From NCBI GenBank assembly GCA_963801355.1, contig CAWDEM010000004.1, positions 1,184,001-1,248,000 on the forward strand: a stretch of DNA of 64,000 bases, given 5' to 3'. The translations under genes were made by a program, and so were the position numbers. A model generated the notes under the pieces. It had not been told where the DNA came from, made no database searches, and was given only the letters and a program-made list of their open reading frames with translations. Source of the DNA: Ignavibacteriota bacterium. Lineage in GTDB: Bacteria; Bacteroidota; Ignavibacteria; UBA10030; UBA6906. Positions 1-64,000 of this stretch are shown one piece after another. Within the stretch, counting starts at the first letter, position 1; the number at the start of each line of letters is the position of its first letter.

Positions 1-263
1 GGATGGTAGAGCTCCGCCACCACTTTGTAGTAAGCCCCGGGCTGTGGATACCGGGAGCCGATTTCCGCAAATGTGAGCGCACCCATCAGGCTGATCACGC
101 CCCCGAGTATCCACGCGGTGAAGAAGAGCGCTGCGGATCCGGTGTGCGTCGCCACGAGAGAGGGTGTGCGGAAGATTCCTATGCCGATGACCAGACTGAC
201 CACGATCATGCTGGTATCGAATATGCCCAGACGTGGTTTCAGGATTGGGGTGTCGGGTGTCAT
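1..263 (-). CDS. APC-family amino acid permease (5' part; runs off the window)
   Basis: Not in the ORF track. Hand translation from ATG at 263: MTPDTPILKPRLGIFDTSMIVVSLVIGIGIFRTPSLVA...WILGGVISLMGALTFAEIGSRYPQPGAYY, which contains the APC TM1 G-x-G-I-F and E-x-G-S-x-x-P-x-x-G motifs. Confidence 0.88.
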   Translation of the reverse strand, partial: MTPDTPILKPRLGIFDTSMIVVSLVIGIGIFRTPSLVATHTGSAALFFTAWILGGVISLMGALTFAEIGSRYPQPGAYYKVVAELYH

Positions 264-435
264 GCAGGTTCCTGGCGCGAATTCCCCGATTGTAGCCAAT
301 ATTCGGCACATATCCAAGATGCCGGAGGAAAAATTTCCACCGGAAGGCGTTCACCTTTTGGGCCCCCAATGCATCAACATACAGAAGGCTGGAGAGCAAA
401 ATCCAACAATTCCAACAACTGTGTGGAGGTGCGTC

Positions 436-1764
436 ATGAGAATAGCCGCGAGTCTGCTGCTGCCGCTTCTACTGACCGTCCAGAGCATGGCATTCACATT
501 CCCACCGCGGGAGAGAGTCCATTTCGAAGGACGCGTGAGCTGTCCCGCCGTCTCCACCGCCGGCGGCCGCGTGTATGTGCGGCTTGCCATAGCTACCCGT
601 GATCACCATCGGCCGGAACGCCGGCCCGTGAACCTCTGCGTTGTACTGGACAGGAGCGGCTCGATGTCGGAAGAGTCAAAAATGAATTATGCGAGGGCGG
701 CACTGGTTGCCTTGATCGATCAGTTGAAGCGGGACGACATCTTTTCGCTCGTCATCTACGATGATGTGGTCGAAGTGGTCAGAGCCGCTGCACGCGTGGG
801 TTCAGAGAAGGAGCGCATCCGGAATCTTGTTGAAGATATCAACCCCCGCGGATGGACAAACCTCGGCGGCGGCATGCTTGAAGGATTCCGGCAGGTCGAG
901 AAGAACAGCTGCAGGGAATATGTGAACCGTGTCATTCTACTGTCTGACGGCCTGGCCAATCAGGGGATCACTGATCCGTACCGGTTGCAGGGCATTGCGC
1001 GAAAACAACGGGAGCATGCTATTTCGCTCTCCACCATCGGCGTCGGGCTGGACTATAATGAAAACCTGATGGTCGGCCTCTCAGAAAATGGAGGCGGCAA
1101 CTACTACTTCCTGGAAAGCTCGCGCAACCTCGCCGCCGTCCTGAGGAAGGAATTTGACCGGCTTTCGGACGTGATGGCGCAGAATGTCGTTGTCGAGCTT
1201 GAGCTCGGCCGCGGAGTCACCTTGCTCGACGCCATCGGATACAACCATCACAGCACCGGGCAGAACGTGCAGATAGCTGTGGGTGATCTCTACGGAGAAG
1301 ATACCCGGGAAATTATCCTGGAATTGGAAGTCCCTCCGGGCGCCGGGTCATTGACGATTGCGAAGGGGAGACTCGTTGCAGCAGCATCATCGGAAGGGAG
1401 CGATCTCGGATCGTTTGCCAGCGGTATCAAGTATGAAACTGATGCAGCAGCAGTCGACCGGCAAAGGGATCTGGAAGAGCAGGCCAGGGCGGATGTGGCG
1501 GTATCGACCCGCAACGTGTTGAAGGCGATGGAAATGCTTGACAAGGGGGACAAGGAGGAAGCCTCGCGCACATTGGCCGGGGCGAATGAAATGCTCCTTG
1601 CCTCGCCGGCCGCCGCCGCCCCGGGGGCTGCCGGAAGCGCCATCCGGGATCAGGTGGCGCGGATCAAGGGATATGATGAGACACTGCGGAGCGACGACAA
1701 GGATGGCCGCCGCGCGAAGAAGTCCATACAGTACGAGAATTACCAGCAGCAGAAGCAGAAATGA
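436..1764 (+). CDS. Secreted von Willebrand factor A (VWA) domain protein, YfbK-like
   Basis: Start reassigned to ATG 436 (GGAGG at 425-429, signal peptide MRIAASLLLPLLLTVQSMA). MIDAS motif DRSGSM, plus GWTNLGGG, LLSDGLAN and GGGNYYF. Confidence 0.85.
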   Translation: MRIAASLLLPLLLTVQSMAFTFPPRERVHFEGRVSCPAVSTAGGRVYVRLAIATRDHHRPERRPVNLCVVLDRSGSMSEESKMNYARAALVALIDQLKRDDIFSLVIYDDVVEVVRAAARVGSEKERIRNLVEDINPRGWTNLGGGMLEGFRQVEKNSCREYVNRVILLSDGLANQGITDPYRLQGIARKQREHAISLSTIGVGLDYNENLMVGLSENGGGNYYFLESSRNLAAVLRKEFDRLSDVMAQNVVVELELGRGVTLLDAIGYNHHSTGQNVQIAVGDLYGEDTREIILELEVPPGAGSLTIAKGRLVAAASSEGSDLGSFASGIKYETDAAAVDRQRDLEEQARADVAVSTRNVLKAMEMLDKGDKEEASRTLAGANEMLLASPAAAAPGAAGSAIRDQVARIKGYDETLRSDDKDGRRAKKSIQYENYQQQKQK

Positions 1765-1775
1765 AGCACCATGGC

Positions 1776-1828
1776 GTCAGACCCCTGTGCACAGGGGGTC
1801 TGACCCCGGTTTTTCCTGGCCTGACCCC
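1776..1828. repeat. REP-like palindrome / possible bidirectional terminator between convergent genes
   Basis: GTCAGACCCC-TGTGCACA-GGGGGTCTGAC at 1776-1804 is a near-perfect palindrome, with further TGACCCC units at 1801-1807 and 1822-1828. It overlaps the last codons of plsC. Confidence 0.6.
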
Positions 1829-2547
1829 AGTTTGTCTTTCATCCTTTCCCACACCAACCGATTCACTTCCCTCGTCGACATGCCGGAAAAAACAGAATAA
1901 GGGATTGCCGGGAGAACCTGCAGACGCACGTCGGGACTCTTCTGAAGGAGCATCCCTTTTTTGGCAAGAGCCCGTGCGGTTCCATCGATGACGATCGGAA
2001 GAATTGGGCAGTGTGTCCGCAAGGCCAGCTCAAATGCCCCATCTTTGAATGGTCGCATCGCGCCATCGGGCGACCGCGTGCCTTCGGGGAACATCATCAG
2101 AGAATTCCCGGCCTTTAGCGCTTCCTCGCATGCCCGCATCATCTGAAGGTTTCCCTTTATCGTCCCGCGGGCAATGGGAATGTACCGGTTCAGGCTCATG
2201 TTCCATCCGATCAGGGGCGCGTGGAAGTTCTCCACCTTGGAGACCCACTTGTAATGAAGGCGGAGACGGAAGAGCAACAGGATATCCACGAACGATTGAT
2301 GGTTGGCAACGATGACATGAGGTACATCACCGGGGAGATGTTCCTCCCCGGTGATGCGAACCTTCCATATTGGCGTGCACCACGTGTAGAGTGAACCCCA
2401 TAGCGATGTGAATCGGTGGAGAATCCTCAGTCGGCTGTCGAACGGCGAGGTCGCCAATCTGATCAACAGTGCCACCGGGTACAGCAGGAGAGAGCTGAGG
2501 GCCATGAATGTCCAGAAGTACACCGACACCAGAACACGTATGAGCAT
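1777..2547 (-). CDS. plsC: 1-acyl-sn-glycerol-3-phosphate acyltransferase
   Basis: NHQSFVD (HX4D) and FPEGTRS motifs; N-terminal membrane segment. Confidence 0.9.
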   Translation of the reverse strand: MLIRVLVSVYFWTFMALSSLLLYPVALLIRLATSPFDSRLRILHRFTSLWGSLYTWCTPIWKVRITGEEHLPGDVPHVIVANHQSFVDILLLFRLRLHYKWVSKVENFHAPLIGWNMSLNRYIPIARGTIKGNLQMMRACEEALKAGNSLMMFPEGTRSPDGAMRPFKDGAFELALRTHCPILPIVIDGTARALAKKGMLLQKSPDVRLQVLPAIPYSVFSGMSTREVNRLVWERMKDKLGSGQEKPGSDPLCTGV

Positions 2548-2586
2548 CAGCTATCTCTTCCTGATGAGCAGCCCGAGAATTGTGGA

Positions 2587-5101
2587 TTATTCCGGCTTCA
2601 GGAGCTTCTCCAGGATCCCGCGCTGCCATTCGGTCCAACGGTGTTTGTCGACTACCGCGGTGAAAAGCTCCCTGTGCGCTGACTGCCGGAGAAAATATGC
2701 GGTGACCTCTGCCGCTGGTCCGCGAAGCCGGTTGTTGGGGTGGATCAACGCATCACACAGGTTCAAAACACACGTCGAGTCGAGATGGTTCAGTGAGCGG
2801 AGGGCTTCGAAGGCATTCACCCGTGTGCGGTACTCAAAGGACGGTCCCGCCATGTCCACGAGGGAATCCAGCGACGCGCGGTCGCCGGTTGCAGCCTTGA
2901 TGTTGTACCGGAGGACGCGTAGCTGGTTCCCGATCCCACGATCATCCCTTGTCAATGTCAGGTAGTGGGTACGTCGATGCGGGAACTGTGCGCTCAATTT
3001 CTCCATGGCGGATGCCGCGAGGGCATAGGAGGAGTCGGTGATCAGCCCTTCAAATGATGGACGCAGCTCCTCCGGGATGCGGTCGACAGCCGAGAGGGCG
3101 GCCGACCGTACCTCCACTGCCGGGTCGGCAATTGCCCGCAGGAGAAGGGCCCGGGACCCGGGAGAGTCGTCTCCGCCGATCTGTTTTATCACCTCAGCCC
3201 GCATGCCGGGAAAGCGTTCACGGGCAAACACCTTTGTCAGGAGATTCCTTTTTGCATCAGCCGGAGTCCCGGCGAGCGCGTGCAACGCATCGAAACGGTC
3301 AATCATTTCGGGAGCGCCCATCACCTGGGCTTCGAGCTCGGCGAAGGATTTTGGAAAGGATATGCTCTTCGTAATCCAACTCCCTGGATCACACAGGACA
3401 AACGCGATCTCCCGCCCGCCGGGATTCGGCACAGACACCGTCTGGGATTGTTGCGCAACCATCTGGCGCGTCCGGTCGACACTGCCATCCCGGTAGTGCA
3501 CTTCGAACACCACCGGCATGGCAAACAACTTCACCAGGTCATTGGTCTGATGTACCTGTTGAATCAGCACGTCAGTCCGGCGTTGACCTGCGCGTGCAGT
3601 GACATCCTGATAGGAAACGACATAACGGGGTTCACCGCCGCGGTAGATCCACTCTTCGAAGAACCAGCGGGGCGACACGCCGAGTACATCCTGGAATGCC
3701 TGGTAAAGGTCATTGGTTTCGACGTTGGCGTAGGCGTGCTGTTGCAGATAGTGTGTGATGACGCGCCGGACCTCCTCTTCGCCGAACACGTATCGCATCA
3801 TGTCGATGACCGTGGAGCCTTTGCGATATACCCTGTCCGAACCCGCACGGGAGTGCAGGATGGGGAAAAGGTCCTGTTCCGATGCGCGAAGCGCAGTATC
3901 CTGCTCCCGGCGGCGCTCCCACTGATATGCATCCTCGCCGCCGATGTCTTTCAAGAAGAGCTTTGCATAGAAGGTGGCGAAGCTTTCATGAAGCCATGAT
4001 TGTCTCCCGCTTCGCCCGGTCACGAAGTCACCGAACCATTGATGTGCAAGTTCGTGCACATTGACGCTGACGTAATTCCGGTCGAGGAACGCGCGGCGAT
4101 CGACAAGAAAAAAATCGCCGAACACGGTGGCCGTCGTGTTCTCCATTCCGCCATAGAGAAAATCCTGAACCGGGATCTGCGCGTACGATTCCCATGGGTA
4201 GGGGATACCCGTTTCACGTTCCATGAAATCAACTGCTTCGGCGGAATACCGATATGTTGGCTCGACGCGCTCCGGGTATTCCGGATAATACCAGAGATGC
4301 AGGGGGACTCCACTGCGCGAATGCCGCTCTTCCACATCATACTTCCCGATGCCGAGCATGACCAGATATACTGAGTGTGGATGGGACATACGGTAGTGCC
4401 ATGTCGTCGTGCCGCCGCTATTCCGGCGCTGGTCCACGAGTGTGCCGTTGGAGAGCACGCGATACCCGCTATCGAACGTGATGATGGTTTCCGTTGTGAG
4501 CTTGTCGTTCGGCTCGTCGTAGCAAGGAATCCAGTGTCGGTTGTCGTTGCCCTGTCCCTGCGTCCAAACTTGCTTCCTGCTTCGCCCGGTGGGGTCGTTC
4601 CACCCGACGAAGTAGATGCCCTGGCGCGGTGTCGCTTCGTACACAAACGCGACGCTGTCGATGGTGTTCCAGTGCAGCGGCCGCGCAAAGTGTACGGTGA
4701 CTCCCTCCGGCGATATACTGAAAGGCACAGAAGAGCCGTTCGCCCGGGCCGAGATGATACGGATGCCCGGCGCGTTAAAGAACAGGGAGTCCACGCGTGC
4801 CCGCAACGGGGAGAATTGATGCGTGACTGTTCCCCTGACTAGCCCGATTGCGGGTTCGAAGGAGACCTCCAGCCGCATATGCCGCATGTCCACCTGGTGT
4901 TCGGCTGGTTCGTACTCCGGTTCATCGTACCAACGGGCCGTCGGACTTTCCTGCGCGTGCAGCCCTCCCATGGTGAACAGCACCGCGAGGAGCAGTGATC
5001 CATCGCCGGCCCTGCTTCCGTGCCCAATGCCCAGTGCCTCGTGCCCAATGCCCAGTACCCCGTGCCCTATGCCCAGTACCTCGTGCCATCTTTCGCTTCA
5101 T
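2587..5101 (-). CDS. Secreted M1-family zinc aminopeptidase with C-terminal HEAT-like repeats (probable frameshift near 4996 in the signal peptide)
   Basis: GGMEN, HELAHQWFG and WLHESFATF motifs. The intact ORF is 2587-4983. An ATG at 5101 overlapping the upstream stop gives MKRKMARG...RRWI, which would join LLLAVLFTMGGLHA after one indel. Confidence 0.88.
5017..5086. repeat. Heptamer tandem repeat (10 units, with a higher-order 21-bp period)
   Basis: tccgtgc ccaatgc ccagtgc ctcgtgc ccaatgc ccagtac cccgtgc cctatgc ccagtac ctcgtgc. Confidence 0.9.
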
Positions 5102-7920
5102 TTCACTTCGAGCCCCAGTGTTTTTCCTTTGTTGATCGCCGGAACGCCGTCCTTCATCCACACCGGCATCGGGGCGTCTTTCAGAAAGTGATCGAAGAAC
5201 TGCATCATGCGGACCGACAGGTCCTTGCTGTTTTTGCGGAGCGTGAGATTGTGCGCTTCACCGTTGTATGTCAGCATCCAGCTTTGCTTCCCGAGCCGCC
5301 GCATCGCAGTGAACAGTTCGATCCCCTGGTACCAGGGAACCGCGCCGTCGTTGTCGTTCGCCATGATCAGTAGCGGCGTCGTGACCTTATCAACAAAGAA
5401 GAGGGGGGAATTCTCGATGTAGAGATCACGCTTGTCCCACAGAGTTCCGCCAATGCGACTCTGGTTCTTTTCGTACTGAAACATGCGGCTCATGCCGGAT
5501 TCCCAGCGGATCCCGCCGTACGCGCTGGTCATGTTCGAGACCGGCGCACCCGCCATCGCCGCCCGGAACATCGATGTCTGCGTGACGAGGTAGGCCGTCT
5601 GGTAGCCTCCCCAGCTCTGTCCCTGAAGGCCGATCCGCGTGGGATCAACGAATCCCGCGGCAATGAGTTTCTTCACGCCGGGGACAATACATTCATAGGC
5701 GCTCTTCCCCGGATGGCCCACGCGATAGCGTATGTCGGGGATGAACACCAGGTAGCCGTTGCTGACGCAGTACGCCGGATTGATGGTTGACCTGCTTGGC
5801 TGAGGCGGTGTGTACCTGTGCAGGAGATCCGAATTCCGCTCATAGTAGTACAACAGCATCGGATACTTCCGTTTCGGATCAAAGTTTTCGGGTTTGTACA
5901 GCAGTCCTTCGAGGGGTGTGTTGTCAGGCGTTTTCCATGCGAAGAGTTCCACTGTCCCCCAGAGGAACTCCTTCTGCTGAGGGTTGATGTCGCTGATGCG
6001 CCGCATGTCCGTGAAGCGGCGGCCATGAACGACATAGAGGTCGGGACACATGCTGAAACTGGATATTGTGAAGATGAACGTGCTGTCGCCCTTTGCCTTG
6101 AGCGGCGTGCTGAAATCGCGGGATTCGAGGATCAGGCGTTGCGGCGTCCCCGGTGAGTCGACCCGCAGCACCGCGAATCCGGCATCCTTGGTGGTTCTGT
6201 TGAAAACTCTGAGGAGCATGGTACTTCCGGGCCCGATGAAACGCTCCTCAGGGTCGGTCCGGATGTAACGGTACATCGTCCGGTGCGCACGTCCGGCCCC
6301 CGCCGTGAGATTTGTTGCGGGCCGGACTCCGATTGGATCGACAGCCCAGATGTCATACCTGTCATAGACCAGCAGAGTGGAGTCTCCGCCCGTCCATCCC
6401 GGAGAGCCGTGGGACGGAGGATCGTCGGGCACGTCGCTGAGTTCGTTGTATAACGGGACGGGGATAGACCCGGTCACCCGTGTGGATGTGCGTGTCTGCA
6501 CGTCCATGGTGTACCAGTGCCGGCGCCCCATATCATACCAGCTGATGTACCGGGCACGCGGGGAGAGTGATGCGGTACCTTTGAGCTTCTCGATCACTCT
6601 TGTTGCCGCTCCGGTTTTGACGTCGATCAGATACACATCGTTGAAGGGATGGTCCTCCCACGAGACCAATTTGCGGTATGGCACGTCAGCCAGGCCGATT
6701 GCCATCGATGCGTTTCCTTCATCGCCTACGGTTACCTCCGGGATTTGAAGGTTGGCGATTTGGGTGAATTCCCGCGATGCCGGGTTGAGCACCGCGAGAA
6801 ACGACCGCTTTTGTTCCCGGGCAAGGTCGTGTACCTGCTGAGACTGGATGAAATCGTCCTCCCAGCTCCAGATATCCAGTTTCGGAGTGACTTCCTCGTT
6901 CATTGTGGTATCTTCCGGCAGGGGAATCGGTGCTGTGCCGAAGTACAGACGTTTGCCATTCCTGGAGAACGACGGCTGGCGATGCTCGCTGAGCAGCCAA
7001 CTCCGGGGGAAGTTCACCATGGACGTATCGGCGAGCAGGGCCGCCGAATCACTGCCCGGCTGCCAATAGTAGAGTGCAAAGAAACGTTGCTTGTTCTTGG
7101 ACGTGTCCCGATCAGCCAGGAATGCCGCCTGGGTGCCCTCCTCATCCCACGCAAGTTGCTTGTACACCCCTTTCCCTCTGCTCAGCGTGTCCAGATGGCG
7201 GTTCGTTGTGGTGAAGAGAAACACGCCCGGTAGTGTGGTGCTGTCATTGCCTGTGGATGCAAAGATCAGGGACCGGCCGTTTTTGGAGAAGAGGAACTCA
7301 TTGACAAGCGGGAATTGGAATTCCTCGCCCGAGACGAGCTCCCGCGCGACGAGTGTTGTTCCCGGTTCGTCCTTTTTCTCATTTTCATCAGTTGCTGCGT
7401 CCGTTCGCGGGCCTGCCTTTGCGCTGGATGTACCCGAGTCGGACTTCGCTGCCTCTTTGAAGAGTTGGTACGCAATCCATCCCGCCCCCTTCTCCGGAAG
7501 TCTGAAGGACTTCACGCGCGGGATGCGCACGACGGTGTCTCTTCCAAATTCCAGGATTCCGAGTGAGTCTTTGGGCAGTTCATCGGCTGTCTTCTTGGCG
7601 ATCTTCGCCTTGCGCACGTCGGCGAAGAACGGTTTGATGGTAAATGCCACAAACCGGGAGTCCTCGGAAATCCGCGGGGCGTTGCCGCGTGCAACAGTAT
7701 CCGCCTTGCCGGAGCCGGCGTTGTATACAACGAGGCGGCTGTCCCCCTCCTGGGGTTCGACAACGTACACTATCCATTTGCCGTCTTTGGAAATGCATTC
7801 GCCCGACACCTTGTTCCAGCTGTCGTACACTGAGTGGTTGAGGGGTCTTTTCTCGGCCGCGTGCACACCCGGAAGAAGAGTAATTGCCAGGAAGCAGGTC
7901 TTGATGAATGTTGTGCGCAT
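5098..7920 (-). CDS. Secreted S9-family (prolyl oligopeptidase / acylaminoacyl) peptidase
   Basis: GQSWGG nucleophile elbow, DGAVPW (Asp), EAHNL (His), N-terminal propeller. Start set at MRTTFIKTCFLAITLLPGVHA (signal peptide). Confidence 0.92.
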   Translation of the reverse strand: MRTTFIKTCFLAITLLPGVHAAEKRPLNHSVYDSWNKVSGECISKDGKWIVYVVEPQEGDSRLVVYNAGSGKADTVARGNAPRISEDSRFVAFTIKPFFADVRKAKIAKKTADELPKDSLGILEFGRDTVVRIPRVKSFRLPEKGAGWIAYQLFKEAAKSDSGTSSAKAGPRTDAATDENEKKDEPGTTLVARELVSGEEFQFPLVNEFLFSKNGRSLIFASTGNDSTTLPGVFLFTTTNRHLDTLSRGKGVYKQLAWDEEGTQAAFLADRDTSKNKQRFFALYYWQPGSDSAALLADTSMVNFPRSWLLSEHRQPSFSRNGKRLYFGTAPIPLPEDTTMNEEVTPKLDIWSWEDDFIQSQQVHDLAREQKRSFLAVLNPASREFTQIANLQIPEVTVGDEGNASMAIGLADVPYRKLVSWEDHPFNDVYLIDVKTGAATRVIEKLKGTASLSPRARYISWYDMGRRHWYTMDVQTRTSTRVTGSIPVPLYNELSDVPDDPPSHGSPGWTGGDSTLLVYDRYDIWAVDPIGVRPATNLTAGAGRAHRTMYRYIRTDPEERFIGPGSTMLLRVFNRTTKDAGFAVLRVDSPGTPQRLILESRDFSTPLKAKGDSTFIFTISSFSMCPDLYVVHGRRFTDMRRISDINPQQKEFLWGTVELFAWKTPDNTPLEGLLYKPENFDPKRKYPMLLYYYERNSDLLHRYTPPQPSRSTINPAYCVSNGYLVFIPDIRYRVGHPGKSAYECIVPGVKKLIAAGFVDPTRIGLQGQSWGGYQTAYLVTQTSMFRAAMAGAPVSNMTSAYGGIRWESGMSRMFQYEKNQSRIGGTLWDKRDLYIENSPLFFVDKVTTPLLIMANDNDGAVPWYQGIELFTAMRRLGKQSWMLTYNGEAHNLTLRKNSKDLSVRMMQFFDHFLKDAPMPVWMKDGVPAINKGKTLGLEVK

Positions 7921-7952
7921 AGTCTCTTGTCGTTGGTATTCTGAAGGTATGA

Positions 7953-8909
7953 TTACGTCCGTCGTCTCTGCCGCCATCTGTCGATTGCCACCGCGAGCAC
8001 GATGATGCAGCCGGTGACCATCTCCTGGACCCAGTTCGGCAGTCCCATCTGGGCGCAGCCTGACCGGATGACCGTCATGATCAATGCACCGACGATGGAG
8101 CCGAGGATGGATCCCTCTCCGCCGGAGAGGCTTCCTCCTCCGATGACGACCGCCGCGATCACGTCAAGTTCCACTCCCATGGCGACCGTGGGATCGCCGA
8201 CAGTAAGCCGGGAGAACTGGAAGACGCCCGCGACACCCGCGAAGGCGCCGCCGAGGGAGTAGACGATGACTTTGATGCGATCGACGTTGACGCCGCAGAG
8301 GCGGGCGGTCTGTTCGTTCGAGCCGACGGCGAAGATATGGCGGCCGAGGCGGGTATAGATGAGCATGCCGGCGACCAGAAGGGCGAGGAATGCCGTGAGC
8401 CAGACCCCCCACGGCACGATGCGCCATCCTTCACCGGGGGGCAGGGCGGCGAGCAATTCCATCAGCCATGTGAGGGGGGCGTCGATTTTTTGCTCGTGGG
8501 CAAAGCCTTTGGCCGCCCCGCGCACAACGAGATAGGTGCCGAGGGTGACGATGAAGGGAACCACCTTGAGACGGGTGATGAGAAATCCGTTGATGAATCC
8601 GCACAGCGCTCCGATCGCAATTCCGCCGAGCGCTGCGAAAAGCGGATCGACGCCGGCCTGCAACAATGCGGCAATGACCACAGTGACCAGAGCGATCATG
8701 GACCCGACAGAGAGATCGATGCCGCCCGAAATGATGATGAGGGTCATCCCGAGGGCGGCGGAACCGACGATGGTGGTCTGCCGCGCGATTGTTTCCAGGT
8801 TGTTGGACGAAGAGAAGCTCCCGGGGCCGATTGCCGCGAAGAGCAGGAAAATGCCGATGAGGCCCGCGATCGGACCGAGCGTGTGTGAAAGACGGGCAAG
8901 GGATTTCAT
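7953..8909 (-). CDS. Monosaccharide ABC transporter permease (RbsC-like)
   Basis: GGIDLSVG, PFIVTLG, AVGSNEQTARLCG and ELDVIAAVVIGG motifs. Confidence 0.93.
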   Translation of the reverse strand: MKSLARLSHTLGPIAGLIGIFLLFAAIGPGSFSSSNNLETIARQTTIVGSAALGMTLIIISGGIDLSVGSMIALVTVVIAALLQAGVDPLFAALGGIAIGALCGFINGFLITRLKVVPFIVTLGTYLVVRGAAKGFAHEQKIDAPLTWLMELLAALPPGEGWRIVPWGVWLTAFLALLVAGMLIYTRLGRHIFAVGSNEQTARLCGVNVDRIKVIVYSLGGAFAGVAGVFQFSRLTVGDPTVAMGVELDVIAAVVIGGGSLSGGEGSILGSIVGALIMTVIRSGCAQMGLPNWVQEMVTGCIIVLAVAIDRWRQRRRT

Positions 8910-10445
8910 GATGCGCCCGCCTGTCCGGTAGCTTCAAGCATCAACATATGTTCTGTGCATTGGTGAACGGGATGGGCGGGGCCGAGCTTTCCCCTGTGCA
9001 TGATGGCAATCCTGTCACAGATGCCCAGCAGCTCGGGCAGATAGCTGCTGATCATCAGGATGCCCTTCGGTGGAACATCCTGCGACGGGTCACCCGCAGC
9101 GAGACGATCGATGATTTCGTACAGCTGTGCTTTGCTGGCCACATCGATGCCGCGCGTGGGTTCGTCGAGCAGGAGGATGTCCACGTCTTCGTGCAACAAC
9201 CGGGCAAGGGCGACTTTTTGTTGATTCCCTCCCGACAGAGCGCCGACGAGCTGACGCGGACTGGTGCTGCGGATGCCTATTCTTTCTGTCCATACGTCTT
9301 GCCACGTCATTCAGCCGGGATGGCGACAGGAAGCCGAACCGGCCCGCATCCTTCCGGAGCGTCAACGTGATGTTGTCGGCCACGGTCATCGAGAGCGCGA
9401 GTCCCTCTGTCGAGCGGTCTTCACTCACCATGCCGGTACCCGCATCCCAGCGTACAGCAGGCGGCATCCATCCGCTGAGCGCTTTCATGCGCAGAGTGCC
9501 GCTGATGACGGGTGCCAGGCCGAACAGCGCCCGGACGAGCTCGGTGCGTCCGGCGCCCACGAGGCCTCCGATACCGAGGATTTCGCCACGCCGGAGGCTG
9601 AACGACACGTCGAGGGTCTTCGGAGGAGAATGCAACGACGAGACATCCACGAGGATTTCTCCCGGCGTCCGCTCGGTTCTCGGATACAGCTGGTCAATGC
9701 GCCTGCCGATCATGAGCCGGACGATGCCGTCCACGTTTTCCGTGTCCGTGCTTCCTTCTCCGGCCGTGCGGCCGTCACGCAGAACGGTGAAGCTATCCGC
9801 AATGCGCTTCACTTCCTCCAGAAAATGCGAAATGTAGACAATCGCATGGCCGCGATCGCGGAGTGACGAAATGACCTTGAACAGCCGCTCGATGTCGGCG
9901 AGCGTGAGGCTGCTTGTGGGCTCGTCAAGCACGAGGACCCGGCAGCCGACGGCCAGGGCGCGGGCGATCTCAACGATCTGCCGCGTGGCTATGGGGAGCG
10001 TGCCGACACGCACGGTGGGATCGAGAGTGCCGTGTCCGAGCTGTTCCAGCGCGGCCAATGTCCGGGTTCGTATTTCCTGCAGGTGCCGCATACCCCACCG
10101 CACCGGCTCCATGCCGAGCATCACGTTGTCTTCCACGGAGAGATGGGGGGCGAGCGAGAGTTCCTGATAGATCATTGCCACCCCTGAATGCCGGGCGTCC
10201 TCCGTCGATCGGGGGGCAAATGGTCTTCCGTCGAGCTCCATGGATCCAGCGTCGGGATGCAACGCACCCGAGAGGATCTTCATCAAGGTGCTCTTCCCTG
10301 CCCCGTTTTCTCCGACCAGGGCATGGATCCGGCCCGGGAAGACATCGAAATCGACCCCGTCCAGCGCCGTCGTGGCCCCGAACTGCTTCCGGATGCCCCG
10401 CATGGCAAAGCGGGGGAGTGTCGCTGATGGTTCTACTGCAGCCAC
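8906..10445 (-). CDS. Monosaccharide ABC transporter ATP-binding protein (RbsA-like), frameshift near 9305
   Basis: GENGAGKST and LDEPT in ORF 9090-10445; the second NBD (LSGGNQQK, LDEPTRGID) is in ORF 8906-9310. Confidence 0.92.
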
Positions 10446-11452
10446 TGGCTAAGATCCGGGGAGATCAATTGCTTGATCTCCGGCTGGTTCATATTTGCCG
10501 GCGTGACCAGCGTGACGCCGGTATCCACTTTGCGCTCGACTTTTTCTCCACGGATGTGCTTGACGACTGTTGTCACGCCGTCATAGCCCATGCGGAAGGG
10601 ATTCTGAAGCACCAGGGCATTGATGTGATTGTTCTGGAGCGCTTCCACGAGCTTTGTGGAGCTGTCGAACCCCACAAAGAAGACCTGTCCTGCACAGCCG
10701 GCATCCTGGAGGGCACGCAGCATCCCGAAAGTGGTCGATTCATTCACAGCAAAGATGCCGTCGATGGACAGCCTGCCGACGGAAACCTTCAGCGGTGCGA
10801 GGAGGTTTTCCGATGCCCTGTAGGCCGTTTCCACGGTTGGACCGCCGTATTGATTGGCACTCACGATTGTGATGTCGGGGTACTCCTTCATGGCATCAAG
10901 AAATCCGCGCTCACGGTTGTCCGTACTCGCAGATCCCTCCATGCAGCGCAGCATGATGACCCTGCCCTTGTTGCCGCACAGCCGTGCAAGTTCACGGCCG
11001 CCCATGACGCCTCCCAGGTGATTGTCGGTGGCCACGAAGCTCACGTAGTCGTCGCTTTTCAGATCGGAGTCGATGATGACGACCGGTATGCCGGCGCTGG
11101 TGGCATTTGCGACAGGGGCACGCAGGGCGATATCATCGAGGGGGGCAAGCACCATGCCTGCGACGCCGCGGCTGATGAAATCTTCCACCACGGAAATCTG
11201 CTGATCACGGTCATCCTCCCGTAACGGCCCTTTCCAGATGATGTCCACGTTGAGTTCGCGCGACGCCTTGATTGCTCCGGCGTGGATCGATTTCCAGAAT
11301 TCATGCGTCGTGCCTTTGGGAATGACCGCGATGGTGGTCTGTTTTGTCGTTCCCTGTTTCCCGCAGGAGAGGGATGACAATGCCATCAGGAGGGCGAGGC
11401 CGAGGGCGAGACCGGGAACAGGACCGGGACCAGGACGGAGAATGCTCTTCAT
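10433..11452 (-). CDS. Sugar ABC transporter substrate-binding lipoprotein (RbsB-like)
   Basis: Lipobox LSSLSC; IAVIPKGTTHEFW, VATDN, VGFD and QNPFRMGY periplasmic binding protein motifs. Confidence 0.92.
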   Translation of the reverse strand: MKSILRPGPGPVPGLALGLALLMALSSLSCGKQGTTKQTTIAVIPKGTTHEFWKSIHAGAIKASRELNVDIIWKGPLREDDRDQQISVVEDFISRGVAGMVLAPLDDIALRAPVANATSAGIPVVIIDSDLKSDDYVSFVATDNHLGGVMGGRELARLCGNKGRVIMLRCMEGSASTDNRERGFLDAMKEYPDITIVSANQYGGPTVETAYRASENLLAPLKVSVGRLSIDGIFAVNESTTFGMLRALQDAGCAGQVFFVGFDSSTKLVEALQNNHINALVLQNPFRMGYDGVTTVVKHIRGEKVERKVDTGVTLVTPANMNQPEIKQLISPDLSQWLQ

Positions 11453-11498
11453 GGAAATCCTTTCGGAGAAAATCATGCGACGGAGAATAGCCGCTTGC

Positions 11499-11954
11499 TC
11501 AACCGTTCATGAGATACGTGACCACTGCGGCCACATACGCGGCAAGGCCGATGACCAACAACGCCAGCTCCACAAAATAGAGTTTGGTCTTCCCATTGCG
11601 GTAGCGGATGATCCGGGAAATTGTGAGTTCGGGTGTCTCCTCGTCGAACTGTGTCGTCCACCGGATACGCAAACCACCGAGGAGAAGGATGATCATGCCG
11701 GCGAGGACAAAGACGATGCCGAACGCCAGACTGTAGCGCGCGAAGTCGTTCGTCTGTGCGATTTTCGGCCCTGAAAATCCCGTGATGGTGAGGACCAGGG
11801 TGGAGAGTGTCAGCAAGAGTTGTGATCGACCCTGGATCACATCGAAATGGTGCCGGAGGAACTCCATAGATCTGCCGAGGCTCTCCGGTCCGCCCATCAT
11901 GGCCAGAATGTTGCGTGCCTCTTCATCGGGTGTGAGCGGACGGTATCGCTTCAT
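11499..11954 (-). CDS. Small 3-TM membrane protein of unknown function
   Basis: 151 aa with three hydrophobic helices; translationally coupled (ATGA overlap) to the GH47 gene. Confidence 0.75.
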   Translation of the reverse strand: MKRYRPLTPDEEARNILAMMGGPESLGRSMEFLRHHFDVIQGRSQLLLTLSTLVLTITGFSGPKIAQTNDFARYSLAFGIVFVLAGMIILLLGGLRIRWTTQFDEETPELTISRIIRYRNGKTKLYFVELALLVIGLAAYVAAVVTYLMNG

Positions 11955-13318
11955 GGTTTCCAGGTCCTGCGAATTGGGTGCGCTTCGGTGTTGAAAATCA
12001 CGTTGTCGAAGTCCAGTGTCTCCGGCGGTGCAAACAGCAGATAGAGATACTTGAGCGTTTCGGCGAGGAAGTAGCTCTCCATCCTGTCGGATTTCTCCTT
12101 GGTCACGACGTTCTTGATCTCCGCGTAGCCGCCCTCCACGCGACAGTAGGTCTTCAAACTGTCCAGAAAGACCTTGCCCATTTCGAGGTAGCGCACATCT
12201 CCGGTTTTCCGGAACAAGGTATATGCCGACTCCATGATTTCGGGATTCAGAAAGAAACGCGGGGCCACGGCTTCGTCTTTGATGTAATCAAACTGTTCCG
12301 GCTCGAGACCATGCCTGTTCCACATATGGAAACATGATTCCTGGAGTTCCGCCGCCCGGCGTGTTTCGCCCGCAAGCGCCAGGACGGCGGGGAAAAACGC
12401 ATCGAGTGCGCCGAACCAGGTTTTCGTGCGTTTGCCGGTGTTCATGTCCGCATGACCGTACCACACGCCTGATGCCGTGGAGTCCACGAGATACCTGGTG
12501 AGCACGCTGTCGGACATTTTCCACATCACTTTGCAGTTTTCATCATTGAACAGGAGCGCGCACTTCACCATATATTCATAGTAGGAGTCAATGCACGCAG
12601 TGATGTGGCTGTCGGTTTTCAACCATTCGCCTGTCTCGCAATCGATCTGCTCGCCGACAAGACCAAGTTCGGACCGGGCCTCGAACACGTTGATAAACGC
12701 ATGCTTTGCATAGTGGTAGTATTTCATGTCACCGGTCAGCATGCTGAGTGTGCCAAACTCGACCAGCAGTGTGCCTACTTCGCCGGGATTCGTTTTCGTT
12801 CCGCGCACATCCCCGGTCCTCAGATTCACCTCCACATAGGGAAGTCCTGTCGGGGAAACAAATGCGGGGATGAGGCGATCGCCAAGATCCTTGGCCAGCA
12901 TGAGCAGCCGGCTGTCGCCCGTGAGCTGGTAATTGGAGAGCAGCCCTCCCAGCATGCGTATGTTGATTTCGAACACCTTGACGTAGATGTCATGGTCAAA
13001 TGTGAGATTGCGGACAATGAATTCGCGCGTGCTGTCGGCTTCGTCCTTCAACCCCATAAGGAACATGGTATCCATCGCATCCAGAGGTGTCAGATAGAGA
13101 GGAGCGGTATACCAGTCATAGGGTGTCTTGCTGAGGGGTCGAAGTCCGTCATGACCCCAGGCATATGTCTTGTAGGAATTCCACGCATGCAGGAATTCAC
13201 TCTTGACCTCTGCGGCGAGGGCCGCTCTGTCGACCGGACCGGGTTGTGCGGAAGTGGAGGAACACACAAGGGTGAGCAGAAATACACATATCCAAAGTAC
13301 CGCGACGAGGTGGCGCAT
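11951..13318 (-). CDS. Secreted GH47 alpha-1,2-mannosidase-like protein
   Basis: HAWNSYKTYAWGHD, VFEINIRMLGGLLS, DSYYEY, MESYFLAETLKYLYLLF and FNTEAHP motifs; signal peptide. Confidence 0.93.
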   Translation of the reverse strand: MRHLVAVLWICVFLLTLVCSSTSAQPGPVDRAALAAEVKSEFLHAWNSYKTYAWGHDGLRPLSKTPYDWYTAPLYLTPLDAMDTMFLMGLKDEADSTREFIVRNLTFDHDIYVKVFEINIRMLGGLLSNYQLTGDSRLLMLAKDLGDRLIPAFVSPTGLPYVEVNLRTGDVRGTKTNPGEVGTLLVEFGTLSMLTGDMKYYHYAKHAFINVFEARSELGLVGEQIDCETGEWLKTDSHITACIDSYYEYMVKCALLFNDENCKVMWKMSDSVLTRYLVDSTASGVWYGHADMNTGKRTKTWFGALDAFFPAVLALAGETRRAAELQESCFHMWNRHGLEPEQFDYIKDEAVAPRFFLNPEIMESAYTLFRKTGDVRYLEMGKVFLDSLKTYCRVEGGYAEIKNVVTKEKSDRMESYFLAETLKYLYLLFAPPETLDFDNVIFNTEAHPIRRTWKP

Positions 13319-13393
13319 GGGTTCTCCAGGTAGAGGACAATTGCTTATGAAAATATACGCAAAGAAAGTGACTCTCGAAATGGATGAGCTGCA

Positions 13394-15988
13394 TCAGCCG
13401 GGACGTGTCAGCACGAGCCGGAAGCCTTTCTCCGATGCAAACCGGAGAATGTCGGGGGCATCTTTCCCCAGGCGCAGCACGTATCCTGCCTGCTTGAGCT
13501 GGCGGAGATGCAATTCCACCATCCCCTGTGCAGCTCCACCCGACATGGGGCTCACAACGATCGTGGCGCGTGATTCGTCGGGAGCAATATCGAGCCGGGC
13601 CGTGCATCGTCCGAAGAGCGTCGGAATGCCCCTGACCTCAAGATGCCTGCCCGCCCGGTACCATCGTGCCGGCACGCCGGCGAGAAGACACATCGTGCTG
13701 TCACGCTCGAGCACGATCAGACGCCGGACAAGCTGGATGAACAGGGCGCTCGCCGTGGCATTGGACCCGTCTCCCGTTGTTCTCGTGCCCAACTCGCGCG
13801 GGAGCTGTTCTTCGACCCAGGTCCACGCAGGGGACGCATGATTGGCAACCGCGTACAGAAGTGCCACAGCGTCGTCGTTCTCCTCTTCAGAGAGGTGAGC
13901 AATGGCCTCCAGGGTTCCGAAGAACGGCCAGAGGCCATTGGACAGCCAACCGGTGTTGGGAGGGAGGCCCTCAAGGGTTTCAGCCCGGAGCATGTGCAAT
14001 GTACCGAGGACAAGCGTGTCACCGGGCGCAAAAAAGTGTCCGATGCCTTGCGCATCAAGCATCCCCCAGTTTGCCCGTTGAGGTGGAGTGGTTGATGAAG
14101 TATCGCCGACTTTCATCGGGAGATAGAGATTGCCGAACCGGTCGGTGCGTTGGTCGCGTGTTGCGGTCTTGCGGAACGCCATGAGAAGCTCTCTGGCATA
14201 CTCATTCCAGCGCACTGCATCGTCATTGTGGCCGAGCCAGTGCGCTGCCTGTACCGCTGACGAGAGGCCGACAAGTCCCCAGTACACGCTCCCGTATTCC
14301 GGTTCGAGTCCGGCCAGTCCGCCGTCTGCAAAACCAGGAGGAAAGAGTCCGTATGATACGTCACCCGGATTCTTCAACGTCGTACTCCGGAGATTCCACA
14401 GCCACCGCACGCCGCTTTGCACCCCCGGCCATCGCCGTTCGAGCCACGGTTTGTCGTTGGCGAGGCGCGCATAAGTGTGCATGAGAAACAGCACAAGCGG
14501 TGTTTCCCGGTTCATCGGGTACGGTGCCATGACCTCGATCCGGCCGTCGCGTTGCTGATACGTGAGGATGCCTTCGACGCATGCACGCACTGCTGATGCA
14601 TCGCCAAGCATGAGGGCGGCCAGGTTATGCCACACCGCGTCATGAACCCAGAGTCCGCGATAGACGCTGGGACCCGGCTGAAACTGCATCCGACCGTTTA
14701 CCGTATCCGCGATCGCATAGAGATTGCGGATATTTGCATCGAGCAACGCTTGCAGCGCACTGTCGGGCAGGAGGATGCGGTCATAGGGGAGACCATTTTG
14801 CTGTTGCCAGAACAGGCGCGCAATCTCCAGTGCCGCATGAACGGATGCAGCGGTGACATCTTCAACGCGCTCGGTCGCGCCGTGCGACACGATTGCGGCT
14901 GCTTCGGTGGTGCCCCTGGGAAATTCGAGAATCAACGCATCGGCTGTGCGTTGTGCCGCCACGGCCGCGGGAACGGTGCGGACATAGGGATGCCCGAGCG
15001 TAAGCACCGAACCCGTGACGTCGTCAAATTCCAGCGGTCGTCGTGTGCGGATGATGAGTGTCGGGACAACCGTGTCGCCCGGAAATGTACCGAGCAGGGC
15101 GTCCTCACGCAGTACCTCGGATTGAGCGTCGCGCTCCGTGCCGCACCGCCAGTAAAGCTCAGCACTGTCCGTCAGGCCCCCACGGATGACTGCATCGTCG
15201 TCGACAGCCGTATCGTTGGCGAACATCCAGATGGCATTCAGGATCACGTTCGGGTCAGGACTGGACATCGACGCATGGACTTCGATGTCCAGCCATCCGT
15301 TGTTGTCAACGTCGCATGCGGCGAACCGATACACGTACGGAATATTAGTTTTGCCGTCGCGCACCGGGTCGGCGATTGCATCACCGCTCCCTTCGACGCG
15401 GAAGACAAGTGTTCGTAGGCCGGGCTGAGTCTTGTAGGGTTCGCAGAGACCGAGGATAACCAGGTGCGAGCTCCCGGGATCGACCCGGGCACGGTATTTC
15501 AGTGGTCTGTTGACCCCCCATGCGGCCCCGCGGAAGGCCGGATCTGCATACTCCGGGGGAGAGGCCCACGACGAACAACCGGCAAGTCCATCCAGCCGCT
15601 CGAGTCTTCCGCCAAGAAACACGCGTTGGGGAATCCTGGGACCCGTCGGTACGACTGCGAAAATCTTCTGGTGTACGGTGAGGTCGTCATCGCTCAGGAC
15701 CGCGCTCGCAATCGGCACCCGGGGACCCTCGAGGAACACAGTGTCAGGTCGGAGCTGACGGCCCTGCACGCCGAACGTGATCTCCGAGAGTGGACGGGCG
15801 TACGGGCCGGGCGCAAAGTCATCTCCGAGCGTTCCCTGGCTCGTGACCACGCTCTTGTGCCAATCTCCCGGAAAACATATTGCCGTGAACCAGGAGGCAG
15901 GTGCATAGCGGAAATCGATTTCGCGTGATTGTCCCCTCAGAGGCGTCCCCGCGAGCACAAGGAGACTCAAGAGCATTATCCGTCGCAT
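13394..15988 (-). CDS. Secreted unclassified (alpha/alpha)6 glycoside hydrolase-like protein, paralog A
   Basis: Signal peptide; malectin-like insert ending ILNAIWMF; QPGPSVYRGLWVHD six-hairpin motif; C-terminal LLAGVPARW...PTLFG beta domain like that of GH95/GH65-type enzymes. Confidence 0.7.
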   Translation of the reverse strand: MRRIMLLSLLVLAGTPLRGQSREIDFRYAPASWFTAICFPGDWHKSVVTSQGTLGDDFAPGPYARPLSEITFGVQGRQLRPDTVFLEGPRVPIASAVLSDDDLTVHQKIFAVVPTGPRIPQRVFLGGRLERLDGLAGCSSWASPPEYADPAFRGAAWGVNRPLKYRARVDPGSSHLVILGLCEPYKTQPGLRTLVFRVEGSGDAIADPVRDGKTNIPYVYRFAACDVDNNGWLDIEVHASMSSPDPNVILNAIWMFANDTAVDDDAVIRGGLTDSAELYWRCGTERDAQSEVLREDALLGTFPGDTVVPTLIIRTRRPLEFDDVTGSVLTLGHPYVRTVPAAVAAQRTADALILEFPRGTTEAAAIVSHGATERVEDVTAASVHAALEIARLFWQQQNGLPYDRILLPDSALQALLDANIRNLYAIADTVNGRMQFQPGPSVYRGLWVHDAVWHNLAALMLGDASAVRACVEGILTYQQRDGRIEVMAPYPMNRETPLVLFLMHTYARLANDKPWLERRWPGVQSGVRWLWNLRSTTLKNPGDVSYGLFPPGFADGGLAGLEPEYGSVYWGLVGLSSAVQAAHWLGHNDDAVRWNEYARELLMAFRKTATRDQRTDRFGNLYLPMKVGDTSSTTPPQRANWGMLDAQGIGHFFAPGDTLVLGTLHMLRAETLEGLPPNTGWLSNGLWPFFGTLEAIAHLSEEENDDAVALLYAVANHASPAWTWVEEQLPRELGTRTTGDGSNATASALFIQLVRRLIVLERDSTMCLLAGVPARWYRAGRHLEVRGIPTLFGRCTARLDIAPDESRATIVVSPMSGGAAQGMVELHLRQLKQAGYVLRLGKDAPDILRFASEKGFRLVLTRPG

Positions 15989-15992
15989 CTGT

Positions 15993-18619
15993 TCACCGTC
16001 GGTTCAGTGTACGTTGATACGTTGACCCCCAGGGCAGATCGACTGCAGGCGGTAGCCTAGCCCCATCGGCAGAGTGAAAGCCGGCACGAATGAGCGGGGC
16101 AAGATCAAGTGTTATTCTTCCGCCTTGCCCGTGAGCTCGTGTTGTCCGGATGTCAAGCGTCAGACCGGTCCCATCGGATGACACTTCCAGAACCAGGGAA
16201 ACCGGACCCCGGCGGGTCAGCAGACCATCCACCGAAACCACGGATCCCGGCCGCAGCCAGGAATCGGGGATGCCTGCGCAAAGAATGACTCTCTCGGAGC
16301 GTTCCAGCACGAGCAACGAGCCGAGCGCCTGCACGAACAGGGCGGATGCCTCGGCATTTGACCCATCCCCCGTCGTCCGTGTCCCCCGGTGCGCAACTGC
16401 TGCTCTTCCATCCATGTCGCCAGTGGGCATGCATGATCGGCAACCGCAGAGAGGATGTTCCACGCCTGGGTGCTGTTGCCGGCAAGAAGGTGCGCCGTGG
16501 AGTGCACGTTGCCCAGCCATGGCCACACTCCGTCATGCAGCCATCCGCTGCCCAAGATCAAACCTTCCGCACTATGCGCGTCGAGCATGGCCAGGTTGCC
16601 CCTGAGAATCGTTTGCATGAGTGTGTCGGGGGCGAAGAAGAAGTTGCCGTAAGGAAGGGGAAGGAGGAAAGCATACTGTCCGCGCTGGGGCGGAATAGTC
16701 CGGTCTGTTTCCGCCACGGTGATAGGAAGGTATCGATGGCCGAGCGAATCCTCCCGCATGTCCCGGCCGGCGGCCGTGCGGAATGACGTTGTGAACCCCT
16801 CGAGGAGACCACTCCATTGGTCCGCTTCGCTCTCCCTGCCGATATCCCGCGCCGCCTGGATGGCATGTTCCAGCGCGACCATTGCCCACCAGAGCGAACC
16901 GTAGTCGGCGGCCCGGTGCGAAATGCCGCCGTCAACGAATCCCGGCGGAAGCAGACCGGCGTAGGCGGCTCCGGGTTCATCCAGCGTCCGCATCCGCGCC
17001 GATGCAATCCAGCGCACGCCCTGTTGGAGAATCGGCCAGTTGTGTGTGAGCCACCCCGGGTTATCTGCCGTGCGGGCATAACGGCACATCATGGTGAGGA
17101 ATACCGGTGTTTCATTGAGCGCCTCCGAGGGGTAGAGGCTGCGGAACTGGCCCGTCGGCAACTGGCTCCGGAATCCGGCTTCGAGTGCTGACCGCACGGA
17201 AGCGGTGTCGCCGAACGTCAGGGATGTGTTGCCGGAGACCAGGACATCGGCGAGCCACAACCCGCGGTACACCGTCGGGCCCGGCTGATACTGGAGAAAA
17301 CCGTCCACCTTCTCCCGAACCTGGTAGATATTGCGCACCGAGGCATCCAGGAGGTACTGCATGCGCGCATCGGGTACGCGGATACGCATGCGGGGGACGG
17401 GCGCCTCGTGCTGCCAGTATGCGTTGCAGCGTTCTTCTTCATCGCGGAGGTCAGGTACATGCACGCGGGTGTCTGTGCCGACCGAGCCGTGCATCACGAC
17501 GATCTCCGCGCGGCGCGATCCGCGAGGGAGGAAGAGCAGCAGCGTGTCGCCATGCCAGGATGCGGAATCCGCTTCCGGCCGGCTGGCAAGGAACGGCCGG
17601 CCTTGCCACCGGACCCGGTGCGTCGCCGCATCAAAGACCAGCGGCCGGCGCGTTCTGATCCGGATGACCGGGGTGACATTTCTTCCCTCGAACGTGGCAA
17701 GGAGTGCGTCGGTCCGCATGCCCGTGACGAGTTCCGTGAGTTCCGTCCCGCAGCTCCAATGCATTTGCGCGTGTGCGGAGGCCCTGCCATTCACCAGATC
17801 GCCGGGCGTCACCTGGGCGTCCGCGGGAAATACCCAGAACGTGTTAAGAATGATGTTGGGATCCGGCGAGCGCGGTGATGGATGAACGGTGATCGTCAAG
17901 ACACCATCGTAGTTCACGTCATGGCCGGCAGTCAGGAGCACGACCGGCTGATTTCGCTTTCCGCCGGCCATCGGGTCTACGTCGCGCAGTGTATCGCCCT
18001 CGACCTCGGCGGTCATGATTCGTGCACCGGCTGTAGACTTGTACGATTCGCAGAAACCCAGCGCAATGAGCCTGCGGCTTCCCGGCTCAACGCGCACTGA
18101 ATACCGGAGAGGTCTGTTTGTGCCCCAGGCGACATTTGCAAACGAAGGGTCTGTGCCGGCCGGTGGGGTGGCCCATCCGTAAGCGCCGTTGAGGCCTCCT
18201 GTTCGCATCACCCGCGCGTCGCTGCGTGGGGTATGGGCGGCTGTTGTCTCACGCGGGATCAGTGTGAATGCATGTACGATGCACACTGCTGTTTCCGTGG
18301 AGAGACGTGTCGCGACAATCGGCACAGAAGCATCGGGAAGCCACTGGCGTATCGCGGGACGGTTGCCCTCCAGCGTGCCGACTAGAACTTCCGTCAGCGG
18401 GAATGCGTACGGACCCGGGCCGAAATCATACGCGAGCGAACCTGTCTCGGTGACAAGAGGTTTGTGCCAATCGTCAACGAGGCCGATGGCTGCGAGGTGA
18501 CGTGCGGGGGCGAAGGGAAACCAGGTAGAGTCCGCCGGTTGAGAGAACAACGGCGGAAAAGTACCGGAAAGAGCAGCGATGAGAAGTATGGTGCGTAGCG
18601 GCATGATGATATGGTTCAT
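15993..18619 (-). CDS. Secreted unclassified (alpha/alpha)6 glycoside hydrolase-like protein, paralog B (frameshift near 16390)
   Basis: Colinear with paralog A (DWHK, DFxPGPYAxPL, AWGxNRPL, QPGPxVYRGLW, GLxPPGFxDGG). The C-terminus GTRTTGDGSNA continues in ORF 15993-16526. Confidence 0.7.
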
Positions 18620-18694
18620 CGTTCGCGGGTGTGACCTGTATCCGGAGATGAAGGAAGCGTCAGCCACATCCGCAGTGCAGCGCGTCCGGCTATT

Positions 18695-20056
18695 TCACTG
18701 TCTCCAGTGGAGTTCGATTTCTTCGAGAGTCTTTCCCTTCGTTTCCGGCAAGAACAGCCACGTAACGATCACCATGACGGCGCAGAAAAACGCATAGAGC
18801 CAGAACGGAAACGCGTGCCGGAACGTCGCGACCAGCCAGGGGTCTTCGTTGATGACGGGGAATGTCTGCGAAACCGCGAAGTTCGCGGCCCAGAGGAGCA
18901 GAGTGGCTATTGCCATAGCACGCCCGCGGAGCCGGGTGGGATAGATTTCTGACAGAACGACCCAGACAACCGGGCCCATTGAGAGTGCGAAGCAGGCAAT
19001 GTAACCCAGGACGAAAATGAGGACCCACCCATGGGTCGTCTCATAGAACGCCGCAAGGCCGAGCCCGATAAGGGAGAGACCCATGCCGGAGGCGCCGGTG
19101 ATCAGGAGCGGTTTGCGGCCGATACGGTCGACGGTCCAGATGGCGACCACGGTAAATGTGACGTTGAAAGCCCCCACGACAACAGTCTGGAGAAGCGCAC
19201 TATCGGTTCCGGCGCCCATCTGCTTGAATATTTCCGGCGCGTAGTACATGAATACATTGATGCCGGTGATTTGCTGCAGAATGGCGAGAGCGATGCCGAG
19301 AGCGAGAGCTATGCCCATTCCGGGCGACATGAGCCCCGCCGCAGCGTGAGTCGTTTCAGCAAGTGTCGCTTTGATTGCTGCGACTTCTGTGCGGGCTTCG
19401 GCGGGAGCACTGAGGCGTGAGAGGATTTCCAATGCACGCTCATCATGGCCCTGCTTGACGAGCCAGCGCGGACTTTCTGGAATCGCGAGGAGCGCGAGGA
19501 AGAACAACAGCGCCGGGAGTGTCTCCGAGCCGAACATCCACCGCCATCCAGTGGTGATATTCCACGGGTTATCACCGAGGCCGGCGATGAAATAGTTGAC
19601 GAAATAGACGAGCAGGATGCCACTCACGATCGCAAATTGGTTATAGGAAACGAGTCGGCCGCGAATACCTGCAGGAGCAATCTCCGCAATGTACAGCGGC
19701 GAGAGCAGGGACGCCATGCCGACCCCGATGCCGCCGATAATGCGCGCAACATTGAACTCGATGAGCGTGCGGGGAACGGCTGAACCGATGGCGGATATGG
19801 TGAACAACACGGCAGAGAACAGGAGGGCACGTTTGCGGCCGAACCTGTCGCTGAGTGGCCCGGCGACCCCCGCGCCGAGGATGCACCCGAGAAGAGCGCT
19901 GGATGCGGCGAATCCGGTTTCCGCCGGGCCCAGATTGAAGTACGAGCGCAAGAAACCAATGGCACCGGAGATGACAGCCGTGTCGTAGCCGAAAAGCAGA
20001 CCGCCGAGGGCGGCGACGACGCTCAATGATGTTGCGTAGGCGGCGGGTTTCATCAT
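18695..20056 (-). CDS. MFS sugar porter (XylE/GalP-like)
   Basis: LGGLLFGYDTAVISGA, DRFGRK, PESPRWL, QQITGIN and PETKGKTLEEI motifs. Confidence 0.95.
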   Translation of the reverse strand: MMKPAAYATSLSVVAALGGLLFGYDTAVISGAIGFLRSYFNLGPAETGFAASSALLGCILGAGVAGPLSDRFGRKRALLFSAVLFTISAIGSAVPRTLIEFNVARIIGGIGVGMASLLSPLYIAEIAPAGIRGRLVSYNQFAIVSGILLVYFVNYFIAGLGDNPWNITTGWRWMFGSETLPALLFFLALLAIPESPRWLVKQGHDERALEILSRLSAPAEARTEVAAIKATLAETTHAAAGLMSPGMGIALALGIALAILQQITGINVFMYYAPEIFKQMGAGTDSALLQTVVVGAFNVTFTVVAIWTVDRIGRKPLLITGASGMGLSLIGLGLAAFYETTHGWVLIFVLGYIACFALSMGPVVWVVLSEIYPTRLRGRAMAIATLLLWAANFAVSQTFPVINEDPWLVATFRHAFPFWLYAFFCAVMVIVTWLFLPETKGKTLEEIELHWRQ

Positions 20057-20063
20057 GTCGGGG

Positions 20064-20834
20064 TCATTCCTTCTCGTACATATCCGCAGCATCGGTCCGG
20101 GCGAGTTCCAGAAGGAATCCGGCGACCTTCGATGTGACAGCGGCAAAGTAACGGGCACCTTTTGCGGCGGTTGCCGCCCCGGGGTCTCCCGTGCCTGTAT
20201 CGTCAGTGACCCGCGTCCACTCACGCGGTGTCCACGCCCATCCTTCGCGGAAGGCGGTAACAGTCATCCGGTGTTCCTTTCCCTTGCCCGCCTCGGTCAG
20301 GGGAAGCACGAGATCCGGGGCGAGGAACATCATGAGACTCGTTTCCATTTCGTCGGCATGATCCCCCGGGACATCGAAAAAGTCTTTCAGAGGAACAGAG
20401 CGAAACCAGTTTACCGATGCCAGGAACATCGTGTGCCGCAAGCTGAGTTCCCGGATCATCCATCGGAAGTCGTTCCCGCCATGGCCGTTCAGGATAACAA
20501 GCCGCGGGATACGATGATGTTCAAGGGACGTCACGACATCCTCGAGCACCGCCAGTTGGGTGCTCGGATTCATATTCACGGTGAGCGGGATATTCAGTTG
20601 TCCTGTGTTGACGCCGAAAGGAATTGTCGGGAGAAGAATCGTTCGTGCCCCGCCTGCAGAGGCGAGGCGCACGGCTTCACGGCCGATCCTGTCCGTCTCG
20701 ATGATATCGGTGCCGTAGGGGAGATGGAGATTGTGTGGTTCAGTTGCAGCCCATGGGAGTACGGCAATCTGGTACTCAGCAAGTCTGAGATCGCGATACG
20801 GGGCTTCAGCAAGGATGTTGGGTTGATCAGTCAC
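20064..20834 (-). CDS. Creatininase-family amidohydrolase (putative N-deacylase)
   Basis: TEPHNLHLPYGTD, NGHGGN and DHADEMETS metal-binding motifs; GTG start overlaps the AGE stop. Confidence 0.9.
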   Translation of the reverse strand: MTDQPNILAEAPYRDLRLAEYQIAVLPWAATEPHNLHLPYGTDIIETDRIGREAVRLASAGGARTILLPTIPFGVNTGQLNIPLTVNMNPSTQLAVLEDVVTSLEHHRIPRLVILNGHGGNDFRWMIRELSLRHTMFLASVNWFRSVPLKDFFDVPGDHADEMETSLMMFLAPDLVLPLTEAGKGKEHRMTVTAFREGWAWTPREWTRVTDDTGTGDPGAATAAKGARYFAAVTSKVAGFLLELARTDAADMYEKE

Positions 20835-21990
20835 GGAGTTCACCGAGAAGATTTGCACATAGCAGGAGCGCCCGCGGAATGTGATAGCATCCCTTCCACT
20901 TTCCGCCTTTCATTGGAATGAGCACATCGCCACGCCTGTCGAGATAGCCCCACCACTCACCGAATTCCGGATCGGGGAATCGATTCCACGTATAATCATG
21001 GACCCGCTCAAACCAGGTGAGGCACTCGGGCCGCCTGGTGAGACGGTATCCGAGGAGGAGCGCGATGAGTGTCTCCACATGCACCCACCAGAGTTTCTGG
21101 TCCCATTCCATCGACAGCGGTGGCTTCCCCTGCGCGTCGAGGAGGTAGAAGATGCCCCCGTATTCCTGATCCCACGCCCGGTCCAGTGTCCGCAGGACTG
21201 TATCGAGGGAGCGGGAAATGAGCGCATCATCCCCGGTGGTTCTTGCGAGATCCATCAGGAACCACATTCCCTCGATGCCGTGTCCGGGATTGATACTCCG
21301 GCCTTCGAATGTATCAGGATGCGACCCATCCGGGGCGACATGTTCGTGCACAAGTCCGGTCTCCGCGTCGATGAAGAATCCGGAGATCTCGTGGATCAGT
21401 GCGTCCCGCGTCGTGGCATATTCCGCCGGATCCAGAAGCCAGGAGAGTTCCTGGATGAGATTCATGAGGATCATCGGCAGCGCATAGGATTTCACCGGGC
21501 GGACGCCCGGAACGATCTTTGAGTATTTGCCTTTGGGATTGTCCTTGCGGCGGAGAATATTCCGGTAGGTGCGGAGCGCGATCTCCTGTGCGGTTGTATT
21601 TCCGGAAGCCAGGGCGTACTGACTGAACGCCATTGCGGCGAAACAATCGGAGAAGATATTGTAGGGTTGCACCAGCGGCGCGCCCTCGCGCGTCAGTGCA
21701 AAGTACCAATTCCCCTGACTGTCGGTACCGTGGGCAAGGAGGAATTCGAAACCGTGCTTCGCGATCTCGAGCCATTGCGGGTTCTTTTCCAGGCGCGTGT
21801 ACAGTATCGAAAACATCCACGTTTGGCGCGCCTGCAGCCACACAAATTTGTCGGTATCGTAGACTGTTCCGGATCGATCCAGGCATGTGAAGAATCCGCC
21901 ATGCCGGTCGATCGAGTGTTTTTCCCAAAAAGGGATGATGTCAGCCCGGAGGGCCGCAATGTACTGATGTTGCAGGCCAGGGAAGTCCAT
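20827..21990 (-). CDS. N-acylglucosamine 2-epimerase (AGE family)
   Basis: DKFVWLQAR, NPGHGIEGMWF, QKLWWVHVE and KWKGCYHIPR motifs. Confidence 0.93.
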   Translation of the reverse strand: MDFPGLQHQYIAALRADIIPFWEKHSIDRHGGFFTCLDRSGTVYDTDKFVWLQARQTWMFSILYTRLEKNPQWLEIAKHGFEFLLAHGTDSQGNWYFALTREGAPLVQPYNIFSDCFAAMAFSQYALASGNTTAQEIALRTYRNILRRKDNPKGKYSKIVPGVRPVKSYALPMILMNLIQELSWLLDPAEYATTRDALIHEISGFFIDAETGLVHEHVAPDGSHPDTFEGRSINPGHGIEGMWFLMDLARTTGDDALISRSLDTVLRTLDRAWDQEYGGIFYLLDAQGKPPLSMEWDQKLWWVHVETLIALLLGYRLTRRPECLTWFERVHDYTWNRFPDPEFGEWWGYLDRRGDVLIPMKGGKWKGCYHIPRALLLCANLLGELRD

Positions 21991-21991
21991 G

Positions 21992-23164
21992 TTACGACCC
22001 TTTGATGACCGGCTTCAACTCGGGAATATCGATCCACTTTCTGGTTTTCCAGGATTCCATGCCGATTTCGGCGAGTTGGACGCCGCGTGCGCCCTCCAGG
22101 AGATTCCATGGAAACGGTTCGTCCTTCACCACGTGGCGAAGAAAAAGCTCCCATTGGGCTTTGAAGGCGTTCTCGGATTCCTCTTGCGCCGGCACGCGCA
22201 TCCACTGGTCGAAATAGTTGATTGGACTCTCGATGTCGGGGTTCCAGACCGGACGCGGGGTGGCATGAGCGGGTTGAATCCAGCAGTCGCGGAGTCCTGC
22301 CATCGCCGAGCCCGCGGTTCCATCGACAAGCAATGTCAGCAAATCGTCGCGGCGGACGCGTGTCGTCCAGGAGGAGTTGAACTGCGCGATCGCACCGGTG
22401 TCCAGTGCGAATGTTGCATAGGCGGCATCGTCGGCCGTGCACTGGTACGGAGCTCCCCGTTCATCCCAGCGCGTAGGGATGTGTGTGGCGCCGAGGCAGG
22501 AGACCGCCTGCACCTTACCGAAGACGTCGTCGAGGAGGTAGCGCCAGTGGCAAAGCATGTCAAAAATGATGCCGCCGCCGTCCTCCGCGCGGTAGTTCCA
22601 TGACGGCCGTTGGGCAGGGATGGAATTCCCCTCGAAGACCCAGTATCCGAATTCGCCGCGCACAGAGAGAATGCGTCCGAAGAACCCTTCGCGGATCAGG
22701 CGTTTGAGCTTGAGGATGCCCGGAAGCCAGAGCTTGTCTTGTACCACGCCGTGCTTGACGCCCTTCTTTTCCGCCAGGAGATAGAGCTCGTACGCCTCGT
22801 CGGTGGTCAGTGCAGTGGGCTTCTCGCAATAGATGTGTTTTCCGGCTTTCACTGCGGCCCGGATGCTGGGCACGCGGAGGCTGGTGATCTGCGCATCGAA
22901 GTAGATCATATTGGAGCTGTCATCCAGCGCTTTGCCAAGATCGGTTGTCCATCGCGCGATACCATTGGCGGCAGCGAGACTCTCGAGACGCGCGGCGTTG
23001 CGTCCGACGAGAATCGGATCGGGCATGATCACTTCGCGGTCATTGAGCCGGACGCCGCCCTGGCGGATGATCGCAGCGATTGAGCGCGTGAGGTGCTGAT
23101 TCGATCCCATCCGGCCTGTGACGCCATTCATCACGATACCGACATGGTGTGTTGTTGTCGCCAT
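21992..23164 (-). CDS. Gfo/Idh/MocA-family NAD(P)-dependent oxidoreductase
   Basis: NGVTGRMG Rossmann motif, HIYCEKP and GGGIIFDMLCHW. Confidence 0.92.
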   Translation of the reverse strand: MATTTHHVGIVMNGVTGRMGSNQHLTRSIAAIIRQGGVRLNDREVIMPDPILVGRNAARLESLAAANGIARWTTDLGKALDDSSNMIYFDAQITSLRVPSIRAAVKAGKHIYCEKPTALTTDEAYELYLLAEKKGVKHGVVQDKLWLPGILKLKRLIREGFFGRILSVRGEFGYWVFEGNSIPAQRPSWNYRAEDGGGIIFDMLCHWRYLLDDVFGKVQAVSCLGATHIPTRWDERGAPYQCTADDAAYATFALDTGAIAQFNSSWTTRVRRDDLLTLLVDGTAGSAMAGLRDCWIQPAHATPRPVWNPDIESPINYFDQWMRVPAQEESENAFKAQWELFLRHVVKDEPFPWNLLEGARGVQLAEIGMESWKTRKWIDIPELKPVIKGS

Positions 23165-23235
23165 GATGTGTTTCTCCAGAGATATGCCGGGATTCACCTT
23201 TTGTTCAGGCAATAGGCACGAGGGAAGTCCCTTTC

Positions 23236-23270
23236 CCCATTGCCCAGTGCCCAACACCTAGTGCCTACAG
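23236..23270. repeat. Short heptamer repeat of the same family as 5017-5086
   Basis: cccattg cccagtg cccaaca cctagtg cctacag, at and just after the cupin stop codon. Confidence 0.6.
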
Positions 23271-23714
23271 TGCCTTCCCCTCCACACATTGCGGCTTCGC
23301 ACCTCCAGGCAGCGCCGGCGCTTCAATACCTGCGCGGGGAAGCGTCCCGCTGAGCTCCTGACGCCAGTGGGCCACGTCACCGGTGGGGGCGTAGCAATAG
23401 AGCATGCGGAGCGGCGTGCCGCCGGTATTCGTGATCTGATGGAACTGCCGTGACGGAATGTAGACTGCCTGTCCGGTGCTCAGTGTGCGCCGTTCGTTGC
23501 CCAGGCACATTTCCGCGGTGCCTTCGATGATGAAGTAGATTTCTTCCTGCTCCTGATTATGCCAGGGGACCTGACCGCCATCCGGGTCCAGCGTGACATG
23601 ACCCATGGCGAAGCCGGCTGCTTGAATCGGTGAAGCGCCACCGACGAGGTTCTGCGTTTTCCTCCGGGCGGGATACCGGCGGCCTTCGATGGCTGCGAGG
23701 TCGGCGACGATCAT
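23265..23714 (-). CDS. Cupin-domain protein
   Basis: GGQVPWHNQEQEEIYFIIEG and YIPSRQFHQITN cupin motifs; AGGAG upstream of ATG 23714. Confidence 0.88.
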   Translation of the reverse strand: MIVADLAAIEGRRYPARRKTQNLVGGASPIQAAGFAMGHVTLDPDGGQVPWHNQEQEEIYFIIEGTAEMCLGNERRTLSTGQAVYIPSRQFHQITNTGGTPLRMLYCYAPTGDVAHWRQELSGTLPRAGIEAPALPGGAKPQCVEGKAL

Positions 23715-23777
23715 GGGAAGCTCCTGCTGCTGGACGATATAATGCGTCAAAGGCGGTGTACCCGATTCCTGCCGGCC

Positions 23778-26418
23778 CTACGTGAACTTCAACCCTAGCA
23801 CAGTCTCCCTGCCCGCCGGAAGCAAGAAATGCGAGTAGCGCGGGTACTTCTTTCCGGGAACCGGAGTGAGCGTCACGCGCTCTCTGGTGTCGAGTTTCAA
23901 TTCTGCTTCCATACCATCCGGAACACGCAGCCGCAGCTCACGATCCCCCCTTCGGCCGCGCGATCGAAAAACGATGTCACCGCGGACGGTAAATGCGGTC
24001 AGTTCCAGTTTTTCCAGGCTTCCCGGCCGGGGAGTGATAGTGCACCGTGCAAACCCGGGCGCCGTGGGCTTGATGCCGGCGAGACTCATGAATGCGACAT
24101 AGAGCGGCACAATTGCACAGTGGCTCCAGAGATCGCCCGAGTCGGGCTGTGCCGTCCAGTTCTCTGAGACGGTATTGTTCAGCAGTACGGAATCCATTCC
24201 CGCCCATCGGGTCCTGAAATCCTGGAGAATGACATCGGTGAGGTCCCCTTCCGCGAGAGCCCAATACCGCCAGCCGGCATTGGCCGGATACGAAAGGCCC
24301 ATCGCGGGCGGACAGTTGGCCAGTACGTTGAGCGAAGCCGCGGTGTCGTCGTCTGGACAGAGTCCGAAAAGGACTGCAGTTGCGAGTGATCGATCACACA
24401 TGCGTGTCTCGCCCTCCTCTTTTCGCCAGGGGAGGTTGTTCACGAAGAGGTGCTCGTTCTCACTCCAGAACGATGCCTGCGTGGCTTCGACGATCCTCCC
24501 GGCGAAGTCCCGGGCGAACGTGCCCCATGCGGCATGACCGGTGGCGAAGGCAAGGGGAGCGAACGCATGTCTGAGCATTGCTGCGGCATAGAGATTGAAC
24601 GCGCACTGTTTGTGCCGCTGCTGTTTGAAGGCGTTATGGTCGATCCAGACGTTGGGGAGACCCAGGTTCAGGACCGGCAACAGACCGTCGGGACCCACGA
24701 TGCGGTGGAGATAAGCCACGAATCGCTGCAATCTGACTGCGGCCTCCGCAACCTGGGCGACGTCCCCGGTGTAGAGATAGTGCTGATAGCAATCGAACCC
24801 GAATCCCACGGCATGATCCAGTAGCGGTCCCCAGGGGGTTAAATCGAGCTGGCGCTCCATCACGCGGGCAAGCCGATCGTAGGCGGGCCAACAATCGAAA
24901 AAGAAGCCGTCGGTCATCAATCCCTGTGAGAAGGTGCTTATGAACCGGGCGGGAAGGCGGGTCTCCCCGAGTGCGAGGTAGGCGCCATGCATTTGATGAC
25001 TGCCGTCGCCGCTGTATTGCTGCCGCTCGCGTCCCATGCCGTCGACGAATGTCTCCTGGGCGGAGTTGTACAGCGTGTTGACACATGCGTCCATGAGCCG
25101 CTGCAACGGTGGCTCGGACAGAGTAATCTCCGGGCGATGGGAGCCAGGGATAGAGCCGGCGGAGGACGCCGACCTGCGAGACGACAATGGTGCCTTCCGC
25201 ACCATGGACATGCAACTGCAGCCAGCGGAGGCTTTCGTAGTCGAAGCAACGGAATCGGTTCTCCCCCTCGCGACAGATGAATCGTGCCCACGCGTGAAAA
25301 TGTGTATTGAGAAGGGCCGGTCCGCCGGGCGAGTGCGCCTCGTGTACGAGGAGTTCAACGACCGTTCCCCGGGGGGCGCTGATAGTGAATTCCGGAAAGC
25401 CGACTATCTGCTCGGAGAACTCGAATGTAAGTGCAATTCCTCCATTCCGTGCAAGCTGGCATTGCCACGTTCCGGGAGGATTCTCGTATATGCCGGAGAA
25501 AAGAGTCTGCGTGTAGGCATCAGCCGGCGCCATCGCAAAATACTCTTCCGGCGGGCGTTTCCATATAATAGAAAAGGCTCTCGCGTAGACGGAGCGCCGG
25601 AACGGCGGCTTCGTGCAGTAGGGGAATCGATCGGGGCAGCAGACAGCAAATACTCCGGTCGGCGGTGGCATCCATCAGGTAATCGGGATAGCTGGAACAG
25701 ATCGGCGGCAGCGACGCGGGGCAGGGGAGAGGCAGGGCGGAGACCCATGCGTCATCGGGTACAAATCCGGGGCTGTCCCACCCGTGGGGGTGAAGACGCG
25801 CGTCGAACTCTTCCTGGAACGAGCGGAGATACCAGCGCTTGTACTGTCCCGGGGGCCAGCTGGTTGCCAGATGGCATTGCCACTGCTGATCGGTAGTGAG
25901 TGTCAGCGTCGATCCATCAGTACATTCTATAGAGAGAGTGCAGATGAATCCCGGCTTTCCGATGGGATGCGTGCCGTCGCCGTGGCCGTACGACAGTACG
26001 GTCACGGCAATGACGTTTTCGCCCTGTGTGAGTACTTCACCGAGATCGAGCGGATCGACTTCCATGCGTCGCGGATCCGCCGGGGCAGGCCCCCACTGGA
26101 CGCGGCGTCCGTTGACGGTGAGGAGATAGCGGCTGTCTGCAGCGATCCATCCGTCAGCCTTGCGTACCGGGAGCGGAAGAGGCGTACAGTACGCCGGAAG
26201 AGGATTACCGTATTGGGCAACGTCCGTGTCGAGGGATACCAGATCCAGGACGCAGGGGCGAGGTCGAGACGGTGGTGTTGTGGGGGAAGCTGGAGTGGCG
26301 TGCTGCCGGGCAGAGTATCCGGCGACGGTGCAGTGTCCGTCGTGGCGATGGATGGCATAAGTCCGAGGGCAGCGCCCGCGCCTGCAGTCTGTTTAAGGAA
26401 ATCACGTCGGTCGGTCAT
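23778..26418 (-). CDS. Tat-exported GH78 alpha-L-rhamnosidase-like protein (frameshifts near 26170, 25570 and 25150)
   Basis: Tat leader MTDRRDFLK; WIW...FRR, ADSRYLLTVNG, EEFDARL, DGMGRERQQYSGD and SHCA...GIKPTAPGF segments spread over four ORFs. Confidence 0.85.
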
Positions 26419-26440
26419 AGAGAAAGGCCGCTAATTGTTC

Positions 26441-26469
26441 AGTATGGAGGAAAGTGATGACAATGTCAA
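26441..26469 (-). promoter_or_regulatory. Sigma70-type promoter for the leftward operon
   Basis: Minus strand TTGACA (26469-26464), 17 bp spacer, CATACT (26446-26441). The palindrome TGACAATGTCA (26458-26468) overlaps the -35. Confidence 0.7.
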
Positions 26470-26501
26470 GACATGCGCGGTGCTCTTTTTGCACAAAGGA
26501 C

Positions 26502-26530
26502 TTGACAGGCACAAAAAAATGCTGTATACT
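26502..26530 (+). promoter_or_regulatory. Sigma70-type promoter for the rightward operon
   Basis: TTGACA (26502-26507), 17 bp spacer, TATACT (26525-26530). Confidence 0.8.
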
Positions 26531-26801
26531 CCAAAGGTAAAACACCATTCACATAGTAAAACAGCTGCGTGGTGAATACTGCCACCGTCGTTTCCCATCC
26601 TGTCTGTCGGCTGTTGGTGGTGTTGGTGTAATTCTCCTATCTTCTTTCTCAACGCGTTATTTCACAACTTGCGGCGTTCACTCGGTGATCTCCGGATCAT
26701 GTGGTAGAATCCTCAAGGGGAGTTCCCAACACGGATCGGTGGTGGCTTCTCACACTTCGTTTGCTTTTCCCACACAAACAACACTCCAAAGGAGGAGCGA
26801 C

Positions 26802-29767
26802 ATGAGGCAACTATGGTACAAGTTTCTGTCCGTAGCCTTGCTGACTGTTGTGGTGTCAGTAAGTCTCGTACTTGCCGGGAACGGTAAGATCTCCGGCACG
26901 GTCAAAGGAGCGGACGGTGCCGCAGTCGTGGGGGCGAACATCATCCTGGAAGGGACGATGATGGGAGGGTCGGCTGATGTCAACGGCAATTACTTTGTAT
27001 TGAACGTTCCGCCTGGAACCTACAGGGTGCGCGGATCTGCCGTGGGCTACACGCCGAAAGTGCTGACGGGCGTGCGCGTTGGGTCCGACCAGATCGTGAA
27101 CGTCAACTTCACGCTGGAATCGGAGACGGTCGGCATTTCGGAAGTCGTGATCGAAGCAACACGCCCGCCGGTGGACAAAAGCCAGACGTCGGCGAAGTCC
27201 ACAATGAGCGGTGACGACTTTACAACGCTGCCGATTTCAGACGTCTCGTCGCTGGTGGCCACGTCGGCCTCCACGTTCAAGGGATTCGTCCGTGGAGGGA
27301 AGACGTTCGAGACGAAGACGATTGTCGAAGGTATCGACATGACGGACCAGTTCTATGCTGCTGCCGCTGATGCCGGAGGTCTTGCATTCGGGTCCGGTGG
27401 CGGGTTCACTTCGGCCATGAGCTACAATGGCATCAACCGTCAGACAGAGAGCCAGCGGGCTTCTCTGGTCAACCTGAACGTCTCCGCCGTGGAGGAAGCG
27501 AACCTCGTGACGGGCGGTGTCGGCGCGGACTACAGCAACGCGACCGCAGGTGTGGTGGCGTATTCGCTCCGTGACGCCCGCGAGGCGTTCAATGGGCGTG
27601 TGGATGTGCGCGTCAGCCAGATGGGCGGTCTGCATTACAAAGGGCCGGACCTGTACTGGGACCAGGGCATCTACTATGCGGAGAAAGCTCGTCTATTGGC
27701 GAACGCATCGGCAATAGAACGGGAGAAGGGTGGAAGGTTCACGTGGACCCCGGACAAATACGAGACCGGCAAGCCGGAATACAAGGCGGAAGTGGCTCTC
27801 GGGTCGAAGTTCGGGGAAGGTGGAGGTGCCTACCTGACACTGGGGTGGTTCGATTCTCACGGGCGTCTTCCGGCTGAGTTTACCCGCCGGGCGAACGCCA
27901 CGCTGAAAGTGAACTCGAACCTCACTGATAATCTCAAACTCAGCTTCATCGGTCTTGTGGAAGATCGGGGCAAGCTGCTTGGATGGAAGAACCGCAGCTA
28001 CATGGACGACTTCCGCTATTTCCTGGAGGGTGTCCCGCGGTCGGACGGTGCCAACTTCACCGGTTCGGTCCGGCTGACGTACATTATCTCCCCCTCCTCG
28101 TATGCTGAGTTTCAGATCAGCGGCGTGACAGATAATTCCCGTCGCGGCTTTTCTGACGACAACAATGACGGCTGGTGCTGACCTGTATGAAGACGGTGAT
28201 TTCCTCGAATTCGCCGACACCGCCCAGGTGAACAGGTATCAGGCGAATAATTCGAACTCTCAAATGTGGAAATTCTTCTCTCCCTCGCCAAGGAATGAGT
28301 CGTACAGCGAGAGCGGAGTGACGATGTCCGGTGCTGCAAACTGGAAGATTGCCCGCCCCGGCATCTACTATGAGGATTTCACGAACAGCAACGTGACCGT
28401 GAAAGGTGACTTCACCAGTCAGGTCACACAAAACCATCAGCTCCGTGGCGGTCTGCAGGCCCGGATGCACAATTTCGACATGATCCGCCGTGCCGGCTTC
28501 ATCGGCGGCAACGTTTCTTCGTACAAGAACTACGTGGAAGAGACCTGGAACCTCAAGCCGAACGAATACGGCGGATACCTGCAGGACAGGATGGAATACG
28601 CCGGATTGATCATCAACCTCGGCTTCCGTGTGGACGCTCTTGATCTTGCTGCAGCCGACTGGGCGAATTTCTTCAAGCCCTACACGCTCGGTGACAGAAG
28701 AGGGAGGCGGCCAGGCATTGGTTTCGGTGCGCGGTCCGAATGCAAAGATGAAGTGGTTCTTCTCTCCGCGCCTGGGTGTGTCTCACCCCATCAGCGACCG
28801 GGCAGCCGTGTACTTCTCTTTCTCACAGCAGAACCAGTCGCAGCCCTTCTCAAGATTGTACACATACTACAACCAGTGGGGGAACCCCTCGCTTGCTCAA
28901 CTCCCGAGAGTGGACCAGGACCCGATCAAGTCCACCAGCTACGAACTCGGCGTGCAGTATGCACTCTTCGAGAACTTCAGTCTGGATGTGAACGCGTACT
29001 ACAAAGACATCCAGAATTACGGGTACACCACGATAGTCGTGACTCCGCGAAGCACTCTTGCAAAGCTCTACTACATCAACACGAATTTCGGCTATGCAGA
29101 CTCCCGCGGTGTGGAGTTGACGCTGCGGCGGAATGCCGTGCCGGTGACGGATTGGCTGACTGTGGGAGGGCGCGTAAGCTACGCATACAGTTACATAAAG
29201 CAGTCCGTGCCGCTGGGGACAAGAACGTCACCTCCTACGGATTGGCTGACAGCGCCGAATACGATGGCAGTTTGCCTTTTGATGACATCAAGTACTGGAA
29301 CACCATCGAGCAGCACGTGAATGGTGGCAACACCAGTCTGACGGGAGGCTACGATCGTGCGCACCGCGTCGGGTTCAATGTGTTCTTCCGCGTTCCGTAT
29401 GATATCATGTTGAGCGCCGTGGGGACGCTTCAGAGCGGATTCTACTACCCGCTCACGCTGGCGGATCCCCGTTCGCGTGAAGTTGGTGAAGGCCCGTGGA
29501 CCAAGAGGGTGGACCTGCGCCTCGAAAAGGGTTTCAAAATTGGAGCGAGTCGGTTCGCACTCTATGTCGACCTCATGAATGCATTCAACTGGACCAGCAT
29601 CGTTGCATACCAGCAGTCGTCGACTGCGACGGTCCCGCAGATCGCGTGGGAAAAGAGACGGGGATCCGACAGGTGGACCGACGATCCAGCGCTCGGTCAC
29701 TCAGGACGGATCGACCGTGTATGACGTCCCGCGTGAGATCTACTTTGGCGTGAGTTACCAGTTCTAG
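26802..29767 (+). CDS. TonB-dependent receptor with N-terminal carboxypeptidase-regulatory-like domain (frameshifts near 28175, 28690, 29215 and 29655)
   Basis: AAGGAGG RBS and signal peptide; GKISGTV...GANI...GNYFVLNVPPGTY; plug (VRGG, GGVGADYSNATAGVV); barrel segments YLQDRMEY, FSPRLGVSHPI, YELG and YYKDI; C-terminal PREIYFGVSYQF. Confidence 0.9.
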
Positions 29768-29816
29768 GGTCTCTCTTGGACCAACAACAACAATACGAAT
29801 CATGAGGGTTTGGAAA

Positions 29817-32328
29817 ATGAACATCATAAACTTTGGACGTAAGGTAGGGACCCTGGGACGAGGATTCGCCGTGCTCTGTCTCCTCGTTCTCGGGATGACC
29901 GTCGCCCTGTATGGTCAACCCCTGCAGAACGCAACGTCAGGTGTTATGATTCCGGCCAACGGTGATGGCGTGATGATTGGCGGGAACCTGTGGGAATCCT
30001 TCCAGGCGGCCAACACCGTGGGCCCCCAGTACTGGGAGGGAGCCAAGGAAATGACAGAACGATCGGTCAGATTGGGGAATTTTGACCGCTCGTGGTCAAC
30101 GCCGACCATCATGTGGCCGGGCGGATGGACCAACTCCAACATCTGGGGCATGGCGATGTACATCTCTACATACGATCCTGACCCCACATTCAACCCGGCC
30201 ACCATCGGTGGCGCCACCAACCCGTCGTACTACTCCACTTCCGGGAATAACTATGCGATGGCTGCTTATGCCAACAAGCCCGCAAAGACTCCTCCCCGTG
30301 TCGTGCTGGGAGCCGGTGACCCGGCCCGCGACTACAGACGCGAAACAAAGTGGGTGGATGCGACGAAACGGCATCATACGTTGTATGAAGCAGGGTGGCC
30401 CACGACGATCGGCGTGGACGTCAAGATTGATGTCCACCAATACAGCCTGCGCTGGAACGCGATGAGTGATTTCATCATCATGAACGTCACGATGACGAAC
30501 ACGGGGAATGTAGACCTGAACTGTGACGGCGTTGCCGAAAGGACAAACAACGTCATCAAAGCTCTCGCGCTGGTCATGGATTGCGAATTGGGCTTCTCCG
30601 CCCGATTGGGCACCAACGCCGGCCGTGGTTCCGCCTGGGGAATCTCCCGGCGCGTTGCAGGATACATCGGTGACAACGACCCGAAAGGGAACCCCTGGGC
30701 AACGACGGTGATCTACCCCGGGGAAAGCGGTCCCAATGTCAACGACATGGGGATCAATGACAACCCGTTGAGGTTCTACACGGATGTACAGAACGGATGG
30801 ACCTGGCTTGGTGCAAAGGATGCTACAGGCAACCCGAAGAAGACCATTTACGGGACTGATGCCGTCGGTACCGGAACCCAACGTGGTTGGTATACCTCAG
30901 CAGGTGTCGCTCGCGGCCTCGGGCTTGGGTACGGGGATCCGAGAGGCACACACATCCTGTTCCATGGGGACCTGGTACAAAGACGGCGGCAGGGGCCGGA
31001 GCTCATCGGCTCTCGATCTGAGCCCGAACCCGAATTTCTTTGCCTCCGGCACAACCGGCGACCCGACATCGTTCGTGCCAAAGGCTTCTCCATCGAGGCC
31101 GAACGGAGACCGCAAACTCCTGTCGCTGGAAGACCCTTCCGCATTCGAAGAAATCACGCATGAACCGAACTGGACAATCGGCTACACGCAGCACAACAAC
31201 TTCGACGGCAACACGTACCACGGCCTCGGGCCCTTCAGCCTCGCGGTAGGCGAGACGATGACGGTGACGTTCGTCGAGATGGGCGGATTCCGGTTGCAGG
31301 GAGTGCTCAATGCCCTTGCGGCAGCGCGCTATGTGTATGAAAACGGCGATGCCTTCCTGGACAACTATCCGGCCGTGCCGGAGATCCGGATCGACTCGAA
31401 GGCCCCGGGTATTCCCGTCCTTCGCTGGGACAACCGTGCAGAGAGCGGGCCGAATTTCGGCGGCTACAAGATCTACCGTGCGTCGCAGGCAGTCCCGATC
31501 GACTGGACAAAGACAGGCATGCGCGTGGTCGATGATTACTGGAAGAGCATGACTCCCGGACCGACACCTGAGAATCTGAAGGTGCCGATGAACCCCGATT
31601 TCAAGGCATTCGACTATATCGCGGGGAAGAGAGGTGTTCCGGACAGCTGGGGACCCTATGACCTGGTCAAGGTGATTCCGGCAGCCCAGGCCGGCAGCTT
31701 CGCCGACAACTCGGCCAGCGGGTACAATTATTCCTGGATGGACAATGAAGCACCATTCGGCTTCAAATTCTGGTACTATGTTGCCGCCTATACCAACACA
31801 GGGATGACTCTGAATTCTTCCTATGCTGGTTACAAGCCGGCCAGCACAGAATTCGTGGAGACAGCGAAAATAAACGAGAATGGCGCGTCAGGATTGTGGG
31901 CGAACACCTATCCATTCGCGTTCCTGAACGTGGATTGGCCAAAGACCGCCGAAGGTTTGAAGAATATGGGTGCCGCCATAGCAGTGGAACGGACCCCCAT
32001 GACGCTTGCCGATTTGCAGAACGGCGTGGTCAAGATAAGCTGCAAGCCCAATCCGTACAAAAAGAAGGCGCTCTTTGACAATGCTCTGGACGCGTCGGAC
32101 CACAAGGTGGTATTCTACAATCTGCCGACCGAGGCAAAAATCACTATCGTGGACGTGGCAGGACAGATAATACAGGAGCTGAACTTCAAGTCCACCGGCC
32201 CCAGCAACGGCACGATTTACTGGAACCTCTTCTCGAAGAACGGCATCGAGGTCGCCAGTGGACTGTACATCTGGGTGGCCGAGTATGAAGGCGGCAAGCA
32301 GGTCGGATATCTCACCATCATGCGCTGA
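29817..32328 (+). CDS. Large secreted protein with a T9SS-type C-terminal sorting domain (frameshift near 30958)
   Basis: Signal peptide; Fn3-like LRWD...FGGYKIYR...WYYVAAY segment; CTD KPNPY...FYNLP...ITIVDVAGQII...WNL...G.EVASGLYIW...VGYLTIMR. Confidence 0.8.
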
Positions 32329-32361
32329 CGATAACAACGTAAACACGAAAAGGCTTATGCC

Positions 32362-33381
32362 ATGAAAACATTCAACACGCTCATGCGTTGCGTCATGGTG
32401 GTCCTACTTGTGGCTGCCACGGCGGATGCACAGACCAACAAGGCCGGTCTGACGGGTGCTTCGTTTCTGAAGATCGACGTCGGTGCGCGGGAAGCGGCTC
32501 TTGCCACCGCCGTGACCGGCCTGACGGGAGACGCTAACCTGATGTTCTACAATCCGGCCGGCATCGCCCTGAAAAGTGATCAAATGGGGCAAGCATCATT
32601 CAACTACAACAAATGGATCGCTGACCTCAACCACAACAGCGCGGCGATCACCTACAACTGGCCGGACGTCGGGACCATCGGTGTGGGGGCTATCATGTTC
32701 GGAGTCTCGGACATCGTCGCTGACCGCGATGTCTACACTGACCCGGTCCTTGCAGCCATGCAGATTGACCAGAACACCTCGGCGACGTATAACTACCGCG
32801 ATATGGCTGTCCAGCTTTCCTACGCGCGGTACGTCATGGACAACTTCTCCCTCGGTCTGACGGTGAAGGGGATCTTCGAGTCTGTCGACGGGGAGAACAT
32901 CAGTGCATTCGCGGTCGACTTCGGTTCGGTCTACAACATCGGCGTCATGGACTGGACCATAGCCGCACGGTTCAACAACCTGGGCTCGGATCTGAAGTAC
33001 TATGATATCGGGTTCGGTCTCCCCATGTCGTTCACCATTGGCACGGCGATTACACCGGTGACCATGGAGAAGAGCAAGCTGACGGTGGCGGTAGATGCCG
33101 TGAAGACGCAGGACGGCCCGCAATACTTCTTTGCGGGTGGCGAATTGACGCTGGTCAACGTGATTGCTCTCCGCGGCGGCTACAAGTTCAACTATACGGG
33201 CACCGACGACGGCGGCACCAGCAGCAGGACGGCAATCAACAACACGATCGAAGGCTTCACGGCAGGCGCCGGTCTGATGGGCGACTTCGCGGGCATGAAG
33301 ATCGGCGTGGACTACGCGTACACGAAGATGGACTTGCTGGACAACGTGCACCGCTTCTCGTTGAAGATTGGCTTGAAGTAA
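32362..33381 (+). CDS. PorV/PorQ-like (UPF0164) outer-membrane beta-barrel
   Basis: Signal peptide; FLKIDVGAREAAL, FYNPAG, AFAVDFG, NLGSDLKY, ALRGGY and VDYAY...HRFSL motifs. Confidence 0.88.
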   Translation: MKTFNTLMRCVMVVLLVAATADAQTNKAGLTGASFLKIDVGAREAALATAVTGLTGDANLMFYNPAGIALKSDQMGQASFNYNKWIADLNHNSAAITYNWPDVGTIGVGAIMFGVSDIVADRDVYTDPVLAAMQIDQNTSATYNYRDMAVQLSYARYVMDNFSLGLTVKGIFESVDGENISAFAVDFGSVYNIGVMDWTIAARFNNLGSDLKYYDIGFGLPMSFTIGTAITPVTMEKSKLTVAVDAVKTQDGPQYFFAGGELTLVNVIALRGGYKFNYTGTDDGGTSSRTAINNTIEGFTAGAGLMGDFAGMKIGVDYAYTKMDLLDNVHRFSLKIGLK

Positions 33382-33425
33382 CCCCGGATGAGCACCCGAC
33401 CTCCGAACAAAGGCGGGTGATTGTC

Positions 33426-33574
33426 CCACCGTCCTGAGTGGAGCAAAAAGACGGTGGTCTTTGAGAGGGGGGTAGTCTCCTTGCGGGAGTCACGCGAACT
33501 ATTGAAACGTGTACCCTGAGGTGATTACCCCCCCCTTTCATTATCAATTGTGGAGGTGGATCCACCATCCACAA
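33426..33574 (+). other. Structured intergenic region (three stem-loops)
   Basis: CCACCGTC/GACGGTGG hairpin (33426-33457); multi-branched stem 33462-33540; palindrome TTGTGGA-GGTGGATCCACC-A-TCCACAA (33548-33574). Confidence 0.55.
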
Positions 33575-33601
33575 CGGATATGACCGAGAGAGGATCCCAT
33601 C

Positions 33602-34652
33602 GTGCTGACCACGTCGAAAGCACCCCTGCCCCTGCTCCCCACAACCGTCATCGGCAGCTATCCGTTTCCCAGATGGCTTGAAACCGTCCGCGATCTCGGC
33701 GCCCAGGGAAAGCTGACGCACGCCGATGTTGTCGAAGCCCACGATGCCGCCGTGCGGTCGGCCATCATGGACCAGGAATTCGCCGGCGTGGATATCATCA
33801 CCGACGGTGAGCTGCGACGGGAAACCATGGTGAACTTCTTCTCCGCCCGGATTCACGGGTTTGACATGTCCGGCAAACTCAAACCGATCGGGAATCTGGA
33901 TCCCTCAATCCAGATGAAAGATCCCGTTGTGCGCGACAAGGTGCGACGACTGAACGGCCTTGGCATGGATGACCATTTTGCATTCCTGCAAGCACACGCA
34001 ACGCACGCGACCAAAGTGTGTGTGACCGGTCCTCAAATGCTCGCCAAGAGGGCAACCAATGAGTACTATCCGTCGGACAAGGAGCTCGTGTTCGACCTCG
34101 CCGATGTGCTGAACGTGGAGCTGAAGAACCTTGTCGGGGCGGGGTGCAGGTTCATTCAGATAGACGAACCGGTGTGGGTCGGGTATCCCGCCGATATGCC
34201 ATGGCTCGTCGAGTCGTTCAACAGGCTGGTCGACGGGGTCAATGCCAAAATCGCCCTGCACGTCTGCTACGGCAACTATCAGCTGAAAAGACTCTTCACA
34301 GGGGAATATGCACAACTCTTTCCGGCGATTCTTGACACCCGGGCTGACCAGATCAGCATGGAGTTCGCCGTATCGGACGGTGCGGGACTGGATCTGTTCA
34401 AGAAATACAAAACCGACAAGGAGGTCGTGGTCGGCGTGATTGACGTGAAATCCCCGGACATCGAATCTGCCGGCGACTGTCGCGCAGCGGATCAGGACTG
34501 CGCTGGAATTCATTCCGGAGGCCCGGATGTACATTTCGCCCGACTGCGGCATGAAGTTCATGCCGCGCGACAGGGCATTCGGAAAACTGAAGGCCATGGT
34601 TGAAGGCGCGAAAGTAGTTCGTCAGGAGTTGATAGGAATCGGAGGAGCCTAG
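33602..34652 (+). CDS. Cobalamin-independent methionine synthase II family (single-domain MetE-like) zinc enzyme, frameshift near 34470
   Basis: TTVIGSYP, DIITDGELRR, IQIDEP, LHVCYG (HxC) and SMEF. The shifted frame supplies ISPDCG...KLKAMV and the stop at 34652. Confidence 0.88.
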
Positions 34653-34659
34653 GCCCGGC

Positions 34660-36863
34660 ATGCCCCAGCGGAGCGAACTCACGGTACGGCAGGCAGCACG
34701 CTGCGCTTCGCCGGATTGTCATCCGGCAATCGGATCCCGCTGTGTGCCGGACAGTCGCAGAAGCGTGGCGCGAGAGCCTCTCGCCGGAGGCGGAGATTGC
34801 CGTCAGTGCAGAACCTCCTGCGGCTGAGGCAGGCACACTCGTCATTCGGGTGGGTGGCCCACGACAGTCTCCTGCAGAGGGGAAACTGGTCTGGCCGGCG
34901 AATCACGCAGTGGAATTGCAGGCAACACACGCCACCGCTCTCTTCCCGCTTTTCTCCATGATCGCAGAGGACTGGATTGACAGCCCGGTCCCAGGGCTGG
35001 CGGAACCCTTGACGTACCGTCCGGCCTTCCCCTGGTTGCGCAATCTCAATGACTTTTTCGTCGGCAGTCTGCGAACGGCACGGGGATTTGACCGCGAGGC
35101 CTTCGTGCGACAACTCGCACGGGCGGGATTTACGCATGTGACGGTCAACGGTCTGGGGGGACCCCGTCCATACGAAAGCAGCCCTCCCGGCGACGTATAC
35201 CACTGGTTCTATGATTATAGTCCCGACCTCGATCAGTTTGTCGACAGTGAACTCGTGCGGGGGTACTATCCTCGCGGAGTACGTGCGTGCAAATCGGGAC
35301 GCGCTGCGTGCCAATGCAGCGCTTGCCAGAAAGTACGGAGTGATTCCCGGTCTCCACATCAATTCCCCTCGGTCGATGCCGGAGGAATTCTGGCACCGCT
35401 TTGGCTATCTGCGGGGTGCCAGAGTGGATCATCCCCGCGAGACCCTGCGCCCCCGGTATACACTTGCCATGGCGCACCCGGCGGTGCAGAAACATTACCG
35501 TGAATTGATCCGGAATATCATGACTGAGGTTCCGGACCTTGGCTTCATCCATGTCTGGACCAATGACAGCGGTGCGGGATTTGAATTCGTGAGTTCTTTG
35601 TATGCCGGGCGCAATGGAGGTCCGTACTTGCTGCGAGAATGGAAGGGCGACGAGGCGATTGCACGTGCGGCAGCGGGCAACGTTATGACGTATTACCGCC
35701 TCCTGGCGGAGGAAGGGCGGCGGGTGAATCCCGCATTCCACCTTATATGCGATCTCGGTCCGTTCTTCGCCGAGCGCAAGTACATCATTCCGGACTTGGG
35801 TAACGGCATCGATGCGGGCGATTTCGCGTTCTTTGAGGAGCAACCCGGAGGTCCGGGGCGCGAAGCCATCGAAGCCACGGGAGCACAGGTGCATCTCAAG
35901 CTGGATCTGTGCGACAACAACGTGCTCGGAGTGCCGGCGCCCGTTCTTGTGTATGAAAGGTTGCGCGATGCGTTCCGCAGCGGGGCACGCGCAACCTTGA
36001 CGAACATTGCACCTCCGTCGCTGGTCCCGTACGACATCAATGGTGAGGTGGTGCGGGCCTTCCAGGCGAACCATGACAAGCCGCCGGAGCCGCTTCTGGA
36101 GCGCTGTGCGCGCCAGTGGGCGGGTGAGATGCATATGGCCCGGCTGCTGCGCGTCTGGTCGCTGTCCGACGCAGCTGTCCGCGCGTACCCACCGACTATC
36201 CCCATGAGCACGTTCGGGTTTCCATGGTTTCGCCTCTGGGTGCGTCCCTTCGTGCCAAACATCGACGCCATCCCTGAAGGGGAACGGGCCTACTACGAAA
36301 AGTTCCTCCTGGCAACGTTCAACAATCCGGCACGTGTCGATCTCAACAATGACATGATGTGGAACTTTCTGACCGTCGAGCAAGCAGGCGGGCTGCGGCA
36401 GGAGATTGATCAGAAGGTGCTTCCCCCGCTCACCGGGGCGATCCTGCTCTGTCACGAGCTTCTGCAGGGAACGCACGCCACGGACCAGGTGCCCCCTGTG
36501 TTTCCAGATCTGCAGGACCGGCTTCGCGCCGCACGGTGCTACTACACCACGATGCGCAACACGGTTGCATGGACGGAATCGGTGCACGGCTATCTTCAAG
36601 CCACGACAGAGACGGAGAAAACGCAGTTCAGATCTCTCTGTGATGCAATGGTTGCCGGAGAACTCGCGAACACCCGGGACCTTCTCACGCTCTGGCAGCA
36701 TTCGGCAGGATCCTGGATGCCGGTATCCGCGCTCGGCGAATCCCTGCATCTGTACGGTGAGAACTTCGGTGACCTCCTGGGGCACAAGATTGCGTTGATG
36801 GAGCGCCATGTCCATGATGAGCCGTATATCGATCCCCAGTACATGTGGCGGATGAAAAACTGA
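34660..36863 (+). CDS. Cytoplasmic hypothetical protein, possibly TIM-barrel glycosidase-like (frameshifts near 34665 and 35272)
   Basis: ORFs 34742-35503 and 35211-36863 join at RGYYP/AEYVRAN; ARAGFTHVTVN, PAVQKHYRELI and WTNDSGAGF segments; no signal peptide seen. Confidence 0.6.
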
Positions 36864-36897
36864 CCCGGAGTCTTCCATATACTCAAGAGGAGATATC

Positions 36898-37698
36898 ATG
36901 TTGTACGACGACACCTTTCCATTGCTTGAAGAGCAGATACGCTTCTACGAGGAGAACGGATATATCCAGCTGCACAACGTTTTGACGCGTGAAGAAGTCG
37001 TCGCACTGCGGTCGGCTGTGGAGGTCGCCGCCGAGGACCGGAAACGCCTGCAGGAGAACTGGGGGCCCAGGGGAGATGAAGGATATGCCAAGGTCTTCCT
37101 GCAGATGGTGAATGTCTGGGAGCGGTATCCCGCCATTGAAGAGTACACGCTCAGTCCGCGTATCGGGGACATCGCCCGTCAGCTCACCCGGTCGCCGTAC
37201 GTCCGCCTCTGGCATGACCACGCGTTGATCAAGTACCCGAAAGACAGCAAGGCGACGGCGTGGCACCAGGACAAGGTCTACTGGCCGATGAAGGAAAACG
37301 GGGCGCTCTCGTGCTGGATGGCGCTCGACGATGTCACCGTGCAAAACGGGTGCATGTGGTTCCTCCCCGGTTCGCATGTGCTGGGTCCGCTGGATCCTGT
37401 CGATCTGGGCACGGCAGACGAACAGAGTCTGCTGCGTGTGCTTCCGGAATCCATGAAGCATGTCCGTCCGGTGGTCATGGAGATGAAAGCCGGGAGCTGC
37501 ACATTCCATCACGGACTGACGTTCCACTATGCCGGGCCGAATGTTACGGATGGACCCCGCCGCGCGATGGTAACGATCTTCATGCCCGCGGGCACGCATT
37601 ACAGGAAGCAAGAACACATCGTCGGCGACAGGGGAAACCTTGCGGATGGCGAGGAATTCCACGGACCGCTTTTCCCGTTTATCGGGCGGGGGATGTAA
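36898..37698 (+). CDS. PhyH-family Fe(II)/2-oxoglutarate dioxygenase
   Basis: FYEENGY, WHQD, WMALDD...NGCM..PGSH, and HHGLTFH...N...PRR; GAGGAG RBS. Confidence 0.92.
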   Translation: MLYDDTFPLLEEQIRFYEENGYIQLHNVLTREEVVALRSAVEVAAEDRKRLQENWGPRGDEGYAKVFLQMVNVWERYPAIEEYTLSPRIGDIARQLTRSPYVRLWHDHALIKYPKDSKATAWHQDKVYWPMKENGALSCWMALDDVTVQNGCMWFLPGSHVLGPLDPVDLGTADEQSLLRVLPESMKHVRPVVMEMKAGSCTFHHGLTFHYAGPNVTDGPRRAMVTIFMPAGTHYRKQEHIVGDRGNLADGEEFHGPLFPFIGRGM

Positions 37699-37705
37699 TA
37701 CCCTC

Positions 37706-39295
37706 ATGACGACGAGAGTCACATCATTGCATACCGGCGATCCCCGGCTGGACGAGCTGCTTCCCCGGATCAAGGGCTTTCTGGATCAGGATGTGTCGGA
37801 AATGAACGCGCTGGGTTCGCGCGTGCGGGGGTACCGGTCACCGGACGGACCGAGTCTCTGGCTCCGGGATCACACAGACATGATGCGCGGGTTCCGGTAC
37901 TGGGAGCGCGACATGACGAGCATGATCGAGCACTTCGCCGAGACACAGACCGCGCGCGGGTGGCTCTTCGACTATTTCACGCTCACTCCCGACAAACTTC
38001 CCTGTGAGCGGGAGAACTGGGCAAAGTATGTCAGGGTGCCGGTGGAAGCGGACGTCGAGTACAGGTTCATCAACGGCATCTACCTGGCCTGGCAGGCGAC
38101 CGGGGACGACGGGTGGCTGCGACGCATGCTGCCGCACGCCGAGCGGGCCCTTGCGTACATTTTCAACGATCCCTGGCGGTGGGATCCGCGGCACAAGCTT
38201 GTCAAACGTGCCTACACGATCGACACATGGGACTTTGACTACACCGCCGGGCGGCATCCATGGCTGAACTTCCAGATTACCGATGAGACATTCTGGGGGA
38301 TCATGCACGGCGACAACTCGGGCTATTACGAAGCCTGCCTGCGGCTTGCCGTGCTCCTCGACAGGGTGCGGATGAACAAGCGAGCGGCATACTGGCGGCG
38401 CTTTGCTGCCGGTCTTCGCCGCCGGACAAATGCTCTCTGTTTCAACGGGCGGTTCTACACCCATCATGTGCCCCTTGTGCCGGTCACGGTTCCCGGGGTT
38501 GACACAGGCGCGCAGCTCAGCCTGAGCAACCCGATGGACATCAACCGCGGTCTGGCGACCCACGCAATGGCCACCGCGATCATCAAGGAATATCGGAACC
38601 GCGGAAAGGCGACCGGCGCGTTTGCGGAATGGTTCAGCATCGACCCGCCGTTTCCGGACGGGATCTACGGTGACGAGAAGATCGTCGCGGGGGCCTACTG
38701 CAACGGCGGGATCATGCCGCTGGTGGGCGGCGAACTCGCCCGGGCGGCATTCGAGCACGGATGTGAATCCTACGGCGTCGAGCAGCTGTACAAATACCAT
38801 GAACTGACAAAAGCCAACGAAACCTACCTCTGGTATTTCCCGGATGGCCGTCATGCCACCCGCGAAACCAGCACCAGTCCGGAGGCCTATCCTACGGACG
38901 GGTGGGGTTCGTCCGCCATGCTGTACGCATTGATCGAAGGGCTCGCTGGTGTTGTCGACGCCGGGGCATGCTTCCGGCGCGTGAAGCTTTCTCCGCGATG
39001 GTTGGCTGCGGGGCGGGATGATGCCGAGGTGGTGGCGGCATACGGTGTCAGCGGAGCTTCATGCAGCTATCAGTATCGTCATGATGCCGCACGGTCCATG
39101 ATGACATTGGAGGTGACCGGCATCGGAGAGGTTCAGCTGCACCTGTTGTTGCCAAAGGGTGCCCGTGTTGCCGGTGTCCGGGTGAACAGGCGGGCCGTCG
39201 CGGCACGTGCTGCCACCGTTGAACAGAGTTCGTATGCCGACGCCGGTTTTGCACTGCGGGGCAATGCACGTGTTGAAGTGTCCTACAAAGGATAA
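37706..39295 (+). CDS. Cytoplasmic (alpha/alpha)6 glycosidase-like protein
   Basis: LWLRD, PVEADVEY, WQATGDD.WL, YCNGGIMPLVGG and WGSSAMLYALIEGLAG six-hairpin features. Confidence 0.7.
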   Translation: MTTRVTSLHTGDPRLDELLPRIKGFLDQDVSEMNALGSRVRGYRSPDGPSLWLRDHTDMMRGFRYWERDMTSMIEHFAETQTARGWLFDYFTLTPDKLPCERENWAKYVRVPVEADVEYRFINGIYLAWQATGDDGWLRRMLPHAERALAYIFNDPWRWDPRHKLVKRAYTIDTWDFDYTAGRHPWLNFQITDETFWGIMHGDNSGYYEACLRLAVLLDRVRMNKRAAYWRRFAAGLRRRTNALCFNGRFYTHHVPLVPVTVPGVDTGAQLSLSNPMDINRGLATHAMATAIIKEYRNRGKATGAFAEWFSIDPPFPDGIYGDEKIVAGAYCNGGIMPLVGGELARAAFEHGCESYGVEQLYKYHELTKANETYLWYFPDGRHATRETSTSPEAYPTDGWGSSAMLYALIEGLAGVVDAGACFRRVKLSPRWLAAGRDDAEVVAAYGVSGASCSYQYRHDAARSMMTLEVTGIGEVQLHLLLPKGARVAGVRVNRRAVAARAATVEQSSYADAGFALRGNARVEVSYKG

Positions 39296-39298
39296 TAC

Positions 39299-41545
39299 AT
39301 GAAACGACGCGATTTTCTCAGGACACCGGCCGTAAGTCTCCTGGTTCCCGCTGCCGGTGCACTTTCCCTTGACGAGATGCTTGACTTTGATCGGCCGCAG
39401 GGCGGAGCCTCCCAGGAAGCCCGAAAGCATCCGCAACGGCTCCACCAGGATTTCTCGACCTACCAGCCGGGCATCGAATACTTCTTCATTGGCAACGGTG
39501 AGCTGCAGGCTGTTGTGCAGTACATGCCCGACCGTTCGGGAGATCTTCCCCAGACGTTTCTCGGCATGACACTCATGGATGCCGAAAGATTCTCGCGGAA
39601 ATGGAGCACGTATCTCTTTCACCCCGAGCGGGGGTTTGAAAATTCCAGGCTTTCTGTCACGATCGAGAACAACAGCTACTGGGTACTTCCGGACACGCTT
39701 GTCGAGGTGAAGTGGAAGATGGTCGAGTCGGTCCCCGTGATTTCCGCGCTCTGGAAGGCGGGCGTCATGATGGTCGAAGAAGAGATCTATGTCCCCTCGG
39801 AAGGGGCGTACCTGATCCGCCAGGTAACGTTGCGCAACACCGGCGCGACAGCCCTGCCCGCAATTGTCCGGCTGCCGCTCGTTCCCAATTTCACGGTGTT
39901 CGATGACATCGGGACCGACCCGAAGAAAAGCATCGCATTCGGGCGCGGGTATACCGAGATCACACTTTCCTGTCTGGACGGCGACGCAAAGGCCACCGGA
40001 CGCTATGAAGTGTCGACGCAGCTCGAAGCCATCGCGCCGGGCAAGGAAGCTGTCGCCCGGTTTGTGTACGCCATCCGGCCGGGCACTCCGCTCCTCCGGG
40101 CGGCTGATATGCCGAAGTTGTGGAAGAAGACGGTCGCCTACTGGAAGTCGAAGCCGGTCCTCTCAGCGGGGAATGAGCGGCTCGACCATCTTTACGCCGT
40201 TTCCCGCAGCGGTCTGAAAGCGCATCTCGGCCGGAGCGGCAAACGCGACAGCGGATACTGGCAGTACAATATGGAATGGGTACGTGACGACGTGATGATG
40301 ATCCAGGGGTTGTCGATGGCCGGCATGCATGAGGAAGCACGGGCCGTGCTCCTCAAAAACCTCTCGCGGAACGTTGGTCCGGACGGATGCCTGGTCGAAT
40401 CAAGCCGCTGGTCCGGCACGGACCTTACCGAGCTGGATCAGAACGGGCAGCTGTTGTATGCGGCATGGCTCTATCTCTGCTGGTCCGGCGACCGTGATCT
40501 CGTCAAGAAGTACTGGCCGCAAATTGTGCGGGCCGGTGACTATCCGCTGCAGGACGTATTCCGCGGACGTCGCACACGGCTCCTGCGCAACAAGAGGGAA
40601 TTCTGGGAACGGAGCGATCGCGAAGGTGTTGAAGACGGCTTCGAGCTGGCGTATCAATTCTGGGTGATGATGGGGTTGGAACGGGGGACCGAACTCGCCC
40701 GGGCAATGGGTGAAAGCGCCACGGCAAATCGTTGGGCGGCTGCCTCCGCCGAATTGAAACAGATCATGTTCCACGACCCCACATTCCGGTTCATCGAAGA
40801 CGGACATTTGATCAAGAGACGAACGCTTGATGGGCGGTGGCAGCGGTACATGATACCCCCGGACCGCACGACCATGCCCCCGGGATCCCCGCTTGCCCTG
40901 AACGAAAAACCTGACTGTGAACCGGACAGTGCCGACATCTATCCGATCATCTATGCGTATGTCGATCCGAAGGGCGAGATTGCACGCGCCACGCTCCGGG
41001 ACATGGACCTATTGTGGAATCAACAATGGGACTTTGGCGGGTATGCGCGCTACAATACGACGAGCGAGCCCGATCCGCCGGCTCCCTGGCCGATTGCCTC
41101 GATCCTGATGGCGCGGGCTGCAGTCGAGATGGGAGATGACGAACGTGCATGGCGTGCCATCGACTGGGTCAGCACAATTCACGGAGGCAAGTCCGGCGGA
41201 TGGTTTGAGCGGTACGGCCCGAGTATCACACCGCCGGCTCCGCCGGTCTCCGTGGTTGGCTGGACGTGGGCGGAGGTGGTTGTGCTGATGGTCCAGCACA
41301 TACTCGGATTCCGTCCCGATCTCGACGGCATCGTCATCCGGCCGCGTCTCATCCGGGGCGTCGATCGTCTGCACACGGCCTTCACCGTTCGCGGCTCGAC
41401 CTACGACGTGACCGTGAGACGCGCAACCGAAGCATCGGCGACGGTGAATGGAGTGAAGGCGGAGGTCAAGGACGGCGCACTGAGGCTTGTGCACCGCAAA
41501 AAAGGAAGTCAAACGGATATTATTCTGGAGGTCCCGGGTCGATGA
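39299..41545 (+). CDS. Tat-exported six-hairpin glycosidase (GH15-like)
   Basis: MKRRDFL Tat motif; YNMEWVRD, ELDQNG, EFWER, GGYARY...PWPIA and WTWAE motifs. Confidence 0.72.
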   Translation: MKRRDFLRTPAVSLLVPAAGALSLDEMLDFDRPQGGASQEARKHPQRLHQDFSTYQPGIEYFFIGNGELQAVVQYMPDRSGDLPQTFLGMTLMDAERFSRKWSTYLFHPERGFENSRLSVTIENNSYWVLPDTLVEVKWKMVESVPVISALWKAGVMMVEEEIYVPSEGAYLIRQVTLRNTGATALPAIVRLPLVPNFTVFDDIGTDPKKSIAFGRGYTEITLSCLDGDAKATGRYEVSTQLEAIAPGKEAVARFVYAIRPGTPLLRAADMPKLWKKTVAYWKSKPVLSAGNERLDHLYAVSRSGLKAHLGRSGKRDSGYWQYNMEWVRDDVMMIQGLSMAGMHEEARAVLLKNLSRNVGPDGCLVESSRWSGTDLTELDQNGQLLYAAWLYLCWSGDRDLVKKYWPQIVRAGDYPLQDVFRGRRTRLLRNKREFWERSDREGVEDGFELAYQFWVMMGLERGTELARAMGESATANRWAAASAELKQIMFHDPTFRFIEDGHLIKRRTLDGRWQRYMIPPDRTTMPPGSPLALNEKPDCEPDSADIYPIIYAYVDPKGEIARATLRDMDLLWNQQWDFGGYARYNTTSEPDPPAPWPIASILMARAAVEMGDDERAWRAIDWVSTIHGGKSGGWFERYGPSITPPAPPVSVVGWTWAEVVVLMVQHILGFRPDLDGIVIRPRLIRGVDRLHTAFTVRGSTYDVTVRRATEASATVNGVKAEVKDGALRLVHRKKGSQTDIILEVPGR

Positions 41546-42810
41546 AGAGGAAAGACTTTCTGACGGCGTGCATGGCGGGTCTTGTCGGCGGTGCGGTTGC
41601 CCCGCATCTGGCGCGGGCAACCCCGGTAACCCGGCCCCCCTGGCCGGCTACGAATACGAACGATGAGCGGTTCTGGGCATTTGTGCGTGACCAGTTCCCG
41701 CTTACCCGCGAGCGCGCGTACTTCAATACCGGCGGACTCGGGGCGTCTCCGTATGCGGTCATAGATGCGGTAAAGACGAAGATGGACGAGCTGGAGCGCA
41801 TGTCGGAAACGGGGCACTCCGAAGAGCTCTGGTGCGCGGTGAAAGGCAGTGCGGCGACGCTCCTGGGGTGCGATGCGGCCGAGCTGGCCTTCATGCGCAA
41901 CACGACGGAAGGCGTCAACGTTGTGGCGAACGGTCTGCCGTTTGCGGCGGGCGATGAGATCATCCTCACGACACACGAGCACGTGGGGAATGCATTGACC
42001 TGGATGCCCCTGGCGCGGCACAAGGGGTTGAGTCTCCGGCGCTTCGAACCGTCGACAACATCTGCAGAAGAGAATCTGGCCCGGATTGGCAAACTCCTGA
42101 CCCGCCGTACGCGGTTGATTTCTATTCCTCACATTGTGACCACCACGGGCCTGGTGCTGCCCGTGAAGGAGATCTGCACGCTGGCGCATACAAAAGGGAT
42201 CTGGTGCTTCCTTGACGGCGCCCAATCGGCCGGCATGATGCCGTTCAGTCTTCACGATATCGGTTGCGATGCGTACGCCACGAGCGGTCACAAATGGCTC
42301 CTGGGGCCAAAGGAGACCGGTCTGCTGTACGTGCGCAAAGATATGCAGGACACCATCGTGCCGATGTTTGTCGGCGCTTATTCAGCCGATTTTGATTTCC
42401 TGAAGGAAACCTACTCTTATGAAAAGAGCGCGCAGCGGTACGAGTACGGTACCGTCAGCGCGCCGTTGCGATACGGTTTGGGCGCAGGCATCGACTTTAT
42501 CCAGCGTATCGGGATTGAAGCCGTCTGGCAACGCGACCGTGCGCTGGCCGACCATCTGTACGAAGGGTTGCGAGCTATTCCCGGTGTCACCGTTCTGTCG
42601 CCTTCGTCGCCCGCCCTGCGCAGCGCAATGATCACATTCGTGCATGACCGGTTAGGGCACCTCGAGATGCAGAAGCACCTGGACACGTTGAATGTGCGTA
42701 CACGGAGTGTCACCGAGGGTGGACTCGCCGCATTGCGTGTCTCGACGCATCTGTACAATACGTTTGAAGAAGTTGACAAAGCGATTGCAGGCGTTCGCTC
42801 CGCCCCGTGA
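41542..42810 (+). CDS. Tat-exported class V PLP enzyme (cysteine desulfurase / isopenicillin N epimerase-like)
   Basis: MKRKDFL leader; YFNTGG, NTTEG, HEH, DGAQS, SGHKWLLGP (PLP Lys) and LRVSTHLYN. Confidence 0.88.
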   Translation: MKRKDFLTACMAGLVGGAVAPHLARATPVTRPPWPATNTNDERFWAFVRDQFPLTRERAYFNTGGLGASPYAVIDAVKTKMDELERMSETGHSEELWCAVKGSAATLLGCDAAELAFMRNTTEGVNVVANGLPFAAGDEIILTTHEHVGNALTWMPLARHKGLSLRRFEPSTTSAEENLARIGKLLTRRTRLISIPHIVTTTGLVLPVKEICTLAHTKGIWCFLDGAQSAGMMPFSLHDIGCDAYATSGHKWLLGPKETGLLYVRKDMQDTIVPMFVGAYSADFDFLKETYSYEKSAQRYEYGTVSAPLRYGLGAGIDFIQRIGIEAVWQRDRALADHLYEGLRAIPGVTVLSPSSPALRSAMITFVHDRLGHLEMQKHLDTLNVRTRSVTEGGLAALRVSTHLYNTFEEVDKAIAGVRSAP

Positions 42811-42866
42811 CGTTTGAGTTCACGACCCCCAACACCACATTCACAACTTCGTCTGTTGGAGCGCAC

Positions 42867-44774
42867 ATGAAAGCTGTAAACACGTACGATTATCTTGTCA
42901 TCGGTGCCTACTTTCTGTTCATGCTCGGCATCGGTCTGTATTTCATGAAGGTCAACAAAGGTGCGAAAGAGTATTTTGCCGGGGGCAGCATGATCCCGTG
43001 GTGGGTATCCGGCATGACCCTGTATATGGGGAATTTCAGCGCATGGACATTCACCGGCGCGGCGGGTTTTGCCTATGCTACGGGGTGGTTTGCCATCTGT
43101 TACTTCGGGACCTGGTCGGTGTCGTATTTCTTCGGTTCGCTGCTCACTGCGTCAAAGTGGCGCAGGACACGATCGATCTCTCCGGTCGAATATACCAATA
43201 CGCGCTTCAACTTCACGACGCAGCAGTTCCTCAGTCTCGTCATCTCCCTGAACTTCACCCTGTCGGCGGGGGTGCAGCTCGCGGCGACATGCAAGCTTCT
43301 CGCGCCGGTGATGGCGCTCGATATCATCACCGTGACGGTGGTGACGGGCCTCGTCATCCTGGTGTACACGTTCATGGGCGGCCTCTGGGCCGTTTCCATC
43401 ACCGACGTCGTCCAGGGAGTGATCCTGTTGAGCATTACCTTCATTGTCATGCCCCTGGCACTCGGACTTGTCGGCGGGCCCCGGAATTTGATCGACGCGC
43501 TGCCGGCGCTCAGCTTCGACCATATGTACAACGGCGTGCACTACACTGAACACTGGCTCCTGTCAATATTCATCATCATGTGCCTCGGGACTGCATCGGG
43601 TGCCGCGCAACGGTTCTACAGCGTCAAAGATGAACGGGATGCAAAGCGGGTGGGAATGCTTGCGGGTGGGCTGTTCCTGACGGTTCCGTTCGTGTTTGGT
43701 GTGCCCCCGCTGGTGGCAAGCGTCATCTGGCCCGATCTCAGCCAGATCGATTTCTTTAAGCCGTATATCGGGAACAATCCGCAGGACCTGGTTTTCATCG
43801 GGTTGTGCCTGAAGCTTCTCCCCAACGGACTCATCGGCGTGTTTATCGCCGCCATGCTTGCTGCAACAATGAGCTCGCTCAGCTCGGTGTACAATATGGT
43901 TTCCTCGATTCTCACCCGGGATATCTACCAGGGATGGGTGCGGCCCGACAGTGATGACCGCCACCTCCTGAAGGTCGGGCGGTTGTTCTCGGTGGCGCTC
44001 GGACTCCTCGTTGTGGTTCTTGCCGTGATATTCATCACGAGCACGTTTGGCATATTTAATCTCATGCAGGCGTTCTTCACGCTGTTGAACATCCCGGTGA
44101 TCGTGCCGACGGCATTCGGCCTGATTTTCCGGCGCGTGCCGAAATGGTCCGCGGTGGGCGCCATTGCATGGGGATTGATCGTCGGTGTCACGACGCGCTA
44201 TGTGTTGGGGTGGGACATCGGTCCGCAGGTCTATATTGCGTTCGTCAGCAGCTTCGGCATCTTCGTCGGCTCGTATGCTCTCGGCAAGCTGTACGTCCGG
44301 AACAAGGCAGTGCTCGCAGTATTGTCGGCGTCGGTGATCTGCGCATATGCCGCAATCTATCTCTCGAGCTTGCCCGCCGGGACCGCAGGATGGCAGCAGA
44401 TCGTTGCGTTGGCAAGCGCACTGGTTCTCGGCGGCAGCGTCTTCGGTTTTGCCGCCCTCTTTGCCCGTGAAACACCGGCCCAGCGTGAGATCGTTGATGA
44501 GTTCTTCAAGAAGCTGGACACGCCCGTAGACGTGGCGAAGGAAGTCTTCGGCGCCGGGCGGAAGCAGATCTCTACATTTCCACTTGTCGGCGGTACGACA
44601 ATAGTTATGGGACTCCTGATGACGCTGATCTTCCTGACGGACCTCGACGGAAGCGAGCAGGTGATTCTCGGGATTATCGTGTTCATCATGATCCTCTTCG
44701 GAATCCTCATGTGGTACTTCGGGAAGAAATCGGAAATCCGCAGCGCAGCACAATATTCCGGGAATAAAGAATAA
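42867..44774 (+). CDS. Sodium:solute symporter (SSS family)
   Basis: YFAGG..IPWW, YTFMGGLWAVSITDVVQ, QRFYS and AAMLAATMSSLSS motifs; extra C-terminal TM helices. Confidence 0.92.
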   Translation: MKAVNTYDYLVIGAYFLFMLGIGLYFMKVNKGAKEYFAGGSMIPWWVSGMTLYMGNFSAWTFTGAAGFAYATGWFAICYFGTWSVSYFFGSLLTASKWRRTRSISPVEYTNTRFNFTTQQFLSLVISLNFTLSAGVQLAATCKLLAPVMALDIITVTVVTGLVILVYTFMGGLWAVSITDVVQGVILLSITFIVMPLALGLVGGPRNLIDALPALSFDHMYNGVHYTEHWLLSIFIIMCLGTASGAAQRFYSVKDERDAKRVGMLAGGLFLTVPFVFGVPPLVASVIWPDLSQIDFFKPYIGNNPQDLVFIGLCLKLLPNGLIGVFIAAMLAATMSSLSSVYNMVSSILTRDIYQGWVRPDSDDRHLLKVGRLFSVALGLLVVVLAVIFITSTFGIFNLMQAFFTLLNIPVIVPTAFGLIFRRVPKWSAVGAIAWGLIVGVTTRYVLGWDIGPQVYIAFVSSFGIFVGSYALGKLYVRNKAVLAVLSASVICAYAAIYLSSLPAGTAGWQQIVALASALVLGGSVFGFAALFARETPAQREIVDEFFKKLDTPVDVAKEVFGAGRKQISTFPLVGGTTIVMGLLMTLIFLTDLDGSEQVILGIIVFIMILFGILMWYFGKKSEIRSAAQYSGNKE

Positions 44775-44782
44775 ACCGTCTG

Positions 44783-46066
44783 ATGCGCGTACATCTTGCA
44801 TACGGACGGTCGGGATTGGACGTTGACATTCCCGACCGCAATCTTGCGGGCGTGCTGTCCATGCCCGGAGCACCTGTCATCGCGCATCCCGAAAGGGATG
44901 TACGGCAGAGCCTCGAGCGGCCGCGGGGAGGAAAGCCTCTCCGCGAACTTGCCGCCGGAAAGAAGTCGGCATGCATCGTGGTGTGCGACATCACGCGGCC
45001 GGTGCCAAACGCTCTCCTCGTGCCCGCACTGCTGGACGCGTTGGCCGACGGCGGGGTGCCGCGGGAACGGACAACGATTCTCGTGGCAACCGGATTACAC
45101 CGCCCGAGCAGCCCCGAGGAGCTGCGGCAGATGCTGGGAGAAGACATCCTCCGCACCTGCCGTATCGTCAATCATCGCGCCCGCATCCCCGCAGAGCAGA
45201 AGGCGCTTGGCCCGACACCGGGAGGTGTTCCCGTGTACATTGACCGGGAGTACTGTGCAGCCGACTTGAAAATCACGACCGGGTTTATTGAACCCCACCT
45301 GATGGCGGGGTTTTCGGGCGGAAGGAAGCTCATTGCTCCGGGTTGTGCAGGCGAAGAGACCATCAAAGCGTTGCACAGCCCGCGGTTCATTGAACATCCG
45401 CGCTGCCGGGAGGGAATCATCGAAGGAAATCCCCTCCATGAGGAGCTCCTTGCTATCGCGCGGATGGCGGGACATGATTTCATTCTGAATGTCTCGCTTG
45501 ATGCGGATCGGCGAATGACGGGCGTCTTTGCCGGCGACCCGGTGGACGCACATACGGCGGGTGTCGCGCATGTCCGCGAAGCCGTCTCGGCGTTTGTCCG
45601 CGAGCCCGTGGACATCGTGGTGACCACATCGGCGGGCTATCCGCTGGATTTGACCCTGTACCAGGCGGTCAAGGGTTTGACCGCGGCGGCGCCGATCCTG
45701 AAAAAGGGGGGAATGCTTATCCTTGCCGCCGCATGCACCGAGGGTCTCGGCAGCGAGGAATTCGCCGGAATGGCGACAGGCTATGCTTCACCGGAGGAGT
45801 TCCTGTCCAGCCTGCAACATCACCCTGTGCGCGTGGACCAATGGCAGCTGGAGGAATGTGCGCGGATTGCCCGGGATGCGGAGATCGTCCTTGTGTCGGA
45901 GGGAATACCGGCGGAACAGCGGGATCGTTTGTTCGTGCGTTCGGCACCGGCCGTCGGAGCGGAGGTCGCTGCGGGGATCGCGCGTTTTGGACCCCAGACA
46001 CGCGTGGCGGTGATTCCGAAGGGCCCGTACACGCTCGTTGGCATTGAACCCCGTCGTCCGGCGTGA
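44783..46066 (+). CDS. larA: LarA-superfamily nickel-pincer 2-hydroxyacid racemase/epimerase
   Basis: CDITRP, ATGLHR, IVNH, EPHLMAGFSGGRK..PG, GYPLD..LYQAVKG and CTEGLG motifs. Confidence 0.9.
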   Translation: MRVHLAYGRSGLDVDIPDRNLAGVLSMPGAPVIAHPERDVRQSLERPRGGKPLRELAAGKKSACIVVCDITRPVPNALLVPALLDALADGGVPRERTTILVATGLHRPSSPEELRQMLGEDILRTCRIVNHRARIPAEQKALGPTPGGVPVYIDREYCAADLKITTGFIEPHLMAGFSGGRKLIAPGCAGEETIKALHSPRFIEHPRCREGIIEGNPLHEELLAIARMAGHDFILNVSLDADRRMTGVFAGDPVDAHTAGVAHVREAVSAFVREPVDIVVTTSAGYPLDLTLYQAVKGLTAAAPILKKGGMLILAAACTEGLGSEEFAGMATGYASPEEFLSSLQHHPVRVDQWQLEECARIARDAEIVLVSEGIPAEQRDRLFVRSAPAVGAEVAAGIARFGPQTRVAVIPKGPYTLVGIEPRRPA

Positions 46067-46095
46067 GGCGAGCCCGGCCGGCGGGGTATTGTATC
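46049..46095 (+). terminator. Possible intrinsic terminator after larA
   Basis: CCCCGTCGTCCGG / CCGGCCGGCGGGG stem followed by TATTGTATC; the U tract is weak. Confidence 0.35.
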
Positions 46096-46139
46096 TATGC
46101 ACTAATTAAACGATATTTTATGTGCTAAACAGGGGTACT

Positions 46140-46934
46140 ATGCCGAACGAGTACACTGTCCCCGCCGTTCAGCGCGCAGTGGAAGTGCTCGAACTGCTCG
46201 CCGGGTCCCACACGGGAATCTCCCTGGCCGATTTGTCGCGAAAGACCGGATATCCCAAGAGCTCGCTGTTCAGGATCCTCCTCACTCTGGAGAAGGCATC
46301 CATCGTGCAGCTCGATCGTACCCGCAGCATCTTCACGCTGGGGATGAAGCTGATCGATTGGGGGAACCGTGCGCTGGAGAAGATCGACCTGAAGACTGTG
46401 ACCCATCCCCATCTCGTGCGCATGGCAGATGAGACGCGCGAGAGCTACTACGTTGCCATCCTTGAAGATAACGAAGTGATCATTGTTGACCGTGCCGACA
46501 CCCCCGAGATCTGGCGGATGGTCGCCCGGCTGGGCCAGCGCTCGCCCGTCCACGCCACAGCTTCGGGCCAGGTACTGTTGGCCGAAGCCGATGACGAGAT
46601 GCTCCGGGCCGCCATTCAACGCCGGGGCCTGAAGCGTTATACGCCCCAGACGATCACCAGTCTGTCCCGCCTCAAAAACCGGTTCAAGGAAATCCGGAGG
46701 GACGGTTTCGTCATCAATGATGCCGAGTACAAGCCCGACCTCTGCGTTCTCGCAGTGCCGCTTCGGGATCACTACGGCAAAATCGTTGCGGCGCTGATGA
46801 CCGCACTTCAGTCCGAACGGGCCCGGCGCAACAGATCCCTGCTGCTGTCGATTGTTGAGATTCTCAAACGCGAAGGGGCCGTCATTTCCAGAGAACTCGG
46901 TTATCAGGAGCCGCACCATGAAAGCACTGCATGA
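46140..46934 (+). CDS. IclR-family transcriptional regulator
   Basis: VPAVQRAVEVL..L HTH, PKSSLFRIL.TL, PVHATASG..LLA and IRRDGF motifs; AT-rich upstream region. Confidence 0.95.
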   Translation: MPNEYTVPAVQRAVEVLELLAGSHTGISLADLSRKTGYPKSSLFRILLTLEKASIVQLDRTRSIFTLGMKLIDWGNRALEKIDLKTVTHPHLVRMADETRESYYVAILEDNEVIIVDRADTPEIWRMVARLGQRSPVHATASGQVLLAEADDEMLRAAIQRRGLKRYTPQTITSLSRLKNRFKEIRRDGFVINDAEYKPDLCVLAVPLRDHYGKIVAALMTALQSERARRNRSLLLSIVEILKREGAVISRELGYQEPHHESTA

Positions 46935-47736
46935 ACTTGCCCTTGGCATTGTCAGCGACGAAATCGCCCTGGATTTTCCTACCGCGTTACGCCACGGGCT
47001 GCAGTGGGGCATTACACGTTACGAGCTGCGCTGCCTCATAAGCGGACGTGTGCCGCGGGTGGAACCCCGCGAGATCGACGCGGTCATCTCCCTCGTGAAA
47101 CAGGAAGGGGTGCGTGTGACCGCGTTGTCCCCGGGGATGTTCAAGGCGCACCTTGCGGACACGGCCACCATCGAGGACGAATTCCGCAACGTGCTGCCGG
47201 CAACGCTGGATCTCGCCGCACGCCTGGACTCCCGTATGATCATCGTCTTCGGATTCCAGCGGGAAGCAGGCGAGTCCCCGGAAAACTTCCACCGCGCCGT
47301 GGAGTACATGCACCGTGCCGCCGAGCTGGTGCACAAGAGCGGCATCCGCCTTGCCATTGAAAACGAACCCGGCTTCTGGTGCGACACGGGAAAGAATACA
47401 CACGCGCTGATCACGGCCGTCGGCCATACCGCGCTCGGTGCCAACTGGGATCCCTGTAACGCCTACGGTACGGATGAGACGCCGTTTCCGACAGGCTATG
47501 AAGCCGTGAAGAATGTGATCATCAATGTCCACGCAAAAGATACGACCAAAGGATCCCTGATCCAGTGTGTGCCCATCGGCACCGGAGCGCTTGACTGGAA
47601 AGGCCAGGTCCAGGCGCTGCTCCACGACAACATTGTCAAGCATATCACCATCGAGACGCACTGTCACCCGCTGATAGAGAATTCCAGACACAACGCAGAA
47701 ATCCTTCGCAGCTATATGCAACCGCCACTTGTGTGA
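46918..47736 (+). CDS. Sugar phosphate isomerase/epimerase (xylose-isomerase-like TIM barrel)
   Basis: SDEI, AIENE, WDPCN, VHAKD and ITIETH metal ligands. Confidence 0.88.
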   Translation: MKALHELALGIVSDEIALDFPTALRHGLQWGITRYELRCLISGRVPRVEPREIDAVISLVKQEGVRVTALSPGMFKAHLADTATIEDEFRNVLPATLDLAARLDSRMIIVFGFQREAGESPENFHRAVEYMHRAAELVHKSGIRLAIENEPGFWCDTGKNTHALITAVGHTALGANWDPCNAYGTDETPFPTGYEAVKNVIINVHAKDTTKGSLIQCVPIGTGALDWKGQVQALLHDNIVKHITIETHCHPLIENSRHNAEILRSYMQPPLV

Positions 47737-47743
47737 GTCGATC

Positions 47744-47842
47744 GTGAACAACTCAAGACGCACGTTTCTCCAACGGACCGCCACCGTCGCGGCCGGTCTG
47801 TCGATCGCCCGCTCCGGCGATATTCCCGAGGTCACACTATGA
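47744..47842 (+). pseudogene. Orphan Tat signal peptide (32 aa), probable gene remnant
   Basis: GTG...TGA encodes MNNSRRTFLQRTATVAAGLSIARSGDIPEVTL with no mature domain. Confidence 0.6.
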
Positions 47843-47873
47843 CGTCATGTCATGAGCACTCTAAGGTCACACA

Positions 47874-49121
47874 ATGAAACCATCCGACAGGCACTTTGAA
47901 GAGGCGCTGCGTCTCATTCCCTGGGGGACGCAGACGAATGCAAAGCGACCCTACGATGCATTCAATGAGACCATGCCCAAATTCATCGTGCGCGGCAAGG
48001 GATGCCGCCTCTGGGACATGGAGGGGAAGGAGTACATCGATTTCCGCCTGGCCCTCGGGCCCGTCACGCTCGGCTACTGTTACGATGAAGTGGATGATGC
48101 GGTGCGGTCCCAGATGGCCAACGGCGTTCTGTTCAGCATGGCAAGCCCCATCGAGCTGGATCTGGCGCGGCTGATCAACGAGATGGTGCCGAATGCGGAG
48201 ATGGTCCGATTCATGAAGACCGGGGAGGATGCAAACTCCTGCAACATCCGCATCGCCCGCGCCTATACCGGACGCGACATGATCCTTATGAGCGGCTACC
48301 ACGGGTACGCCGACTGGTTTGCCACCGGAGACAGCCCCAACAACGGCGTTCCCGAGGTCTTGAAGGAGTATGTCAAGATCATTCCATGGGGCGACTGCGA
48401 AGAGGCGGAGCGATTGATCCGGCTCTACGGGGAGCGTCTGGCATGCGTGATCTCGATTCCCTACGATTTCAACGAAGACACTAGCGGGAAGTATCTCCGT
48501 CATCTCCGTGCCCTGACGACGGAATACGGAATCCTGTTGGTGATGGACGAGATCCTGACTGGATTCCGGCTGGCACCGGGAGGAGCACAGGAGTTTTTCG
48601 GCGTGAATGCGGATCTCGCCGGATATGCGAAGGCGCTGGCCAACGGGTATCCACTTTCCACGTATGTCGGGCGGCGAAAGTATATGGAGACGTTGTACCG
48701 TTTTAAAATGACCACGACCTATGCCGGGGAGGCACTCTCCATTGCAGCCGCCATCGCCACGCTCAGGATCATGAAGCGGGAGAAAGTGCACGAGCATCTG
48801 CGCGCGATGGGGACGCGATTGATGAAAGGACTGGACCGCATTGCGCGCGAGGCGGGCGTGGAAGCCACCGCGGCGGGCCTGCCTGTGGGATCCTTCCTGA
48901 AGTTCTCCGGCCCCGACAGCGGATATCATGACCGCCTTGAATTTCTCTGGCAGCGTGAACTGTACCGTGAGGGGATTTTTGCGAATCCCCGCTGGTTCAT
49001 TTCCTATTCGCACAAGGCGCAGGATATCGATGAGGCACTGGACAGAGCCGGTCGCGCGCTGCGGCGTGCGCTCGATGCCGAAGTCCGGGAACGGTCAACC
49101 GTCAAACCATTCTGGTGGTAA
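47874..49121 (+). CDS. Class III aminotransferase (GSA-aminomutase-like)
   Basis: GCRLWDMEGKEYID, GYHG, MDEILTGFR, YAKALANGYP and TTYAGE motifs. Confidence 0.9.
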   Translation: MKPSDRHFEEALRLIPWGTQTNAKRPYDAFNETMPKFIVRGKGCRLWDMEGKEYIDFRLALGPVTLGYCYDEVDDAVRSQMANGVLFSMASPIELDLARLINEMVPNAEMVRFMKTGEDANSCNIRIARAYTGRDMILMSGYHGYADWFATGDSPNNGVPEVLKEYVKIIPWGDCEEAERLIRLYGERLACVISIPYDFNEDTSGKYLRHLRALTTEYGILLVMDEILTGFRLAPGGAQEFFGVNADLAGYAKALANGYPLSTYVGRRKYMETLYRFKMTTTYAGEALSIAAAIATLRIMKREKVHEHLRAMGTRLMKGLDRIAREAGVEATAAGLPVGSFLKFSGPDSGYHDRLEFLWQRELYREGIFANPRWFISYSHKAQDIDEALDRAGRALRRALDAEVRERSTVKPFWW

Positions 49122-49123
49122 AC

Positions 49124-50746
49124 ATGAACGGACGCGTATATTTTGATTGCTCGGCCATGATCGGTAGACGGGGCCCGAAGGACCAGGAGACCCGCTACGC
49201 AACAGAAGACCTTCTCGAAGAAATGGAATGGTGCGGCATTCACGGCGCACTGGTGGCACATTGGCTGGGGAAGGAATATGATCCGGCGTACAGCAACCGG
49301 ATACTCCTCAAAGAATTGAAGAAGAGTCCGCGGCTGCACGGCGTCTGGTCTGTGATGCCGCATCAGACGGGAGAGATGCTCCCTCCGCGGGATCTGATGA
49401 AGGAGATGCGCGACCATGGCATCCGGGCGGCAAAGATGTATCCGCGTACACACCACTACCCCTTCAGCGAGGACTTCTGCGGCGAATTGCTTTCCGCGTT
49501 CGAAGAGGAAGACATCCTCCTGATGGTCGAGGGTGGCGCAATGTACCATCCCGACATCTTTGATGCATTCAACCAGGTACTGCTGACGGAGCTGGATGCG
49601 GCCCTGAGTCGCCATCCGCGTCTGCACGTTCTCCTGCAGGGTTCCCGCTGGGAAGCAACACGGTATCTGTATCCTCTCATGGCCAAGCACCCGCATCTGT
49701 GCCTCGAATTCTCAAACCACCAGGCCAACCGCGCGCTTGAGGTGTATGCAGGCTGGTTCGGTGCGGAGCGTTTGCTGCTCGGCACCGGGGCGCTCGACAA
49801 ATCCATGGGAGCGGCAAAAGCATTTGTCGACTACTGCACGCTCACCGGGGAACAGAAAGACCTTGTGGCCGGCAAGAATCTTGCCCGGTTGTTGCACCTC
49901 GAATCCATGCCCGGTTCCTACCGGCCGCAGCCTGTGCGCGATCCGATACTCCGCACGGCGAAAGCCGGCGCACCGCTCCGTGACGTGCTGGTTATCGACG
50001 CGCACGCACACATCTCCCATGACGGCGCCCACGGAACGGGCTTCATGCATCAACCATTCTCCGATGCCGCCTCGATGTTCGAGCGGGCACGGACGATGGG
50101 CATTTCATCCATGTGCATCAGCTCCTGGATCGGTGTCTGGGCCGACTACGAGAAGGGGAACGAGGTCGTGCACGATGCCATGAAGCGGTATCCCAAATTC
50201 TACCACGGGTATGCAACTCTGCAACCCCAGTACGTCAAGGACTGGAAGCGCGAGCTCGCAAAGGTACATGGCCGGTATCGCATGGGCGGATTGAAACCCT
50301 ATTTCCCGCGGACCGGGCTCCCGTACAGTCATGCGGGCTGGGCTCCCTGGTTTGACTACGGCAACCGGCACCGGTGCTATACACTGATTCATCCCTCCGA
50401 TAATTTCGTGGCCGACATGAACGCGCTCATACCGCGCTATCCCGAGATGCACTTCATTCTGGCACACCAGGGCGGTTCGTTCGGCGCGGCCCGCGATGGG
50501 ATCGAGATCGCCACGAAGTTCCCCAACGTATCACTCGAGATTACATTGACCAGCGTGACCTATCGCGTCATCGAATTCATGGTGGAGCATATCGGTGCGG
50601 AACGCGTGCTGTTCGGCACAGATCAACCGATGCGCGATCCCATTCCACAATTCGGCTGGGTTGCATACTCACACTGCACTCCGGCCCAGAAGCGCCGGAT
50701 CTTCGGGGAAAATATGCGCAAGATCCAGCGGCGCGTCCGGTGGTAA
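49124..50746 (+). CDS. Tandem two-domain amidohydrolase_2 protein
   Basis: Two TIM-barrel repeats. The first lacks HxH (FDCSAMIG, RLLLGT); the second has DAHAH, LIH, LAHQG and RVLFGTDQP. Confidence 0.85.
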   Translation: MNGRVYFDCSAMIGRRGPKDQETRYATEDLLEEMEWCGIHGALVAHWLGKEYDPAYSNRILLKELKKSPRLHGVWSVMPHQTGEMLPPRDLMKEMRDHGIRAAKMYPRTHHYPFSEDFCGELLSAFEEEDILLMVEGGAMYHPDIFDAFNQVLLTELDAALSRHPRLHVLLQGSRWEATRYLYPLMAKHPHLCLEFSNHQANRALEVYAGWFGAERLLLGTGALDKSMGAAKAFVDYCTLTGEQKDLVAGKNLARLLHLESMPGSYRPQPVRDPILRTAKAGAPLRDVLVIDAHAHISHDGAHGTGFMHQPFSDAASMFERARTMGISSMCISSWIGVWADYEKGNEVVHDAMKRYPKFYHGYATLQPQYVKDWKRELAKVHGRYRMGGLKPYFPRTGLPYSHAGWAPWFDYGNRHRCYTLIHPSDNFVADMNALIPRYPEMHFILAHQGGSFGAARDGIEIATKFPNVSLEITLTSVTYRVIEFMVEHIGAERVLFGTDQPMRDPIPQFGWVAYSHCTPAQKRRIFGENMRKIQRRVRW

Positions 50747-53104
50747 ATGATCGTTGCGGCATTCCTGATATCGGCGGTGCTCTCAACAGCTGCGGCTGGA
50801 CAGGAGTCCATGATTATTCTGAATAATCACCATGTGCGCCTTGAAGTGCGGCATGCTGAAGGTGCCTGGCGGGAGACCTACTCGGCATGGGCTGCGGGCG
50901 AATGGCACACGCTGCTCGTGGCAGGGCATGCGCGTCGACCGGAGCCCTCCCTGATGCTCAACGGCAGACCCTGGGAGCCGGGGTTCTCGCAGGCTGTCCG
51001 GCACACTCTGCCCAACGGCGATCAGTCAGTGCTGCTCACCGCCGGGAACTCCGGAATCCGCCTCACAAAGCGTGTGATACTGCATGGCGGGGAAGACTAT
51101 TTCCGTGTGGAGGTGACCTGTGCCGTTACCGCACCGACCGGCGTCTCCCACATTCTCTCGACATACGCGTTTGTTCCTGACGGCGCAACTGAACCACACC
51201 GGTGTTTCCCCGACTTTGTCTTTACGCCGCAATTGCGGCCGGAAGAAGGGGATGTGATAGGCGACCACACATTCCGCTCGCCTGCCCTCATCCTGCAGAG
51301 GGAGACCCGTTTTGCGGCACTGGTCCCCGACATCACGGCAATCGACGTCCGCGACCGGCGCATCCAGAGCGGAGCAGATGTCCGCGTGGATTCCGGTTCT
51401 GTGCCGATGCTGTCCTATGGCCTCCTCCCATGGGTGAAGCGCGCACATGTCTACTACAGCCATGCCGACAGCATGGCTGTGCAACTCCAGGATACCACCG
51501 TGCGTTTCGGGTATTCCCTCTTTCTCCGGGCCGATGCGCCAGAGCAGTCCGGCTACCGGGAGGTCGTCCGCTTTCTCTGGGAGGAGTTCGGGACAAAATC
51601 ACTCGCCGCCGGTGCGGGCCCCCAGCAGGAGCCCTTCTCCTCCTACATCCACAAGGCGTGGTACAACTATCTTCCGCAGGTCGCTCTCGATACGGTGTAC
51701 AACGGTACACCGGTGACGTTGCTCCGGCAGGGTCGGCTGGCGTGGAGCAACAAGCTCCCTTCCACCGCGGACAATGACACATGGTTCAATGTGTGGTTCA
51801 ATGCGTTACGGACCGCCTACGGGATGTCTCTGTGGGGTACCGCGAGCCGGGATCGGCAGCTGGCCGAACAAGCGGAACGCGTGCTGAATCTTGCCCTCGC
51901 TGCTCCGAACCCGGGCGGGGTCGCCCCCTCCATTTTCTATATGGACAGCGCCGGCGGACACTGGGTTGCGGACCACGCGTGGGGGGGAATTCGTAACGGC
52001 GAGTACTATGCGATGTTCCACAATGCGTGGACAGGCTACTGGCTGCTGCAGTGGTCCGATCTCGTCCCTGCGCGACGGCCGGAGATTTTGACGTATACCC
52101 GTCGATGTGCAGATTTCCTTTGCGCACATCAGAGACCGGGAGGTGTTATTCCGTCCTGGTATCATCCCGAGTCGCTGGAACCGGCCCCGGAGTTTCGCGA
52201 CGAAAATGCCGAAACGGCGGGCGCAGCACTCTTTCTTGCAGAACTTGCGCGCCGCACAGATGAACCCCGATATCGTAACGCCGCGGTGAAAGCGATGGAC
52301 TACATCCTTCACGACATCGTCCCCGGTCACAAGTGGTTCGACTTCGAGACCTTCTTTTCATGTTCCCGAAAACCCCTGGGCTTTTTCGATCAATTCACCC
52401 ATCAGCATCCTCAAAATACATTGTCAATGCATCAAGCGGCTGAAGCCTGCCTTGCTCTGGAAGACCTGACGGGAAAGCGGATGTACAGAGACCGGGGGGA
52501 AGAAATCCTCGACTATCTATGCCTGTACCAGCAGGTCTGGAGCCCGCGATGGCTTTCGTGCCCCCTCTTCGGAGGGTTTGGCGTTCAGAATACCGACGGT
52601 GAGTGGAGTGATTCGCGGCAGGCGTACTTCGCCGTCACGCTGATGCGCTATTATCAACGCACCGGGCGGCGAGAGTATTGCGAGCGGGCGGTTGCAGCAT
52701 TGCGTGCACAGTTCTCCCTGTTTGAATCTCCCGAGTCGCCCAGGACAGCCGAAAACTACGCACATTCTGCAGTGGACAAGCTTGCCGGCGTGACCGGACT
52801 GCACTGGGGCACGGGCAGTGCCGTCGTCTCGATCCATCTGCTCGCGCCGCAATACGGTGACGCCTATGTGAACCTGCAAGGAGAATGGGGGGTGGGCATT
52901 GATGGGTGTACAATAGAAAGTGTTGCTCTGGATGGGACGGCACTCCGGGTGCACATCAGGGATGACGTCCATACTCCGCGCGCAATCCGCATCGTCTGCG
53001 CTGAGCCGCTGCTCGCACAGTATCGACTGACGGTGAACGGCAAGGACCAGGGTGATGTGCCGGCAGAGGTCCTGCGTGAAGGGACCATGGTGAATATTCC
53101 GTGA
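50747..53104 (+). CDS. Secreted protein with C-terminal (alpha/alpha)-toroid domain, glycosidase/epimerase-like
   Basis: Signal peptide; helical-hairpin repeats (ADFLCAHQ..GG, LAELARRTDEPRY, YYQRTGRREY); GGFGVQNTDGEWSDSRQ. Confidence 0.6.
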   Translation: MIVAAFLISAVLSTAAAGQESMIILNNHHVRLEVRHAEGAWRETYSAWAAGEWHTLLVAGHARRPEPSLMLNGRPWEPGFSQAVRHTLPNGDQSVLLTAGNSGIRLTKRVILHGGEDYFRVEVTCAVTAPTGVSHILSTYAFVPDGATEPHRCFPDFVFTPQLRPEEGDVIGDHTFRSPALILQRETRFAALVPDITAIDVRDRRIQSGADVRVDSGSVPMLSYGLLPWVKRAHVYYSHADSMAVQLQDTTVRFGYSLFLRADAPEQSGYREVVRFLWEEFGTKSLAAGAGPQQEPFSSYIHKAWYNYLPQVALDTVYNGTPVTLLRQGRLAWSNKLPSTADNDTWFNVWFNALRTAYGMSLWGTASRDRQLAEQAERVLNLALAAPNPGGVAPSIFYMDSAGGHWVADHAWGGIRNGEYYAMFHNAWTGYWLLQWSDLVPARRPEILTYTRRCADFLCAHQRPGGVIPSWYHPESLEPAPEFRDENAETAGAALFLAELARRTDEPRYRNAAVKAMDYILHDIVPGHKWFDFETFFSCSRKPLGFFDQFTHQHPQNTLSMHQAAEACLALEDLTGKRMYRDRGEEILDYLCLYQQVWSPRWLSCPLFGGFGVQNTDGEWSDSRQAYFAVTLMRYYQRTGRREYCERAVAALRAQFSLFESPESPRTAENYAHSAVDKLAGVTGLHWGTGSAVVSIHLLAPQYGDAYVNLQGEWGVGIDGCTIESVALDGTALRVHIRDDVHTPRAIRIVCAEPLLAQYRLTVNGKDQGDVPAEVLREGTMVNIP

Positions 53105-54138
53105 ACAGGACGCGGAGGCAATGCATGGTGTGGAGAACAACGTGGCTCGTGGCGGGTCTGGCATGCTGCCTGGCATGCACATCCGCACAAGAGAGCACGA
53201 TATATATGGCGATCTTGAGCTCGCGCGCACACCAGTGGAATCGCGCCGATAACCCGGCCATCGGGCTCTTCGCAAGCACCGACCGGGGAGCGACCTGGCA
53301 ACATATGGGATGGCGCGAATATATCCGCACCTTCTATTCTGTTGAGGGCGCAGACGGCACACTCTGGAGTGCATGCGGCAATGGGGTGCTCCGTTCAACG
53401 GACGGAGGGTCGAGCTGGAAAGTGACCACAGGCTGGGAAGTGACGGAAGTGCTGAAGATTGCGGTGGACCCGCATCGTCCGGCGACTGTGTTTGCGGCGA
53501 CAGCTTACGGTCCCATCGCCACAACCGATGGCGGCGAGACCTGGGCGTTTCGCAGAAACGGCCTCTCACGGTGGTTCGCCGCCGACGTCTGCATTGACCG
53601 GAATCGGAGTGAACGCGTGCTGGTTGCATCGGAGACTGGAGTCCTGATGAGCATCGACGGGGGACACCGCTGGCGGCCGACATCGCTCAAAGGGAAGGAT
53701 ATCCGGACAATCGTTCAGGATCCCTCGGGTGATGGACATTTCTGGGCCGGTACGGAAGAGCATGGCATCTGGACCTCCTCGGACGGCGGGGCGACATGGC
53801 ATTCCGCAAGCCGGGGCCTCGCGCATAAGACAGTCTATTGTCTCGTCTTCGATCCGGACGATCCGACCCGGATGTACGCCGGAACGCATGACGGAGGCGT
53901 CTATCGATCATCCGATCACGGTAAGAGCTGGGCGCAATGCTCTCACGGACTGACAAATCTTGTCGTTCATTCACTGGTCGTGCTGCCCGGCGAGCGGCCG
54001 GCGGTGTTTGCGGGAACATTGAACGATGGGCTGTTTCAAAGCACAAACGGCGGCGGAACATGGACATTCAACAGCCAGCCCGAAGCCCAGGTCTGGGGGT
54101 TGAGCACAGGCAAGGGGATCAGGAGGGGAGCGCGATGA
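53101..54138 (+). CDS. BNR/Asp-box beta-propeller lipoprotein, copy 1
   Basis: Lipobox-like LAC; seven S/T-x-D/N-x-G-x-x-W repeats. Confidence 0.85.
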   Translation: MNRTRRQCMVWRTTWLVAGLACCLACTSAQESTIYMAILSSRAHQWNRADNPAIGLFASTDRGATWQHMGWREYIRTFYSVEGADGTLWSACGNGVLRSTDGGSSWKVTTGWEVTEVLKIAVDPHRPATVFAATAYGPIATTDGGETWAFRRNGLSRWFAADVCIDRNRSERVLVASETGVLMSIDGGHRWRPTSLKGKDIRTIVQDPSGDGHFWAGTEEHGIWTSSDGGATWHSASRGLAHKTVYCLVFDPDDPTRMYAGTHDGGVYRSSDHGKSWAQCSHGLTNLVVHSLVVLPGERPAVFAGTLNDGLFQSTNGGGTWTFNSQPEAQVWGLSTGKGIRRGAR

Positions 54139-55958
54139 GGAATTCCCGGAGACTTCGGTGGGGACGCACGGCCGGCTGGGTACTCACGGCTGGAATGGCC
54201 CTCGGCATGCTCACGACGGCACACGCGGTTGGAGGCCCGGTGGATTCCGCGTTTGATGCGCGGTGCGCGCGGGTCCTCGAGGTTGCCGCAGGCGAATCGG
54301 AGTATAACCTTCTCACTATTGCCGCAAAGCTCAGAACGGGTCATGATGTGCCCCAGGCGTATCACATCCTCGATTCATTGACACACGACCGGGCGATGGG
54401 AGGGATGTTCTACTGCTACACGCTGATCGGCCTGTATCTCCACACGCGCGACGTGCTCCCCGATTCGCTCGTCCGGCAAATCCGCGAGGCATTCAGGGTG
54501 CGCACGATGTACCGGGGGGATACGGAGAACCACTGGGTGATGTACTACACAGGGATGTATCTCGCGTCACAGACGTGGCCGGATGACCCCGGCACCATGT
54601 GGTTCAACGGCAGGAGTTCCGCGGAGAATTTCGCCGAAGCCCGCGCGTGGCTCGAGTACTGGATGAATATCACCAGCACCATCGGACAGGGCGAATTCGA
54701 TTCACCCACATACATGACCGTGTTTGTCGCACCCATGCTTGTCCTTCACGAGTTTGCCCTGGACGGCACAATGAAGAAGCGCGCGGGGATGATGGTGGAT
54801 CTGTTGCTGGCGGACTTCGCTGCGGAGCATCTGGAGGGGAGTTATGGCGGGGGACACAGCAGGGATTATCCTGAAGACATCATCAACCCGCTCGGCGCGC
54901 CGAGTACGATGTGGGCCTGGCTCTATTTCGGTCGTCCGCAATTCGAGCAGTGGAATGAAGTGCGGTATCGCCCGCGGCATCGCGGATCGTGGGAAACGGT
55001 GTTCGCCGCCTTGAGCAGCTACCGGCTCCCCCAGGTCATCGAGCACATGGCTTGTGACCGCACGCAGCCGTACGTACACCGGGAGAAGAAACGCACCCGC
55101 AACATCATCCGGTTCCAGAGTGAGAAGAATATGCCGGTGTACAAGTACACGTTCATGACGAAGGACTTTGTCCTGGGATCCCTCCAGGGCGGAATTCTGC
55201 AGCCGATCCAGCAGCACACATGGGATGTCACGTTTGCTACGCCTGAACCCAACAACACCCTCTTTACACTCCATCCGTACGCCTCCGGACATGAGCTGGC
55301 GATGTTTTTTCCGGAGGAACAGGCATTTCTTGCCGCCGAAGTCGATCGCTACCATAAGGTATACACCAGTCCCGACAAATGGAACTCCAGCTCGCCCTTC
55401 GAACAAACGTTTCAGCATCGCGGATCGCTCATCGTCCTGTACAATATCGAAGCGGGTACGCAGCAACCCCATATCGATGGTTTCTTCCCGGCAAATCTCG
55501 ATGAGCGCACGGAAGACCGGTCCGGCTGGATATTCTGCCGCAAAGGCCGGGTCTATATCGGGGTGTATCCTCTCGCGCCGTATACATGGATCAAAGAGGA
55601 CGTGGACTGGCGCTTTCGCAGTAGTGTTCTCCGCAACGGTGTGATTGTTGAGGTCTCTTCACAGTCCGAGGCCGGATCGTTCGAGAAATTCACCAGGGAG
55701 TTGCGGAGCCGGAAACCTGACACACGCGATTTCAACACGACGCTCACCGCCGCGTTCACAGCGCGGGACGGCAAGCGGATGCAGTTCACGTTCGGCGGGA
55801 AGCGCCTGCTCGACGGCCGCCCGGTGGCATTCCCGGTCGACAGACTGTTTGACGGGCGGTGGATGCAAAGCACCGTGGGGACCGGCGTGATCCGGATGAC
55901 CGACGGCGTCAGGACGCGCACACTGGACTTCCCCCGCGCGCAGGTCACAGACAACTAA
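54135..55958 (+). CDS. Secreted helical-toroid + beta-domain protein of unknown function, copy 1
   Basis: Signal peptide; RGDTENHW, GQGEFDSPTY, LQGGILQPIQQHTW and SPFEQTFQH; architecture reminiscent of heparinase II/III-type proteins (inference). Confidence 0.65.
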   Translation: MRNSRRLRWGRTAGWVLTAGMALGMLTTAHAVGGPVDSAFDARCARVLEVAAGESEYNLLTIAAKLRTGHDVPQAYHILDSLTHDRAMGGMFYCYTLIGLYLHTRDVLPDSLVRQIREAFRVRTMYRGDTENHWVMYYTGMYLASQTWPDDPGTMWFNGRSSAENFAEARAWLEYWMNITSTIGQGEFDSPTYMTVFVAPMLVLHEFALDGTMKKRAGMMVDLLLADFAAEHLEGSYGGGHSRDYPEDIINPLGAPSTMWAWLYFGRPQFEQWNEVRYRPRHRGSWETVFAALSSYRLPQVIEHMACDRTQPYVHREKKRTRNIIRFQSEKNMPVYKYTFMTKDFVLGSLQGGILQPIQQHTWDVTFATPEPNNTLFTLHPYASGHELAMFFPEEQAFLAAEVDRYHKVYTSPDKWNSSSPFEQTFQHRGSLIVLYNIEAGTQQPHIDGFFPANLDERTEDRSGWIFCRKGRVYIGVYPLAPYTWIKEDVDWRFRSSVLRNGVIVEVSSQSEAGSFEKFTRELRSRKPDTRDFNTTLTAAFTARDGKRMQFTFGGKRLLDGRPVAFPVDRLFDGRWMQSTVGTGVIRMTDGVRTRTLDFPRAQVTDN

Positions 55959-55964
55959 GAGGAA

Positions 55965-56969
55965 ATGATGATCCGACGGAGTTCACTCTTTGCCTTGATT
56001 CTGACGGCGTGGACCACAGTCCAGCTCTCCGCGCAGGAATCAACGGTCTATTGTTCCATTGTCGCCACGAAGCTGTTCGTCGTTGGGGCTGCCAACCCGC
56101 GGACGGGCGTGCATCTGCAGCATCCTTCCGCGGATACCGGTTGGACGCACGTCGGACCGAACAACATTCGTGCGTTCGGTGTGGCGGTGCATCCGGGCAC
56201 GGGGCAGCAGATCATTTATATCGCATCCGGCAACGGCCTGCACAAATCATCTGACGGGGGGAAAACGTGGCGGATCACCACAGGCTGGAACATCACCGAA
56301 GTGCTGAACGTCTGTCCTGATCCGCGGGACGTGCAGACAGTCTATCTGGCCTGCGCATACGGCATATTCCGCAGCACGGACGGGTGCTCCTCCTGGAAGG
56401 AATGCAACACCGGGATTGCGAGCAAGTTCACGACCTGCGTGCTTGTCGATCACGCACGGCCAGAAATCGTCTACTGCGCGTCCGAAGACGGTGCCTACAA
56501 GAGCACCAACAGCGGCGAGTCCTGGTCACGGATGGGATTGAGTGTCGCCGGTGTCCGCACCATTGCCCAGCACCCGACGGACCCGGATGTTCTCATGGTG
56601 GGGACCGAGAACAACGGCTTGTATGTTTCCACCAACGGGGGCAGGTGGTGGAACAAATGCGAATCGGGCATCGATCATCCGACGTTCTACACGATCGCGT
56701 TCGATCCCGGGCGTCCTTCCACGATCTACGCCGCCGGATATGTCACCGGCGTGTACAAGTCCACCGACAGCGGCGGCACGTGGAAGCGCATGAACAACGG
56801 TCTTGATGTGCTGACCTTCCATTCCATCGCCGTGGACCCGCGGAACAGCGCGCGCGTGTATGCAGGAGCCTATTGGGGAGGTATCTACAGATCCGATGAT
56901 GGGGCGGCATCCTGGCGGAGAACCGGCGTTGCGGACTCCCAGGTGTGGACTGTCGTCATTCACCCGTAA
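55965..56969 (+). CDS. BNR/Asp-box beta-propeller secreted protein, copy 2
   Basis: Signal peptide; Asp-box repeats; shares W+.TTGW..TEVL with copy 1. Confidence 0.85.
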   Translation: MMIRRSSLFALILTAWTTVQLSAQESTVYCSIVATKLFVVGAANPRTGVHLQHPSADTGWTHVGPNNIRAFGVAVHPGTGQQIIYIASGNGLHKSSDGGKTWRITTGWNITEVLNVCPDPRDVQTVYLACAYGIFRSTDGCSSWKECNTGIASKFTTCVLVDHARPEIVYCASEDGAYKSTNSGESWSRMGLSVAGVRTIAQHPTDPDVLMVGTENNGLYVSTNGGRWWNKCESGIDHPTFYTIAFDPGRPSTIYAAGYVTGVYKSTDSGGTWKRMNNGLDVLTFHSIAVDPRNSARVYAGAYWGGIYRSDDGAASWRRTGVADSQVWTVVIHP

Positions 56970-56978
56970 TCGAAGAGC

Positions 56979-58820
56979 ATGACTATGAACGTCACTATAC
57001 ACGCAAACGCTATTCTCACTCTCGGTCTTCTCATCTGTTGCTCCGTGGCTCCTGCGCAGGCGCAGAGCAGGCAGGAATCCCTGAAGTCTTTTGAGCAACG
57101 TGCACAGTATATTGTCTCCGCGTATGACACCTCCACGGCCCTGAGCTATACCGTCGTTGCCGCGCGCTATGCAACCGGGAATAACATCCGCCTGGCTGAC
57201 AGTATGTTTCAGACGCAGCTTCGTGATTGCCGCGGGGACATGTTCTGGATGTATCCGGTGATTGGTGCGTATCTGCATGGAAAGGACAAAATGTCCGCCG
57301 CCACGCGAAAGGCGGTGCGGAACGCATGGAAAACCTATGCGCCATACAGGGGTGACACGGAAAACCACTGGGCAATGTACTATGCCTCGCTTTTCCTCGC
57401 GGCCGAGCAGTGGCCCGGGTTGCCCGGGTCGGAGTGGTTCAACGGGAAGAGTTCCGATGAGAACCTGGCGGAGGCCCGCGGATATATCGAACACTGGACG
57501 CGCATCACCACAACGATAGGTCAGGGTGAATTCGACAGTCCGGACTATTTCCCTGAATACGCCGTCTCCATGTCTCTCCTGGCTGACTTTGCCATGGATC
57601 CCGCAATGCGGACCCGCGGGTCCATGATGATGGACTACCTGCTCGCGGATTTTGCCGCCGATCATCTTGACGGGCAATACCTCGGCGGCTACAGCCGCAT
57701 CTACCAGCCCGCGGTCTTCACACCATTGCTTTCCGGTGCGTCGGCTTTTGCGTATCTGTTCTTCGGCACGGGGGAGCCGACCCAGAGTTCCTGGGCGTTC
57801 CTGCCGGCCGCCGGCAAGTATCGCATGCCGGATATCATCTACAGAATTGCCACTGACCGTTCGACACCGTATCTGCACAAAGAGCGGAAACGCGTGCGGA
57901 ACGTCATCCGCTTCGGCAGCGAAATGAATCCACCGGTCTACAAGCAAACGTATGTCACCGCAGACTACGGCCTGGGGGCCCTGCAGGGGGGTATTCTTCA
58001 ACCTATTCAGCAACACACCTGGGGCGTCCGGTTCCTCAGCGGGAAGCCTACCACAACCATCTTCGGCTTGCACCCGTACTGGTCAGCATATGAGCTGGGA
58101 TTGTTCTTTCCGGAGGAGCTTAAGCCGCTCATTGCGGATGTGACACTGTCGAAGGGAACCTACAACAATCCTGACAAGTGGACGGGGGGCTCGCCGTTTG
58201 AACGCACGTTCCAGCACAACAACACGCTCCTGGTGCTCTATGATATTGCGCCCGGCACAACAACAGAACACATTGACGGCTTCTTCCCGGGCAGCCTGGA
58301 ACAACGCCTGGTCGACCCATCCGGTTGGATTTTCTGTAAAGCCGGCCGGACGTTCATCGGATGGTTTCCGCTCCAGGGATATGTCTGGATGGAGGAGCGT
58401 GAGACCCCGGCACAGGCCAAGAACGCCATCGGTCGTCCGGAGAATATTCCGCCCGGTCAGTCCGTCGTGCACTGGCGCCTCCGGAGCCACCATCCCCAGA
58501 ACGGCTACGTCATTGAAGTGCGGTCCGCTTCGGAGGTGGCCACGTTTGAACGGTTTTGTGAGGGGTTGCGGAAACACCTCCCCCGTGCGACGCTTGAGCC
58601 GGGTCACGTCAGCGTTGAGTACGTCACGCTGGAGAATCACCGGATGCAGTTCGCGTTTCCCGAGAGCCGGATCCTGGACGGGAATACGGTCGATCTGTCA
58701 CGCTACCGGTTGTTCGAAGGGCCTTTTCTCAACGCCGATGTGGGCAGCCAGCGGTTGCTGATGACTTACAAGGACAAGAGACGACTGCTCGACTTCACAA
58801 CTCTGCAAGTGACCGAATGA
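56979..58820 (+). CDS. Secreted helical-toroid + beta-domain protein of unknown function, copy 2
   Basis: Clear paralog of 54135-55958 with the same motifs in the same order. Confidence 0.65.
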   Translation: MTMNVTIHANAILTLGLLICCSVAPAQAQSRQESLKSFEQRAQYIVSAYDTSTALSYTVVAARYATGNNIRLADSMFQTQLRDCRGDMFWMYPVIGAYLHGKDKMSAATRKAVRNAWKTYAPYRGDTENHWAMYYASLFLAAEQWPGLPGSEWFNGKSSDENLAEARGYIEHWTRITTTIGQGEFDSPDYFPEYAVSMSLLADFAMDPAMRTRGSMMMDYLLADFAADHLDGQYLGGYSRIYQPAVFTPLLSGASAFAYLFFGTGEPTQSSWAFLPAAGKYRMPDIIYRIATDRSTPYLHKERKRVRNVIRFGSEMNPPVYKQTYVTADYGLGALQGGILQPIQQHTWGVRFLSGKPTTTIFGLHPYWSAYELGLFFPEELKPLIADVTLSKGTYNNPDKWTGGSPFERTFQHNNTLLVLYDIAPGTTTEHIDGFFPGSLEQRLVDPSGWIFCKAGRTFIGWFPLQGYVWMEERETPAQAKNAIGRPENIPPGQSVVHWRLRSHHPQNGYVIEVRSASEVATFERFCEGLRKHLPRATLEPGHVSVEYVTLENHRMQFAFPESRILDGNTVDLSRYRLFEGPFLNADVGSQRLLMTYKDKRRLLDFTTLQVTE

Positions 58821-59764
58821 AACCGTTGCCCCGCCCGTCGATCGACGTAGTTGTCGCAGGGGTCGCCCTGGCAGATGTCATTGGCCGGCCGATCGACCTC
58901 CGTCGTCCGCCTCCTCAGGGAGGGCTGCAGCTGCTGGAATCGGTGACGCTGACGACCGGGGGAAACGTCTCGAATTCGGGCATCGATCTGGCAAAGCTGG
59001 GATTCCGGGTCGCAGCCATCACCCGCATCGGCGATGATACACTCGGCGAATTCATCCTGAACGAATACAGGCGGCACAAGCTGCGGACTGAGGGTGTGGT
59101 GGTGGACTCTCGCATGCAGACCTCAGCCACATTTGTGGCAGTGGACGCACAGGGTGAACGTACCTTCCTGCACACCCGGGGTTGTCTGGAGAGGTTCGGC
59201 AAGGGTGACATTGTCAAAGGGCTCCCCATTATTCGCCGGGCGAGGGTTTTTGCGTTCGGGTATCTGGGGCTTCTGCACGAAATCGAGGAGGACCTGCCGT
59301 ACATCTGCGCGCACGTAAAGAAACGCACCGGCGCGGGGGTTCTCGTCGATACAGGCGGCAATCCGCGTTATGCACCAGCTCTCATGCGACGGCTCTTGCC
59401 CTTCGTCGATTACTTCATACCGTCTCACGATGAGGCCGCCGTGCTCACCCGCGAACAGAAGCCCGAGAACATCGTCCGCCGTTTGCGCCACTGGGGTGCA
59501 TCCGGCGTGGTGGGGGTGAAGCTCGGCGCCGATGGATGCTACATGACAAGCCCCGGGGGCGCGGCATTTGTCCCCCCGGTGCGGGTGCGACACGTCGTCG
59601 ATGCCACAGGGGCGGGCGATGCCTTCATCGCAGGGTTTCTGGCCGCCACACTCAAGGGGTACACACCCATCGAAGCCGCCCGCGTGGCAAATGCCGTTGC
59701 CGCAAGCTGTGTCACCGCCGTCGGTGCTTCCACTGCCATCCGTCCATTCACAGAGTACATATGA
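58817..59764 (+). CDS. PfkB-family carbohydrate kinase
   Basis: GGNVSN, IGDD..G, VKLGADG and DATGAGDAF motifs. Confidence 0.93.
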   Translation: MKPLPRPSIDVVVAGVALADVIGRPIDLRRPPPQGGLQLLESVTLTTGGNVSNSGIDLAKLGFRVAAITRIGDDTLGEFILNEYRRHKLRTEGVVVDSRMQTSATFVAVDAQGERTFLHTRGCLERFGKGDIVKGLPIIRRARVFAFGYLGLLHEIEEDLPYICAHVKKRTGAGVLVDTGGNPRYAPALMRRLLPFVDYFIPSHDEAAVLTREQKPENIVRRLRHWGASGVVGVKLGADGCYMTSPGGAAFVPPVRVRHVVDATGAGDAFIAGFLAATLKGYTPIEAARVANAVAASCVTAVGASTAIRPFTEYI

Positions 59765-62484
59765 CACCGACATATCATATCGTCGCACACACTCACTGGG
59801 ATCGTGAGTGGTACAAATCCTTCGAGCAGTTCCGGTCAATGCTCGTGCACATGGTCGACGACCTCCTGGAGATCTGTGCGAGCGATCCCGTCTTCACCTG
59901 TTTCACGCTTGACGGCCAGGCCATCGTGCTGGAGGACTATCTGGTGGTCAAACCGGAACGCGAACAGGCCCTGCGCGCACTCGTACAGTCCGGACGCCTG
60001 GTGATCGGCCCCTGGTACGTGCTGCCCGACGAATTTCTCGTCAGTGGCGAATCGACCGTGAGAAACCTGCTCTACGGCATCAAGGCATGCCGGCGTTTCG
60101 GTACGCCCATGCAGGTTGGCTACATCCCCGACTCGTTCGGCCACATCGCCATGATGCCGGCGATCCTCCGCGGATTCGGCATGGAATCGGTGCTCGTGTA
60201 CCGTGGATTCGGCGGTGAACCGGGACAGACTTCTTCGGAGTACTGGTGGCACGCCCCGGATGGCACCCGCTGCATGATGATCCACCTCTTCCGGCACGGC
60301 TACAGCACTGCGTATTTCCACCAGGACAAGGACGAAGAGATTGTTGCCCGCTTCAGAGCCATGAAAGAAGAACTGGATGCGCGTGCGACAACCTCGCACC
60401 GACTGGTGATGAGCGGAGGAGACCACCACTGGCCGGATCCCCGTTTGCCGCGCTCGATTGATCTGCTGCGGCGTTCATTTCCCGGTACGTTCATCCAGAG
60501 TACTGTACAGGCGTATGCCGATGCTGTGGCCGGGGAGGCGGGCACATTGCCGGATGTCGAAGGCGAATTGCTGTTCGGGTACCGCTATGCTTTTGCCGTC
60601 ACGGGAGGCGTCTACTCCAGCAGGATGTATATCAAGCAGGCGAATTGGCGTGCCCAACTCTTACTGGAACGCTATGCCGAACCGCTGAATGCCATTGCCG
60701 TCGCCACCGGCGCACGCTCCCAACATCCGCTCGTACTGCATGCATGGAAGACTCTTCTCCAGAATCATCCACACGACAGCATTTGCGGCTGCAGCATCGA
60801 TCCGGTGCACCGGGAAATGATGACCCGGTTCGCGGCGGTGCAGGATGTCGGAAGGATGGTCGCGGAGCAGTCGCTCGAGCATCTTCTCCCCGTGGATGAC
60901 CTCGCGGCCGGTGACGATCGCTCCGTGTTCCTGTTCAATCCCTCGCCCGTGCCGCGGTCGGAGGTCGCCGCGGCGGAAGTCAACTTCCATCTGCAGGATG
61001 TCGTGGTCGGCTTGAACCCCGATGTCAAGGTTGCTCCGAAATTACCCCCCGTGCGTGGATTTGCCTTGTTTGACGAAGAGGGGCAGGAAGTGCCGATCCA
61101 GCGCCTCCGCCGCACCGAGGGGTACGACATTACGTATTCGAACTATAACTATCCGAAGCAGACATACACCCAACGGTTTTCGATTCTGGTGGATGCCCGA
61201 AGAATTCCACCCCTCGGGTTCAAGGGGTGGCGCGTGCAGAAACGGTCGCGTTTTGCGACGTACGAGAGCAGGGTAAAAGCCGGACGTGCCTGGATCGAAA
61301 ATGCCATGCTCCGTGTGGATGTCCACCCGCGCGGAGAAATTACCCTGAAAGACAAGACCACCGGGAGCGTGATGCGGGGTCTGCACGTCTTTGAGGATGG
61401 CGGCGACGTGGGTGATGAGTATAACTATTCGTATCCCGCCCGGGACCGTTGCATACTGTCCAACCGCTCCCGCGCAAAGATATCAGTAGTAGAGCGCGGT
61501 CCGCTTCGTGCGACGCTGCGCATCGCTCTCGTCATGACGGTACCCGCCTCGGCTGCAAAAGGCCGTAAGTCGCGGAGCGCACGCACTGTGCGTCTCCCGG
61601 TCGTGACCACCGTGTCGCTCTCCGCTTCCGGGCGCGAAGTGCTGTTCGAGACAACGGTCGACAACCGGGCGCGTGATCACCGGTTTCGCGTCCTGTTCCC
61701 ATCCGGTATCCGAACCAGTTCCGTGGATGCCGACGGCCAGTTTACGGTTCTCCATCGCGTCCGGAAGCAGTACGATCTCCGGCGTTTCAGCATTGAACAC
61801 CCGGCAAGGGTCGCGCCCATGCAGCGGTTTGTGGCCGTGCGGGATAAACGGCGTGCGTTCGTGGTAATGACAGACGGCCTGCCGGAGTACGAATTGCTCC
61901 CGGGCCCCCATGGCACACTTGCCGTGACGCTGCTGCGGTGTGTCGGACTGCTGGCCGCAGAGGACCTGATTACACGCCCCGGCGGAAAGGCAGGGTGGCA
62001 CAACGAGACACCGGATGCGCAGTGTCCCGGACAACGCACATTCCGTTACGCCGTGCTGCCACTGAGTGCGGCGGAATATGCGGACGGCCGGTCCCTTCAA
62101 CAGGAATGCGAGCGGTTCAATCTGCCGCTGATGCCCCTGCGCCGGAAGAACACGACACCCCTCCCGGCGGAAGGATCCTTCGCCGCGCTGGGTTCGTCGC
62201 GACTGGTGATGAGCGCGCTGAAGGAGGCGGAAGAAGGCGGGGGAATTGTCATGAGGTTCTGGAACCCTTCGCACGCGACGGTGGAGGACCTCCTCCGCTT
62301 TGCGGCGTCTCCATCACGGGTTGTGGCCTCGCGGCTCGATGAGACGGTCGGTGAGCCGCTTCCGGTTCTTGAGGGGCACGACGTGCGCCTGCGGGTCGGG
62401 TCTTCAGAAATCATCACACTCCGCATCTGGTTTACAGACGCATCCGATCCGGGGCGCTCCGCTTCGGGAAAGGGAATGGCATGA
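59761..62484 (+). CDS. Cytoplasmic GH38 alpha-mannosidase (MngB-like)
   Basis: HTHWDREWY, LDGQ, IGPWY..PDEFLVSGES, YIPDSFGH, HPHDSICGCS and TLLRCVG motifs. Confidence 0.94.
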   Translation: MTPTYHIVAHTHWDREWYKSFEQFRSMLVHMVDDLLEICASDPVFTCFTLDGQAIVLEDYLVVKPEREQALRALVQSGRLVIGPWYVLPDEFLVSGESTVRNLLYGIKACRRFGTPMQVGYIPDSFGHIAMMPAILRGFGMESVLVYRGFGGEPGQTSSEYWWHAPDGTRCMMIHLFRHGYSTAYFHQDKDEEIVARFRAMKEELDARATTSHRLVMSGGDHHWPDPRLPRSIDLLRRSFPGTFIQSTVQAYADAVAGEAGTLPDVEGELLFGYRYAFAVTGGVYSSRMYIKQANWRAQLLLERYAEPLNAIAVATGARSQHPLVLHAWKTLLQNHPHDSICGCSIDPVHREMMTRFAAVQDVGRMVAEQSLEHLLPVDDLAAGDDRSVFLFNPSPVPRSEVAAAEVNFHLQDVVVGLNPDVKVAPKLPPVRGFALFDEEGQEVPIQRLRRTEGYDITYSNYNYPKQTYTQRFSILVDARRIPPLGFKGWRVQKRSRFATYESRVKAGRAWIENAMLRVDVHPRGEITLKDKTTGSVMRGLHVFEDGGDVGDEYNYSYPARDRCILSNRSRAKISVVERGPLRATLRIALVMTVPASAAKGRKSRSARTVRLPVVTTVSLSASGREVLFETTVDNRARDHRFRVLFPSGIRTSSVDADGQFTVLHRVRKQYDLRRFSIEHPARVAPMQRFVAVRDKRRAFVVMTDGLPEYELLPGPHGTLAVTLLRCVGLLAAEDLITRPGGKAGWHNETPDAQCPGQRTFRYAVLPLSAAEYADGRSLQQECERFNLPLMPLRRKNTTPLPAEGSFAALGSSRLVMSALKEAEEGGGIVMRFWNPSHATVEDLLRFAASPSRVVASRLDETVGEPLPVLEGHDVRLRVGSSEIITLRIWFTDASDPGRSASGKGMA

Positions 62485-63377
62485 AGATCGCACAGTATGA
62501 ACATGCTCAGGGTCTCGCCGTCGGTCTGGAGCTGGATGGCCGCTGGTTGGACTATACCAGGGCCCATGCCGCGTATATGTTGCTGGCCCAGAGCGTTGCC
62601 GTCTTTCCCCGCACGACCATCGACCAGCTCCTGGAGCGCGGGGAATTCAGCGAAAAACAATTCCGGGCCGTAGCAGCATTCGTGCGGAAGAACTCACTGC
62701 AGCGTGTCCTGCGCCTTCCCTCTGATGCACGCCTTCGGGCGCCGCTGTTCCGGCCGGGGAAAATTGTCGCTCTCGGACTGAATTATGTCCTCCATGCAAA
62801 AGAAGGAAGCTTCGCGGTGCCCGTGGAGCCCATCATATTTCTGAAGGCAGGCTCATCGGTGATCGGACCGGGCGAAACGGTGCGCATCCCGCGCGGGATC
62901 GGCCGCATGGATCATGAGGTGGAACTCGCCGTCATCATCGGCAGGAGGGCCACGGAAGTCAAGAAACGCAACGCGTGGAATGTCATCGCAGGATACACGA
63001 TCTGCAACGACGTGACCGCGCGCAGTCTTCAAACGCATGATATCCGCAACCGCCATCCGTGGTTCAGGTCCAAGAGCTTCGATACGTTCTCTCCGATTGG
63101 TCCCTGGATCGTGACAAAAGACGAGATCCGCCCGCCGGTGCACCTCAGCGTCGAATGCCGGGTGAACGGCAGGGTCAGGCAGAAAGCGAACACGCGCGCG
63201 CTGATCTTTGACATCCCCACGGTTATCGAATTCATCACCAGATACATCACTCTTGAACCGGGAGACATCGTTTCCACGGGCACCCCTGCAGGGATCGGGC
63301 CCATCCGCCATGGCGACACGGTGGTCTGCCGCATCCAGAAAATCGGTGAGCTGAGCAATCCGGTGCGCTACCGATGA
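62481..63377 (+). CDS. Fumarylacetoacetate hydrolase family protein
   Basis: GLNY..H, DHEVELAV, NDVTAR, KSFDTF and TGTPAG motifs. Confidence 0.93.
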   Translation: MKIAQYEHAQGLAVGLELDGRWLDYTRAHAAYMLLAQSVAVFPRTTIDQLLERGEFSEKQFRAVAAFVRKNSLQRVLRLPSDARLRAPLFRPGKIVALGLNYVLHAKEGSFAVPVEPIIFLKAGSSVIGPGETVRIPRGIGRMDHEVELAVIIGRRATEVKKRNAWNVIAGYTICNDVTARSLQTHDIRNRHPWFRSKSFDTFSPIGPWIVTKDEIRPPVHLSVECRVNGRVRQKANTRALIFDIPTVIEFITRYITLEPGDIVSTGTPAGIGPIRHGDTVVCRIQKIGELSNPVRYR

Positions 63378-64000
63378 AAATTGACAGGATAACACTGACC
63401 CATATCCGCATCCCCCTGGTGGAGATATTCCGCATCAGCAACGGCGTTGTGGCGGAGAAAGACGGCATTCTCGTTTCCGTGGACGCGGATGGCATGACGG
63501 GTGTTGGCGAGGCATCGCCGATGCCGGGGACGTTCTACTCTCCCGAGACCCCGGAGGGGACATGGGATGATCTGAAGCAGCGGATCATCCCGGCAGTCGT
63601 TTCCATGCGGCCGAAGACTCTCGATGATGTGTGCGGCGTGCTGGAAGCGATCGGCGGTAATCCCTTTGCGCGGGCAGGCGTGGAGACCGCGTTCTGGGAT
63701 CTGGAGGCGCAGCGGCAGGGGGTCCCTCTGGCCAGACTGCTTGGCGGCAGCCGCACAAGGATTGATGCCGGTCTCGCCGTGGGCATCGCGCCGACGATTC
63801 CAGAATTGCTCGCAATGATAGAACCCCGTCTCGCCGACGGATACAAGCGGCTGAAGATCAAGGTGCAGCCCGGATGGGATATTGAGCCCTTGCGTGAGAT
63901 CCGCCGCCAATTTGGTGCATTGCCCCTCATGGTCGATGCGAATTGCGCGTATTCGCGCGGACATTTCGACCACCTGCGCCGCTTCGACGAGTTCGACATG
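63374..64000 (+). CDS. Enolase-superfamily OSBS / N-acylamino acid racemase-like protein (runs off the window)
   Basis: Not in the ORF track. Hand translation: MKIDRITL...GVGE...YSPET...ETAFWDL...LLGG...GYKRLKIKVQPGWD...LMVDANCAY. Confidence 0.88.
   Translation, partial: MKIDRITLTHIRIPLVEIFRISNGVVAEKDGILVSVDADGMTGVGEASPMPGTFYSPETPEGTWDDLKQRIIPAVVSMRPKTLDDVCGVLEAIGGNPFARAGVETAFWDLEAQRQGVPLARLLGGSRTRIDAGLAVGIAPTIPELLAMIEPRLADGYKRLKIKVQPGWDIEPLREIRRQFGALPLMVDANCAYSRGHFDHLRRFDEFDM

Follow-up and report, generated by a model that had tools for sequence, protein, structure and literature searches.

The three genes described here lie on the forward strand at positions 26802-33381 of the window, by which we mean the whole 64,000-nt stretch of Ignavibacteriota DNA analysed. 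They encode a TonB-dependent receptor, a secreted partner protein with a type IX secretion system (T9SS) C-terminal domain (CTD), and an outer-membrane barrel of the PorV/PorQ family. Gaps between them are short: 35-50 nt between receptor and partner and 33 nt between partner and barrel. The sequence-only reading had placed a receptor, a secreted CTD protein of about 830 aa and a PorV-like barrel first behind a strong promoter, and all three genes were recovered in that order. A near-consensus sigma-70-type site (TTGACA-17-TATACT, 11/12 matches; 26502-26530, forward strand) was likewise seen about 270 nt 5' of the receptor ATG; the call is a consensus match alone, and six such sites occur in 26000-35000, compared with 3.1 ± 1.7 in shuffles. 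No Rfam family matched in 26300-26900.

The receptor gene extends from ATG to stop at 26802-29767 (+), and its five pieces cover residues 1-978 of the intact 978-aa orthologue at locus L017 with 49-73% identity. Pfam profiles detected an N-terminal CarboxypepD_reg domain (61.2 bits) and, in the piece at 28628-29320, the 22-strand barrel domain PF00593 (78.8 bits, cut-off 27), which scores 76.4 bits in L017. The plug domain PF07715 was not among the Pfam matches at E ≤ 0.01, either in the window pieces or in L017; given that the SusC model aligns over L017 residues 29-481, which correspond to the plug region, the plug is probably divergent. Assignment to SusC/RagA (TIGR04056, cut-off 368) was rejected for the window pieces (53.6 and 33.7 bits) and for four intact receptor orthologues (49.1, 53.1, 88.1 and 69.2 bits).

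The partner gene (29802-32328, +; ATG at 29802, or at 29817 by alignment) encodes a protein of about 837 aa with a signal sequence, a beta-supersandwich, an FN3 domain and the CTD. It has no cysteine behind the signal sequence and, read in two frames, shows 65-70% identity with P0002, an intact relative of 840 aa. Its fold was read from a model of this relative (pLDDT 82.4, pTM 0.84), which is all-beta. Residues 46-516 are similar in fold to the beta-supersandwich that forms the non-catalytic N-terminal part of enzymes of families GH65, GH15, GH94 and GH116 (Z 11-13.5 over 227-274 aligned residues, rmsd 3.2-4.0 Å), and the FN3 domain comes next (Z about 9). No catalytic domain was found among the fold matches of the P0002 model, and no catalytic Pfam or NCBIfam family matched the partner; thus, the known catalytic enzyme fold that would have told against a nutrient-capture role was not recognisable. 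A SusD/RagB identity was rejected, with zero Pfam families on the partner and an all-beta model. The partner has 261 relatives at E ≤ 0.001, in some of which a C-terminal tail domain is the only Pfam domain. The family profile collected 1,526 clusters (50% identity) at E ≤ 1e-10, and among the best 150 of these, those ranking below about 80 family members and fragments match via the tail only. Five full-length paralogues (L021, L022, L023, L027 and L028) have no adjoining receptor or barrel gene, so the partner can be encoded alone; these stand-alone copies adjoin the same MetE-like, PhyH and 544-aa genes that are found downstream of the triad.

The last part of the partner (32011-32325, +) is a special T9SS CTD, which we call class 2 and propose to be a docking handle. 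It scores 102.9 bits on the class-2 profile, of which the window ORF is itself a seed, and it matches the PorZ C-terminus at E 1.9e-6 (whole piece) or 9.3e-8 (last 105 aa). On the type A model TIGR04183 (cut-off 23) it reaches 16.9 bits as a whole piece and 20.9 bits over the last 105 aa, while the L017 orthologue passes with 24.2 bits and 8 of the 16 special CTDs of the genome match at E ≤ 0.01. A type B assignment (CHU_C, PF13585) was rejected for the window CTD, which had no Pfam match; weak CHU_C matches occur in 5/16 special CTDs (best E 4.7e-5). Most special CTDs match the PorZ C-terminus (14/16) and some that of PorU (6/16); the only PDB match of the partner-family profile is the PorU CTD (E 3.4e-4), and PorU's own CTD scores 36.5 bits on the class-2 profile, second best among ORFs outside the class. 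The C-terminal part of the P0002 model, 70% identical to the window over this region, has the seven-strand Ig-like beta-sandwich of T9SS CTDs. It is closest to the PorZ CTD (5m11; Z 11.1, rmsd 2.3 Å, 89 residues aligned, 25% identity), followed by those of PorU (6za2; Z 8.9, 88 aligned) and mirolase (8qb1; Z 8.8, 73 aligned). Mean column identity is 69% in the CTD (33 orthologues) versus 51% in the whole protein, the latter computed on a different set of 26 relatives.

The barrel gene (32362-33381, +) is an unbroken ORF for a 339-aa protein with a signal sequence. It belongs to the PorV/PorQ family NF033709 (174.6 bits over residues 31-336, cut-off 90), and identification as PorQ proper (NF033711; 91.4 bits, cut-off 220) or PorV proper (NF033710; 58.9 bits, cut-off 250) was rejected. 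A profile of the barrel had Flavobacterium johnsoniae PorV (6h3i_F) as its sole PDB match (E 1.2e-17). Modelling of the receptor, cargo and barrel as a complex had been suggested from the sequence; the pair modelled was the CTD on the locus barrel, and it scored well. The ipSAE was 0.92 (runs 0.89, 0.92 and 0.92) versus 0.01 for the best of three controls, the runs shared at least 96% of their contacts, and partner pLDDT was at least 82. The mark applied is reached by 116/157 solved complexes and 2/215 mismatched pairs, and close cousins of a true partner pass it as well. The pass may also reflect recall, because complexes of PorV with substrate CTDs have been solved (8gl6 and others). The model supports a predicted contact between CTD and barrel.

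The pairing extends across the genome. Searched against the C-termini of 8,908 ORFs, the class-2 profile separated 17 ORFs at 80-137 bits from a next best of 39.8 bits, 14 of the 17 being seeds of the profile and just 3 independent; these 3 (80-94 bits) all lie within receptor-plus-barrel loci. The 17 special CTDs face 17 receptor-linked barrels, and about 100 ORFs with ordinary CTDs have no barrel of their own. Among the middle proteins of the other cassettes, 12/14 match the window family at E ≤ 0.001 (E 1.5e-5 to 4e-10), in each case over the last ~100 aa only; the two without a match are a piece truncated at its C-terminus and a 402-aa ORF of a locus with odd gene order. A co-phylogeny check of the kind advised in the sequence-only reading, made on 14 paralogous cassettes within this genome, gave co-diversification, with Mantel r of 0.67 for barrel and CTD, 0.77 for barrel and receptor and 0.74 for CTD and receptor (each p = 1e-4). 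En-bloc duplication of linked genes would equally give co-diversification and gene order. Taken with the modelled interface, the equal numbers and the co-diversification support the prediction that the partner CTD pairs specifically with the barrel of its own locus.

The triad is conserved as a unit beyond this genome. A survey of related loci found the receptor upstream of the partner in 43/47 assessable loci, the barrel downstream in 50/57 and the complete triad in 38 of the 41 loci assessable on both sides, an arrangement that is therefore not due to chance. In 33 loci all three ORFs are unbroken, spaced 0-130 nt and 10-125 nt apart. In other classes, each of the 13 special CTDs inspected (8 genomes) has a receptor upstream of it and is followed 90-190 nt downstream by a barrel. 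The absence of SusD, first noted for the window, extends to the whole genome: PF07980 and PF14322 gave zero matches in an assembly that is 100% complete by marker genes, with a positive Bacteroides thetaiotaomicron control. The idea that the partner replaces SusD is consistent with this absence and with the conserved triad, but a strict replacement is countered by coexistence elsewhere. One family of the phylum (f27) has SusD in 33/33 genomes and the special CTD in 25/33, another (f17) has both in 4/4, and of 48 genomes that share the window's class or are closer still, 12 have one or two SusD matches.

Downstream of the barrel lies a MetE-like gene with the catalytic domain of cobalamin-independent methionine synthase (33602-34634, +; PF01717, 124.7 bits), which is 91% and 81% identical to its L017 counterpart in two frames. 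It is the common fourth gene of the operon, found within 2.6 kb downstream of 31/50 assessable barrels and within 450 nt in 28 of these 31. The conserved block that follows (34676-41545, +), with homologues across loci, comprises a homologue of a 731-aa protein without a family match (frame break near 35272), a PhyH dioxygenase (36898-37698), a homologue of a 544-aa protein, also without a family match (37640-39295), and a GH15-like protein (39299-41545). Among 66 loci, many of which stop short of these genes, homologues of the 731-aa protein were found in 29, PhyH-like proteins in 19, the 544-aa protein in 25 and a 622-aa protein in 12. Describing the window as a glycan locus is plausible.

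Part of the T9SS core was confirmed in the genome. SprA (846.7 and 221 bits in one 2,353-aa frame) and the PorU sortase (980.3 bits) are encoded, and the genome's best PorV candidate (C8:981559-982575; 241.4 bits, just below the cut-off of 250) adjoins PorU. The Bacteroidia-trained models TIGR03517 and PF12081 for GldM and TIGR03513 for GldL gave no match, and GldK (29.1 bits, cut-off 350) and GldN (19.7 bits, cut-off 85.9) stayed below threshold; in most of these searches the control genomes gave no positive either, so divergent homologues may be present. Hence, of the core genes that the sequence-only reading asked for, SprA and PorU are present, together with a PorV, and GldK, GldL, GldM and GldN (PorK, PorL, PorM and PorN) were not detected with such models.

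Two genes of the triad are interrupted by frame breaks. The five receptor pieces follow the frame order 3, 1, 2, 1, 2, giving four breaks (near 28177, 28687, 29211-29221 and 29656), and the partner has a single break near 30959. At each of the five sites the extra bases are absent from contigs that are 90-99% alike and come from 4 independent runs of 4 studies; these contigs represent related strains rather than the source sample, and the best run contains a fraction of 0.20 of the words sampled. Relative to the window, one base is missing in three runs at 28177/8, in two at 28687/8 and in one each at 29656 and 30959, where a loose end in a further run is also one base shorter; at 29211-29221 a net difference of two bases was seen in one run. 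It is unlikely, in our estimate, that the breaks are real, with receptor and partner recently turned into pseudogenes and the locus dead in this strain as one of 17 redundant cassettes. Such decay would fit five breaks inside 2.8 kb, none of them in a homopolymer run, the broken receptor and barrel genes of two more cassettes in the genome, and the origin of the intact versions in related strains. However, no aligned receptor piece contains an in-frame stop, 49-73% identity to the orthologue is kept, and in all five cases it is the window that has the additional bases. Three neighbouring, unrelated genes are also broken (near 34468 in the MetE-like gene, 35272 and 16380), as an error-prone assembly would produce, which makes assembly error likelier than gene decay. 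The five breaks are thus most likely assembly errors, and the locus is probably functional. The identity of the cassette is independent of this question.

We consider it reasonably likely that the triad is one example of a modular uptake cassette of the outer membrane that has a private barrel anchor. The receptor would import a substrate, probably glycan-derived. The middle protein, a non-catalytic all-beta surface protein, would be taken across the inner membrane by Sec and across the outer one by the T9SS translocon. The special CTD at its end, probably uncleaved, would dock on the extracellular face of the barrel whose gene directly follows, as the PorZ CTD does on PorQ and the PorU CTD on PorV, which would make the barrel a private anchor in the membrane. 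Held in this way near the receptor, the partner would capture the substrate and then hand it over.

The role of the barrel could be read differently. It is fairly unlikely, though the strongest competitor, that the barrel is only a private export carrier, which in the manner of PorV would take the cargo's CTD from the SprA pore and shuttle it, with the CTD then cleaved, the partner released or LPS-linked, and the receptor linkage a matter of co-regulation in one substrate locus rather than of a physical complex. The barrel's sole PDB relative is the shuttle PorV, the CTD is type-A-like (the orthologue passes TIGR04183 and half of the special CTDs match it), the genome encodes the PorU sortase, and the complex model fits transient binding equally well. 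On the other hand, a housekeeping PorV already sits beside PorU, and the roughly 100 ordinary CTD proteins are served without barrels of their own. The special CTDs are also closer to the retained CTDs of PorZ and PorU than to cleaved ones and more conserved than the protein bodies, and the receptor link is strict (17/17 in this genome, 13/13 elsewhere), a constancy that co-regulation alone does not need. PorV is called a FadL homologue in a passage of PMC12578637, and the barrel might by this token be a channel of the FadL kind that takes up a hydrophobic or amphipathic substrate and is unrelated to the CTD. We regard this as highly improbable, since the protein scores above the NF033709 cut-off, barrels and special CTDs occur one to one, and the modelled interface stands far above its controls.

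It is also distinctly unlikely that the middle protein acts as a surface enzyme from an unrecognised family, such as a beta-sandwich lyase or hydrolase that cleaves the polymer extracellularly and leaves its products to the receptor, a partner comparable to SusG rather than SusD. The P0002 model has weak fold matches to beta-sandwich polysaccharide lyases (chondroitinase 9o3q, Z 9.1; 5no8, Z 9.0; rhamnogalacturonan lyase 1nkg, Z 8.9), invariant Arg, Asp, Glu and Lys residues are scattered over the N-terminal domain, and one set of enzymes accompanies the family even when it is encoded alone. Yet the best fold matches are the non-catalytic N-domains of the GH enzymes named above, which come here without the catalytic barrels, and the family searches returned no catalytic assignment. 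In the other 16 cassettes the bodies of the middle proteins are unrelated, so a generic binding or scaffold role fits better than a single chemistry.

With the barrel as proposed anchor and the partner as putative binding protein, the triad seems to be a nutrient-capture machine built without a SusD lid in Bacteroides-related bacteria. We further propose, with a confidence a little short of even, that the special CTD escapes cleavage and works as a docking tag, by which private PorV-like barrels physically link unrelated surface proteins to TonB-dependent receptors. Next to stand-alone receptors and SusCD, TonB uptake would then have a third general architecture, the main one in Ignavibacteria and relatives, and the CTD-barrel pair would be a portable, evolvable connector. 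TonB uptake with a surface partner is known almost wholly from the SusCD systems of Bacteroidia. If the proposal holds, an equivalent machine has been assembled from T9SS parts in large lineages within one superphylum (Ignavibacteria, Kryptonia, Latescibacterota-labelled relatives and others), and "no SusD" in a metagenome annotation no longer means "no PUL-like uptake". T9SS would have a second general role, the installation of permanent outer-membrane machinery by retained CTDs, and the CTD-barrel pair would be a candidate portable connector for surface display. Cultured Ignavibacteria would allow a direct test. Our literature searches found no published description of a receptor/CTD-partner/barrel triad, in line with the sequence-only reading, which knew of no characterisation.

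Several known systems share elements with the triad. According to a passage of PMC12578637, the FadL/PorV-like barrel of BamG-BamH binds a surface protein by extracellular loops beside another large barrel. The triad would similarly hold a surface protein on a PorV-like barrel next to a large one; BamG-BamH, likened here by description, is part of a different machine, the BAM complex of Bacteroidota, and involves no CTD. Type B CTDs with PorP/SprF-like barrels, such as SprB-SprF of F. johnsoniae, likewise place a cargo and its own PorV-like barrel side by side. The type B pairs described so far work with gliding adhesins and are not known to serve receptors. In contrast to them, the window CTD has no CHU_C match (the 5/16 in the genome being weak) and the triad barrels are of the PorV/PorQ family. 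Sections of a review (PMC10202324) hypothesise that cognate barrels shield CTDs from cleavage, and describe PorZ-PorQ and PorU-PorV of Porphyromonas gingivalis as T9SS-exported surface proteins that keep the CTD and sit on a PorV-family barrel. The special CTDs best match the C-termini of PorZ and PorU, and the triad barrel is of the same PorV/PorQ family, although it misses both the PorQ and PorV equivalog cut-offs. Unlike those pairs, the triad pair lies outside the secretion machinery, occurs 17-fold with several body families and is always receptor-linked. A parallel in gene arrangement is SusC/SusD (RagA/RagB), in which a CarboxypepD_reg receptor is directly followed by the gene of a surface partner at the head of a substrate-specific locus, with many paralogous copies per genome (17 here); for the triad, contact between receptor and partner is putative. 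SusD is a helical TPR lipoprotein. The triad differs from SusC/SusD in a receptor that reaches 49-88 bits on TIGR04056 against the cut-off of 368, in an all-beta partner without a lipoprotein cysteine, for which T9SS export and barrel anchoring are proposed, and in an obligatory third gene, the barrel.

All three genes that the sequence-only reading had named, a receptor, a protein with a T9SS-type C-terminal domain (CTD) and a PorV-like barrel, are present and adjacent on the + strand. The TonB-dependent receptor (26802-29767) has a TonB barrel domain and, at its N-terminus, a CarboxypepD_reg domain. It is followed after 35-50 nt by the partner protein of ~837 aa (29802/29817-32328), which carries a signal sequence, lacks a lipoprotein cysteine and matches no Pfam family. 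The third gene, 33 nt further on, encodes a barrel of 339 aa (32362-33381) that scored 174.6 bits against the PorV/PorQ family model (cut-off 90) and fell below both the PorV and the PorQ equivalog cut-offs. A near-consensus sigma-70-type promoter-like site (11/12 matches, + strand) lies at 26502-26530. Two back-to-back promoter-like sites (11/12 on the + strand, 10/12 on the - strand) were seen at 26441-26530, within the intergenic region from which the triad operon and the glycosidase genes upstream of it diverge. An Rfam search of the ~270-nt leader (26300-26900) gave no match at E <= 1. The window corresponds to G000:C4:1184001-1248000 in a genome (G000) of 4.8 Mb in 8 contigs, judged 100% complete from marker genes, whose relatives are labelled as Ignavibacteria-type.

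Against an intact 978-aa orthologue, the receptor aligned in five pieces (frames 3, 1, 2, 1 and 2), and the alignment of the partner with an intact 840-aa relative was split over two frames. The break sites were compared with contigs from four public runs of four studies, 90-99% alike and none of them the source sample, stretches without contig cover being uninformative. Differences in these contigs coincided exactly with the five break sites: one base fewer than the window at 28177/8 (three runs), 28687/8 (two runs), 29656 (one run) and 30959 (one run, plus the loose end of another, one base shorter), and a net two bases fewer at 29211-29221 (one run). Homologue comparison of neighbouring genes placed more breaks outside the triad, near 34468, 35272 and 16380; the genes concerned are a MetE-like gene, a 731-aa homologue and the C-terminus of an 816-aa protein (16217-18667), respectively. 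Given these further breaks and the lack of stop codons inside the aligned pieces, we read the frame breaks of the receptor and partner as assembly errors, and the assembly seems to hold many single-base errors of this kind. The breaks may nevertheless be real, since the five sites are not homopolymer runs and each sequencing run, none recorded as RNA, contained at most 0.20 of the sampled words.

The partner is one of a family of hypothetical proteins of ~820-860 aa (261 matches at E <= 0.001). Scanning one genome per species yielded 245 relatives, with 66 distinct loci retained. A receptor homologue was located upstream in 43 of the 47 assessable loci and a barrel homologue downstream in 50 of 57; among loci assessable on both sides, the proposed triad proved complete in 38 of 41, and 33 loci contained three unbroken ORFs. 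The exceptions include full-length 'solo' partner paralogues (L021-L023, L027 and L028), which adjoin the same MetE-like, PhyH and 544-aa genes, with neither receptor nor barrel alongside. Solo paralogues (L021, L022, L023, L027 and L028, and also L026) keep the same CTD, and their host genomes also carry a complete triad. Variants of 1346-1366 aa (P0122, P0123 and L011) share the partner body (profile positions ~12-720) but end in a C-terminal part that is longer and different.

The window's genome itself contains 17 loci in which a receptor and a PorV-like barrel are encoded together with a middle protein. These middle proteins represent several families unrelated to one another, yet 12 of the 14 compared with the window's family matched it at E <= 0.001, over the last ~100 residues only. 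When a profile of this special tail was searched against the C-termini of 8908 ORFs, 17 ORFs scored 80-137 bits and the next best 39.8 bits, with ~100 ordinary CTD ORFs scoring under that value; all three non-seed matches sit in receptor-plus-barrel loci. For the 14 cassettes of this genome in which no gene is broken (the three others were omitted), barrel, tail and receptor distances are correlated (Mantel r 0.67-0.77, p = 1e-4). The correlation shows the cassettes to evolve as units, though alone it does not demonstrate contact. Two cassettes (G000:C4:1280887-1284105 and G000:C8:1173467-1176745) have an extra 8-residue tail (EQQILDRY) after the special CTD, and both adjoin ORFs of ~1020-1030 aa that look Ser/Thr kinase-like from their N-terminal sequence only. 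Gene order varies at G000:C8:570695-577042 and G000:C8:2871366-2881711: one variant locus reads barrel, receptor, CTD protein, and in another the CTD protein lies three genes upstream of the receptor and barrel.

For the fold of the partner, its intact relative P0002 was modelled from an alignment of 26 sequences (pLDDT 82.4, pTM 0.84), and domains were assigned by a VIA wide search. In the model, residues 46-516 adopt a beta-supersandwich resembling the N-terminal, non-catalytic domains of GH65, GH15, GH94 and GH116 enzymes (Z 11-13.5). An FN3 domain follows at residues ~517-729 (Z about 9), and the C-terminus is similar to the CTD of PorZ (25% identity, Z 11.1, rmsd 2.3 A) as well as to those of PorU and mirolase. 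No catalytic domain was recognised by fold comparison; beta-sandwich lyases were among the weaker matches. A Foldseek search of the PDB with the full-length model returned only weak, partial matches (best E 8e-5, TM at most 0.22), and look-alikes of the partner body in the ESM Atlas, which are leads only, fell in unnamed clusters of Rhodothermota, Bacteroidota, Calditrichota and Balneolota.

The last 110 residues of the partner were modelled in complex with barrel residues 24-339, with a 33-row alignment for each. The complex scored 0.89, 0.92 and 0.92, against 0.01 for the best of three controls, with at least 96% of contacts shared between runs and a partner pLDDT of at least 82; for comparison, 116 of 157 solved complexes and 2 of 215 mismatched pairs attain the same pass mark. 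Given that structures of PorV with a bound substrate CTD are already solved (8gl6 and others), the pass shows binding in a PorV-like mode, may be recall, and does not imply a preference for this barrel over the housekeeping PorV. Conservation of the modelled interface, counted by hand, was set aside as evidence: the CTD side shows a modest excess (19/40 interface residues invariant or nearly so versus 18/70 others) and the barrel side practically none (16/53 versus 62/263).

For secretion, SprA, PorU and a PorV next to PorU were detected in the genome, together with more than 100 CTD-bearing ORFs. Of the core genes that the sequence-only reading had proposed to look for (sprA, porKLMN and porU), sprA and porU are thus present, and the available TIGRFAM and Pfam models gave nothing convincing for GldK, L, M and N (PorK, L, M and N), which we do not read as absence. 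This leaves two readings: strongly divergent motor and ring proteins, or a T9SS that draws its energy in another way.

Downstream of the barrel, the window encodes a short MetE-like protein (33602-34634) with a cobalamin-independent methionine synthase catalytic domain. Of 50 assessable barrels, 31 have such a gene downstream, 28 of them within 450 nt, at 62-91% identity. Across loci L002-L063 it is much better conserved than the triad proteins (35-60%). Its presence beside an uptake cassette is odd and offers a clue to the substrate. A 731-aa protein, a PhyH dioxygenase, a 544-aa protein and a GH15-like protein often come next, the 731-aa and 544-aa proteins having no family match. The wider window contains GH47, GH38, rhamnosidase-like and sugar-transporter genes. 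A glycan-derived substrate is plausible.

Across 200 genomes sampled from the phylum (SusD as PF07980; special tail at E <= 1e-12), the window's genome has no SusD and 17 special tails. In its class or closer, SusD was found in 12 of 48 genomes (1-2 matches each) and the tail in 47 of 48 (1-16 each); in other classes the numbers were 99 and 66 of 152. The counts were SusD 11/12 and tail 1/12 in family f15, and 13/13 and 0/13 in family f20. Families f27 (33/33, 25/33) and f17 (4/4, 4/4) carry both, so strict complementarity was rejected. The cassette is therefore a parallel system, dominant where SusD is rare, and not a strict replacement. In eight genomes of other classes, all 13 tails inspected, picked from the top of the match list, were preceded by a receptor and followed, 90-190 nt downstream, by a barrel. 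Among 1.84 billion cluster representatives, the partner-family profile gave 81 matches at E <= 1e-30, comprising the family, its fragments and a few tail-only matches, and 1526 at E <= 1e-10; within the best 150 of these, most of those ranking below the family matched via the tail alone, the proteins being 520-1380 aa long.

The original proposal, a T9SS-exported SusD replacement held beside the receptor by its own barrel, thus stands in part: CTD-barrel pairing and cassette conservation are well supported computationally, strict replacement of SusD falls with f27 and f17, and a SusD-like role of the partner and its contact with the receptor are what we infer. A full-text literature search, supplements aside, found no description of the triad, and a match to 'PorV2' as a published name was rejected as an artefact of a superscript citation. 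In the text available to us, PMC11285876 indicates that T9SS may occur in Ignavibacteriota, and PMC8861115 mentions only a TonB-dependent transporter of an Ignavibacterium cluster. Related arrangements include a FadL-like barrel that holds a surface protein in BAM (PMC12578637, available part) and cognate PorV-like barrels hypothesised to protect CTDs (PMC10202324, available part). Of 16 special tails, 14 matched the PorZ C-terminus, 8 TIGR04183, 6 the PorU C-terminus and 5 CHU_C; according to the same part of PMC10202324, CTD retention is known for two proteins, PorZ and PorU, seated on PorQ and PorV.
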